Of a stretch of DNA of 64,000 nt, positions 1 to 64,000 are shown piece by piece. The position numbers and the translations under genes are program-made. How positions within the stretch are numbered: position 1 is the stretch's first letter; each line of letters opens with the position of its first letter. The notes under the pieces are model-generated. The model saw nothing but the letters and a program-made list of their open reading frames with translations, searched no databases and was not told the origin of the DNA. This stretch comes from Lepidodermella squamata (lineage: Eukaryota; Animalia; Gastrotricha), in contig JBLDXI010000034.1 in the NCBI GenBank assembly GCA_047495785.1, positions 558,001-622,000 on the forward strand. Reading direction: 5' to 3'.

Positions 1-1354
1 CGAAAAAGCAGAGATATCTTACAATATTTAAACCCATCTTTTCAAACCACACGTCAAAACAGTGGGCACTGGTAAAAATAGCCTCCTCGCGCTTCCTCCT
101 TAAATGATCACAATGCACAATAAAAGAGTGTTGCGCGTCTCATCCGTATTGTGCGCACCACTGTCCCTTTTCAGCACGGTGCGCTTATTATTCTATCAAG
201 GCGAACGTGCACCTAATGAGCACGCCGTCCTATTATTAAGTAGGCTATTAGATGGTACACGCGCGCGCGCACGAGCGCGTCGTGAGCGCAAATTGAGTGC
301 GCTTACTCGCGCGCGCTAAGTTCAAGTTTTATCATTTTCTGTAGCGCGTCCATACCTGAGCGCGACCACTTCTTAAAAATTAACTAGATGACCGATGACC
401 AGAACGACAAAAATAATTTCGATTATTAATTTTGATGATGTGTATTTCATTTTATTTCTATTTGAATTTTTTTTTTAAATTCGCTGTATTGTTACTCCGA
501 CCTATCCATAATGTGTGACTAGCAACAACTGAAAATTTTTGAATATTTACAGTGCGATTGGAATTTTCATAATTTTAGCGATAATTTCCAGTGAGCTCGT
601 TCATATAAATAATAGTGGACAATGATAGGCTACAATTATACGATCCGAAGTAAACGAAAAACTCTTAAGGCAGCAAAATTAATTTTCTAAATTTTATTTC
701 TAAATTTGTTTTCATTTTCGACATTTTTCCCTGTAATATTTATTTTGTCGCAAGTTTGCACAATTTCCATCGAAATATCGAGTCCATTTGATCGAGAACA
801 AAATTTAAAAGTTTAATAGCGCTTTATTATTAGCGAGCGTAATTATTACCGATTATTACCGATATTAATTATAAAAATGCTCGCGGTGCAACCGCGGTGC
901 TCACGGCACGCTGCAATTTAGGCCACTCACAAAAAAGGCGCCAACAGCCAGATAGTGCGTGCACATGCAAAGAATTTTCGCGTATTCGCGCATAAAAATG
1001 TTTGACGAATATAATGATACCAAACACGACTACTGAGCCGTCGCCGTCAAAATAAGTGCATGATAAAATATTTTTTCATTAGTTCTATCGTTTAGATCAT
1101 AGACCGCCAGTCATTTTGAGCCCAAGCTCGTCTCTCTAGCACTGACACTTTTTGCGTTGTTAATCGCGCGGTAAAACTGGCCTGGTTATTTGGAGCGGCC
1201 ACACGCGCAAATTTTGACATTCTCACTTTAATTTGTGATCACCTTCCGCTTGTTGTGCGCAAATTATTATGCATGCAGAATGTGCAGTAAATTACGAGGA
1301 GTCCAACGAGACCAAGCACGACTTGCTAGCTATCACGATTGCGGAGTTGAAGCG

Positions 1355-1386
<32 letters not shown>

Positions 1387-4300
1387 GAATTATTATCTTA
1401 ATTCGAAGTTTTGTGGTATAATAATAACGAGATCAAAGGCGCGCGCGAGAAATAAAAATAATTACTGTGTTGGCGTGGCTATTTTGCGCGCGCGCGGCTT
1501 GTTTGCTTAATTTTAGATAAAAGGTCGAACCATAATATGAATAGAGAACGGCGTTTTCTCATGATAAAATTTGATTTTTTTTATATTGTTAATTTTTTAC
1601 TGCTACCTGCTTAGTCGTATACCGCTGCAATTCCGAGTGGCCTCTTATAGCGCGTGGTATGTTAATAAAAGCGCGGCGGCGGCGCATGTTATGATATCAG
1701 CAGCTAGTAACGCACCGGATGGGGAGATTATTGTGACCGGATGTCACGCGCGCAGCAGCAGTGATGCAGCTAAATTTATTAATTTACTATCAGCCCAATA
1801 TTGTGGATCACAATTGGCTTTTAATTTAATTTGCCTCATCTCATCGCCTTTCATGTAAATCACGCTGGTGCTGTTTATGAAATTATTGATACTTCCGCCG
1901 CGAGGCTATAATTTCGGCGGTGTTACTGTTGCTCGCTATTATCCGCTAGCCTCGTTGTTTGTTGTATCCTGCTGCGTGTTTTATCGCTTGTATACGTTGG
2001 TTAACAAGTGTTAAAATCGCCGTTTTTTCACGCCTCGCATCATCGCCTGCCTTTCACGCACTGCTGGCATGAACTGAACAATACCAGCAGTGACACCGTC
2101 GCGCGCTGACGACTGGGCCGTTTCGCTCTCGCGCCTTCATTCACGCGCGCGCTGCGCTGTAGAATAGCGCGTTGCCAATGAATGGGGATCACGCATACAG
2201 CGCCACAGGCTAGAAGTGTGAAAAAGGCGGAGCTTAGCCTCGCGCGTGGAATAACAGCACAGTATACGCATTTTACGAAAAATAAACGGCGAATATCGTT
2301 TTAGCCTGTAGCATAACTGCAGTTGAATGCCTAACCTGCATTTTTCACCCTTCTTTGCGTTTTTCATTGTTTTTCATTGCTTTCATTGCTTTCATTGCTA
2401 GGCTCTCTCTCGTTTGGTATTCAATCAAGAATTGCTGTTTTCTCATTTTCGTGAACATTTAGGTTTTAATTCGGTTCTATGTTGAGTAAATAGAATTCTA
2501 TCATATTGGAAACTTCAGAGGTAATTTATAATTATTTCACCAGTTAAAAACATTAGCAATCACGACCGCTACGTGTTTCATCCCGCAATCATTGCCGCGC
2601 GACGCGCTTCGAATTTATGTGCTCCATTCGTCGTCGTCGTCGTCGTCGAGTAATAAATAAATAATAAATAATTATTATTATTATTTACGAATTATTATTA
2701 TTATTTACGACGACGACGACGACGACGGCGCGCGCCGGTTGTTTGTTCGTCGTTCGTCGTTTCTTTCGCAATAAAATTTCAAATTATTAGCGCGCGTGAA
2801 TATTTCTCGCTAATATATGATTTTTTTTGCTAGTTGAAAATATCGCAAACGTGTATATGCCTCAATAAAATTCGCTTATTTTTCCAGATGTCCTACTTCC
2901 GCGCACGCTAAAACTGGGTCAACGACGGGTCTAACAAGGCGCGTTGCAGGTCACAATTATTATTGCGGTAGGTCATAAGTAATTTTATCGACGTTCCATG
3001 TTTATTTTCTCTTTGGTCTATTTTTGCTCTTTGTTGATATTGAATATTGCAAATAGAATACAGGAGTGAAACTGTTTTTAGCGAATATTATGGAAATCAT
3101 TATTTGTTGCAATTTGTCGGTATATCATCTGTTAGCTGCTTCACGCGCATCTCTCCCTATTAGCACAATTGAATCGCGCGTCAATAAAAACTGAGCAAGC
3201 ATGATTTTACTAGCAATCAATCGCGCGATAGAAGAATAGATAATTAAGATATAATAGCTGAAATATTACTAGTCTTTATTTGATTATTATTCGCGATCAA
3301 CAGCGGCGAAATGTTTATAAGTATAAAATATTGTAGGGTGCCTCGCTGACGTCAAATAGTTATCTAGGTCAAGCTGTGTAACATATTGTTTTTAAAATTA
3401 TTATATTTATAAAATTAATATAACTTTCAGTAGCTCATTATAATCAAGTCGTCTACTTTGATGAGACGAATTTACGAACAACGTTGAATTTACGCATTAT
3501 ATCGCTAAATTTTCAACCTTAGCATTCGCTCTCGCCGAGTTTCTAGGTCAAACAAATAATACGTGACCTACATTAGCATTTTTACTACAGGCATAATCCA
3601 CATTCACTGATGTGGAATGTAGGTCAAGTAGTTTTTTGCGATTTCCATAATTTTCGCTGATTGTACGATTTTGTGCGAAAAATGATTTCGATCGCCAAAA
3701 ATCAGGAAAAATTCCTAAAATCACCAAAATTTGCAGTGAAATCGCAAAACACCTCACCGATCTTGGTCTCAAATTTCATGAATTTTGGAAATATTAATAA
3801 TTTTGGATAAAAAATCTCAATTTCAATTTCTTGCGTTAACCTCTAATCAGATTCTCGTTTTTTAGCAGCACGGAGAATTTCGACACTCGAATGTTTTCTC
3901 ACCGGATTGCAGGGCTAACAATTTTTTCTTGGGAACTGTGAGTTATTAAATTTATAATATTTTATTTTTGACTAATTATTCTATTCTTAGCTTGCGCGTG
4001 TTCGAAACGAGTGGATCGTGTCTACGGCTGGGCCAATTTCAACAACAAACAGTACCGTCAGCGGTCAAATTTATCTCCAGTGATAGGTGATATGCTACTG
4101 TGCGATCTTTGTTGTTGTGCGAGCTATTGTTTTTCGATTATAACTGATTGATTATTCGCTATTATTATTTGCTTTTGCTTTGATGACCGAGGCAAAATTC
4201 AATAAAAGTGAGATGAAAAACGTCTTTGCCTTGTTGGTTTCATCGATGCCACGTCGAGGAAAGTGGCGGAAAAATTGGGTGTGGTTGATAGGGCGCGGCT

Positions 4301-4545
4301 GGTGGGGCGCAGAACCCTGCGCGCCTGACAGGGCGGTTGACGCCTCATTAGATTACCTTGAAAGACATCAGCTTTTTAGCTCACTGTTAAGGTGGATACA
4401 TACTGCCTCCTTCTAAGACATACCAAGCTTAAAAGGCGACACGGGTCGCCTGATAAGGAGGATGAATTTATATATAAAATATCCTCCTTATAAGGCTCCT
4501 TGTAAGGAGTTTATTTTTTCCAGTGGGATTTGTAACCGGTAAGAA

Positions 4546-5100
4546 ATGGGCGACTATCACCATCACCACCACCACGACGAACATCATTACGAGCATCACC
4601 ACGACAGTTTTGGCCTAGCCCATGCGTCACGGCATTGCTTGAAGCGAGTTTCGGATGTATAGCCATCTTGGCTGTCATAGCAGCTATTGTCGCTTTGGTC
4701 GTAGTTTTCGGAGTTGACGGCGGTTCGTCGAATAGCAACTCGACTACAACAACAACTAGGCGGACCACTTCAATCTTGACTTCGACCCCGGTCACGACGA
4801 GAACCACTACGAAGCAAGGCAGTTCGACCAGCACTACGGCAGCTGCATCTACAACTAAGGCAACAACTACAACCACGAAAGCAGCTACTACGACAACGAA
4901 AGCAACAACCACCACCACGAAGCAAGTTACAACTACGACGAAAGCGCCTTCATCTAGTTCAAGAACCACTAGCAGAATGTTAAATTTACCTATACAATTG
5001 GCTTAGATTTATGTAAATTAGGTATCGACGTGGTGTTCGTAATAAATCCTGTGTACTGAAATGCGGAAATTCGGTTGTTGTTTTTGAACATGGAAATTAG
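4546..5100 (+). CDS. Putative single-pass membrane protein: His-rich N-terminus, TM helix, Thr-rich mucin-like stalk, short two-Cys tail (apparent 1-nt frameshift near 4620)
   Basis: ATG 4546 reads MGDYHHHHHHDEHHYEHHHDSFGLA. One extra C in the gccc run at about 4618-4621 joins this to the frame encoding PCVTALLEASFGCIAILAVIAAIVALVVVFGV and the TTTTTK repeats. A candidate intron at 4979-5021 gives the terminal exon MYRRGVRNKSCVLKCGNSVVVFEHGN*. TATA-like TATATAAAA at about 4471. Confidence 0.6.
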
Positions 5101-5555
5101 AGGCAAACCATGAATGAATAGGATGGCTGAAGATGGGAAAAGTAAGACAAAAATGTTAACATTTGAGGTCAAAAAGACGATCATTTGTGCTCAAGTTGCG
5201 ACAAGCGAGAGCACGTGCTAGGCGAGCCCTGAAATACCCAACTTATAAGCGTTCCCTTATACGAGATTCGATGTAACCTGACTGAGGTTATGCGCATAAT
5301 ATTCCCGGACAATGTAAAATCCTCTTTTAGGTTTAGGACAAACCGGATGAACCGGATGATGCTGTCGGAGTGAAAACATTAACTTTACATTAATGAATTA
5401 ATACACTTATCGCTCAATGATGTACAGACGAGTGCTTTCGCTCAAAAAAGCAGACCGATCAATAAAGCCGTAGTAGTTGTTCATACAAATATGCTGCTTC
5501 TAAGTAAGATAGTTCTGTTTTCACATCAAAACTCAGCTTTAATAATATTTGAAGC

Positions 5556-6983
5556 ATGGACAACAGCGAAAGACAAGTTGCGCAAAAACCGAAAGTTACA
5601 ATATGCTGCAAGGTAAGAGCCGCTGCCAATTCGATTCGGCTCTATCCTTTCGTTCACAGGTATGTGGCAAAGTTGTTCCGTCGAGGGCTCACTATCAGCC
5701 GCGGGAATGCAGCGCCTGCCAGGTAAACGTCACCTAATTTAAAATGTTTAGAATTTTCGGTTAATTTTTCAGACATTTTTCAATCGACAATCCAAACGAA
5801 GATTCGAAATTAAATGCATCACTGGGAAGTTTGACTGCGAGATAATGCCGGGGAAAACTCGTGTTGGCTGCACCCCTTGTCGGCTTGAGAAATGCTTTAA
5901 ATCTCGTCAAAGACAATGTATGTCAATATTTCACTGATTTTTCACTGAAAACAAATTCATGAAATTCTCCTGTAGGCTGTAAAGTGCAACTTGCTGACTC
6001 CTCGAACACTGAAATTGAGACCATTATAAATTCTGAATCAGACCAAGTTAGTTCGACCATAATTGTCCACCCCGAAGATCCGTGTCGCTTTCTATGGGTT
6101 CAAAAAGTGACCAGAAGCTCAATCTTGGGATTAACGATTCTACACGATTTAGACTCGGTACGAATGCAATTGAAAATTCGATGAAATGGCTAAATTATCC
6201 GCCCGTCTAGGTTCCTTTACGAAAACGAGATCGGCCCTATGGAGATATTAGGATGTTGGCCGAAGACTTTAGCATTCATTTCGGGAATTTTTACAATACG
6301 AGTTGCAAATTCGCTGGGTACATGAGAGGTAGCTTCTCTTCCTAATTCCTAGAACTTGACCCACAAAACACTTTTCTTCTAGATGCGTTCTCATTGTCTG
6401 ATTCTGATCTGAATGCAGCATTGGCCACTGGATGGGGACCAATAGCTTTTGCCTTTTCATCTCTACCGAGTAACCAAAGTGCGATTTCCATCAACGACGC
6501 TGTTCTCCCGCAATTTCTTAGAATTTTTCCAGATTATAAGGTAAGCTTTATTGCGAATTCTAACTTGAAATAAAAGAACATTTCAGCCGATAATCGAGCT
6601 GTCAAAGGAGTTTTCGGGCTTGATCAATTGCTGGAAACCTTCTATGCCCGAATTCGCTCTAGTGCTAAGTTATCTATTCCTCAATGGTAAGCGATTTCTT
6701 GATCCAACTTTATCTAATTGAATTTCCGCCCATATTTGCAGGGAAGAAATTTCGACTATCGAATCCTCGCTTAGCTCAACTTTCAAGACTATTGAAGTAT
6801 TCTTTAACAGTCCTGCCATTCTCAGCGTCGCGAGAAGTCGATGAAAGCTATTTCAAACGAATTATAGAAATTTTGGACCACGTCTCGAGAATAACTTCGG
6901 ATATCATGAAAACTACAGCCGCTCGCCCAGATTTCGTAGTACCTAAGCAGCAATTAGGCACATTTATGGCTTTCTTTATGTAA
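5556..6983 (+). CDS. Divergent nuclear hormone receptor, copy A (C4 zinc-finger DBD + divergent LBD), multi-exon
   Basis: Spliced DBD reads CKVCGKVVPSRAHYQPRECSACQ|TFFNRQSKRRFEIKCITGKFDCEIMPGKTRVGCTPCRLEKC, with introns 5613-5659 and 5723-5772. Downstream exons encode an LBD-like helical region (DAFSLSDSDLNAALATGWGPIAFAFS...INCWKPSMPEFALVLSYLFL) ending LGTFMAFFM*. Confidence 0.9.
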
Positions 6984-7329
6984 AATGTGTAACCCAAATT
7001 AATTCAAGTAGTCGAAAATTGTTCAAAGATTTCGACCAACACCCAGAATCTTTATTTTCTTGAAAAGGACGCTCAGCGACTCGAATGAAAAACAAATGTC
7101 TTTAAATTATATAAAAAGTTTCTTATTTTGCCTAATTTAACATTTTTGAACATTTTTGATACGAAAGTAGGCGGCATAAAATTATGGAGAATGAATTGTT
7201 TCGTAATTTAACACGACCTCTATAACCTATAGCCTATAACCATCCTCCTCACTGCTAACTTGGAAATCGCCGTAAAATGCACGAAGCTCTGTATTGTTTT
7301 GCAAAATAATTCTCACAGTCAACTTATAG

Positions 7330-7860
7330 GTAGTATCCTTGGTGAATTTGTACAGTAGCTCGTTTCCTGTGAAGCTTACCTGTGGGATGCACCGGCCACC
7401 AATCGTTAGCAGGTCAGTTGGGGACGAAGCCCAATGGTGGCCTATGATTAACCATTCGCATTTTGATGGATTGAGCTTCAGTTGCCATCTCGTGCACCAG
7501 GCCTCTCTAGATCAGTAGCGCGTTTGAAGCCTCGCAACGCTCTGCTCGTAGTGGGAACCCCAAACCCGATTCGCAGCATCATCATCGCAAGTACCAGCAC
7601 CAGCGGCCGTCGTCCGGTTTAAGGTTCAGCGGCTGAAATCTGCTGTGTAGAATAAAATGAAAGGCGGTGGACTGAGTGGACTGCCCTGAGGATCTCCACG
7701 CTTGCTGTGCGTTGTGGCTCACATGTTGTGGCTCACCTATGCCGAAGGATCTGTCGTTGGGAAAGTTTGCTACCTAGCGAACAAGGGGTTCAGGAGCTCC
7801 AGATCTGTATAAGACCGGCATGCCATACGGTGTCAAAGACCGTCTTGAAATCCAGTTTGA
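7330..7860 (-). mobile_element. Degenerate non-LTR retrotransposon (LINE) reverse transcriptase fragment
   Basis: Minus-strand translation gives LDFKTVFDTVWHAGL (about 7855-7811; cf. the LDxxKAFDxVWH RT motif) and GDPQGSPLSP (about 7697-7668; cf. GVPQGSxLSP), then a decayed YADD-position CDDD and WASSPTDLL. The frames are broken. Confidence 0.75.
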
Positions 7861-7903
7861 GTTAGTGCGATGGAATTTTTATCTGCAATTCATAGATAAT
7901 AGT

Positions 7904-10624
7904 GGTAGTGCCGCCTTTCCTCAACCGCCTTTCCTCAACATACAGTTTCCTCAACGTATTGTTTACACAACATGTGCGCAACTCAACCGTGCGCGCGAGT
8001 GGGGCTCGGGTACGGGCGCGCGACGCGTGCGCGACGTGTGTTAAGATGTTTGAAAACAGGTGACATCTATTATCACGACCGTAGCCAGTCCACCTTAATT
8101 GAAGGCCACTTACCTAATTGCCACGGTTGTTGAGACTATTGTTAAGATTTTCGCTGTTGATTTTATTACGAATTACCGAGGATTTCCTTGAATTGCCCCA
8201 GTATTGTTCAGTGTGCCGTTCATGGGCGGTATGCTAAAAAATGCTCTCAAGGCAAGCTACCGAAGCCGGGTGTACCTCACTTGCGCATGTATTTCGAAAT
8301 TATTCGAACTTAAACTTCATACTTTAATACCGGAATCAAAAAAGGTGCAGTGACTTGTTCATTTATCGCGCGCCGCCCGCCGAAATCGACCGAGAACTTC
8401 ACCCGAGCATCGATGCCTGCAAACCACCATAGAGCATAGAGCAGCCACTTTTTTAATCGCATATTAGATTAGAAAAGTAGCAGAAGACACGCATGAGCCA
8501 ATTCATTAATAATTAATTAAAATATTCGCCCAAAAATCTCAAAAATGCCGAATACGTGATCAAAATTTAACATTTAAAAGTTGACCCGTATTAGCCGAAA
8601 CACACGCCTATGTGTATCAATTTCGAAAAATTCCTGTGTGTTAACGGTGTCGAGCCTGTCCGATTATGATATATATTTTGAAAGGCCATGATGTCATCTA
8701 TCTACCATGATTTGTTCGATTTTTTTCCCGAATTGCCATTTGGTAAAAAACATCAATATAACGTAACACAGTCAGCTGATTACGTAAAAAACAGAGGTAG
8801 CGTGACTTGCACTTTCTTTGACTTGCACTTTGACTTTAGCAGCCTTGTGTCCCTCGAAAATTTTTATCCAATTCAACAAATCAGACCTATTGCTATCATT
8901 TAAAAAAATAACCATCCCAAGATATACAATTGCCTTGATGCTATTAATTTCCAAATAAATACTACACGCCAGTGTGTGTTCAGGCAGTAAGTGGAAAATC
9001 CCAGCAATACAAGTTACGCACTTGTGGTTACGCTCTTGAGAGTGAGGCAGGATGCGTGCCCCGTGCCCCCATGAATCTATATACTTAGCAAGTCATCACT
9101 CCACGCAGTGTAGAAAGTAGGGGGGGGGGGGGATGGTGGGGATCATCCTGGTCTCGGCAAGACCCCGTCCCTAGCTGGGTGAGGACGAAACGTCGTCCCG
9201 GGGGGGATGCGCCTTCATCCTGGTCTCAGCATAGGCGCGCACCCGGGATGGCACCCATCTCGAGAGCTGATTGGCCCATTTTTAGGTATTTATAATGGTT
9301 GTGCGCGCGTATTGGCTGTTGCGCGCGCTCTATAATGTGCGCGCACGCTCATTGGTCAACGCGCGCACCTAATAATGTGCGCGCGCGCTTATTGGTTAGT
9401 GTGCGCGTCGTGTTGCATGTGCGCGCGCGCTCATTGGTCAGTGGTCAGTGACCGCATTGTGTTGCAGATGCGCACGCGCTAATACTGCGAACTGCAAGCC
9501 TGGTTCGAGCGCGCTTCGATGCGGCTATGTTTAGTAGAAGCGCGCATTATAGAGATAATTTAAAATGTTGAGCGCGAGCGACTGTGAGACGTAGCGCTCT
9601 TATATTGAAAATGTATACATACCTATAATGCACCATGCACCATGAAATCAATTATGGAATGAATTTCCGCTATATTTCTAATTATTAGGGTCAATTTCCC
9701 ATAAATTTCACTTCGAATTCGATGGCCAATTCGACGATAAAGACAAAATTGTTAACAAATTATGAAAAAATCCACTAGTTTTTTCTAGAATCAAGTTATA
9801 TTTTTCGAACATTTGTATGATATTTAGTTTAAAAAAATCGAAAATCGAATTCCTCAAATCCCAAAAAACCTCATTTTTCATAAATAAATAGGGAATAGTT
9901 AATTCATCGATGGTTCTATTTTTGAATGCTGGGGGTGTATCCAAGGGTTTGTTTTTTTAGTAATTTCAGGTTATTCCCATGGAAAAATTTGTCGCGGAAT
10001 CCAAATTTTTCGCTCGCTTCGCTCGCCTTTTGGCATCTTTCTTCCCCACGTTAAATGGCCGAAAGAGAATTATAAGGAGAATTATAAGTCTATGCTATTT
10101 GCATTATTTTTTAATACGACTGAATGAAAATCACGACAGAGAAAAGCGTCAGCTAAGCTCGCTTCGCTCGCTAATGCCCTAGAATAACTTTATATCCCAA
10201 ATGGAGCTCAAAAATTCGGGGGAATTATAAATGGCAAAATTTTGAAATTGTGAAAGCAAGAAAAGACGACGAATAAAATAAGAAAATGGAAATGAACAGA
10301 AATAAATAGAATGATACATGCGAGCGAACGCGCAGCGTTCGCGAGCGCAATTTTTTTGGAAGGAAACCCCAATCCCCCCCTCGGCAAAAATCCTACTTTC
10401 TACGCTGACTCCACGTCTCCCCCCAGGAAGGAATTTTATAGCGTGACTTGAAGTCTTTGAGCGGCGCTGAGCGAACTCAACGCGCCTTATCAATTTCATC
10501 GACTCGCTAATCCTACTTAATCCCACTTATGTTGAGATGTTGAGCTAAGTACAGGTTGAGTAAATGCGTGTTGTGAAGCAAATATATGGTTGAGGAAAGG
10601 CGGTTGAGGAAAGGATGGCGAACC
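7904..10624. mobile_element. Non-autonomous TIR DNA transposon (GG...CC ends, 8-bp TSD; Merlin- or MULE-like)
   Basis: The left end GGTAGTGCCGCCTTTCCTCAACCGCCTTTCCTCAAC is an imperfect inverted repeat of the right end GTTGAGGAAAGGCGGTTGAGGAAAGGATGGCGAACC. The perfect direct repeat ATAATAGT flanks both ends (7896-7903, 10625-10632). No transposase ORF inside. Confidence 0.85.
9291..9445. repeat. Degenerate ~40-bp minisatellite (3-4 units), each unit with GTGCGCGC and ATTGG
   Basis: Units start at about 9291, 9331, 9371 and 9411 (TATAATGTGCGCGCACGCTCATTGG-like). It lies inside the 7904-10624 element. Confidence 0.75.
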
Positions 10625-11187
10625 ATAATAGTAAAGATCGGACGCTTACGATCCTCCCATAGTGTCAAAATTTTAGGGTGCAAAGGTCACCATGTGCACA
10701 GCCACATATTTGTGCTTTTTATTTGAGGCATGTGCGCTTAGCTAAATGCATGTAAAATCGACCAATTTTAAAATAAATTTTTCCGATCTTTACTATTATC
10801 TATGCTGCAATTATTACCAATTACTGATTACTGAATTCGCTCATCGCAATGTGATGCGATTACAAAAGAGCTGATATATTTATCTGTCAAAGAATTAGTT
10901 ATCTTCCATTCAGCAAAAAGCAACTGTTTCGCTTTTCTCGGGAATCGGGAATTGCGAGATAAAAAACTGCAAAAAAGTCGCGGAAAAGATAAAATCTGAG
11001 CAAGACGGTTCTACCGGCACCCCTGATAAATACATTTTTTACTAAATAAAAAGCCCAACATACTGGCTGATATGTGATATGATAAGACGAGCTCCTCATC
11101 GCCGCAAATTGCTTTATTTCAAGCTTTTATCTTGTTCTCTGTTTCGCAAGGCCTGTTTTTCGTCTCAGCCATCAAATTCAGCCAAGA

Positions 11188-13227
11188 ATGAATAATATGG
11201 ATCCAAAGACGCATCAATCTATGTCAGGATTCACTTTTGTTAAAGACTTGTATAATGGCCGCCATCGGAAATCTGTTTTACACAAACTGAACGGCACCAA
11301 TCAAGAGCGAGTGGTCAAAGAAACCAACTTGACAACCCTTCGCAGGGAATTTGAAAAAGACTTCGATAGAATTGTTGAACTTCTGAACGAAAGAGTGAGT
11401 TTTAAGTTCTACGACTTGAAGATTTTTGATTCAAAATTATAACATGGGTAGTGAGGTAACTTCAATGAAAAAGGGGGATTAACGGCCGGCGGCCGGCTAA
11501 CTCCCAGAATTTATGTAACAAGTATATTTTCAAATATCGCAGAATTCGCTAATGGTCAGTATCACCCACGCAAACATAGCCAAGATTTACAACGCTTTCG
11601 AAGGTTTGCAATCCAGTTTTTCGATACAAACATAGCTAAACGATTTTCGAAATAGGGGAATTCCAAGGTTCTCGCATAAGATACTTAGTGATGGAGTTTT
11701 GCGATGGTGGAAGCTTCGAAAGCCTAATCAAGACTGAGACTCGACCCATCCCGGAAATTATGCTTCAAATCTGGTCGCGCCAAGTCGTATCAGCTTTGGC
11801 TTACCTTCACGGCCGGAGTATCGTCCATCGAAACATAACGACAAGCAATGTACTGCTAACAGAAGGCCGCGGCACAGCGAAACTTGCCGATTTTGGAATC
11901 ATCGAGAAATTAGACATCGAGAAGTTTTACAATCAGCATTCACTCAGTATTTTCCATTCTAAACAGTTTTCCATTCTAAACAGTGGTTCGCAAATGTTTA
12001 AGCTAGCTAATTGGAACACCTCCCCTCCTGAGGTAATAAATCATGAGGAATTTCAGCGTAAACCGAAATCCCCTGCAAGTGATGTTTGGTCATTGGGATT
12101 TGCGATCTTCAAGTTGGCCAACTTCAAAGAACCAGTATGAGATTTAACCTACGTGATTAGTTCTTTTTGAGAAACCTTAATCATTTTCCAGTTCGAATCG
12201 ATGCCCGATATTACTAGGTAAACCAAGAATTTAATGCAGTGTACAGTGATCGCAAGCTGATATTTGTAATGTTTCAGTAATAAACTGAAACCATTTGACG
12301 AATCCCGGGGATATTCCAATGAATTGCGTGGTTTTGTTATGCTAATGCTCGCTGTGAATCCTGGTGATCGACCGACCTCAAGTCAGCTTGAAGCCAGCAG
12401 TTTTCTGCAGATATCAGCACCCATGCAGTATACAAAGGTTTGATGAGTTTTCCATGCCATCTGAATTGTTGCATCGTTGTTTTTATTCTCCAGCCAGATC
12501 TATCAGTCGTTCGACCCAATCAAAAGGCTGTCAAGGTAGCTGCAGATTATTTTAAACTTCATCCAAGCGCTATAGAAATTTAAATTACCAGGAGCTGTTT
12601 GACTGCGTAGTGAAGCGAAAAGACTTGTGGAAATTGGTGCAACTGCTGTTGAACAGCGAACTAAGTCTCAGCCCAGACTGCAAAGACAAAGAGGGGTGTC
12701 CTCTGCTGTACCTTGCTGCTCGGAATGGCTACAGCGACATTGTGGAAACTCTGGCTGGGCAATTCAAGGCAGACGTTGAAGTTTGTGACAAAAATGGCGC
12801 GACGCCGCTTTGGATCGCCGCCTTCAATGGCAACACTGAAATGACGAATCTGTTGGTTAGCGAGTTCAAGGCCGATGTTAATTCTGCCAACAAAGACGGT
12901 GCGACGCCACTGTATGTCGCAGCCCAGAATAACAAACTCGAGGTGGTGACGATGTTGGTTGGCACGTTCAAGGCCGACGTGAATAAGGCCGCAAATGGCC
13001 GTACGCCACTTTTTATAGCTGCCCAGCAGGGCCACGGCGAGGTGGTAGAGGCACTTGCTGGCCACATAGACGCCTCGGTTAATGATGCAAACAAAGCATT
13101 GACTGAGGCCGCTGGTAAGAAACATTTCTATGTTGTCGCTATCTTGTTGACGAAATTCGGAGACAAAATCGATGTCACTGCCAGACACAATGCAATCGAA
13201 AAATACCTTTCGGCGATTAATACTTAA
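11188..13227 (+). CDS. Protein kinase-like (probable pseudokinase) domain fused to C-terminal ankyrin repeats, multi-exon
   Basis: Exons give VVKE...HANIAKIYNAF...YLVMEFCDGGS...YLHGRSIVHRNITTSNVLL...AKLADFG...PPEV...SDVWSLG (first intron 11395-11542). Short exons at 12190-12540 lead to the ankyrin exon 12592-13227 (GATPLWIAAFNG, GATPLYVAAQNN, GRTPLFIAAQQG). The linker exons are uncertain. Confidence 0.8.
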
Positions 13228-13352
13228 TACTCAGCCATCGGAATAAATTTGGCGCCACTTGCCGGGGTAACGCATAAAATCACGTGCCTTCAGAATGAAC
13301 GCTGGAAATGTTGAAAAATGCATACTTCTTTATTTTATCCATTATTCACAAA

Positions 13353-13410
13353 AGGCGATTCACAAACTCGTGTTTACCACATGAATGATGCAAAAGATTG
13401 TTTGCAGGCT
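13353..13410 (+). mobile_element. Terminal fragment of the repeat family found at 34281/35851
   Basis: GGCGATTCACAAACTCGTGTTTACCACATGAATGATGCAAAAGATTGTTTGCAGGCTC matches the left end of the element at 34281 almost exactly. Confidence 0.85.
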
Positions 13411-14152
13411 CGCGCACTGTCGCTGCCTCCAATGGCCACATCGGGGTGGTGATGATATTGGCTGATAAGTTCAAGGCCAATGTTAATTCTGCCAGCATAG
13501 AGGGCGCGACGCCACTCTTCGTCGCCGCCCAGAATGGCCACATCGATGTTGTGACGATGTTGGCTAGCAAGGCCGACGTGAATATTGCCGAAAAAGATGG
13601 CCGAACGCCACTGTGGACGGCCGCCTACAATGGCCACGTCGAGGTTGTGAAGATGTTGGCAGACATACGAATCCATGCCGAAGTTAATTCCGCCGGCAAC
13701 GATGGCACCACGCCACTGTTTGTCGCCGCCCATAATGGCCACGTTGAGGTGGTTGATGCGTTGGCTGGCGAGTTCAACGCCGACGTGAATAGGGCCGATA
13801 AAGATGGCCGTACGCCACTGTACATCGCAGCCAAGGAGGGCCACGTCGAGGTGGTAAAGGCGCTAGCAAATAAATAGCCAACGTGAATACTGCAAAGAAT
13901 AATGGTTGGACGCTGCTAATGGCAGCCGCATATCATTTCCGTCACGGTGTTGTTGACCTCCTCATCACGGAATTCCGAGTGAACTTCAGATTTCGTTATA
14001 ATGCATTTAAAGCTTTAGATTTGGCTGAGAGACGCGATGCAAGCGATGATTCTGCCGCTGACAAGCGCAAGACTATCGAAATATTAAGTAGATTCAAAGA
14101 GCAAAGAAGTAGATTCGATTTTACTGACTACACATCAGGGGAGCTACGATGA
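13411..14152 (+). pseudogene. 5'-truncated ankyrin-repeat gene fragment paralogous to the kinase-ankyrin C-terminus
   Basis: About five ankyrin repeats (GATPLFVAAQNGH, GRTPLWTAAYNGH, GTTPLFVAAHNGH, GRTPLYIAAKEGH). It begins directly after the TE fragment with no ATG and has a stop/frameshift at 13875-13883. Confidence 0.75.
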
Positions 14153-14598
14153 TTGTAGCGGTTACACATCCAGTTATTATTTATCTCAGTACCCTCATCC
14201 ATATATTTATTTCCACGCGCGCCCTCGTAACATAAAAACCTTCAATATTTGCCACCTCAATCAGTTATTAGAATGTTCTTCTAAATCCTTGTGCTTCATG
14301 CCTTCCAACTTAACAATCGCTGTTATATTTGTAAATATTCGAATCGTAGGGTTATCATAATCTGCTGTCGAATCAAGCTGCTTTGCTGATCTATCAGACT
14401 GTATGCCATAATATAATCAATTTAACCTTTGATTTAAGCCATTACTAGCAATTCTGGGGCCGATGTTGTCGCCATCTGTTGTGGGCCATCCGATATTGTC
14501 GCCCTGTTAAAAAATAAAGCAACCACAAAGAATGCAAATTTCTTGGAAGCAGTTAACTTATCTGATATAGTAATCAAGCCGTTCCATGTGTTTCATGT

Positions 14599-14820
14599 TG
14601 TTCCAAGGTACGGGCTAAACTTCCGATGTAAATACAATATAACAAATCTATGAACACAACAGTGCGCACAGGAATATTTGGTCGCTATCAGTGGCTCGCG
14701 AGAGAGCTAAAACGTAAAACATTCCATGACCAAAGACACCAAAGACAATTAATTTCGTTGTTTTCAAAGATTTGTTATAATTGTATTTACATCGGAAGTT
14801 CAGCCCGTACCTTGGAAACA
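14599..14820. mobile_element. MITE-like element with ~50-bp inverted repeats
   Basis: TTCCAAGGTACGGGCTAAACTTCCGATGTAAATACAATATAACAAATCT (14601-14649) is the near-perfect reverse complement of 14768-14817. No TSD was recognisable. Confidence 0.75.
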
Positions 14821-14837
14821 GTTATTATCCGTACCTT

Positions 14838-15880
14838 CTAATTCGACAGTAGCTTGTCCTGATTACGACGAAGGAAAGCCAAATCATTTGACTCAACCTT
14901 GAGCCAGGCATCCACGATGTACTGCTGAAACAGTTTGCTGTATAGATGTATTATAGGCATGCCACGGATAAACATGCGATGCTGTATGATGTAATCTCGT
15001 GCGGAAACTTTACTATTCTTCTGATTATGATTCAGATTAACTCCACGCATGGTGATATCCCAACCCAGATCACCAGACGGGAAGAGAATAGGGTAACTAA
15101 GAGGATCATAACAGGCATGTGTTTCGTCAATGCGTTGTAGCGGACCGCCCTTGAGACGTAGAACAATGTCACGATGTGAACACTCGGCAGACTCATCATC
15201 GCATGCGATAGCTGCAACCTCGTCGTCAGCTGATTGCGGCGCATTGTAACGACGGCGATCAAGGCCGTTAACGCTTGCTTTGATTTCGCAGCGTTCTTTC
15301 AGGAGCTTGACGCAAAATATTCAGACTGTAGTCATAAATTCTCACAAATGGATTGACATCACGCAACATGGCTTACAAATTCGTCAAGACGACCGTGTCT
15401 ATGGAATTTTCCGAGCCTTATTGATAATTCTTGCGAATCGCAACTTGATCCGAGGTTGATTGCACGAATTAAACTTGCATATAATATCTCGGGTCAGTTC
15501 CATCATCTTGTAAGAGGGCTCCGAGTGGATGGTAAAGAGCGCCCTGCATCTTGAAAGCTCCAAAATTCGGCGTAACGTCCTTGCTACCAAGTGAATAGAA
15601 GGAGAGGCAGTTATTGTATTTACAATCGTTTGATAGAAATTGAGAAGACTGATGACCGAATTGTCCGCTAAGTAACCGATGCAAGTACGGCGGTGGCTCT
15701 TTAATTTGGTCTAACAACACCTGACCGTGCTGACAACAGAGCGAAAATTGGGGCGTAAGTTGAGACGACTTGGATAAACGCTCGTCCATGAAGTGAAGGG
15801 CATCACAGTGTTGGCAAGTAACATCCATTAAGCCGAGATCATAAGGTGGTACGGCATCTTCGAGGTATGGAGCCATAGCA
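14838..15880 (-). mobile_element. Degenerate Helitron RepHel N-terminal fragment
   Basis: LGLMDVTCQHCDALHFMDE...FSLCCQHGQVLL...KYNNCLSFYSLG...FKMQGALYHPLGAL (15876-15469) and KLFQQYIVDAWLKVESNDLAFLRRNQDKL (about 14940-14850) are characteristic RepHel N-terminal motifs. The frames are interrupted, and no Rep catalytic or helicase motifs are seen. It may extend to about 16380. Confidence 0.88.
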
Positions 15881-17408
15881 GATCCGACTTTAGGTTTCCA
15901 ATTCCCTCTGTTAATAACTGGTGGAAGTGCAGGCGGTTGAACATAATCCGGGTTCTCGTGTAAAACCTGGTCGAAAAAGTCTTGTGGAAGGTTTCCAGTT
16001 GCGCTTCATAGTCCACATCTACTATAGCAGCAAACTCTCTAATGGCAGCATTAAGAGCTGCTCCTTCTTCTTCCAAAGGTGGTGGATCGACTATCAAAAT
16101 CAGAGGATGGTTAACAACCTGAATGTGAAATATTCAATTGATTGCATCTTAGGAGTGCATAGTAAAACAAACCTGCGATGCATAGCTATGATCGTGTGCG
16201 TTCGGCACAGGCACAGGTTCCGGCTCGTTTTCCGGAGAACCTTGATGATGAAGATGATGGAACTGATGATGAAGCAACGGAAGAGGCACTTCAGCTTGTC
16301 TGCGACGATTCCGCGGTTCACTGGCCCCAGTCAAAGACTTTCCACGGTCTCGAGGACGACCGCCAGGCGGCGTTGAATTAATTAATATTAACGGAATGTC
16401 TATTCGTACGTAGTGTGTACGCGAAAATTGCTATTCGTACATAGTTTCGATGTGCTTTTTTCTAAGATTTGCTCAAAGCTCGGCTTGCTCAATTTTCATC
16501 CCATCAATCTATTTTTTTGCGTGCTGATAGCTGACCATCAGGCCTATCTCCCCTCAAAAAATCACCATTGAACCCCTTAAGGTAGATTCGCAAAATGGCA
16601 TTATTTGAATTGTTTTTCACGACCCTAGCGTGAATATACTTTGGAAGATAATCTGACGAAATTTGACCACTAGACTTTTGAGCTGGGGATACCTCGGTCA
16701 TTCCCTCAGCATATAGTCCAAAAAAATATCGCTATTAATATAATAATTTACTAAATTAGGTGATATTTCCTAAGGATCGCGCATCAGCGCGCTTTTTTGA
16801 GAGAATTGGCGCATTTTTAAGTGCGAAACTGCAAGAAATGACAGCTGAGCTGAATCTATAAGGCGTTTAGTCACCTGCGAGCGAAACGAGCTTAAGTTGG
16901 CGATATTTTCGTGAATTTTCGACCTGGAAGAGGCTAACAACCAATACCGACTCATTATTCTCTATTCTAGCGTACTTCCGCACAAACTCATTCCCTCATT
17001 CTAACAATTTTGGAAGGCGTACACTCAAACGAAACATTTAAACAAACTCGGCCAGCCCAACTTACATCTTGGTAACCACTGACTAAAACTGAATAAAAAT
17101 TGAGAAAAATGGTTGTAGGCGAGCGAAGCGATCCAAAAAAATTGGGTTTCAAGCAACTAAATCAGTTGAGAATGGTCAGGAAAATGATCTCCAATCCAAG
17201 AATGAGCCTTGCCGCAAAATCGCGGGAAACTTGTCCAAGTACTCTGTGAATATTGTCATTCTTTCAGCCGGCCGAACTGGGAGTACCGTACTCCCAGTCT
17301 CCCCGCTACTTCTCTCACTCTCACAATTTTAATATCAATAATTTAATAATTTAAAAATCCCAAATTTCCCTCGTTTTGTTGGCGTCGTCCGGGGCTGTGT
17401 TGTAAAAG

Positions 17409-17610
17409 CATTGTGACGCCGAAATTGCGTCTCAAGAAATATCAGAAAATCAAAACTCTTCGTCCTTGCAGCACAACCGGCTCATTTTTCGCCTACTATC
17501 CTCATTTGCCCAACCATCCTCGAATACAAAAATTCAGCCTGTAAGACCTATTCCTGCAGGCTGCTCTATTGTTAGATTTTTTCTTGCGACGCAATTTCGG
17601 CGTCACTATG
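17409..17610. mobile_element. ~200-bp MITE with ~33-bp TIRs (CAT(A/T)GTGACGCCGAAATTGCGTC)
   Basis: CATTGTGACGCCGAAATTGCGTCTCAAGAAA at 17409 pairs with TTTCTTGCGACGCAATTTCGGCGTCACTATG ending at 17610. TSD not evident. Confidence 0.75.
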
Positions 17611-17922
17611 AAGTTTGATTTTTGCTATAAATGGCCTTTTACAGCCATCGATGTAACCCGACCGAGGTTTTGCGCACACTATTCCTCTTTAAGGTTCAGG
17701 ACAAACACTTGAACCGGATGATGGTGTCTGAGTGAAGAATGAAGAGAGAAGCGAGTGCATTAGCTCTAAAATTACGCATTAATACACTTATCAGTCAATG
17801 ATGCTCAGTCGAGTGCTTTAGCTCAAAAAAGCAGACCGATCAATAAATCTGTAGTTATTCATGCACAAGCTGCTTTAAAGTTAGATAGTTCTACTTTTCA
17901 CTCAGCTCTAATAATTTGAAGC

Positions 17923-19269
17923 ATGGAAAACAGTGAAGGACAACAACAGAAAGCTACAACCTACTGCAAGGTAAGAATAAAGAATAATCGCTGGCAATTT
18001 GATTCGGCACTGCATCTGCCAATTTCGTTCACAGGTATGTGGCAAAGTTGTTCCGTCGAGGGCGCAATATCAGCCGCGGCAATGCAACGCCTGCCATGTA
18101 AACTTCGTCTCATTTATAATGTTTCAAATTTTGTGGTTAATTCTTCAGAAATTTTTCAATCGACAATCGAAACGAAGATTCGAAATTAAATGCATCACTG
18201 GGAAGTTTGACTGCGAGATATTGCAAACTCGTGGTGGCTGCACCCGTTGTCGTCTTGAGAAATGCTTTAAATCTCGTCACAGAAAATGTAGGTCAATTTG
18301 ACAGGCAGCAAATTTGTGAAAATTCGGAATTTTAAGGGCAAGAGGTAAATATGGAAAATGAGACCATCGACAATTCAGAGTCAGACCAAATTAGTTCGAC
18401 CATAATTGTCGACCCCGAAGACCCGTGCCGTTTTGGTTTGGTTGAAAAAGTGACCAGAAACTCAATCTTGGGACTAACGATTCTACACGATTTAGACTCG
18501 GTACGAATGCATCCGACAATTCGATGAAATTATCCGCCTTTCTAGGTTCCGTTACGAAAACGGGATCGGCCCTATGGAGATATTAGGATGTTGGTCGAAG
18601 ACTTTAGCATTCATCATTTCGGAAATTTTTACAATACAAGTTGCAAATTCGCTGGGTGCATGAGAGGTAGTTTATCTTCCTAATTCCTAAAACTCCTCAA
18701 CAGCGACATTTTTTCTTCTAGATGCGTTCTCATTGTCTGATTCTGATCTGAATGCAGCATTGGCCACAGCGTGGGGGCCAATAGCTTTTGCTTTTTCATC
18801 TCTACCGAGTAACCAAAGTGCGATTTCCATCAACAACGCTGTTCTCCCGCAATTTCTTACAATTTTTCCAGAATATATGGTAAGCTTTATGGCGTATTCC
18901 AACTTGACAAACAAACATTTTTAGCCGATGATCGAGCTTTCAAAGGAGCTTTCGGGCTTGATAAATTGCTGGAAACCTTCAATGCCCGAATTCGCTTTAG
19001 TTTTAAGTTATTTATTCCTCAATGGTAGGCGATTTCTTGATCTAACTTTTTTTAAATTTCCGTCTCCATTTACAGGAATAAGGAATCCTCGCTTAGCTCA
19101 ACTTTCAAGACTCGTGAAGCACTCTCTGACAGCCTTGCCAATCTCAGCTTCACGAGAAGGCGTTGAAAGCTGCTGCAACCGAATCGTAGAAATTGTGGGC
19201 CGTGTTTCGAGAATAGCACCGAATATTATTAAAACTACAGTCGCTCGCCATGATTTTAAAATGTTATGA
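17923..19269 (+). CDS. Divergent nuclear hormone receptor, copy B (C-terminally shortened)
   Basis: Same exon structure as copy A. The DBD reads CKVCGKVVPSRAQYQPRQCNACH|KFFNRQSKRRFEIKCITGKFDCEILQTRGGCTRCRLEKC. It ends ARHDFKML*, lacking the terminal segment present in A and C. Confidence 0.87.
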
Positions 19270-19389
19270 CTAGGTTCAAGTAGAACCTAGATTAATCTGA
19301 AAACTGTTGATAGATTCTAATCGGCTTTTTGCCTACCAACACCCAGAATCTTTATTTTCTAAAATATGCTGAATATGTTCTTGAAAATC

Positions 19390-19720
19390 TCAATAAAGGG
19401 TTCTTAGTTTGCCATTGCAAACCCGACTAGTAGTACGTAGTACGGCGAAAACCGAAAACCGTTTGCCATCGAATTTCTTCATACACTTCTCGTAGCTTCG
19501 ATTGCTGTTAAGTGCCACTGCCTTGCCCATCGCCCCGCCGTAGATATCCATCGCATACTCTTGTTTAGCTGCTTTAGAATCCGCATAAACATCTGCCATC
19601 ATTCGAAGCAATCCTATGAACAGAGAAAATCAATGTTTTATTTTGCTGAATGGTTAGGAGAGGAAACTTAGGAAAATGATTTTTTTCTTTTACCGGCCTT
19701 CGGTTGATTTTTTGGCCATT
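19390..19720 (-). pseudogene. Secreted two-Cys peptide family member P0, 5'-truncated pseudogene
   Basis: Exon 2 (LLRMMADVYADSKAAKQEYAMDIYGGAMGKAVALNSNRSYEKCMKKFDGKR...RVCNGKLRTLY*) is nearly identical to 23814-24031. The splice donor reads CTAAGT instead of GTAAGT, and the signal-peptide part is replaced by ankyrin-derived DNA from about 19722. Confidence 0.8.
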
Positions 19721-19721
19721 C

Positions 19722-21148
19722 GATGGCGTGAATGCTGCAAGTTACGATGTTTCGACGCCGTTGATGGCAGCCGTAAATCGAAGCCATCACCGTGTTGTTG
19801 ATGTTCTCCTCACGAAATTCTGAGACAAAATCAAAGCCGAGGATCGCGGGAGCGCGCAGCGCAGGAGACCACGTGGCCGATTAGTCGTCTTCGGGCCAGA
19901 AAAAGGATTTCTCAGTAGTTTTTCTCAGTGGTTTTTCTCAGTAGTACTGAGGAATTCTCAGTAGTTGATTTTCAACATTGATAGAACGATACAGCAATGA
20001 TATTTCCACAATTTCGCCTTTGGCTGCTTATCTCTCTTTATTTGAGTGCCTCCGGAGGTTTTGAATTAACAGCTCTGCTGGAGGACGATGGCTTGAACGA
20101 GGAGGAGGAAGAGTACAGGGCATCAATCGCTTCATTTTCGGACGGGTATTACGACATCTATGAGTCTCTCCAACCTGGCATAAGCTTCGTCGCGAAACAA
20201 CGCGATCAAGGACGAGCATACTGGTCGCACCATGCACTCCCTAACGAATTATTTCCCAATCTCCTACAACATCCTCCACGATTGGACGATTCACGCTGCT
20301 GAGTTTGCAATTGAACCGACCGTTTCGGAGCGACTTTTCCGTGACGCTTTCCAGGTATGGCTCGGTTTCAAGGATCAATTCGAGAAGGTTGCTGACGACC
20401 AGTGGTTGTGGGTGAAGCCCGGGTGGACCGTTCTTCAAGTAGTCAGTGAAAGCCGAGTCGATGGCAATTGGAAGTCGCTGAAACATTTCGAATGCGCGCT
20501 CGAGTTTGTTCACCTGTTAACTGCCGATAGAACGATTGATAGAGTTCGTTGCACGTGTCGCGATGGAACGAAGAAGAAGCCCTGCTGTCATGCGTTGGCT
20601 TTAGCCCACGAGCTCAAATGTTGAGCCAGCTGAGTTCGGCGAAGAAGAAGAAGACGACACGGCAGCGCGTTTCGAATCCGTAGTTACGGTTACTGCCAAG
20701 CCTGCGAGCCGCGGTCGAGGTCAACATCGCGCCCTAGGATCAACTGCTTCGATTCCTACTGGTCGCGTCACCCGAAGCAAGGTCAGTTCGTCTGTCATCG
20801 AAGCTGAAGCTACTGGCGATCAATCAGTGAAAGCTGCTGCTCCCGTTCGTGTTGGCAAAAGGCGTGGCCGTCCTCCGAAGCGTGGTTAAGCGTTTCGCCG
20901 AAAAAAGACATTTCAGTCGAGTAAAAGGATATTGAGAGGGAAATAAATAATTTCGTGAGAAAAGAGATATTTTTATTACTCCGATAGATTCCGACGGTAG
21001 AAGATATTTTGTTCCGCGTAGCAGAGACATTGTTCCGATAGAAACATCTATGGCCCGCGAAGAAGCCTTGCAGTTGGCCAAGAACTGCCCTGCAAGTGAT
21101 AACAGGGACAAGACTATCGAGATACTCGAACGTAGAAAATCTTCATAA
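19722..21148 (+). pseudogene. Ankyrin gene 3' relic split by a MULE insertion
   Basis: 19722-19848 (VNAASYDVSTPLMAAVNRSHHRVVDVLLTKF*) and 21056-21148 (REEALQLAKN...RDKTIEIL) are collinear with 13883-14090 and rejoin in frame (AEDREEALQLA) when the insert is removed. Confidence 0.75.
19849..21055 (+). mobile_element. Internally deleted MULE/Mutator-like transposase relic with SWIM zinc finger and AT-hook
   Basis: IYESLQPGI and NNAIKDEHTGR (MULE C-terminal catalytic region, frameshifted), SWIM motif CTCRDGTKKKPCCHALAL (about 20550-20605), and KRRGRPPK at about 20857-20880. Short subterminal repeats (TTCTCAGTAG; TTCCGATAGA). Flanked by CGCG at 19845-19848 and 21056-21059. Confidence 0.75.
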
Positions 21149-21262
21149 TTTTGCCGCCTTGCTCATATTTTTGTTCGACGAACTGTTGAGAATTTTTTTC
21201 ATATATCTAGTTTTTTAATCATTTTGTCATTACACATTACGGTTAGCCTGCTTGAGTTGAGC

Positions 21263-21826
21263 ATGGCATCAGGGTTTGATTGATCGAAGTCAGATTTCAG
21301 GGTTATTAGACCTTTGTGTTATGGATCTCTACGGAAATCTACATTGTGTGCGAACGTAATGGATGCCCTGAGGAGCAAGTGGTTATCAAACAAACAAACT
21401 TCGCAGACCTTCGCCAACGATTTGGAAAAGACTTTGACCATATCGCGCGATTGCTTCAAGATAGAGTGAGTTTTCTACTTGAATTATTCATTAAAGCAGT
21501 TGAAATGAGATGAGACGAAAAATGTGGGCTTATCCGATGGGAAGCCGGCCTTATCTGAGAATTTACAAACTATTTTTCATTCGCAGGATTCGCGAATGGT
21601 CCGTATCAGCCATACAAACGTAGCCAAGATTTAAAACGCTTTCGAAGGTTTGCAATCCAGTTTTTGATATCTAAGATTAGCGAAAGGTTTTATATCGTAG
21701 AATTCGAAGGTTCTAGCATGAATTATTTGGTGATGGAGTTCTGCGATGGTGGAAGCTTCGAAAGCCTGATCACGACAGAGACTTCACCCATCCCGAAAAT
21801 CATGCTTCAAATATGGTCCCGCCAAC
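21263..21826 (+). pseudogene. Truncated pseudogene copy of the kinase N-lobe exons
   Basis: Collinear with 11221-11783, including intron positions (EQVVIKQTNFADLRQRFGKDFD; YLVMEFCDGGSFESLI...MLQIWSRQ). In-frame stops at about 21281 and 21632. Breaks off after WSRQ. Confidence 0.85.
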
Positions 21827-21904
21827 ACGCCAACTCCAGGAGCGATTCAAACTTTGAGTTTAGGAATGAGCATTGGTTGGCTGTGTTATATACCTAAGTT
21901 ATAG

Positions 21905-22015
21905 GTAATACTCATGACTTGAGCATTGAGCACCAGTGTGTGGTGAAGACCCAAAAACTGTGAGCAATAGGCACTAGGCAATAAGCAACGAGCAATGAGT
22001 ATTGAGCATTGAGGT
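21905..22015. repeat. Degenerate ~7-bp tandem repeat (TGAGCA(A/T))
   Basis: TTGAGCATTGAGCA...TGAGCAATAGGCACTAGGCAATAAGCAACGAGCAATGAGTATTGAGCATTGAG. Probably a TE subterminal array. Confidence 0.55.
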
Positions 22016-22305
22016 GGTCATTTGTGCGACAGCCTTTATACAACCTCCGATGTAACCCGACTGAGGTTTTGCGCATAATACTCCCCGACCAGGTAAAATC
22101 ATCTTTTAGGTTAGGACAATGCGGATGCTGCAGTCTGAGTGAAAACATTACTTTACAATAACGCATTAATACACCTATCACTCAATGATGTACAGACGAG
22201 TGTTTTAGCTCATAAGAGCAGACCGATCAATAAAGCCGTAGTAGTTGTTCATAAAAATAAGCCGCTTCAAAGTTAGATAGTTCTGCTTTCAACTCAAAAG
22301 TCAGC

Positions 22306-23718
22306 ATGGAAAACAGTGAAAGACAAAAACAGAAAGCTACAACCTACTGCAAGGTAAGAATAATCACTGGCAATTCGATTCGGCACTATCATTTCGTTCA
22401 CAGGTATGTGGCAAAGTTGTTCCATCGAGGGCGCACTATCAGCCGCGGCAATGCAACGCCTGCATTGTAAACTTTGTCTCATTTATAATGTCTATTCTTT
22501 TGTGGTTAATTCTTCAGAAATTTTTCAATCGACAATCGAAACGAAGATTTGAATTTAAATGCATCACTGGGAAGTTTGACTGCGAGATAAAGCCGGGGCG
22601 AACTCGTGATGGCTGCACCCGTTGTCGGCTTGAGAAGTGCTTTCAATCTCGTCAAAGACAATGTATTTCATTGATTTTGATTGACAACAAATTTGTGAAC
22701 ATTTTCAGTTTTCAAAGGGCAAACTGACTGTTCAAATACGGAAAATGAGGCCATTGGAACTTCTGAATCAGACCAAGTTAGTTCAACCATAATTGTCGAC
22801 CCCGAAGACCCGTGTCGCTTTGATTTGGTTGAGAAAGTGACCAGAAATTCAATTTTGGGATTAACGATTCTACACGATTTAGACTTGGTAGGAATGCAAT
22901 TGTAAATTCGACGAAATAGCAAATTTATCCGCCTTTCTGTTAGGTTCCTTTACGAAAACGGGATAGGCCGTATGAAGATATTAGGATGTTGGCCGAAGAC
23001 TTTAGCATTCGTCATTTCGGAAATTTTTACAATACAAGTTGCAAATTCGCTGGGTACATGAAAGGTAGCTTCTCTTCCTAATTTCTAAAAGGGGATCAGT
23101 AAAACATTTTCTCTTCTAGATGCGTTCTCGTTGTCTGATGCTGATCTGAATGCCGCATTGGCCTATGGATGGGGACGAATGGCTTTTGTTTTTTCATCTC
23201 TACCGAGTAACCAAAGTGCGATTTCCGTCAACGACGTTCTTCTCTCGCAATTTCTTACAATTTTTACAGAATTTGAGGTAAATTCAAGCTTTATATCGTA
23301 TTCTAACTTGAATATTTTTCAGCCGATAATCGAGCTGTCAAAGGAGCTCTCGGGCTTGATAAACTGTTGGAAACCTTCAATGCCTGAATTCGCCTTAGTG
23401 CTAAGTTATCTATTTCTCAATGGTAAGCGATGTCCTGATCCAAATTTATTTGAATTTCCGTTGATATTTCCATCAGGAAGAACATTCCGAATAACGACTC
23501 CTCACTTAGCTCAACTTGCAAGACTCATGAAGCATTCTCTTACAGCCTTGCCATTCTCAGTTTCGCGAGAAGGCGTTGAAAGCTATTTAAGCCGAATTAT
23601 AGAAATTTTGGACCATGCTTCGAGAATAACACCGGATATTATTAAAACTACAGCCGCTCGTCAAGATTTCGCAGCACCTGAGCGGCAAATAGGCACATTT
23701 ATGGCTTTCTTCATGTAG
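22306..23718 (+). CDS. Divergent nuclear hormone receptor, copy C
   Basis: Same exon structure as A and B. The DBD reads CKVCGKVVPSRAHYQPRQCNACI|KFFNRQSKRRFEFKCITGKFDCEIKPGRTRDGCTRCRLEKC. It ends IGTFMAFFM*. Confidence 0.9.
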
Positions 23719-23813
23719 AACCTAGATTATTAAAAAAAAAATGTTCATAGAAAATAGCCTCATGTCGCACAACACCCAGAATCTTTATTTTCTAAAATAT
23801 GTTCTTGAAAATC

Positions 23814-24262
23814 TCAATAAAGGTTTCTTAGTTTGCCATTGCAAACCCGACTGATGATTTCGTAGTACGGCGAATACCGTTTGCCATCGAATTTCTTCAT
23901 ACACTTCTCGTAGTTTCGATTGCGGTTAAGTGCCACTGCCTTGCCCATCGCCCCGCCGTAGATATCCATCGCATACTCCTGTTTAGCCGCTTTCGAATCC
24001 GCATACACATCTGCCATCATTCGCAGCAATCCTAATGAACACAAAAAATCAATTTTTCATTTTTCTGAATTCCGGCTTGGAGCGGAAACTTACGAAAAGA
24101 ATTTTTTACTTTTACTGGTCTTCGGTTGATTTTTTGGCCAATATACGGATACCCATAGGCTTGTATTGCCATCAACTCAACAATGAGCATAGAGGCGAAA
24201 CAAGCTGCTACCAAATGTTGCATTACTGCGTCGACCAATAATATGGAAAACTGCAGTACCAT
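23814..24262 (-). CDS. Secreted two-Cys prepropeptide P1 (2 exons)
   Basis: Signal-like MQHLVAACFASMLIVELMAIQAYG (the start may be at 24223). Phase-1 intron 24093-24032. Spliced protein reads ...KNSFRLLRMMADVY...RNRNYEKCMKKFDGKRYSPYYEIISRVCNGKLRNLY*. AATAAA follows on the minus strand at about 23790. Confidence 0.82.
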
Positions 24263-24869
24263 AGTATGTAACTTCCAGGTGTGTTTTTAAAGTAGACCAG
24301 CACTCAACACCCACGTTGTTGATTGAACCTGTTGCGAGTTTGCTGCCCTCGGATATCCCTGGATGGCTATGTTTTTACTCGGACGATTCGAAACACCTGT
24401 TTATCATTGGGTCACGGAAGTTACAAAGCAAATTATTTATTTATAAATTCCATAATGTTTATGAAAACAGGTGAATATAATCACTCGAATGATTGCTAGT
24501 TCGTTTCAGTGAACGAAGTACGGAGGGGAAAGGGAAGCATCGAACCCGAGAACAACCGAGAAAAATCGCCGAAAAACCTCAGAGGGGACGTATTGATCTG
24601 CAAATTCAGAAATGCCCCCCAATCCGAGGATCCCACGCCGTACACTGGACCTATTTCCAAGCTTCTTGCTTCGAGGAAGTTCAACCAATTTTCAATGGCA
24701 GCTCTGAGTATGCTTGCATAGGTACAAATGTTTCCTCTGCCACATGTACCAAGGTTAAACCAGAATCTAAGAGCATTGATTTTTTTCATAATTTATTTCA
24801 AAAATGTCTCTAGCGAAAAGGATTTAAAAATAGAAATCAGTGAATGACCATGCTTTGTCAAACGTCTAT

Positions 24870-25254
24870 TCAAGACCTCCTTTGCTGCAGTTTTCTGCAG
24901 GCTCTCACTAGCGCATCGTAGTAGGGCGTGTCCTGCCTCAGAAGATCTTCAAACCTCCTCATGCATTCGATATAGCCACGATCTGATGCACTGTTAGATT
25001 TCGGGATTTCAGACCTTGGGAAAGCGCCAGATTGTACTCGCAAAACACCTGAAACAAATGAAATTGAGATTCGTTGATTATGAAGCCCTCAAATATCCTT
25101 TACGATGTTTATTCGGCTTTGGAACATCATTCGGTCGACTGTTCACATTGACACTGCCACTTTTACTTGGCATGCCAAATGCCGACAGCGCTTCAACAGT
25201 CAACAGCTGGAATAATGCAAGCACTGAAATAGCCAGGAAAACGCGCTTCGTCAT
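24870..25254 (-). CDS. Secreted two-Cys prepropeptide P2 (2 exons; absent from the ORF track)
   Basis: MTKRVFLAISVLALFQLLTVEALSAFGMPSKSGSVNVNSRPNDVPKPNKH, phase-1 intron 25103-25049, then RVLRVQSGAFPRSEIPKSNSASDRGYIECMRRFEDLLRQDTPYYDALVRACRKLQQRRS*. Confidence 0.82.
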
Positions 25255-25562
25255 CTCAAAAATGAATAAATCTTGCTTGATAGTAAGCAGCGAAAGTCGG
25301 AGATTTTCGATTTATATTGAGCGCGAACGCACACACCTCCGTTTCGCACGATATCAAGCTCCGGGGAGCTATTCCGAGGCAATGCGTGGCCACGACTACG
25401 ACTCTTTAGTGTGAAATCGATCAAACTTTTTCATCACCTTGAATCTCACAGCTGCTTGATTGCGCATTCAAGGTAAATAAAAATACATGAATAATAAGTG
25501 TTTTTTTGGTTTATTTAAAGCCCGGACAATTCACCCAGGCTCCAAGCGCACGGAATGTCCCC

Positions 25563-25995
25563 TCACACTGATGATCGGCCTTCATCGCATATTCTGGTCA
25601 TAGCTTTGTAGTGCTGTGGATTTTCTCGAAATTTATCGAACTGGCGTAGGCATTTTTTGTAGTTTCGACTGCGAAGCGCTGATATTGTTTTGCCCATCAG
25701 TCCGCCGTAGGTTTCCGATGCGAGAAGATCGTTGTCGCTTTGAGGTTTCGAAGCTGACATTCTCAACATTCCTGTTTGAAATAATACAAATAATGTTCAA
25801 TAACGAAAGATGCTTTAAAAAGCTCAGCTCACGGATATAAATTGGAGGACTTGATCTTGTCGGCGCTTTTCTGGTTGAATCTGGGTTGGAATTGGAATCT
25901 TTACCAACTGGATTGAGATAGGCCTTTTCGACCAGCGCAGCTAGAATTAGGATGAAAACAATAGTTTCCAATGAAATGTTTTGCATTTTTGCCAT
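25563..25995 (-). CDS. Secreted two-Cys prepropeptide P3 (2 exons)
   Basis: MAKMQNISLETIVFILILAALVEKAYL...PIYI, phase-1 intron 25832-25772, then RMLRMSASKPQ...ETYGGLMGKTISALRSRNYKKCLRQFDKFRENPQHYKAMTRICDEGRSSV*. TATAAAA on the minus strand at about 26044-26038. Confidence 0.85.
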
Positions 25996-27356
25996 GATGT
26001 TGGAAGTTTAGTCAATGAAATCAGCGGTTTCGAGCCCTTTTATAGGTCTCATAACCACTAATCAGGATAATGTTATATATAAATAGCTTCGATATTATTC
26101 TTCCTAATGTACTTTTATCGTCATACGCCATTCATTAATGCATGATTGCTGAATTTTCAATGATTGCCTGAGTGCGATATATACGATGGCCGATATAATC
26201 TTGCGCACTTTTTCAATTAGGAAATTTGAAATTTCAATTACGAAATTGAGATCTCGTGAAACGTCCGGACTTGGCATCGCTTTAGTAAAAAATAACGGAA
26301 TTCATTAGTGAAAATTAGATTGATGAAAGAAAAATTATAACACGACTTAATCGTGTAATGGAAGGTAAATCGGACAAAAAATATGTCAGGCTAGATTAGA
26401 TATTCGCGGAAAAAATGTGAAATTGTAGGTAGGCGAATTTCTCTCTTTCTTTGGCGCATTGTTTAATTTGGTCATTCCTAGCTATAATTTTATGAAAGCT
26501 AGTTTTAATATTATGAATATAATGCGACGATGTTTAAGGAACTATACAATTAACAATTTTAAATTCGCTCAAATCATAGATCGCGCATTACCGTGAATAC
26601 AGAGACCATAAATTTCGATTCTAAAATTTTCATTCCGCTCAAAACATTCTGAAAATTGTTATGAATGTTTATAAGGCTATTTCTGATTTTTTTCTGTGAA
26701 TTTCTGGTGTTATTTTAAAAACTCATTATTATTCAAATTTCCTGAACAACTTTCCAGATAGAAAACATGTATGCAGAGCTCGAATTTCCAACATTACGAA
26801 ATAGATTTCATGCAAACGTTCATTGTTCACCAGGGTTCGATCTTAGGACCTGGAGCTGCGTCGCGACACCCCAGTCCTGGGACTAAAACTAGAGAAAGGC
26901 TGAAAAAACCATAAGGGGACCCTTTGGTTTCTTCAGCTGGATCCTAGATAAAAAGTAGAAAACACCTCAGCTCCCGGATCCTACTTCGCACTCTGCCAGG
27001 GATGAACAATGTCTTTTGCTGAATGTGCCAAAACGACTGGAGATTTTACAAAAAACGAACGAAGCTTTTACACAATTTTGAAGATAATTTGCCACTGGCA
27101 TACACGCTCCAAAACCTCTTCCAAGACAGTGGGCTCAATTTTCATTTTCTCGTCAGATCAGACTGAGCTGGGTGGGGTACGGGAGCGGCGATACCCTCCA
27201 TCGCCCCTGAAAGTCGCACTTTTCACAACCTGAGAATTACCATGGTGTTTATTCCGCCGTTCGTCAAGAGTAAAAAAAAAGAAAAAAGAAGAAGGACACA
27301 GCCTCATTCTTGATTTCAAAACAAATGTTTCCGTAACAAATTATGTATGCTGAACC

Positions 27357-27596
27357 TCAGACATCTTTCTCCATGCAAATTTTCGCCAGCTGCTTGTAGT
27401 AAGGTTTGCCCCGAAGTCTGTCGAACTTGCGCAAGCATTGGCTTTTGTTTCGGATCTTTGCCGCTGCAATGACCTTGATAGCCAGCTCCACAGGGATCTC
27501 TGGACCTTTTGTCGTAGCGATTGCCGACGGCACCTGCTTAACATCAGCAGCCATGGACACGGCGAGAGCACATGCAAGGAAAAGAACGTAAAACAT
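27357..27596 (-). CDS. Secreted two-Cys peptide P4 (single exon)
   Basis: MFYVLFLACALAVSMAADVKQVPSAIATTKGPEIPVELAIKVIAAAKIRNKSQCLRKFDRLRGKPYYKQLAKICMEKDV*. It has the same C-L-R-K-F-D...PYY...C motif as P1-P3. Confidence 0.82.
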   Translation of the reverse strand: MFYVLFLACALAVSMAADVKQVPSAIATTKGPEIPVELAIKVIAAAKIRNKSQCLRKFDRLRGKPYYKQLAKICMEKDV

Positions 27597-28367
27597 AGTG
27601 GTTAGACTAAAAGCTCGTTTTTCAAAGAATAGTTCATCCCTACTCGATGAGACGGTCCACTCGCCCAGTTTCAAAACTTAATTAGCTGAAATTTAACAAA
27701 TATCACGTCGATCCGCTCTGACTCACGATGACTCTCAGCCAATTCGTGATTCTTTAAAGACAATTATTATATTACTCGCAGACTTCATTATATTTCGCAG
27801 GATATTTATTCCTAAATTTTTCACGTGAATGTTCACACAAAATACAAGTTTAAAAACGCCCTAGGCAGGCGAGTGTCTTAATAGGGATAGTTTATATCGC
27901 TTAGCGCTGCATATTGCTTTATACATTATACATCTATTGAAGCTGCGATCGCCTATCATTGCCATTCCCGGGACGCCTCCGTAAGAGCAATTGCAGTACG
28001 TATCTCATTATCGTGGAGGAAACTGAAAATTTGCGAATCGCAGAGATCATTCGGACCTCGCTTAAGCTCAAGTTCAGATTCGATGATCTATCTAAAAAAA
28101 GGTTCCAGGACCTAGGTTAAGGATAAAGTCAGCAAAATGGGATAAAGACTCCAAGTTGATATCTTGGTAGTTTTTCGGATTTTGTTGTTGTTGAAAACCA
28201 GCGGCGTTTCGAGGTTCGAGGTTCGAGGTTTTTTTGCAATGATGGCCTCATAAACTCCGTCTCACGGTTAGTTTTGCTTTCTTTGGAAATCGCTGATAGG
28301 TATTAGTCATTCATACATGCGCATGGTGAAATGCAAAACTAGATCGGGGTTTCAGATTTATGTAATC

Positions 28368-29354
28368 TAGTGATGCGCTCCGATTTTGGCTAATCGCGAT
28401 TAAATCACGATTAAGTCGAATCGAATTTTAATCATGGCGCTCGTCCCAAAATCGTCTTTCCTGGCATCGATTAATCGCCCGATTAATCGCCCGATTAATC
28501 GGCTATGATAGATGTTCTGACAAGACAGTGTAGAGGCGAATCTGCTTACGTTCATTCCTATTTCTTTTTTCTTCTATTGCATTCTTTTTTCTAAGCATTT
28601 AGTTCGCTGAGGAGGATGCTTTGGTAAGAAAAATCTATTCGCTATTTGAAAATTGCATGCATAACAGGAAACTGATTGATTATCGATTATCGATTATCGA
28701 TTTGCGCTCATCCAATGGTCTCTATCAATTAACGGTTCGCATCATCTTGTTCAGCGAAAAAAGTTACCCTAGAGCCCTAATTTTCATCAAAACAGGGTGA
28801 ATGGTTTTGAAGAAATCGCGCAATCAAAATTTGGTTTCCGGCTATTGAATTGATCAATTAATTGGATTATAAAAATAAAAATCTCAAAGAAATCGGCAAA
28901 ACCGCTTCTTTTCATGTCGAAACCTCCCTGGAGGGGGTAGTTTTTCACGAGGAATCAGAATCTGCTTTCAGAATTTCAATAGCCATCATACTTCCGAAGA
29001 TAATTAGTACTAATTAATAAATTTATTGCTTTATTGCACTCAATTTATTTTGCATCACCAAAACCAATTTAGGTCGAGTAACACATAGAATTACTCAGTT
29101 TTTTGCGTAGAATCTCGTGGAATTGTCAGATTGAGGATACGAGTTTATAGTAATGCTAGAAGCGCGTTCAAATATTTGTTACAAAAAAGCCTATCTGATT
29201 ATGATTTTTCTTGAATTTAATACAGCGCCCACGATTAATCGATTTGATTTGTCGGGCGATTCGATTGACGATTTAATCGCGATTAACACGATACGATTAT
29301 CGTGGAAATCGAATTTTAATCGATTAAAGAAAAAATAATCGGCGCGCATCACTA
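28368..29354. mobile_element. Non-autonomous hAT-like element
   Basis: TIR TAGTGATGCGC / GCGCATCACTA. The 8-bp flanks ATGTAATC and ATCTAATC match at 7/8 (TSD). Multiple subterminal CGATTAATCG-type repeats at both ends. Confidence 0.85.
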
Positions 29355-29497
29355 ATCTAATCTCTTGGTGTTCTATAACATGTTGAATATGATTTTTTCC
29401 TAATTTTTCTGATTTTTTCAAAAACAATATGAGCACGTGCCTCGAGCCACTTTTTCACAAATGCTTCGACTCATTCATGGAAAATTAATCGTAAATT

Positions 29498-31343
29498 ATG
29501 CTCGAAAAACCTAAATGCTGGCATGGCGTGTTTCTAACATGCACAGCTCTCATTTCTCTATACGGCTTTTACTTCGCAGCAACTTCTTTGGATTTAAAAG
29601 CAACCTCTGTCAAATCAGCGTTGACTTATAAGCCCAATGTAACCAACGTCAAACCGTCCAAAACTGTACCACGTGCCCAGCTCGTTTCCAAACTTTCAAA
29701 CGATACCGTTTCAGAGCTTAGAAGATTGGCCGATTCGCTTTACTCGAACTTCTACGCTCAATATTATGACCAAGCTATTGCGGTTCAAGGCGACCCGACA
29801 AGATTCCAACAGCTCATGCTCAGATTGATTGATTCGAGCCGAAACAAGACGAAAACGCTCAATATCGGAGTGATTGGCGGATCGAATACTCACAATCGAA
29901 CCTCTGCGGTAAGTGAACTCTAAACTGATCATTACCACTTATTAGTAAACTGTTTTCAAGGTTCCGAATTATTTTTACCGGGTCTGTAGATGGTTTTCAA
30001 CGAATCTACCCGATGTCAAGGTCAATTGCGAAAATTGGGCTCTCGGAGCGACTGGAAGGTGAAGGCAATGATTTCAAGAAGTTCAATTTCCCCACTGTAT
30101 TTAACTCTTTTTAGCCCGTTTTATGCTTATTGCGCAAACCAACTGTTCAATGCAAGCAAATTCGACATAGTTTTCCTTGAATTCGCTATCAACGACGTTA
30201 AGCGAACGATATTTGCGAAAGAATACTTCCACCGCGTCATTGAAGACTTCCGAACTGCCAATCCGAATGTTTTCCTTATGAATGTTGAGATCGACCATGT
30301 TCAACGGCTTCTCGGCGTCAAATGGTTGGAAAGAACAAGTTACTGGCGATGTGAGCCCTATTTTGTGCCGCCGTATCACCGGGCTTCGTCGAGGTTTTAC
30401 AAGATACCTTCGATTCAAATGACCCATTTCTTTTGTGCGCACGATTCGAGAAACATCACGATGACATCAATGATGGGTGCGTTTAAAATTAATAATATTA
30501 TTTTCCAATTAATTTAAAATTGAAAAAATTGAACATATTTTAAAATATTTAATAAATTTCAATTTCAATTTGAAATTTCAAAAATTTCACAATTTAAATA
30601 TTGCAGATGGTTACCTATCCACGGTCGATCGGAGGCATCCAGGGGCTCTTGTCCACATTATGTTAGCAGAATTCATCGTCAATTACTTCAAGCGCGCCAT
30701 TAACGGAATTATCAAGAACGGTCCGCCTTCGAAAGCTGCGAAGACAAAATTCCAAATCAGGAAACGTCATCCTTTCTCTACGAAATGCTTCCTGTCCGTA
30801 GTTCCTCATCAATATAATCTAATCAATCGGAAACTGGATCAATCTGCGATTTTGCCAGTAGGCCAAAACATCTCGTTAGAAGAAAGGGATTTTCTCTATG
30901 CTATCAAGATGCTATCCCGGCGTAACTCTTCGTTCAGTTTCATGTTCGAAAACATAATTTCAAGCAAACCTATGGATAAGAATTCAGAGACTTACTGTCA
31001 GAAGAAGGACAATTGCTTTCTTCCTCGTTTGGTGATAATTCACAAGGCGATGGGCGTAAATCACGATGTTCTGCTGTCAATTGAAGCTACCTACATATTC
31101 TCGTCCGGATTGAATGTAAGCCAGAGCTATACGCTGAACGTTCAAGCTACGCACCGCTTCCAGACTTACGAAATACCGAAAACAGTCGGCCATCGGCAAA
31201 ATGTGTCCTGCTTCGATTCGTCCGGTGCGAAAAATCAACTCGAGGCTGTTGCATTGACTCTTCATCAGAAAAGCCATAAAATTCACTTTTTGATGCTAAC
31301 TGGAGTTGTGTTTGTCTTCGACTGTCCCGATCCTTATGAATAA
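29498..31343 (+). CDS. Type II membrane SGNH/GDSL hydrolase-like protein (4 exons)
   Basis: N-terminal TM/anchor. Block I IGVIGGSNT, block II GATGSPFYAYC (across an intron), block III DIVFLEFAIND, block V DRRHP. Introns at about 29909-29960, 30059-30115 and 30477-30607. Confidence 0.8.
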
Positions 31344-31691
31344 ATTCTAATTACTTGATTTGAGACAATTTTTGAGTAACTCATGTGACTGTGATATCGA
31401 TAGCAGGCCAAAATGTCTAGGTCTAATTAAAATAATTGCCTAGAAGAATGCGAGGTCAATCCCGTTTCCCAAGCGCAAGAGGAGAAACGTCTGCGGTGTG
31501 AGGCTCGATTTAGTAATGATTCGCGCGCTTCAAAATTAGCATGTAGGGGTTGGTGTGTGATGAACACTGTTCGCTTTTAATTGCAAATTACCGCTATCAA
31601 CTTGCGGCTTGAAAATCGAGGCCTAGGAGTGGTTTATAAAGTTTCCGAATTCGCATTCTGAGGGACTTGAATCCTAATATTTGGACAAATA

Positions 31692-34205
31692 ATGCTGAAC
31701 CTTTTCTCCACTATCTTTCTGATGGTCTTAATACTAAGGTCTGACCCTGCTCGAAGCTCGGTCCTAAACAAGCCATACACCTTGAAGATTCCGGTAACAC
31801 TTCCAATTGGAGGTCCTATAGCACCCCTAGGCAAAATGTGTACGGAATCGATTGAACTATTCCTTCGAATCATCAATAACCGAAGCGACATACTGCCCGA
31901 CTACAACTTGGTCGTAGATTTGGTCGACGATCAATGCCGAGCTACGGCGGCAGTATCGCGTCTGATGCCGTTCTTCATCGACGGCAAACGAACAAGTGAA
32001 TTTGGCACTATCGGCCACCATTTTCTACCCAGTGGAGCTAGGTTCACGAGAAAATCTGCGGAGATCAGCTATATACCTCCGTTTTTGACTGGGTCGATGT
32101 GCTCTGGGGTTTGCAAAGTCATTTCGAGATATGCCCAGCTTTTCGACTTCATAAATGTAAGATACCTGGATCTTCCTTCAAGCTTAATTTCGTTCTATTC
32201 AGTTTTCAGCAGCTTGTAACGATGCGACCCTAGCCGATCGGAAGTTGTACCCCAATCTGTATCGAATAATGTCGACAAACCAAGTCATTACAACGATGAT
32301 GCCTTTTTTGAAGATGATGAACTGGCGAAAAGTTGCCGTCATTTCTGACATTTCCCCTTCGATTTTCCAAACATCGAATTCGATGATAAACGATTTCCCT
32401 AAGAACAACATAACCTTTTTGGCTGTTGAGTTTTTCATCGATGATCCATTAGAAGCTGTTAGTCGGGTCAAAGCAAGTGGTGCCCGGATCATTGTCGCTA
32501 ATTGCTACTACGAAACATGCCCAGTTGTTGCCTGTCAGGTAATTAGACGTTTTTAACACCAAAGATATACTATTTTTACCAATATTTGTAGGCATTTCTT
32601 CAAGGGCTTTACGGTCCTAATATAGTCTGGATATTTCCTGGTTCAACAGATTTCGTGAATTTCAAGCCACTACCGGATGGCTGCTCAATATCAGACCTTC
32701 GAACCATTGACTACGGCTCAATGTACTTCCGCCAGGTGCCAAACGACTACAAATCTGGCCAAACCGAAATAGGAATAACTGGGCAGCAGCTCGACGATTT
32801 CTTCACGCAAAATGTGCCCGGTGTTTGGCAGGACCCGCTTGTCGATTCGAGGTACATGTGTCTCGACAGCGTCATGCCATCAGCTTTTGTACTGGACGCT
32901 GTTGAAAAGGAGCTGAACTCGCAAAATTCATCAATTCGCTTCCAAATTGCAGACGAAGCTTCGAATTCAGCTCTAAGCGAAATAATTCAGGAGAAAATTA
33001 AGAATTTGAATATTCGCGCGTTCTCCGGGCGAATTCGGTATCAAAATGAAGATCAGGAAACTCTGGTACCGACCGGCTATGAACAATCGCAGGAGAATGG
33101 AACGAGACGCATGATTTTCGTCGACAATGGGGTTGACTCTTTCAACGAATCGCTTCACTACCAATTCAAAGCTCCATCAATTTGGAAAACTTCGAATGGA
33201 AAATCGCCGAAAGACGAAGTGGGCTATGTCGAAAGCCTGGAACTTCTATCTTATCCAGCTGTCATTCTAATTGATCTAACCTCGAGCTTGCTAATCGCAG
33301 GATCTTTAGTTTTGATTGCCTTCCTTTTGAAATCTCGAAATGATTCTAGATTTCGAAAAGATGAAACATACGGCAGTATCGCTCTGATTGTTGGCTTGAT
33401 ATTATGTCTAACTGCTATCCTTATTCACCCAATTCAATCAACAGCCTCTCTTCAAATGGTCTACTTCTGTGCGACAGCTCCAGTTCTAGTTTCTATTGGC
33501 TATTCTTTGATATCAGTTGGCCTTTTCTCAAGGATTCGAAGCTCCAACAAATTCAGTCAAACTTCGACTCTCACGAGGATTACTAAGAGCTACGATTCCC
33601 GTTTGAACCTGAAAACACAGCGAAGTTCCATGAAATCTGTCAGATTTTCAAAGACGAACTCGCCCAGATCGAATTACTACACCGCATGCACGTGGGTTGC
33701 AGCTAATGCGGCTATTTTAGTACTGTGGTACGCTGTTGGCTCCGTGCCAACTGTTCGCGAGATATCGCAATCGCGCTTCGATTCGTTCAACGACGTGATT
33801 TTCTTAGAAATTTCCTGGACTTGTACTACGACCGGAGAACCGGACCGGCTAATGTCGACGGCTATTTTCGGCGGATGTCTAATCGCTATGAACGGACTAG
33901 CGCTGCTCGCTCTATTCGTCCTGGCCTTGATTAGGAGTCAAACGAGAGACGATGAGATGAAACGTACTGTTCGATGCCTCTACGTCTTGGTCCCGTCAGC
34001 TATTGCCCAGGTTCTAGCGGTTTTGGTGTTCAATGAACCTGAGCCTAAATTCTATTTTCTGAGCCTAGCTACCATAGCAACAAGTTGCATCATTTTAGCG
34101 AATCTTTTCGCTGGGAAGCATACATTATTACGTCAGCAATTGGTGAACAATTCCCTGGTAATTCGCAGTCTGGCGCTTAGTAGATCAACTACTACTACGA
34201 GATAA
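31692..34205 (+). CDS. Class C GPCR, GABA-B-receptor-like orphan (GPCR1; 3 exons)
   Basis: Signal peptide, then Venus-flytrap motifs INNRSDILPDYNL..DDQC, LADRKLYPNLYR, NWRKVAVI and GLYGPNIVWIFPG. WKTSNGKSPKD linker with no Cys-rich domain, then seven hydrophobic segments. Introns 32157-32202 and 32539-32591. Confidence 0.88.
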
Positions 34206-34280
34206 GACAAGTATAAAACGGACAAGATAAAGAATTTACCACAGACTAAACTGTTGCTACAGGTTCAATTGGCGTAGTTT

Positions 34281-35850
34281 AGGGCGATTCACAAACTCGT
34301 GTTTTCCACATGAATGATGCAAAAGATTTTTTGCAGGCTCACTTGAATCATGAACGATGAACGAAACCCTTTCACAAATTATTTGTCATAATTCATGATT
34401 CAAATAACTGCTTAGCCATTTTTTTTCATTTTTTATGTGGTCAAAAAAGGAATGCGGCCGCAAGGCACAGAACCCGCCACACTTGGCATGATAGTTCGAG
34501 CTTAACCCACTATGCCACCAGTGAGCTTGTGTTAATTCAAGCGTTTATGTCATCATTTATTTATTTATTTATTTGAAAGCTCATACGCCCAAGAGAGGGC
34601 AGCTTGACAATGTTAAGGAAAACAACATATAATTGCAGGACAAGTTCAGATTATAGGACAGGAAAGGTGTAGTAGGAGAAAACAAAGTTATAGATCAGAC
34701 ACTCGATCAATTATGTTCTGATGTAACTGAGCAACAAAATCGCAACAAGAAACGTTAAGTACAGCATAGCAGTATAAACTGTAATCATAAAAATAAAATC
34801 ACAAATTTCATCTCAAGCATAACCAGAACAAGGCCTCCGCTAATTTTTATTTAACTTTAATTTCCCAGCATTGGTAGAGTAACAATGATTGTACACAGCT
34901 TCGCGGCATTCCTTGGCCGATGCTGCTTGATGAGCTTCGGTCGGCAGTACGTTCCACCAGTCCGGCCCGCGATAGCTCAAGCTTAGCGTACCGCGTTCCT
35001 TTTTGAAAGTTGGTTTGAACATTGGTTCAGAGCGGCGAACATCGTAGGTACTGATTTCGTTTAGCCGGAACAGTGTTTGCATCGCTACTGGTGCTTGATG
35101 GTGTAAGCAGCTCCAAATCAAAGTTGCAAGGTGAATAGCGTGTTTTTGATTGACGTCGACCCAACCAAGACGGCGTCTCAACGGTTCAGGGTCGGCCAAG
35201 GGATGTGCCCCGCAAATGGCACGCACGACTCGGTCTTGTGTTGACTGAAGTTTAGCCAGATTTGTCGGTGCTGCTTGGCCTAATGTGATGTCGCCGTAGT
35301 TCATCTCCTATTCTCGCTGTTGACTTAGATATTCTGAGCTATTGGGAAAAATGCATTAACAGTTCAATTATTTTCAAAACCCATTTCAATAAATGAAAAT
35401 CCTTTGACCTTTATCTTTGGCTAGAGCACTCTAATTGGGCCGATTAATTAGTCGACACTTAATAAAACATTTTCTGAAATATTAATCGGGGCTTCAATCC
35501 TTGGGCTTCAAACTAGCTGATTCAGTTATTTTTGGCGATAATGATATCAGCCATAGCTTTGAATCCGAATGGCTAGCTTTGAAGCGGGCAATGTTGTTGA
35601 GAAGAATTCGAAAATTGAATTAACGCTAGTTCTGCAGTTCTGAGACTGCAAGTCATTAGCAAAAATGGAAGAAAATGACAGAAACGCCCGCAATCACCGA
35701 AGCTCGCTAGTAGTATAGTGGTTCAGCTCAGAACGTGCGAAACCAACATCATGGGTTCTGTGCTCAGTGGCGGCTTCGTTTTTTCGATCGACGCAGTCGC
35801 ACACACAAAAAAATCGCTATTTGAATCATGAATTATGACAAATAATTTGT
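34281..35850. mobile_element. Non-autonomous foldback/TIR element, copy 1 (right end truncated), with two tRNA-like units
   Basis: 34281-34526 is near-identical to 35851-36096. TATTTGAATCATGAATTATGACAAATAATTTGT at 35818-35850 is the inverse of 34373-34405. Hosts a LINE fragment. Confidence 0.8.
34555..35304 (-). mobile_element. 5'-truncated LINE (CR1/L2-group-like) 3' end
   Basis: The ORF ...LAKLQSTQDRVVRAI...LGW...SLSYRGPDWWNVLP... matches the post-RT C-terminus of CR1/L2-type ORF2. (TAAA)n tail on the minus strand at about 34555-34574. Absent from the paralogous site near 36130. Confidence 0.82.
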
Positions 35851-36227
35851 AGGGCAATTCACAAACTCGTGTTTTCCACATGAATAATGCAAAAGATTTT
35901 TTGCAGGCTCACTTGAATCATGAACGATGAACGAAACCCTTTCACAAATTATTTGTCATAATTCATGATTCAAATAACTGCTTAGCCATTTTTTTTCATT
36001 TTTTATGTGGTCAAAAAAGGAATGCGGCCGCAAGGCACAGAACCCGCCACACTTGGCATGATAGTTCTAGCTTAACCCACTGTGCCACCAGTGAGCTGTT
36101 GTTGATTTGGACGTTGGGGAAGTTTGGATGTCATTATCTCCTATTTTCACTGTTGACTTGGAAAAATTAAATGAGCGATTGAAAAATCTATTAACAATTC
36201 GATTATTTAAAAATACAGCATTTTTAA

Positions 36228-36613
36228 CCCTTAGCCGCCGAAGACGTGCACACGCGTTAATTCCAGAGAAAATTCACCGTGGTCGGAGGATTTGGGCTAT
36301 CGAACCCATTGTTGCGTCATAAATTATGATAAATCAATAGCAAGAAACAAGCACTCCCCGAAAATCCAAATTTTCAAAGCCACTCTGACCAGGTCGAAAA
36401 TAGTGACTTGTTAACACGTCGTGAAAACGCGTTAACACGTCATAGCAACGGCAACCCAAGTAAATTTCTTCTGAAAAAGAGGTTCGGCTTTCAATCCAAG
36501 GCTAAATGTAAGACTTTCTGCCGACTCAGAATTTGATTTTAGCCTCTTCTTGATTTTCTGGGATTTTCTGAAAGGTGCTCGAGTTAACACGTCAATGCGC
36601 CGGCGGCTAAGGG
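36228..36613. mobile_element. piggyBac-like MITE
   Basis: Perfect 13-bp TIR CCCTTAGCCGCCG / CGGCGGCTAAGGG flanked by TTAA at 36224-36227 and 36614-36617. Confidence 0.9.
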
Positions 36614-37027
36614 TTAAGCAACATTTATGGCGCCAATCTTTGACTAGAACACACTAATTAAACTGAATTATTAGTCGAAGCTGATTTGTTTTTGCTAAAA
36701 TATTTATCCTTGGGCTTTAGACTAGCTATTTTCGGCTATGATAATATCGGCTATTGCTGTGAATTTAAAATTCGATGTAATGACTAGCCTTCAAATAAGC
36801 GGTCACAGTGCGCAATATAATCGGGAAAGTAAATTTGGACTTGTTCAAATTCTGCAAGTCAAAACAAAAATGGAAGATAATGACAGGAACGCCATCAACC
36901 ACCGAAGCTCGCTAGTTGTATAGTGGTTTAGCTCTGAACATGCGAAACCAACATCATGGGTTCTGTGCTCAGTGGCGGCTTCGTTTTTTTTTCGATCAAC
37001 ACAAAGTCGCACACAAAAAAGTCGCTA

Positions 37028-38348
37028 CAGTGCTCCCTCGCTAAGTGCACCCTGGCTATGTGCAATTCCCTCGTTATCTGCCACACTTTTACAGCCCCCT
37101 CAAAATTGGTAATTAAATAATTTTTATTAGTGGAAGAAAAAATTATTTACAAAATTAAATTTATTAAAGTTCAAGAAAATAGCTTCATTAGCAACGCTGG
37201 CTGAGCCACAGCTTTTTTAGCAATGAAAAGGCGGTGCCGGTTAAGCTTGTATCGACGCGGGGAATTTCGACAGCTAATTTGTTGCTTTTCAAATAATTTC
37301 GGTATCTAAAAAGAAAGATTATCCCATTGATAAAGGCCGGCCTAAATTAGCTGGAATTAGCTGAAGGCGATAAACTTTTCACATGCCTAATTATTAACCC
37401 GGCAGTTTTAGGCTTTAGGCGACGTGATCTCTCCATCTTTACAGATCAGCTTTTTTTATCTCAGATCATTGAGAGAGCGATTGATAGTGTGCACGCGTCT
37501 GACTCATTCGTGATTTTTTTTTCATTCACAACTACTATAATCTCATTGATGGAACGGTGGATAGTGGATGATTTGATGGGTTGGCAAATTTAAGTGCTTT
37601 ACGATGCTGTTCAGCTTGAAAGGAAATTGTAAATTGATTGATTAATCAGACCTTATGATCTTGAATTCGTTTTAACAAGTAGTTCAACAGAAAAGCTCAT
37701 TGATAGATGTATGATAGATCATTGATAGATTTGAACTTAACCTAGCTGGCTAATCCCGGTAGAATGCGGCTCAAATCAGCTTTAAGTGACTAGTTTTAAG
37801 GTTTTAATTTAATAAGTTTTAAGGAACAATTTATCATCACAAATGCTTAGAATTTTGCTACTCTTGAAAAAATTGGCGTGGCAATATTAGCACATAATTT
37901 TAATAGCGCAATAATCTCGAATTTATTCGAGCACTCATTCAGCTTTAAATTTTGACATGATAATAACTACCAGCCCGAATTAAAAATCATTTCGCTATTG
38001 ATAATCATGAGAAAAGCCACCTGATTATCATAATTGCTTCAAAAGGCCAAAGGCCATTGATCCGAAACAAGATCCAAATGACCCTCGTGGACCAACGATC
38101 ATTTTCAATTGATATTAATAGCAACTGATGCTTTTAAGAAAAAAAATGCTAATCGTTAAAAAGTGATATCGGGCTTGGTTTTAGATATGGCTAACCACTA
38201 AAAACAACGTCTCCTTAGCAACTAAGGAAAAAATGTAGCTACGCACTTATGATTCATTGCTAGCTCTTTAACAGCCCTTGTTAGCTGCATCCCTAGATAA
38301 GTGCACGACCCACAGCCCCGACCCCGTGCACTAATCGAGGGAGCACTG
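37028..38348. mobile_element. Tc1/mariner (pogo-like) non-autonomous element
   Basis: TIR CAGTGCTCCCTCG(C/A)T(A/T)AGTGCAC at both ends, flanked by TA (37026-37027, 38349-38350). Absent from the equivalent position of copy 1 (about 35818). Confidence 0.88.
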
Positions 38349-38653
38349 TATTTGAACCATGAATTATGACAAATAATTTGTGAAAGGGTTTCGTTCATCG
38401 TTCATGATTCAAATGGCTTCTCGGCCGTTTTTTGCAAGAGATGAATTTTGCGCATAAAAAAGAACGATGAATCATGAATGTGTATTTTACACACGAGTTT
38501 GTGAACCCCACTTTTGTGATTCATATTTTATCGTGATTTAGAGTCGGTCAGAAAGATGAATAGCCTAGTTAAAAGGCCCTGTTCTCACTCCTTATCACAT
38601 CCGCATTTTCAAGACAACCAGTTTGCATATCAAATACTACAACTTCGCACGCA

Positions 38654-38905
38654 ATGAACCGCTCCCACTGGCATACTGATCTAACCAAGCTAGCAGCTTC
38701 GGAAGAGGCTGCTAAGGAACGAAGCAGGCCTCTGCGCTCAATCTTCTCCAGGCCATTACTCGGCAGCAGCTGTTTCGACTTGAAGATCAGCAATCAAAGC
38801 GATGAATCTGCACAGCAAACGACTTCAGCTGAACAGAATTCAAACGCTAAACAAGAGGACTCTGTTAAATTTATAGTAGGATGCGATTGCGACAACCACA
38901 AATGA
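38654..38905 (+). CDS. Short protein (83 aa), paralogue of 39418-39690; function unknown
   Basis: Shares NRxxWHxxLxxL, LRSI(F/L)S and VKFIVG + acidic tail with the downstream ORF. AATAAA at 38962. Confidence 0.65.
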   Translation: MNRSHWHTDLTKLAASEEAAKERSRPLRSIFSRPLLGSSCFDLKISNQSDESAQQTTSAEQNSNAKQEDSVKFIVGCDCDNHK

Positions 38906-39417
38906 AGCTTAACTCTATTATGATTCATATCTGATTTTTTTCACAATATCTACACATTTCTAATAAATCAAGTAACTTGTGAGAAATTATTGAGCTATTT
39001 TGTCCGAACTAGGCCGAATAATCTAGATAACACAGACTTTGCACTGAAATTGGGAGCAGCACAAGTCTGGTAGATTGCGATAAAGCCTATGAGTGAGTGC
39101 ATGGCGTGGCTCTAATAGCTGAGTGCTGAGCCGGCACAACTTTGTTATTACTCACGCATTTATGCTATAAATTAATGCATTCAGTTGTTCGCACTCACCA
39201 CATAGCGTGCGTGACTCATTTTCAGTACTACATCTTCATTTTTTCGTTGTTTACTGCGTACGAAGTTGCTATTTTCTATCTCATCCCCGCGACTACGAAG
39301 GACAAGTTTGGGTCAAATGAGGCAAGTTCGACCTCAGGATGAACTCTCAGTCCTTAAATTTTGTTTCAGATTTATCCAATATTTCGCCCTTTTTATCAAA
39401 GTTACAACAAGTGAGCC

Positions 39418-39690
39418 ATGAAGCAGAAATCGTTGAATCGCACGCCTTGGCATATGAATTTACCTGAGCTGTTCTGCCGAGATGTCAAAAGCGACGAGTT
39501 ATTCCTACTTCGATCGATTCTTTCGCAACATCGCCTCTGCGAAAAGAGCTCGAATGTCGGCATGCCAGGTCGAAATCACAGTTTTGATCACCTGGAATAT
39601 GATACGGGGAATATAACGTCTTATATGCCGTCAGAAACGTCTGGCAAAGAGGTCAAGTTCATTGTTGGACAAGAATTCGATGACGAGTGA
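39418..39690 (+). CDS. Short protein (90 aa), paralogue of 38654-38905; function unknown
   Basis: LNRTPWHMNLPEL...LRSILSQ...KEVKFIVGQEFDDE*. AATAAA at about 39754. A probable 5'UTR acceptor TTTCAG ends at 39369. Confidence 0.65.
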   Translation: MKQKSLNRTPWHMNLPELFCRDVKSDELFLLRSILSQHRLCEKSSNVGMPGRNHSFDHLEYDTGNITSYMPSETSGKEVKFIVGQEFDDE

Positions 39691-39759
39691 GAAGTAACTG
39701 TAACATTTCAATTTCATATCGTATTACCTCTTTATTTTATAAATTCTTTCGTAAATAAA

Positions 39760-42072
39760 TTATAAACGGTTTGTAGTTCTGACTAGTCTGGTCGATAAAT
39801 TGAGGGTCGACCCTATGTTAGATGTTTCAAGGCATGCCGCTCTTGAAATGGGCCGATTCGCGGCCTCTCTCAGTTCATGAATTCTAAAACAGCATGGTAT
39901 GTATAGGATCAGCCAAGTTAAGATGGAATACACAAGCAAACCGAACGTCCAGACTCCGATTTTCAGGATAAAATCATGCAAAATCATAATGATTAACAGC
40001 ATGAGTAATATGACAGTCAAAGCATTGATTATCGCAAATTTTACGACCTTGTACTCATGTGTCAAAGCTGGGTGGAGTTTCGCTTTTCGAAGTTCGTAGG
40101 AAATTAATATTCCGATTATTAGGACTAAGCAATTCAAACCAGCTATAGCAACAATCCAAGCGATTTGGTAATCCGACCAGCAAATGTTTTGACTAACGTC
40201 GAAATATAGGTCCAAATCTTCGTCAAGATTGATATCCGAAGCAAATTTAACCATATTCAGAGGGTCGACTATCAATAGCCAAATTAAAAGAATTATCGCG
40301 ACAATAAGGAGGATTAAAGTGATAACTATAACCGATATCCGAATTGGTTTCACAGCTCTTAAAAGATCATCCAGCTGGTCATGGGCTTTGCGCTTCGACA
40401 TTTTCACGCTCCTATAGATAGCGAACATCCTAGAGAAGAGGCAGCAGTTCGAAACTGAAATTCCGATTGAAGTCAAGACGGCTCTTGCAACACAGATGGT
40501 CAGTTTCTCGTCAAAAGTGAATAGAATTGAAGCGATAACAATCAAAGTTGTTGAGAGAAACGTAGCTTGATGCAATGGCATAATCGACGCTTCATAAGAA
40601 TCCGGGATTTTGTATTTCATAATCGGTAATGTTACGATGAAACCTAGCATTAAGCAGGCCCCTATCACCCCAGAAGCAATGATGTAGCTAAAAGGAGTCG
40701 TCACATTGATGTGTAAGACTTCGCTCAAATCTTTCGGAGCTTTTCCAGATTTAGTTGCCCAAATAGGGTCTTGTATCGCAATGGCCTTGTACGACCGTAG
40801 ATCCGTAGGATCAGTTGCGTTCGGAAGAATTGGAATCCTATACAAGATTTTGAGCTGTTTATCCACGATTTGGCCAACCATTTGAGTCTCCGAATCTAGC
40901 TCAATCCTACTCGAGTAGGTTATCCGGCCTATCCTTATCCCGACAAAATCAACCAATCTCGCACTTTCGTTAACGACATTCATTACTGTAAGGGGCAATC
41001 GATCGTAGTCAAGAATAGACATATTTCGGCATGAAAGGGCTATTTTAGCTCTGTCCAGTGTCACGAGGGCGTGGAGCATTGCGTCATGGCATTGATGCCT
41101 CTTGACGTCATCCGGTGGCCTTGTTCGATTCGATCTAGCCAAAACTTGATCTAACCGCCTCTCAAATTCAGGCAAATCGTAACCTAACGATGTATTGCCA
41201 TTGTTTTGAACAGCGTAACCAAAAGAGCCACCCCAAAATGTCCCTTTAATTTGCTGTTCGACTGTCGACATAGGACATCCTTTTGGTAGAGGATACCCCT
41301 TAACAAATGGATTGAAAAAGGCGTTTGCATTCAAAATGAAGGTGAATTGTGGGGCTCTAATTCCATAGTTGAAAGCCATGCATAGCAACTGAACAGCTTT
41401 AGCTTCCGTATACGTTGTAGCAATGACTCGAATTTTACTCCTGAGAATGTTCTGGAAAACATTGTCATCCAAATCTGGACTGCCGTAGTAGAGAGGAACT
41501 TTGATGCCGGCTGAAATCGCAGCTTGATACACAGATTGGGCTGTCGTGAATTCAGCATTTGACGCCGTGAAGACAATCCCGATTTCACGCCATTTCCCAG
41601 CATACTTCGCGAAAAATGCCGCAGAAAGGCCGTAGACGTTTGGAACTCGGATTCGGTAGAGATTCGGGAAGTTAATTCGATTGTTCGTGTATAAAGCTCC
41701 ACCGCAGTTCGGCGATACGTGAATCATTTTGAATTGACGAACGAGTGGCGATAGATTCTCACAGGCTCCATAGGTTCCAACAACTATTGGCGCAATTTGG
41801 GATGATTTTGACACGAACTGCATGAACTGGGCGGGAGCTTTTGTCGCTGCTAGGCCTTCGTCAGTATACGCTGCCTGGATTCGGAATTTCGGCAGTAGAT
41901 CGTTGCGTTGGTTGAACTCATCGATTGCAACTTGCATAGCTGAAGAACAGATCTGGCCATTGAGAGGGTCCGCCGGGCCCATAGGAATGATCGCCAACAT
42001 TTGCAGGGTCAAATTCTTGCAATCAACCCCAAAACCAAGAATCGATAGCGTTAGAAGAGACAAAGGAAACAT
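39760..42072 (-). CDS. Class C GPCR, GABA-B-receptor-like orphan (GPCR2; intronless, 770 aa)
   Basis: Signal peptide, VFT (AIDEFNQRNDLLP, FPNLYRI, KWREIGIV), WATKSGKAPKD linker, seven TM segments ending YIP. Confidence 0.9.
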   Translation of the reverse strand: MFPLSLLTLSILGFGVDCKNLTLQMLAIIPMGPADPLNGQICSSAMQVAIDEFNQRNDLLPKFRIQAAYTDEGLAATKAPAQFMQFVSKSSQIAPIVVGTYGACENLSPLVRQFKMIHVSPNCGGALYTNNRINFPNLYRIRVPNVYGLSAAFFAKYAGKWREIGIVFTASNAEFTTAQSVYQAAISAGIKVPLYYGSPDLDDNVFQNILRSKIRVIATTYTEAKAVQLLCMAFNYGIRAPQFTFILNANAFFNPFVKGYPLPKGCPMSTVEQQIKGTFWGGSFGYAVQNNGNTSLGYDLPEFERRLDQVLARSNRTRPPDDVKRHQCHDAMLHALVTLDRAKIALSCRNMSILDYDRLPLTVMNVVNESARLVDFVGIRIGRITYSSRIELDSETQMVGQIVDKQLKILYRIPILPNATDPTDLRSYKAIAIQDPIWATKSGKAPKDLSEVLHINVTTPFSYIIASGVIGACLMLGFIVTLPIMKYKIPDSYEASIMPLHQATFLSTTLIVIASILFTFDEKLTICVARAVLTSIGISVSNCCLFSRMFAIYRSVKMSKRKAHDQLDDLLRAVKPIRISVIVITLILLIVAIILLIWLLIVDPLNMVKFASDINLDEDLDLYFDVSQNICWSDYQIAWIVAIAGLNCLVLIIGILISYELRKAKLHPALTHEYKVVKFAIINALTVILLMLLIIMILHDFILKIGVWTFGLLVYSILTWLILYIPCCFRIHELREAANRPISRAACLETSNIGSTLNLSTRLVRTTNRL

Positions 42073-42888
42073 CTTTACGCAAGATACGCAATATGACGGG
42101 CCGAATGTACTTAAATTATCGCTTATTTACGGTCAAACGTCAAACATACTATCCGATCGGATGACACATAAGAATGGGTGATGTTAGCTAATCATGCTGA
42201 CACGTGGATCGTGCCATATTACCTGATTTAGCCGTGGGATTCAAAATCCTATTGCTTTTAGCACGACTTCGAGCTAATTAGTTTTCGAAAATTGCTCGCT
42301 CTCGCAATTAGCTGACGCAATATTAATGAAACTAATACAGATGCTTAATCAAGTACGAACAACGTTTTGCCTTTTCAATTTAGTTGATTAGCATGTTTAT
42401 AACTGTCAAAATTTCGATTGGTTGCATTTGATGCCAATCACAACTGTCGTAAAGGAGTAAATTGGTGGAAAGATTTAAGTAAGACATGCTAATCTATCGG
42501 TACATTATTGCTAATTGGGTGACGCAGAAGCCGCTCGAATTTCGAGTCATCATCACGTGCTAAATTAGCTGTGGGAAATTTTGACATATTACTTTGTTAA
42601 ATTTGGCGTGAAATAACGCCATGGACCAATTAATCTCGATTGACCATGATTTTCAGTCCTGTCTGTTCGTTGCTTCAAATCTCAACTCTGAGGCAGTGTA
42701 CATGGCTGCGTAGCGTTTTCTGATTTTCACAAACTTCATCCTAAGTTCATTCGGAATTTAGTAAGCTTTGCAGTAAAATCGGTCGGTGCCTCTCCGATAC
42801 ATTGTGAACATCGCACATCTGGTTCATTACTTGAGAAGAAGGACCGTAATCCCTTATTTATTTCCTATATTCACCGGTCAATTATAAG

Positions 42889-45225
42889 CTACAATCGGTT
42901 TGTTGTATGTACCAATTTTGAGGACAAATCAAGACTTGAGCCCAGAGTTAATGCTCCCGAGCTTTTGGCGTTAGGCATCATGGGTTTAGAACTATTCAAA
43001 GCAGTTTTCAAACCTTTGGCCCTACAGCAACACGGCAAGTAGAGAATCACAAGAGTTGAGATGGAATATGTCAACAAACCAAATGACCACACGCCGATTT
43101 TCAGGCTATAATCATTTAAGATAATAACAATGAGTAGCATCAGTAACATGACAGTCAAGGCGTTGATTGTCGCGAATTTCACCACTTTATATTCCATTGT
43201 TAACGCAAGGTGAAGTTTAGATTTTCGAAGTTCGTAGGCAACGAGGATCCCAATTATTAGGGCTAAGCAATTCAAACCAGCTATAGCCACTATCCAAGCG
43301 ATTTGGTAATCCGACCAGCAAATATGTTGACTAACATCAAAATAAAGGTCCAGATCTTCATCAAGAATGATTTCTGAAGTGAATTTGACAATATTCTGAG
43401 GGTCGATTATCAACAGCCAAATCAAAAGAACTATCGAGACTATGAGAATAGCCATTCCGTTGATCACCACTGATATTCGAATAGGCTTGACAGTTTTCAA
43501 AACATCCACGATCGGCAATTCATCATTGATTTTTCTCCTCATCGGAATTTTCGAGCTTCGGAGTATGGCAATCATTCTCGCAAGCAGGCAGCTGTTTGAA
43601 ATTGAGATCCCGATTGAAGCAAACACAGCTCGAACATTGCAAAGGTTCGACTTCTCGCCAAAAGTGAACAATATTGAAGCAATAGCCAGTAAAATTGTCG
43701 ATGAGAGCATGGCTAGATGCAATGGCATCAGAAATCCTTCATACGAATTTGGGATCTTCAACTTGGCAATCGTAAGCATGGCGATGAAGCTCAGAATTGA
43801 GGAGGTCCCTAACACCCCAGAAGCTATTGAGAATCTCAAAGGAACCGTCTCATTTAAATGAAGGACTTCGCTTAAATCCTTGGGAGCTTTTCCAGATTTA
43901 GTTGCCCAAACAGGTTCATTAACTGTTATCACACTGTACGAACGGAGATTGGTGGGATCGGTAGCGTTTTCTTGAATGGGGATCCTGTAGACGATTTTCA
44001 ACTGCTTATCAACGATTTGGCCAACCATTTGAGCCTCGGAATCTAGTTCCACCCTACTCGAGTAGGTTATACGGCCGATTCTTATCCCGATAAAGTCGAT
44101 CAATCTAGCACTTTCATTGACAGCATTGAACACTGCCTCGGGATGTAGTCCGTAATCGAGAATAGACAAATTTTTCGACAACAGTCCTTTCTCAGCTTTA
44201 TCCAGTGCCATAAGGGCGTGTAGCATTGCGTCGTGGCACTGATGTCGTCTCATATCATCTGGAGGCCTTGTTCGGTTCGCCCTAGCCAGGACTTGGTCGA
44301 GCTTTCTCTCAAACTGAATCAAGTCATATCCTAGAGAGGTATTTCCATTGTTCTGAACAGCGTAACCAAATGAGCCACCCCAAAATGTCCCTTTGATTTG
44401 CTGTTCGATCGTGGAGGATGTACACCCTTTGGGTAACGCGTAACCCTTAACAAATGGATTGAAAAAGGAGTTGGCATTTAAAACAAAGGTGAATTGTGGA
44501 GCCTTGATTCCGTAGTTGAAGGCAGTGCATAACAGCTGAACCGCCTTAGCTTCGTTGTAAGTCGTGACTACGACTCTAACCTTACTCTTCAAAATGTTCT
44601 GGAATACATTTTCATCCAGATCGGGGCTTCCGTCGTATAGAGGGACCTTGATACCTGCTGAAATCGCGGCTTGATAAACAGTTTGAGCTGTCGTGAATTC
44701 AGCATTTGACGCCGTGAAGACAATGCCGATTTCACGCCATTTCCCAGCATATTTTGCGAAAAATGCCGCAGAAAGGCCGTAGACGTTGGGAACTCGGATT
44801 CGGTAGAGATTCGGGAAATTTACTCGATTATTTGTATACAAAGCTCCGCCACAATTGGGTGAGACGTGGATCAAGTTGAATCTTCGAGTGAGGGGTGATA
44901 GATTCTCACAGGCTCCATAAGGTCCGACTACAACAGGCACGACTGCCGACCATTTTGATATGAACTGCATGAACTGAACTGGGGCTTTCGTGGCAGACGG
45001 ACCTTCATCGGTATACGACGCTTGGATTCGGATGTTTGGCAGCAAATCGCTGCGTTGGTTGAACTCATCGATTGCAACTTGCATAGCTGCAGAACAGATC
45101 TGGCCATTGAGAGGATCCGCCGGGCCCATAGGAATGATTGCCAACATTTGAAGTGTCAAGTTCTTGCCATCAACTCCAACTCCAAGACCAAGAATCGATA
45201 GAATGAGAAGAGATAAAGGAAGCAT
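42889..45225 (-). CDS. Class C GPCR, GABA-B-receptor-like orphan (GPCR3; intronless, 778 aa), tandem paralogue of GPCR2
   Basis: Collinear with GPCR2 over its full length. The upstream ~200 bp is also homologous. Confidence 0.9.
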   Translation of the reverse strand: MLPLSLLILSILGLGVGVDGKNLTLQMLAIIPMGPADPLNGQICSAAMQVAIDEFNQRSDLLPNIRIQASYTDEGPSATKAPVQFMQFISKWSAVVPVVVGPYGACENLSPLTRRFNLIHVSPNCGGALYTNNRVNFPNLYRIRVPNVYGLSAAFFAKYAGKWREIGIVFTASNAEFTTAQTVYQAAISAGIKVPLYDGSPDLDENVFQNILKSKVRVVVTTYNEAKAVQLLCTAFNYGIKAPQFTFVLNANSFFNPFVKGYALPKGCTSSTIEQQIKGTFWGGSFGYAVQNNGNTSLGYDLIQFERKLDQVLARANRTRPPDDMRRHQCHDAMLHALMALDKAEKGLLSKNLSILDYGLHPEAVFNAVNESARLIDFIGIRIGRITYSSRVELDSEAQMVGQIVDKQLKIVYRIPIQENATDPTNLRSYSVITVNEPVWATKSGKAPKDLSEVLHLNETVPLRFSIASGVLGTSSILSFIAMLTIAKLKIPNSYEGFLMPLHLAMLSSTILLAIASILFTFGEKSNLCNVRAVFASIGISISNSCLLARMIAILRSSKIPMRRKINDELPIVDVLKTVKPIRISVVINGMAILIVSIVLLIWLLIIDPQNIVKFTSEIILDEDLDLYFDVSQHICWSDYQIAWIVAIAGLNCLALIIGILVAYELRKSKLHLALTMEYKVVKFATINALTVMLLMLLIVIILNDYSLKIGVWSFGLLTYSISTLVILYLPCCCRAKGLKTALNSSKPMMPNAKSSGALTLGSSLDLSSKLVHTTNRL

Positions 45226-45655
45226 GTTGACGCAAAGAAACTCGATAGGAGAAGCAGATTGTACTCGATCTAATCCTCCAACTGAATGGGTGACATAAAA
45301 AATGTCTGCGACGTTAGCTAATAATCCGATACGTGACGATGCTCGTGCAATGACGCCTATTTCAGCCCAGGGATTCGTGATTTCCTCGCTTTTGCCATGA
45401 AGTAACGTGACATTAGGTGATTAATTTCGTGATCTTGCAATTAGTATACGCAGCTGCAATCATGGAATTTGTTTCTGGATTAGGGAAATAGCATGTTCAA
45501 ATTTGGTTCGAGAAAATCAATATGTGACAAAAGGTGGTCAAACTCAGATAGCTGTCACAATTTTTGATTGTTTATTTGCGATTCATTTTCGAGAATGAAT
45601 TACCAATAGAGTCTTGATTCTAATACAACTGCAATCAGAACTGTATGGCCACTGA

Positions 45656-46072
45656 TTACAAATACTTCGCGGCTACGGCAACAATGAGCGAAGCTGTAGC
45701 AGCAAAAACCATTGCTTCAGTTCTAACATTCGACATGGCAGTATTGCACAGGCTTTTATCGTTGCAGTAACAAACCGTCGACGAGACAATTGGTGTTGAG
45801 ATGCCGGTGCACTTCATCAGACTCGGATCAGTGACATTTGCGCAGCTCTTCACAATAACCCTTACTCCTAAAGTATCTGTATCAGATTTTAGGCAAGAGT
45901 CACAGGGACCCTGCTGCCCATAAACACCCTGAGTTCCAACGTAGCAAGTTACGGATGCTGGGATTAGGTGAGTATTTCATACAATTTCATCTTGGAAATT
46001 CTAATAACTTTTACCTGAAATGCAGGCGCAACCCGCCAACAGGAGCAACGAAGCAATCAAACCTTTTGACAT
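45656..46072 (-). CDS. Ly6/uPAR three-finger-like GPI-anchored protein (2 exons)
   Basis: Signal exon MSKGLIASLLLLAGCACIS, phase-1 intron at about 46014-45959, then VTCYVG...CDSCLK...KSC...KC...CYCNDKSLCN and a hydrophobic GPI-signal-like tail. Confidence 0.82.
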
Positions 46073-46232
46073 TTTCTCGAGAAAGTTCGAACCTTTTCTT
46101 ATGAACTAAATAAGAACAAAACTGATAACTGATAAAGCCACACATGGGGTCGGGTTAAATATTATCTTTTACTCCTCATCATTTGATACAGATAATGATT
46201 TCACAATGGACAATGGACACTACGGACAATGA

Positions 46233-47685
46233 TTAGATAGCATAGGGTTTAGCGTCATCTGCCCGCATCACACCGTAGTGGCAAACTTGGACGTAATTCC
46301 AATACATAGTCTTACATTTCGCCCAACCGCATCTTTTTAATTGGAATAATGTATAATTCGAATGAAAAATCAAAACTCGACCTACCCAACATGAGTTGTA
46401 GCTTCGTTTATAATCTGGGTGTAGTGGCCAACTACGTAGCCATTGATTGAACCCTGCCCATAGGCCCAGTTTCGACGCTCCGAGCCCCACGCAGATACAC
46501 AATCAGCAAATGATCGTTTACCCCAGCATAAATTCTCGCCAATGTCCCAGGCCGGTCCTGAAGTTCCGCGATCTGGAATCTTGAGATCGTCAAAACTGGA
46601 ATGGCCACCATTTTCCGCAGTGTTAGATCGACATTGAGCAGCCCACCTTAAAACTTTTTAAAAATTTCGATATCAAGATTTTTGAAGCTATACCTCTCAG
46701 CAGTCTGTAAATCAAATAAAAATTGTTTCTCTTGTTGAAATTTTGGGAATTGTCTTACCGCTTGGAGATCAGGGTCCCATTTCAAATCAACGAGGGGTTG
46801 CTTTGATTTAGGATCTATCGATCGACGCCAGCAGTTGTGAATGTCAAGGATAGTCGAAATCGGAACTGGTAGTAACTGCTCCAAATCATCCGAATTCCTC
46901 CTACAAACACCTTTCGAGGCATTTGGGTACTTGCTACAAATACCAGCCTCAGGTTGCAACGAGCTCATAGAAGCCGCCGAGTCATCATTTGACGAGCAAT
47001 TCGTAGTCTTAGGCCTCATTGTTGGTCGGGGCGGGCCGGGCTGAGGGGTTGTTCGAGATGGTTGCGGGAAAGGGAAATTTGGTAATTGGCCCGGGCTAGG
47101 GTTCCTACCAGGCAAACCCGGTCTTATTTGCCCTCCAGGGGTGCAATAGACGGCTAGGTCGATATCTAAAGGTTCAGGCCATCTGCCGCCGTAGATACAT
47201 TCAGCTGTATAGACTTCTTGATTCGAAGACTCGCAGCAGTAGGTAACTCCATCCACCTTAACGACAGACGTATTGCCTCTGGATTCGGAGTATTGCTTAC
47301 AGACTTTGAGGCCGGGCACAGGCGGGGCAGTGCCGCAACTCGTCGCTGAACCCGAACCACCCATCTCCATCCCACCTGGGTTCGGCCAGATTGGTCCACC
47401 CGGGGTTGGGCCATTATTCATAGCCGCAGCCCCCGCGCAGCAGTAGGAAAAATTTATTTCGGGCGGGGTAGGCCATCTACTGCCATCGGGGCATTCCATA
47501 GTATAAATTGCTTGCTTAGTCCCAGTGCAGCAGTAAGAAACTCGGAAAACGACCACGCGACCTTTCGTCGCTGTTTGGCTGTCACATGGTGTCAGACCGG
47601 GTATATTCGGCGGCGGGCTGCAAGCTGCATCAACTGAGGAGGAAAAGCAACCGACTAACAAAATAAGTGATGTAGTAGCTTTCAT
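46233..47685 (-). CDS. Secreted CAP/SCP (PR-1/antigen 5-like) protein with two N-terminal Sushi/CCP-like repeats and a Pro-rich linker (4 exons)
   Basis: Signal MKATTSLILLVGCFSSSVDA. CAP motifs ILDIHNCWRR, LKWDPDL, GENL, GHYTQI and VGCG...VCHY. Introns 46758-46705, 46693-46647 and 46385-46333. Confidence 0.88.
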
Positions 47686-47904
47686 TTTACTCAGTTGATG
47701 AGGAAGGTTGATGTATGTAATGAATGAAATGCACCTATGGTTTAAGTTGTTTAGATGCACAGGGGGAGGGGATTAACCTCACGCATTGCCATACTACAAA
47801 GGGTAAGGATTACTATAAGGATGAATTAGCAGGAAGAAAAAACATTTTTAAATGAAATTTTCAAAATTTATTTCAAATTTCAAAAAATTCGTGAAATTCA
47901 TGAA

Positions 47905-48327
47905 TTATGATGTTGTGAAAGGTTCTTTGTTGTAGCATGAGCTCGAAATGCATTTATCAGCCTCAAAACAGTCGAAATAGGACGTGCAAGTTCCATATTG
48001 GGTAATCGACTGTTTGCTGTAGCATTTCCCACTGATGCACTTGTCCTGTTGGAAGCAGTCATGGTAGGATGTGCATATGGCATATTCCGAGATTTGTGAT
48101 TTCGAACAGCAAACGCTGGCAACGCATTTATCGCCCTGGAAACAGTCGAAATACGACGTGCATGTCGCGTATTCGTAGGTTTGATTACGGCCGTAGCAGA
48201 CCGAGGCGATGCATTTATCGCCCTCGAAGCAGTCGAAGTAGGACGAACAGGAAGAGTAGCTGTAGATAGCCCCTAAACAGCTTTTCGCTATTAAACCGAT
48301 AATTATTAGGGTGGATAAGCTTGCCAT
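47905..48327 (-). CDS. Secreted Cys-rich protein with four 29-aa repeats (C-x5-C-x5-C-x4-C)
   Basis: Signal peptide followed by four units of YxxC(S/T)SY(F/H)DCFxxDKCxxxxC. Single exon. Confidence 0.85.
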   Translation of the reverse strand: MASLSTLIIIGLIAKSCLGAIYSYSSCSSYFDCFEGDKCIASVCYGRNQTYEYATCTSYFDCFQGDKCVASVCCSKSQISEYAICTSYHDCFQQDKCISGKCYSKQSITQYGTCTSYFDCFEADKCISSSCYNKEPFTTS

Positions 48328-48545
48328 GAATCACACAGTGTTTAGCTTCAACTTATGAGTGCAGTGCACTCGGCGAAAATTGCACTGAGGGGTTGAGTCC
48401 GTAAACTAGATGCTCTCCAGAATTTTCGAGTCTGAAGCTGCCCTGGAACTACAGCGACGATGAATCATTTGAGACAACCAAAATGAAATGTTTAACACGA
48501 TCATTTTATTGCGCATGCCATAAGTTGTATCATGATTGAAACTAT

Positions 48546-49895
48546 TCATTTACGATGAGTGTTGAACGAAAGATTGATGATGACACGATCACGTTCGCAG
48601 GTTTTCCCCAGCTTCCGCCGCTCAGTGATAGCCGCTCCACCTTGGTCCAGTAGGTGTGACTCTGTGGCGAGAAGTCGCTCGATAGCTTCAACCTGCGCCA
48701 AAGTTTGTTCAGGATTCTCCCTGAATCGCCGCGAGCAAATTAGGGAGAAAGCTGTATCAACTCGCCGTTTGAGATGGCAGGACTGAGGGCTGTACGTTTC
48801 CTCATTTACTTCTTCCAATTGAGAAATAATGTTGAATTTCATAAAGTTATTGACTGATTTAGGGAACTCACTCTTCATGAAAAGACGAAGCATCAAAACT
48901 GCAACTTCCGGTAGGGTAGGGTTCCATTTATTGATTTCATAAGAAACCTCATCTTCAGCTTCAGCAGCACACTAAAAAGCACATGTATTTCTTAATTGAT
49001 GTAATGCAAGCTTCGAAATTCGAACGTACCCGCATTTCAGGATTAACGGCCAAGAAAGTTGCCAAATTGTTAGGCCCAACTAAAAAGCTTCCCGTTGTTG
49101 AAGGTAATGCTGAATAGGCTAGAGTTATTGGCTTCCAGCCTCCGCGCATCATTGCTGCGACTTCCCTTTCTGGTATCTGAAAGGAATCTAAGGGGCGAAG
49201 TTTTTATATATAAAAATAACAAAAATTAACTTTAGCTCAGGGCAAACCTTTGAAGAAAGATGAAAATTGAAGACCGATGCGCAATATTTCACTGATATTT
49301 TGCAGCATAATTCCTGAGAAAACGTGTGGATTGTACATATCTTCAACGTTGATCTTTTTCCTCAACGGGAGCTTAAGAAAGATATAGTCGTTGAGAGAGA
49401 ACTTCAAAATGGTTTAAGCTCACAAATTCCAGCTCATGAAGATGAGTTTGCGCCGTTATTGCCAGTCGGATGATGTTTTCAACATCTTCGCCGTGGTAGA
49501 CTGTTGGGCTTTCAACCAGCGGAAGGGCGTTGCTAAGTTCTTTGGAGGCAGAATCCAGGTTAGGGTTCTCGGTTTCAGTTTGAGGGGCTGGCATAAACTT
49601 GCCTATATTTCAATAGAATATTCGACAGTATTCAAGGTTGAGAGAACTTACTTTTGAGACCAGCGCGAAGGCATGCATCGAATCGGCATTTTGTGCAATC
49701 GAACTTGTGTAATTTTCGAGGATTCGTCACAGGCGAAGCTTCAGACTTATGCTTGCACGTCAATCGCAGCCATTTCTCACAGTTGCGCCGGAAGAATTTC
49801 TGGCAAGCGGCACATGTTCGCGGTTGAAAACAAGCGCGAGGCGTAACGGCACAGCCGCAAACCTTGCACTTCGCAATAGACGCGGTGGCTTTCAT
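48546..49895 (-). CDS. Divergent nuclear hormone receptor, copy D (second subfamily), multi-exon
   Basis: DBD reads CKVCGCAVTPRACFQPRTCAACQKFFRRNCEKWLRLTCKHKSEASPVTNPRKLHKFDCTKCRFDACLRAGL. LBD exons (LHELEF|LPLRKK; DSFQIPEREVAAMMRGGWKPITLAYSALPS; INKWNPTLPEVAVL) align with copies A-C. Confidence 0.87.
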
Positions 49896-50969
49896 CTAAA
49901 TACAAATTTCACTTAACGCGATTAAGAAGAACTCAAACTACTTATATGGAGTAACGAACTCGTTTTTCTATCATGTACGTGAAGATTTTGCGCTGCGCGC
50001 TGCATTAGAAATTCCTAATACTACGTATAACTGAGCCGCTTAATCGATATCGACGTGAATGAGCGTGCGATTAAATAATGAATGGTGCAAAACGTCACTA
50101 GGCATAATAACTTGTATGTTTTCAATGGCACGTATATGGAAATACGATGCGCTAAGATCAACCTGCCTCTGTTTCCGCGGTCCGGGGGCATGACTAATCT
50201 TGCTGTCTGCGAGCAATATTGCGTCATTACTTGGCAGACATTCTACAGTAAAATCAAAATCAGAAGGCTTGAACTAAATTCAGTACAGACATCCATTTGC
50301 TTTCGTTTTATAAGTTGAATCAGTGTTTGAAGCGAAACTAATGAACTAATATTTATTGGCTCCGAAACACAGGGCAGGCACATTCAACCGTGAATTTTTC
50401 ATTGAATTTGGATGCCACATAAGGTATCAGCACATTGAAACATGAGGAATCTATCTATCACCGGATCCGTAGCGCGACCTGGCCCCAATCACGTTTCGTC
50501 ACTGGTTACTTTTACTAAGCCTGACACACCTTAATCTTAATGTCTTGAAGACTTCAAGGTATGTCAAGCTTAGTAAAGTAGGTTAGAACGAACTAGAACG
50601 AACGCGATGTTGAAGATTCAAGATCGCGTTCGTTCAAATTCGCTCGTTGTCAATTGACATAGAAACTGAAACAGCTCTTCTTCGATTTATCACATAAACA
50701 TCAAGTTCATGATTTCAACCAATATATTGAGTGAGAAAAGTATGTCAATGTCTCCCGTCTCCTCTCGTAAAGATCAGGAAACAATTATCATTTGCTGATA
50801 ACGCACACAGCACGTTCTCGCAATGATTCTGAAATCTGAGAGGGAAACAAGGTCTCAGACTTACGAGTTTTCAAAGGTATGTAGACATTCAATGTTAATG
50901 GAAAATGCACAGACCTCTGAAATTCCGAGGTAAAGCTATTAATAGCGCCATGCGATTTTATATCTAGAT

Positions 50970-51010
50970 CAGCGGTTCCCCAACTTTTTGCCTCGTATGA
51001 CACAGTAGTG
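50970..51010 (+). mobile_element. Probable hAT-type element end (CAGCGGTTCCCCAACTTTT)
   Basis: The typical hAT terminal motif starts where homology with the sister intergenic region (about 57400) breaks off. The other end was not found. Confidence 0.45.
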
Positions 51011-51953
51011 TCCTTTGATCATATCTCGTAGGACTAAGACGAATTGAATTTGGTTAGGAATCAGGGTGCGATCTTGGATAGTGTAGCTGCCATGAATGGA
51101 AGACAATTGTGTTCCTCATTTGCCTAAATGAATATCTACTAAATTAAGCTCCAAAACCTCTAATAACAGGCTACATTTTCAAAGAGATGTGAACTAATCG
51201 CGCAAGCGAGGCGTGGAAATTGTTAGAATTAGACACAGAAAAACGACCTACAGCCTCATAAAGATGAGACAATACTTCACGACTCTGGGTGACCACAAAT
51301 GACCGCAAATGAAATTATTTATTTTGCGTCGCACAGTGGAGACAATATCTCGGGTTTTCCCCAGAAATTCATTTTGGATGTGGTTCTTAATTATTTAATT
51401 TCAATTAATCATGATGTCAGGTAAAATTTGTAAATTGCTTTAATAAGAAGGGACGTGGGTCGGCTTAACAAAGTGCATAAAGCATAAATTATCGTCAATT
51501 TAATCAGGGGTGTTGATTGAACGTCTTCATTATAGCAACTCGCGACTCGCGAGCTTCAGCTGCGACGGCTTTTTTCGATTTTGTGTCTTCAATGGTTAAG
51601 AAATGCCTTGCTTCTTAGTTTGAATAGATTTTGTCATTTTTGAGGCCTATATGACTCGGTTTGGGATACGCTGTAAAATCTGCTGTACTTACGTACATAT
51701 ACATAATCCAACGAACGATAGCGAACCCAAATTATACGCTGTTGCGAACGGCATTGACAGAAAAATCTAAAAAAGATCCAAGGCGTAATTTATTTCTGAA
51801 CAACTATCGGTGCTTAACCACGCATTCATTAGTTGATTAAAGAATACGTTTTATACCTAGTTGTCCCCGACGGATAAGACTATCAATTAGAATAATAGCA
51901 AAATGTACAGCGAGAGTGCAAAAGCAAATTTATTTAAGAAAATTCATTCCGCA

Positions 51954-54550
51954 ATGTTTTCACTCTCAGTTTGCATACTTTTCAAAGCAATTTTCTCGAT
52001 AATTCACATATTCGGCGATAATGTAACGAATCCACTTCCAAATCGGATACCATTACGGGCACCAATGCCAAAAGAAGTCTGGCCATCCGTACCCTCCAGG
52101 AACAAAACTCGAATTACATTTCTAACAACTACTCGCTACGGCGGTTTTGTAGCTCCTATCGGACCACAAGCTACGGAATCTAGCCGCATCGCTATCAACC
52201 TAATACAAAAGTTAGACTTCATCCCAGGCTATGAATTAGGAATCGAATTCATCGACAATCAATGTGCGAGAGATGTGGGCGTGAGAAATTTCATGAACGC
52301 CATTTTCCAAAATGATCTGGCTACAACCCGCCTACCATTGATTTTCGGACCAGAATGTGCTGACCAATTATATGGTAAGAATCCTAACACTAGCCCTAAC
52401 CCTAATTCTTATCTTCCATTAACAAAGTTGGGCAGATGATCAAACCGATTGGGTTTGCTGGGTTCGCCCAAACGTTTTCCGATTCGATCATGTTCATGGA
52501 CCGGAATTCCTATTCAGCCTATAATGCGATCGAGCAAAGCCACTTGATTGCAACTGAGGCTTTGCCTTACTTCGCAAAGGCCCACGGCTGGAACAAACTC
52601 TTTATCCTATCAGAAACTGGAACCTTTGCTGAGCGTAATGAGTATATCCTCCTGAAATACATGGACCAGCTGAATATAAGCCTCGGGGGTGTGGCGAAGA
52701 TAGCAAGACCTACTGGTGGCTTCCCAACGTATGAATCCGTGGAAACAGCGGCGTTGGAATTGAAAAGCTTCTCGCCTCGAATCGTGATCATCAGCTCGGC
52801 CTACGGTTCAATGGTGGCGTGTTACCTTCACCGATTCGGAATGGTTGGCCCTCAATACGTCTACTTTGTTTTCTCAATGTCAAGATTTACTCCATTCGCT
52901 CAGTTGAGAATTCGACCTTGGTGTACGAATGATATGTTAGCAGACGTCTTGAAAAGTGTAATAGCTATCCTACCCGAGTTTTTCGCCCCTTCCACTGAGC
53001 CAGACTCCTTTGGAATGACGGATGCTGTGATCAATGAAACTATGTTCCAACTTGTAGATCCTGCGGAGAATCTTGATAACTACAGATGCTGCCGGGCTTT
53101 GTACTACCAAACCACTACGATAGCGGCTATAACCCTCAGAGGAGTGGAAAATGAGCTGAGAAATGCATACAACTCAACCCTTCACGAATGGTCTGTTGCG
53201 GGGCAAAACTTTAAAGAAAACCCTCACTTTATCCAAAATCTCATGCTGAAACATCTCAACGAAGTGGAATATAAAGGTTTAACTCTTGTTTTGAACAAAT
53301 CGATGACAGCAACTCGAGGCAAGGTTTGGTTCACCAGGTTTGAGGACGTTCCCGACAAAACTGAACAAGAACAAGTCAACGGAGTGATAGTAGCAAGTTT
53401 CGACACCCGAACTAACTCGTTGGAATTTGTTCGTCAAATTTCGTGGGGAACCCTTGGAAATGTCCCGCCACCTGACTCACTGATCATTATCAACGTCAAA
53501 ATAGATCTTGTTAACTCTTCCGGCAGTTACGGTGTTTTTGTTCTAGCTGGCCTTGGACTTGTTTTGAACCTAATTCTGGCATATTTCCTCCTCAAAGGCC
53601 GTATTCGAAAGATCACCAGGCCGATTATTCTCTTCAATTTCATCACTTTATGCGGGAATTGCTTGATATTAATCGGAGTCCTTGCTATGCCATACTCCGG
53701 AGATGATAACTGCGAGATTAACTGTACGATCCGAGTTTTCACCTTCGCCATGGGTTTCGCTCTCAGTTTGTCATCGTTGTATTCGAAGCTCGAAATCGCT
53801 AAGGGTCTGTCAGTAGCTGATGACTTCGCGTGGGAATCTCTTTCTGAGCCCAGTAATCACGGAACTTCAAGATTGAGAAACAAATACTTGTCTAACATGT
53901 TCGAGCCCTTTGGGAGGTATCGAGGACGAGCTACTGACAAGGAAATAATCCACGAGTGGCGGCGCAAGGTCACCCCAATTTTCTTCCGGAGATGCGTGAC
54001 TGTTTTGATATGCTTCGTTCAGGCTACTGGGATTATCCTGCTAATCTGGTTCAGCTATTGCCCGATTCGAAGCGAGTTGTACTTCCTATCGGATTTGGTT
54101 GAGTCAAAATTGCAAACAAGTACATCATATTCCCATTTTACCTACGTTTGTTCCTTCGAGGAAAGCCGAAGCCATCCGAAGCTTTCCGTAACTTGCATAT
54201 CGATTTTATCGGTGATTTTCGGCCTAGTAATGATAAGATCCATTTTTTTGAGTAGTCTTCTCAAAACAACTCGAAATTCAATGTTCAAAGATTTGGCTCA
54301 GACTAGAATGGCTGTTTCTGGGATGTTGCTGATCACTCCTGCTGGCAGTTGTGTTTACTTGATTTTCGCAAATTCGAACTCTAATCCTGGCGTGTCGGAG
54401 CTTGTGATATCTGTAGTTGGATTGGTACTGGCACTGACAACCTCTGCCACATTGTTTTTCCCGAAAAGTGGTAATCTGCGGTTCCTGAAAAATTATGTTG
54501 GGAGAATCAAAATTCATACCAGCTCTTCGTCGAACTCTAGAACCCAGTAA
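51954..54550 (+). CDS. Class C GPCR, GABA-B-receptor-like orphan (GPCR4; 2 exons)
   Basis: Signal peptide (ATG 51954 by comparison with the paralogue). VFT motifs AINLIQKLDFIPGYEL..DNQC, IFGPEC, HGWNKL and GMVGPQYVYF. WGTLGNVPPPD linker, then 7 TM ending LFFPK. Intron 52375-52427. Confidence 0.88.
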
Positions 54551-54914
54551 TTAATAACAGATAGCGCTTCAATTCAATAAAATGTAGGTAATTCCACAAT
54601 TTTCGAAAAATCAGAGAGCACTATAGGCTGAATAGGATCCGGTACATAAACATAATCAAATCGGAAAATGTTTCAGCGAACCCAGTGAATCCTATCGGAT
54701 CTGCCCCAACTTTGTCTGGAATCATAACGCATTTCCATATTTTAAAATTTACCGCCAAGGAGAAATGTTTTCGGTTGCACAGAGATTTACTTATCGCGCT
54801 AAAACAACTACCTGCTCTCGGGAATTCAATGCAAATCCACTAAAATATATGGTGTACTGGGTTAGAAAACAGCGTAACACGTGCTTGAGACGATTTCGCG
54901 GAGATTGAACATGT

Positions 54915-56254
54915 TCATTTACGATGAATGTTAAACGACAGATTGATAATGACGCGAACCCGTTCGCAAGTTTCCCCCAGCTTCAGCCTCTCCGTAACAG
55001 CCGCTCCGCCCTGGTCCAAGAGGTTTGACTCTATAGCGAGAAGTTGTTCGATAGCTTCCACCTGGGCCACAGTTTGTTCAGGATTCTCCCTGAATAGCCT
55101 TGAGCATACCAGGGAAAATGCTGTATCGACTCGCCGTTTGAGATAACGGGACTGAGGGCTGTACGTTTCATCATCTACTTCTACCAATTGAGAAATAAAG
55201 CTGAATTTTCATAAAACGTATAACTTAAGGAACTCACTTTTCAGGAAAAGACGAAGCATCAAAACTGCAACTTCCGGTAGCGAAGGGTTCCATTTATTGA
55301 TTTCATAGGAAACCTCATCTTCAGCTTCAGCTACACACTGAAAAGCACATATATTTCTTAATCAGACTGATGTAAGCTTATTTCGAACTTGCCCGCATTT
55401 CAGGATTGACGGCCAAGAATGTTGCCAAATTATTAGGTCCAACTAATACACTGCCAGTTGTTGACGGCAATGCTGAATAGGCCAGAGTTATTGGCTTCCA
55501 ACCTCCACGCATCATTGCGGCGACTTCCCTCTCTGGTATCTGGAATGAATCTAAAGGAGGCGGCTGGTAGGTTAATCACAATTAGCTTGGGCTTAGGTCA
55601 AACCTTTCAGGAAAGATGAGAATTGAAGACCAATGCGCAAAATTGCCCTGATATTTTGCAGCATAATTCCTGAGAAAACTTGCGGATTGTACATATCTTC
55701 AACACTGATCTGTTCCCTCAATGGGAGCTTTAAAAATGCTTTCTTTCAACTTCAGGAAACCTTAAAAATCAGTTGGCTCACAAATTCCAGCTCGTGAAGA
55801 AGCGTTTGTGCCGTTATTGCCAATCGTATGATATTCTCGACGTCTTCGCCATTGTAGACTGTTGGGCTTTCAACCAGCGGGATAGTGTTGCTGAGTTCAT
55901 TCGAGGAAGAATCCGCGGTATGGTTCTCAGTTCGACTTGGAGGGGCTTCCATAAACCTGCCTATTCTCTGGTAGAATATTCGAATATTCGATCATTGGAG
56001 ATCAACTTACTTTTGAGACCTGCGCGAAGGCATGCAACGAATCGGCATTTTGTGCAATCGAATCTATGCAACTTTAGAGGATTCATAGCGGGCGATGCAT
56101 CTGAATTATGCGTGCACGTCAACCGCAGCCAATTCTCACAGTTGCGGCGGAAGAATTTCTGGCAAGCGGCACAGGTTCGCGGTTGAAAACAGGCGCGAGG
56201 CGTAACGGCACAGCCGCAAACCTTGCACTTCGCGATAGACGCGGTGGCTTTCAT
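54915..56254 (-). CDS. Divergent nuclear hormone receptor, copy E (tandem paralogue of D)
   Basis: Collinear with 48546-49895 exon by exon. The DBD reads CKVCGCAVTPRACFQPRTCAACQKFFRRNCENWLRLTCTHNSDASPAMNPLKLHRFDCTKCRFVACLRAGL. Confidence 0.87.
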
Positions 56255-57409
56255 TAAAATAGAACTTTGACTCAATAAGAAGAACTATTTATATTGACTT
56301 ATGAACTAGTTATTTTTATCATGTTATGTGTACGGTGTAGGTGCAACGTCTGTGCTGCTAATAAGTTCTTCTAACAGCTTTGCCCTAACCAGCTGAATCG
56401 ATATCGACGCGACTGAGCGTGTGATTCCACTAGACACTAATCATGACAGCTTGTACTGGATATACCTAAAGCTGGTAACGCAGATTCGCTTTCAAGTTTT
56501 AGCTCAAAAAGACAATGCGCGCTTGCCAAAACTAGAAGCGCTATTTTTAGCTGCTTATTACTTATTGAACACCTGATGTTGTTAATGGCACGTATATTGA
56601 AATACGATGCGCTAAGATCAACCTGCCTATGTTTCCGGGATCTGGCTAATCTTCCTGTCACTCCCTTAATTTCCAAGTAATTGTCACTTGTCATAACTTG
56701 GCGGACGTCTCGCAGTAAAATTCATATTAGAAGGCATGAACCAATTACAAAGCAGACATCCATATTCCGGGGGTCTGGGTCTTCCAAATATATGCGAGTT
56801 CGTCTTAGTTAGGACTTTACCGTTATTCTTTCATAGTTTAATTTTTTTTTCAAAATTTTGACACACCACTTATTTTCGACTGAAATCGGATGTAACTTAG
56901 GGTATTTGTCCATTTAAACATGAGAAATCTTCTATCATCGGAGTTTTCCGTATCAGTAGCGCGACCGGGCCCCAATCACGAAGGATATAATGCGTGGCTT
57001 TCGACTTTGTTCTGACAATCCTTCAAGATTCAGGATAGCGCTCGCTCGAATACGCTCGTTGTGAGGGGATGTAGAAACTCTCTCTTCACAGAAATAGCAT
57101 GTTCATGGATTGCTGTACTGATTTCTAGCGCAGCATACAGAGTGAGTGATAAAAGTAGCAACGTCCTCTCTCCGGAAAGAGAAGCAAAGATCAGGAAGCA
57201 ATTATGATTTACTCATATTGCACCTAACACGTTCTCGCATTCAGTCTGAGAAGGATAATTAATTTTTTTCCAATTTTCCGAGGTCGAAATCTGTAGACAT
57301 TCAATGTTGTTGGAAACTGCGCAGACGTCACCGCAGACGAATAGCGACATCGAAGCGTTTGAAATTCCGAGGAAAAGCTATTAATAGCCATGCAATTTTT
57401 TACATTCAT

Positions 57410-57560
57410 ACAGTAGTTTTTTCGTTAAGCCGGACTTGCGCTTAGTCGGACCATTTTGCTTGGCTCGTGTCAAATGGGTGCAATAAGCCGGACTTGCGTT
57501 ATAACGGACTGATTTTTAGTAAAGTTAAATTTAAGGTAAAAAGGTCCGACTTATAGGATA
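57410..57560 (+). mobile_element. Left end of a Tc1/pogo-like element (truncated)
   Basis: TA|CAGTAG start followed by repeated TAAGCCGGACTTGCG motifs. Not present in the sister duplicate. Confidence 0.5.
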
Positions 57561-57843
57561 ATTTTCATCTGGAGCGCATGAACTGGAGCGCTGATTTTGG
57601 GTGGCTTCTAGAGCAAAATGATCGCCGTCTTGAAAAATAACTGTTCGCTCTTGCGGCGAAAACTTAATTCCAGCTCGATAATCGAACTTTTTACACACCT
57701 AAATGGCTTATATATTCTTAGGGTTGATATTCCTGAATAGTTTTTGAAGAAATGCACTGTTTTTTTTAAACCGGATAAAATAACCAAAATCTAACGCTGT
57801 TGCAACCGGCTTTGACAAATGATCTAAAAAATTCCAAGGCGTG

Positions 57844-58639
57844 ACTGTAGCGCAGTCCTTGTTCGTATAGGTGGACAGTGCAATTTCGGACACGTTTGGC
57901 TTTGAGCGTGAGATTCTCCACAACCCTGGTAGATAGAAATACCGTTCAAAATACATACAGGAGATCTTGCCTAGAGTCTTGTCTTTCAAATGAAACCTGA
58001 AATATGAGAAACGAATTTGCTCACGAAGAATGGTTGTACTTCTTCGCAGGTGAGCGCCGAGGTAAAAAATTGCTAACTTTTTCAAATGGCAGTATTTTTC
58101 GCCGGATAGTAGCGCAAAAGAAAGAGCGCATAGAACTCAGTTAGGCTGGCATGTTTGGAACAAATCTATTCGAGACATTTTGCCTGAAATTCCGCTAGAA
58201 ACACCGATATCCCCCGGCTTATTTCGGTCAGCCTCTAACTAGAGAGAATTCAATCGACCTTGACAGTTATTAAACGTTAATATTTTTAGGGAGAATAGCA
58301 CTGAACTGCGTTGAGAGCACCAATTCGCTATCGGGGGTTCAAATCCCTCAACATGCAATTTCTTTTTTCTTTTTAGATCTGCTCCCAAATTTTATCTCGC
58401 TTTAGTGTGAACTTTGGCCCTAATCTAAATATTCACACTGAGCTGTCCAATATTACACCAGTTGTGTCCGAATTTAACCGAGTTACCGTGAATACCTGTG
58501 CAGGAGAAAGTATATTCTTACTAGGATATGCAGTTTTTAAAGGTGCATCTTTTGGCGCAAAGTACGTAAAAAAATACGTTCACCTCACAAAATTGAGCCC
58601 AAAAACAGGTTTTTGTCCGAAATAAGACCACGTTACAGT
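57844..58639. mobile_element. ~800-bp non-autonomous TIR insertion upstream of GPCR5
   Basis: Imperfect TIR ACTGTAGCGCAGTCCTTGTTCG / CGAAATAAGACCACGTTACAGT. The sister copy shows the empty site CCAAGGCGTAATTTATTTCTG at about 51778-51798. Confidence 0.75.
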
Positions 58640-58798
58640 AATAATTTATTTCTGAACAACTATAGCTTCACCACGCATAACTTACTTGATTACAAAATGT
58701 TTTAAAACTAGTTTTCCCCGATTGATTTCAATTAGAATAAAAGCGAGAATGTAGAGCGACAGGACGAAAGCAAATTTATTCAAGAAAATTCATTCAGC

Positions 58799-61391
58799 AT
58801 GTTGTCACTATCAGTTTGCATACTTTTCAACGCAATTTTCTCTATAATTCACATATCCGGCGATAATGTAACGAGTCCATTTCCAAATCGGATACCATTA
58901 CGGGCACCAATGCCAAAAGAAGTCTGGCCATCCGTACCTTCTAGAAACAAAACTCGAATTACATTTCTAACAACTATTCGCTACGGAGGTTTTGTAGCTC
59001 CTATCGGACCACAAGCTACGGAATCTAGCCGCATCGCTATCAACCTGATACAAAAATTAGACTTCATCCCAGGCTATGAATTAGGAATCGAATTCATCGA
59101 CAATCAATGCGCGAGAGATGTAGGTGTGAAAACATTCATGAACGCCGTTTTCCAAAATGATCTGGCTACAACCCGCCTACCATTGATTTTCGGACCAGAA
59201 TGTGCTGACCAATTATATGGTAAGAATCCTAACCTAGGGCAAAACTGAACTCTAATTTCCTATTTAAACAGTTGGGCAGTTGATCAAACCAATAGGATTT
59301 GCTGGGTTCGCCCAAACTTTTTCCGATTCGATAATGTTTATGGACAGGAATTCTTATTCAGCCTATAATGCGATCGAGCAAAGCCAGTTGATTGCAACTG
59401 AAGCTTTGCCATACTTCGCAAAGGCCCACAGCTGGAACAAACTTTTCATCATATCAGAAACTGGAACATTTGCAGAGCGTAATGAGTATATCCTCCTGAA
59501 ATACATGGACCGGCTGAATATAAGCCTCGGTGGGGTCGCGAAGATACCCAGACCAACTGGCAGCCTTCCGACGTATGAATCGATAGAAACAGCAGTTTTG
59601 GAATTGAAGGGCTTCTCGCCTCGAATCGTGATCATCAGCTCGGCCTACGGTTCCATGGTCGCGTGTTACCTTCACCGATTCGGAATGATTGGCCCTCAAT
59701 ACGTTTATTTTGTTTTCTCAATGTCAAGATTTACCCCAGTTGCCCAACTTCGAATTCGCCCTTGGTGCACGAATGAAATGTTGGCAGATGTCTTGAAAAG
59801 TGTCATAGCAATCCTGCCTGAATTCTTCTTCCCTTCCACCGAGGCGGACTCCTTTGGAATGACGCCTGCTGTAATCAATGAAACTATGTTCCAACTGGTA
59901 GATCCTCCGGATAATCCTGATAACTACAGATGCTGCCGGGCTTTGTACTACCAAATCACTATGATTGCAGCAATAGCCCTCAAGGGGGTGGATAACGAGT
60001 TGAGGGGCAGTTTCAACTCAACCCTATCTGATTGGACAGTTTCCGGGCAGAACTTCAAAAATGACCCTCTATTTATTCAAAATCTGATGCTGAAACATCT
60101 CAACCAAGTTGAATACAGAGGTTCAACTATAGTTTTGAACAAATCGATGACAGCAACTCGAGGGAAGGTTTGGTTCACAAGGAATGAGGATATTCCTTCC
60201 AAAACGGAACAGGAACAAGTCAGTGGAGTGATAGTTGCAAGTTTCGACAGCAGAACTAACTCTTTAGACTTTCTGCGTTTTATTTCTTGGGCGACCCCTG
60301 GAAATGTCCCTCCGCCCGACTCACTAAGGATTATCAACATCAAAGCAGATCTCGTTGATGCCTTCGACCGTAGTGTTGTTTTCGTGCTGGCCGGGCTTGG
60401 GCTTGCTCTTCACATAATTCGTTCCTATTTCCATCTTAAAAAGCGACTTCGAAAAATTACTAGGCCGATAGTTGTCTTTAATTTCATGGCTTTATGCGGG
60501 AATAGTTTGATATTAATCGGAGTCCTTGCTATGCCTTACTCTGGAGATGACAACTGTGAAATTAATTGTACGATCCGAGTTTTCACGTTCGCCTTGGGTT
60601 TTGCTCTTTGTTTGTCATCCCTTTATTGTAAGCTGGAGATTGCCAAGGGTCTGTCAGTAGCTGATGACTTCGCATGGGAATCTCTTTCTGAACAAAGCAA
60701 TCATGGAACATCAAGATTAAGGAACAATTTCCTATCGAACATGTTTGAGCCCTTCAAAAGGTATCAGGGACGAGCTACTGAGAAGCAGATTATTCAGGAA
60801 TGGCGTCGTAAAGTCACTCCAATTTTCTTTCGGAGATGTGTCACTGCTTTGATATGCTTCGTTCAGGCCACCGGGATTATCTTACTGATTTGGTTCAGTT
60901 ACTGCCCGATTCGAAGCGAGTTATACTTTTTATCGGATTTGGTCGAGTCGAAATTGCAAACAAGTACTTCATACTCGCATTTCACCTACGTTTGCTCGTT
61001 CGAAGAAAGCCGAAGCCATCCGAAGCTTTCCGTAACCTGCCTGTCGATTTTATCGGTGATTTTCGGCCTGGTGATGATAAGATCCATTTTTTTGAGTAGT
61101 CTTCTCAAAACAACTCGAAATTCAATGTTCAAAGATTTGGCCCAGACCAGAATGGCTGCTTCTGGGATGTTGCTGATCACTGCTGCTGGCAGTTGTGTTT
61201 ACTTGATTTTCGCAAATTCGAACTCTAATCCTGGCGTGTCGGAACTTGTGATATCTGTAGTTGGATTGCTACTGGCACTGACAACCTCTGCCACATTGTT
61301 TTTCCCGAAAAGTGGGAATTTGAGGCATTTGAGACAATATTTCGGAAGCAAAATTCATACCAACTCTTCATTAAACTCTAGAACCCGGTAG
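58799..61391 (+). CDS. Class C GPCR, GABA-B-receptor-like orphan (GPCR5; 2 exons), paralogue of GPCR4
   Basis: Collinear with GPCR4. Same intron position (59220-59271). Confidence 0.88.
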
Positions 61392-61468
61392 ATTGAACAC
61401 TTGAACCTTTAATTCAGTAAATTTCAGCACTTCAGAATTTTGTCTAAAAATTAGGTCAATATTAGGTC

Positions 61469-61919
61469 TCATAACAAATGTTGGGCTGCAATCACGATTA
61501 TCGCCGCAATTGAGGCTAACAAAGGTCGCGAGCCGATTCGAATTCCAGAATTGCAGTAATCAACATCGCTGCAGAAGCAAGAAGTTACTGTCCACTTGTC
61601 ATCGCCTTTTGCGTAGTGGTCAACCGTACAGCCTTCCGTTGGGAAGTCGGGGTTGGCGCAGAATTTGAAAATCTTAGTAGTCTCTTTTTCCTCCCTAACT
61701 TGTTTCGCACAGGCATTGCAGAACATTTTTGACGGGTTTAATTCCAAGAAATTCCAAGAAAACGGGCCGTCAAAGCCTTCGTTAACAACTCAACGAATTT
61801 GCGGCTTTAATACAAAAAATAAACTTGTTATGCTAGTTTCTTTGACAAATATCCTACTTACCTAAACTAAAATAAAAAAATAAAAAGAAAACAAATATGC
61901 CGAAAATTAAGCGATTCAT
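61469..61919 (-). pseudogene. Ly6/three-finger-like GPI protein with a 1-nt frameshift (pseudogene or sequence error)
   Basis: Signal exon MNRLIFGIFVFFLFFYFSL, intron 61861-61805, then ANSLSC followed by TAA. Removing one A at about 61782 restores CYEGF... in frame with CNACAK...FC...GC...CFCSDVDYCN and a hydrophobic tail. Confidence 0.72.
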
Positions 61920-62275
61920 TTTTAAGAGAACTTAGTTTCTTGTTTCTTCTTGAAAAAACTTGCATGGCCAAGTCTCAACTCTCAACTAGCAGGGTAGTGT
62001 CATTAGCTACTTTTCGAGTTGATACTCGAGTTGAATCCTGAGAGTTCCATGTCCTGAACCTTGAGGAAGCCTAAATACTATAACTGAGAAATTGTTTCCC
62101 AACGTTCGGCAGAAGGTCTTAAATTCCCCAACAAACTATTTTGGATATTTAGGGTTTTATAATTGAGAATTGAGAATCATTAGCATTCGAAGCACGAACA
62201 ACAAGATCTGTCTGGAATGAAATCAACGCAGCTTGCAACTAGGAACATTTAGACAGGAGCTTTCGCAGTCTAGAT

Positions 62276-63531
62276 ATGATTATTCATACTCTTAGCCTTG
62301 TACTCTATGCCGCTATTTCCACCTCCATTACGGCTGGTAAGTCGTGAATTCTTCATTATTTTTTCAAATAACATCGGTAAGACATAATAGAGAGTCAATA
62401 CATCCAATCATGTCGGCAGAAGGATGTAAAATTTTATACGGCGATTCGGGAGCAAATGGGAGAGAAAGCGGCTAATAGCGAAACTGATTCAAACGGAAGG
62501 AATTGCTTGATGATTGCCGCCGAAAGTGGAAATTGCAAAATTGTAGAAACAATCATGAAATACGCCGAAAACGGAGCGAATTCCATAAGCACTGAAGGCC
62601 TAACTGGCCTGATGTATGCTATTACAAACAAACACATCGAGTGCATCAAGTCGATCTTGAACGGCAATGCAGACGTGAATATCAAGGGGAAGAACAAACA
62701 AACTGCTCTCCACCTAGCCGCGAAGTCTGATATGGCAGAAGTTGTGAAGTTGCTGGTCGAAAAACGCGCGAAACCGAAAGCGAACCGGGGGACGCTGAGG
62801 AAATCGACGATAGGGGAATGACCCCATTGTTGATAGCTGCAGAGGCTGGTTCCAGAAAATCAGCGATTCTGTTGATTCAGAAGAAAGCTAACGTCAATGC
62901 GGCTAGTTCAAAACTGAAAGGCCAAACACCGCTTCATTTCGCGGCTGCAAAGGGAGATCGAGAGATGATGAGCGTCTTGCTTAATAACGGCGCCAATATC
63001 GAATCTGGGACGAATGAGACTCCGTTAATCCGAGCCATTGAAGAGAAGCAAACTGAAGCGGCGATTTTCCTATTGAATCGAGGTGCCAATGTCAACGCAA
63101 AGCAAATCTCGCCACTTCGATCAGCGATTCACGTTGCAGTAGCAACCGATAATACTCAACTCGTTGAAAAGTTAATCCGGCTGAAAGCTGATTTGAATGC
63201 TAAAGATGCATCGCACTGGCCGCCTGTGATTCTAGCGGCAAAGTCATCAATGTGTGGACCTCTTGAGGCGATAGCTCGTATGACGTATACTACAATGAAC
63301 TTTGAGACATACTTTCGGTTTGGGGAGACCGCTTTGATCATCTCAGCGGAGAAGGGTCTCTTGAAATGCGTCAAAGCTTTGAAAAAGGAGGATCATAAAT
63401 TGGCAAGGATTTCTGATAGCGAGACGCCGCTTCATTTAGCTGCGAAAAACGGCCACGTGGACGTTGTTCGAACTTTGCTGGCTGACGGCTCGAATCCTGC
63501 TCAGTTGAATAGGAACTTTAGCATGATGTAG
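62276..63531 (+). CDS. Ankyrin-repeat protein with apparent signal-peptide exon; frameshift near 62790
   Basis: Exon 1 MIIHTLSLVLYAAISTSITA|GTAAGT (62337) splices in phase at 62381 or 62390 into the ankyrin ORF. About ten repeats (QTALHLAA, MTPLLIAA, GQTPLHFAA, ETPLHLAA). The two ORFs overlap out of frame around the G5 run at 62787-62791. The 3' end is uncertain. Confidence 0.7.
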
Positions 63532-63882
63532 TTTTATTATTATAGGCCCTCCGCCTTTCGACGCTATAGGCACATGAGTTAGAAAGATTACAGAAATAAC
63601 TTGCCCCCATGCTAATCAGGGCTCTAGTCGAACACGCATGTATCTCGATCATAGGAGTTTTTTATAGTTGTTATTGTTTATATATATATATATATTTTTT
63701 TTTTCTTGCCGGTTTTTTATATTGGTTTGAATAGAAAAGTAGAAAATTGTTGATTCGTTGGTCGACCTTCGCGGCTTTGACGGGCAAGTTGAAAGGCTCA
63801 TTTCAGGGCTATAGTGGCTAGGGCTCAGGGCGGATTTTCTGAAAAGATCGAAGGCAGGGGTTAACTCATTGGTGTTCTCCTC

Positions 63883-64000
63883 AATAACGGCGCTAATATC
63901 GAATCTGGGACGAATGAGACTCCGTTAATCCGAGCCATTGAAGAGAAGCAAACTGAAGCGGCGATTTTCCTATTGAATCGAGGTGCCAATGTCAACGCAA
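63883..64000 (+). repeat. Near-identical duplicate of the ankyrin coding segment 62983-63100 (runs off the window)
   Basis: AATAACGGCGC(C/T)AATATCGAATCTGGGACGAATGAGACTCCG...GTCAACGCAA is repeated at a +900 offset. Confidence 0.92.

What the first reader, a model, noticed from the sequence alone, without database searches (positions are those of the whole stretch)
19390..27596. Unassigned family of five small secreted cationic two-Cys (pre)propeptides
Seen: P1-P4 and pseudogene P0, all on the minus strand, share a C-terminal motif C-[ML]-[RK]-[RKQ]-F-[DE]-x4-6-P-x-[YH]...-C with 19-21 residues between the cysteines in P1-P4. P1-P4 also carry a signal peptide. P1-P3 share a phase-1 intron inside the first Arg of a conserved R-x-L-R motif (RLLR, RVLR, RMLR), although their pro-regions are unalignable. 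Established: R-x-x-R is the minimal furin-type convertase site. Inference: these are processed, disulfide-closed helical-hairpin peptides (hormone, pheromone, toxin or antimicrobial). I do not recognise them as a known neuropeptide family.
Basis: partly seen in the sequence, partly recalled or inferred. Interest (0 to 1): 0.78.

Follow-up and report, generated by a model that had tools for sequence, protein, structure and literature searches.

The report
Orphan secreted three-helix peptide family
Four neighbouring genes and one broken copy in an unidentified invertebrate genome encode a family of small basic proteins with two conserved cysteines and no detectable relatives; they are likely secreted and cut into predicted three-helix, single-disulfide peptides that most likely act as signals, but no function has been tested.

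Summary
The family is real. P1-P4 (79-128 aa) and the broken copy P0 lie on the minus strand. Their C-terminal parts are homologous (6 of 6 pairs, z 8-22); the pro-regions are not. A probable RNA run skips the P2 and P3 introns exactly (one contig each, short anchors). P1 versus P0 shows 5 synonymous and 2 replacement changes in 50 codons. R-x-L-R is the only R-x-x-R site ahead of the cysteine core, and P4, which lacks a pro-region, starts in the same register. Corrections: the predicted products are 55-68 aa mini-proteins, modelled with three helices rather than as a short hairpin; they are only moderately basic (P2 core neutral); the motif as written fits 3 of 5 copies. No relative was found in Pfam, PDB, 1.84 billion proteins, metagenomes or folds, but this genome is poorly sampled. 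The closest described analogue, Triangle DREP, fails on cysteine spacing and intron position; CHH/ITP and ALKAL fail on cysteine number. Best reading: lineage-specific secreted signalling peptides (0.45); defence peptides next (0.25). The scan had not noted this family elsewhere.

The parts
27357..27596 (-). P4: single-exon gene, 79 aa; hydrophobic N-terminus (about residues 1-16) joined directly to the family domain; no pro-region, no RxxR
   Evidence: ORF, hydropathy 3.05, Cys 54 and 74; X1 contig covers 27355-27401; AATAAA 104 nt past the stop
25833..25995 (-). P3 exon 1: predicted signal peptide and pro-region
   Evidence: TATAAAA 49 nt upstream of the ATG
25772..25832 (-). P3 intron, 61 nt, GT..AG, phase 1, inside the first Arg of RMLR
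   Evidence: skipped exactly by one X1 contig, shorter side 28 letters
25563..25771 (-). P3 exon 2: rest of RxLR and 65-aa predicted mature peptide, Cys 20 apart
   Evidence: X1 contigs cover 25527-25768; AATAAA 48 nt past the stop
25104..25254 (-). P2 exon 1: predicted signal peptide and pro-region
   Evidence: TATAAAT 62 nt upstream
25049..25103 (-). P2 intron, 55 nt, GT..AG, phase 1, inside the first Arg of RVLR
   Evidence: skipped exactly by one X1 contig, shorter side 23 letters
24870..25048 (-). P2 exon 2: 55-aa predicted mature peptide, Cys 21 apart, first helix region shortened
   Evidence: AATAAA 73 nt past the stop
24094..24262 (-). P1 exon 1: predicted signal peptide (start at 24262 or 24223) and basic pro-region
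24032..24093 (-). P1 intron, 62 nt, GT..AG, phase 1, inside the first Arg of RLLR (predicted; splicing not seen)
   Evidence: same position and phase as the P2 and P3 introns
23814..24031 (-). P1 exon 2: 68-aa predicted mature peptide, Cys 19 apart
   Evidence: pN/pS about 0.10 against P0; AATAAA 25 nt past the stop
19390..19718 (-). P0: broken copy of P1; lacks the signal-peptide part of exon 1, has no GT donor, and has two small indels between the Cys
   Evidence: lies at the end of a 2.1-kb duplication 17634-19718 / 22001-24140

Best explanation
These genes form a lineage-specific family of small proteins that are likely secreted, likely trimmed by a furin-type protease at R-x-L-R, and predicted to fold as three short helices closed by one disulfide, and they most likely act as extracellular signals (hormone-, paracrine- or pheromone-like) on a receptor. 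Shown: the genes, the homology of their C-terminal parts, two spliced introns in one probable RNA run, constraint on the P1 coding sequence. Inferred: signal-peptide removal; cleavage after RxLR in P1-P3 (P4 would need only signal peptidase); a Cys-Cys bond holding helices 2 and 3, with Phe, Tyr and an aliphatic residue as core and a basic surface patch for binding. Untested: target, tissue and activity.
For: Prepropeptide layout with a drifting pro-region and a conserved C-terminal part. RxLR is the only R-x-x-R ahead of the core in 3 of 3 genes with a pro-region, and is kept in P2 although the neighbouring residues do not align with P1 or P3. All 3 donors have C at -1, which keeps the split codon Arg. 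The first Cys lies 40 and 37 residues after the site in P1 and P3 and 38 residues after the assumed signal cut in P4; P1 and P4 align without gaps over 63 residues. P4 core model: pLDDT 86, helices 2-13, 17-27, 33-42 of 45. Purifying, not diversifying, change between P1 and P0: 5 synonymous, 2 replacement, p = 0.004; exon 95% identical against 84% for intron and flank. Low hydrophobicity (GRAVY -0.28 to -0.96) and a neutral P2 core fit a ligand better than a lytic peptide. A size- and fold-alike family of putative neuropeptides exists (Triangle DREP).
Against: No receptor, expression site or peptidomic evidence. Most invariant residues look structural, so conservation does not single out receptor binding. 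The site is R-x-L-R without a basic P2 residue, a minimal furin site (established knowledge), and there is no shared amidation signal. An invariant Arg five residues before the first Cys offers another possible cut giving 30-35 aa. Tandem duplication, 25-37% identity between paralogues, a dead copy, pI 9.5-9.9 and amphipathic helices are as typical of defence or gland peptides. The splice evidence is one contig per intron with 23 and 28 letters on the short side, in one run whose RNA status is a guess. The selection test rests on 7 changes. The P1 model is weaker (pLDDT 68) and its first two helices nearly run together.
Confidence: 0.45

Rival explanations
1. Host-defence peptides: the processed, basic, amphipathic helices bind and disturb microbial surfaces, and the pro-region keeps them quiet until cleavage.
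For: Net charge +4 to +8, pI 9.45-9.88, hydrophobic moments 0.42-0.80 in helices 2 and 3. Birth-and-death tandem array. Neighbours include kinase-ankyrin, CAP and a fibrinogen-domain fragment.
Against: Hydrophobic fraction only 0.29-0.43; the P2 core is neutral; the P1/P0 pair shows purifying selection. No Pfam match. No matching family in the one antimicrobial literature search (listing only).
Confidence: 0.25
2. Gland products aimed at another organism (prey, host or mate): venom-like, salivary or seminal peptides, with RxLR as a maturation signal as in oomycete RXLR effectors.
For: Signal + variable pro + compact disulfide domain on its own phase-1 exon is the layout seen in cone-snail venom genes (passages). 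The motif is exactly RxLR, some 30 residues after the signal. One ectatomin chain has outer Cys 21 apart (my count from Table 2).
Against: Lifestyle unknown. In venom families the mature region usually varies most; here it is the conserved part. The window is animal (nuclear receptors, class C GPCRs), and a 2018 paper states that no RxLR-like effectors were reported in plant nematodes. P4 has no RxLR.
Confidence: 0.15
3. A shortened, diverged offshoot of a known hormone family, most plausibly the N-terminal third of CHH/ITP, with the two remaining cysteines paired anew.
For: In CHH-L an aromatic residue (Phe16) stands 7 before the second Cys (Cys23), as the invariant Tyr does here. Forms with and without a pro-peptide coexist in that family, as P1-P3 and P4 do. 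Four-Cys CHH relatives exist. Further residue matches are recalled, not from a call.
Against: Two Cys instead of six; 19-21 residues between them instead of 15; CHH has one continuous helix there and pairs C1-C5 and C2-C4; its ancestral intron is phase 2. No Pfam, PDB-sequence or profile hit.
Confidence: 0.1

Closest known systems
Triangle DREPs / Triangle doppelganger toxins (Koch et al. 2023, PMC10501145)
   Same: Secreted, 59-65 aa, two Cys, three predicted helices, one phase-1 intron, putative signalling peptides of protostomes.
   Different: Triangle Cys are about 45 apart and enclose all three helices, the first sits in C-G-x-N-P just after the signal, the intron lies between the Cys and the spacer is C-terminal (my count). 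Here the Cys are 19-21 apart, the intron and pro-region lie upstream of both.
CHH/ITP/MIH superfamily and HAND toxins (PMC8541221, PMC7560641)
   Same: Helical, disulfide-held, 60-80 aa, with or without a pro-peptide; aromatic residue 7 before the second Cys.
   Different: Six invariant Cys (C1-C5, C2-C4, C3-C6), dibasic site next to the mature N-terminus, 15 residues between C1 and C2, phase-2 ancestral intron.
ALKAL1/2 (FAM150, augmentor) ligands
   Same: Secreted, variable N-terminal region, basic C-terminal disulfide-stapled helical hairpin that activates a receptor. A local residue resemblance to P4 is recalled only.
   Different: Four Cys and two disulfides; no sequence or fold hit.
Oomycete RXLR effectors
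   Same: Signal peptide followed by RxLR and a small helical domain (recalled; motif discussed).
   Different: Animal genome, intron inside the motif, Cys pair in the mature part, one member without the motif.
Nematode-specific peptide (nsp) families of C. elegans (PMC3534327)
   Same: Lineage-restricted families of small secreted peptides of unknown function.
   Different: No sequence match in any search; the organism here is not shown to be a nematode.

Membership tests
Triangle DREP | Two Cys, three helices, about 60 aa, secreted | tested here: met
Triangle DREP | C-G-x-N-P start and about 45 residues between the Cys | tested here: not met
   19-21 residues here; Data Sheet 10 sequences counted by eye
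Triangle DREP | Phase-1 intron between the two Cys | tested here: not met
   intron lies 25-40 residues upstream of the first Cys
CHH/ITP superfamily | Six (or four) conserved Cys with C1-C5, C2-C4, C3-C6 pairing | tested here: not met
   two Cys in each mature part; definition
CHH/ITP superfamily | Fold similarity to solved CHH/MIH/HAND structures | tested here: inconclusive
   not listed in the fold searches; small helical models give only generic rows
ALKAL/FAM150 | Four Cys, two disulfides in the C-terminal domain | tested here: not met
ALKAL/FAM150 | Fold match to ALKAL structures | tested here: inconclusive
   not listed
Furin-processed prepropeptide | R-x-x-R between pro-region and mature domain | tested here: met
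   3 of 4 intact genes; P4 has no pro-region
Furin-processed prepropeptide | Cleavage at the site in vivo | not testable with these tools
   needs peptidomics or co-expression with a convertase
Cationic amphipathic antimicrobial peptide | Positive charge and amphipathic helices | tested here: inconclusive
   +4 to +8, moments 0.42-0.80, but hydrophobic fraction 0.29-0.43 and neutral P2 core
Cationic amphipathic antimicrobial peptide | Microbicidal activity | not testable with these tools
   bench assay
Oomycete RXLR effector | Oomycete genome context | tested here: not met
   nuclear-receptor zf-C4 and class C GPCR genes in the window

The most novel reading that the evidence does not exclude
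A new class of three-helix, single-disulfide peptide hormones whose maturation site is built into an exon junction, and whose receptors are the five divergent Venus-flytrap class C GPCRs that begin 4 kb away: a co-expanded ligand-receptor locus, with protein ligands for a receptor class known mostly for small molecules.
Probability: 0.07. Interest if true: 0.8.

Novelty: new variant of a known kind. Interest (0 to 1): 0.45.

Why it matters
It is a compact, synthesisable, single-disulfide helical scaffold with no match in the libraries searched, and the anatomy gives exact products to look for (about 7.9, 6.5, 7.4 and 7.0 kDa). If the peptides are ligands, they add a signalling family to a poorly sampled animal lineage; if antimicrobial, a new helical framework. 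The surprise is limited: lineage-specific families of small secreted peptides are common in invertebrates, and even a 778-residue GPCR from this window had no relative in the word search, so the blank partly reflects sampling.

Tried and rejected
No whole genome is held, so copies elsewhere in the genome were not searched. Pfam: no hit at E 0.001 for the 7 family pieces or the 6 cores (two weak rows, DUF4969 E 0.074 and TACI-CRD2 E 0.089, not pursued). Word search with A1: 8 candidates, 0 at E 1. Profile search of 1.84 billion proteins: 1 hit, P0001 (E 3e-5), rejected as a 370-aa repeat protein matching 15 profile positions with Cys 6 apart. ESM Atlas: no usable hit for 2 of 2 queries. PDB sequences: 3, 1 and 0 rows at E up to 10, best 0.17. 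Fold searches: no Foldseek match at E 0.001; best Z 5.9 (rmsd 3.3, 59 aligned) and 5.1 (rmsd 2.1, 44 aligned), generic helical rows; CHH, ALKAL and ectatomin not listed, which excludes nothing. Metagenomes: 0 of 170 and 1 of 111 stretches passed; L001 rejected as a 15-residue match just after a stop, without the first Cys. No run on record as RNA was listed. X1 has no cover on P1, which is not evidence. X2 may be the window's own source and is not independent. Taxon: two protein searches found nothing; the organism remains an unidentified invertebrate, nematode-like in its gene families, though 2 of the 3 family acceptors are not TTTCAG. YGG[AL]M in P1 and P3 recalls enkephalin (recalled) but has no flanking basic sites and is absent from P2 and P4; rejected. 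Anti-LPS factor (20-residue Cys loop, recalled) is a beta-hairpin; rejected. No complex prediction was run: neighbourhood alone was no ground for one. Ten literature searches showed no description of this family in their listings; they match words, not sequences, and miss most subscription papers. The FASTA supplements of PMC10501145 could not be read and may hold further Triangle-like sequences.
Full report
Observation. The region was read on the minus strand and gene models were built by script. P4 is a single exon, 27596-27357, 79 aa. P3 is 25995-25833 plus 25771-25563, 123 aa. P2 is 25254-25104 plus 25048-24870, 109 aa. P1 is 24262-24094 plus 24031-23814, 128 aa, or 115 aa from the second Met. 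P0 (19718-19390) is a broken copy of P1: its similarity starts after the signal-peptide part, it has no GT donor, and two small indels lie between the cysteines. The hexamer C[ML][RK][RKQ]F[DE] occurs 5 times in the window against 0.01 per shuffle (100 shuffles). Cys spacing is 19-21.

Are they genes? Of 2 runs listed, none is on record as RNA. Run X1, guessed to be RNA, has one contig that skips the 55-nt P2 intron and one that skips the 61-nt P3 intron, both at the predicted GT..AG ends, with 23 and 28 letters on the short side; X2 spans 23949-26925 unspliced and identical. The anchors are short and come from one study, but both joints were predicted beforehand. P2 and P3 have a TATA box 62 and 49 nt upstream, and 4 of 4 intact genes have AATAAA 25-104 nt after the stop. 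Over the first 50 codons of exon 2, P1 and P0 differ at 5 synonymous and 2 replacement sites (pN/pS about 0.10, p = 0.004); the exon is 95% identical, intron and 3' flank 84%.

Anatomy. The predicted mature parts are homologous in 6 of 6 pairs (z 8.1-21.8, 0 of 1000 shuffles each); the pro-regions in 0 of 3; the mature N-terminal parts in 1 of 6 (P1-P3). Six columns are invariant: Arg, Cys, Phe, Pro, Tyr, Cys. RxLR is the only R-x-x-R ahead of the core in P1-P3, and all three donors have C at -1, which keeps the split codon Arg. The first Cys is residue 40, 25 and 37 after the site in P1, P2, P3 and residue 38 in P4 if its signal is cut after residue 16, which I assumed. P1 and P4 align without gaps over 63 residues. 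So P4 likely reaches by signal cleavage alone the N-terminus that P1 and P3 would reach at RxLR: the best indirect support for the site. The signal ends of P1-P3 share A-[YF]-x-x-P. The products are 55-68 aa, charge +4 to +8, pI 9.45-9.88, GRAVY -0.28 to -0.96; the stretch between the Cys has charge 0 to +6. AlphaFold2 on four-sequence alignments gave three helices for the P4 core (pLDDT 86, pTM 0.55) and a weaker P1 model (pLDDT 68). The Cys fall early in helix 2 and late in helix 3, on the faces that carry Phe, Tyr and the aliphatic residue; the disulfide is inferred from this, not measured.

Surroundings. P0 arose with a 2.1-kb duplication that also holds a divergent nuclear-receptor-like gene on the other strand; a third copy at 5254-7060 keeps only the 3' end. 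Five class C GPCR genes lie at 31.7-61.4 kb. Nuclear receptors, CAP and these GPCRs show an animal. An earlier, unreviewed note called the genome nematode-like; I could not confirm the taxon.

Relatives. None was found in Pfam, the word search, 1.84 billion representatives (the single hit rejected, 32-34), the ESM Atlas, PDB sequences, folds, metagenomes or the scan's own notes. The blank is weakened by poor sampling: a neighbouring GPCR also had no hit among 7998 candidates.

Mechanism. Most likely: secretion, removal of the pro-region by a furin-type convertase, folding into a small three-helix domain with one disulfide, and binding of a receptor through the basic surface (0.45). For it: conserved mature part, purifying selection, modest and variable charge, low hydrophobicity. 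Against it: no receptor or tissue data, conservation that is mainly structural, a tandem birth-and-death array, and basic amphipathic helices that fit defence peptides (0.25) or gland products (0.15). A remnant of CHH/ITP is possible (0.10).

Comparison. Triangle DREPs match in size, helix number and disulfide count but differ in Cys spacing, first-Cys motif and intron position (PMC10501145: passages, supplement list and all of Data Sheet 10 seen; PMC13311285: passages and section 2.6; PMC13542836: passages). CHH/ITP needs six Cys (PMC8541221, PMC7560641: passages). ALKAL needs four (PMC10605310, PMC11743138: passages; PMC12017499: passages, nothing used). Ectatomin's Cys spacing was counted from a table (PMC13486460: passages); its hairpin fold is recalled. 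RxLR-like effectors were unreported in plant nematodes in 2018 (PMC6029430: passages). Orphan small secreted families are common in C. elegans (PMC3534327: passages). The family works like a disulfide-held helical prepropeptide and is a member of none of these on the features tested.

Verdict. Observation confirmed with small corrections; interpretation partly supported; a new variant of a known kind; interest 0.45, since the family is real and unmatched but of a common type, in an undersampled genome, with function untested.

Noticed in passing
window 31671-34205 +, 39760-42126 -, 42889-45420 -, 51891-54550 +, 58736-61391 +: Five intron-poor, divergent class C GPCR genes (ANF_receptor and/or 7tm_3 hits), two duplicated pairs among them; no relative found for the one searched.
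   Followed up: partly
window 22320-23718 +, 48546-49895 -, about 54900-56284 -; copies at 17634-19718 and 5254-7060: Divergent nuclear-receptor genes (zf-C4 hits) with an unusual P-box region; the 22-24 kb copy faces P1 tail to tail and was duplicated with it.
   Followed up: partly
window 11086-14357 + and 19730-21900 +: Kinase and ankyrin-repeat ORFs in a row, and a decayed similar copy that X1 joins across a 1212-nt insert carrying a SWIM zinc finger, probably a transposon; this copy abuts the truncated 5' end of P0.
   Followed up: partly
window 47905-48330 -: Small protein with a hydrophobic N-terminus and four near-identical Cys-rich repeats (C-x-S-Y-F-D-C-F-x-x-D-K-C); weak DUF7107 match.
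   Followed up: no
window 46230-47772 -: CAP-domain gene with an N-terminal duplicated Cys-rich module and a Pro-rich linker.
   Followed up: partly
window 45657-46070 -: Short three-exon gene that looks like a Ly6/three-finger GPI-anchored protein by eye.
   Followed up: no
window 29495-31343 +: Predicted membrane-anchored protein with a weak GDSL/SGNH-like match (E 0.058).
   Followed up: no
window 14838-16005 -; 34840-35307 -; 26850-27000: Helitron fragment, reverse-transcriptase-like remnant by eye, and a very high-copy short repeat between P3 and P4 (depth above 9000 in X2).
   Followed up: no
window 62381-63924 +: Long ankyrin-repeat gene running off the window end.
   Followed up: no
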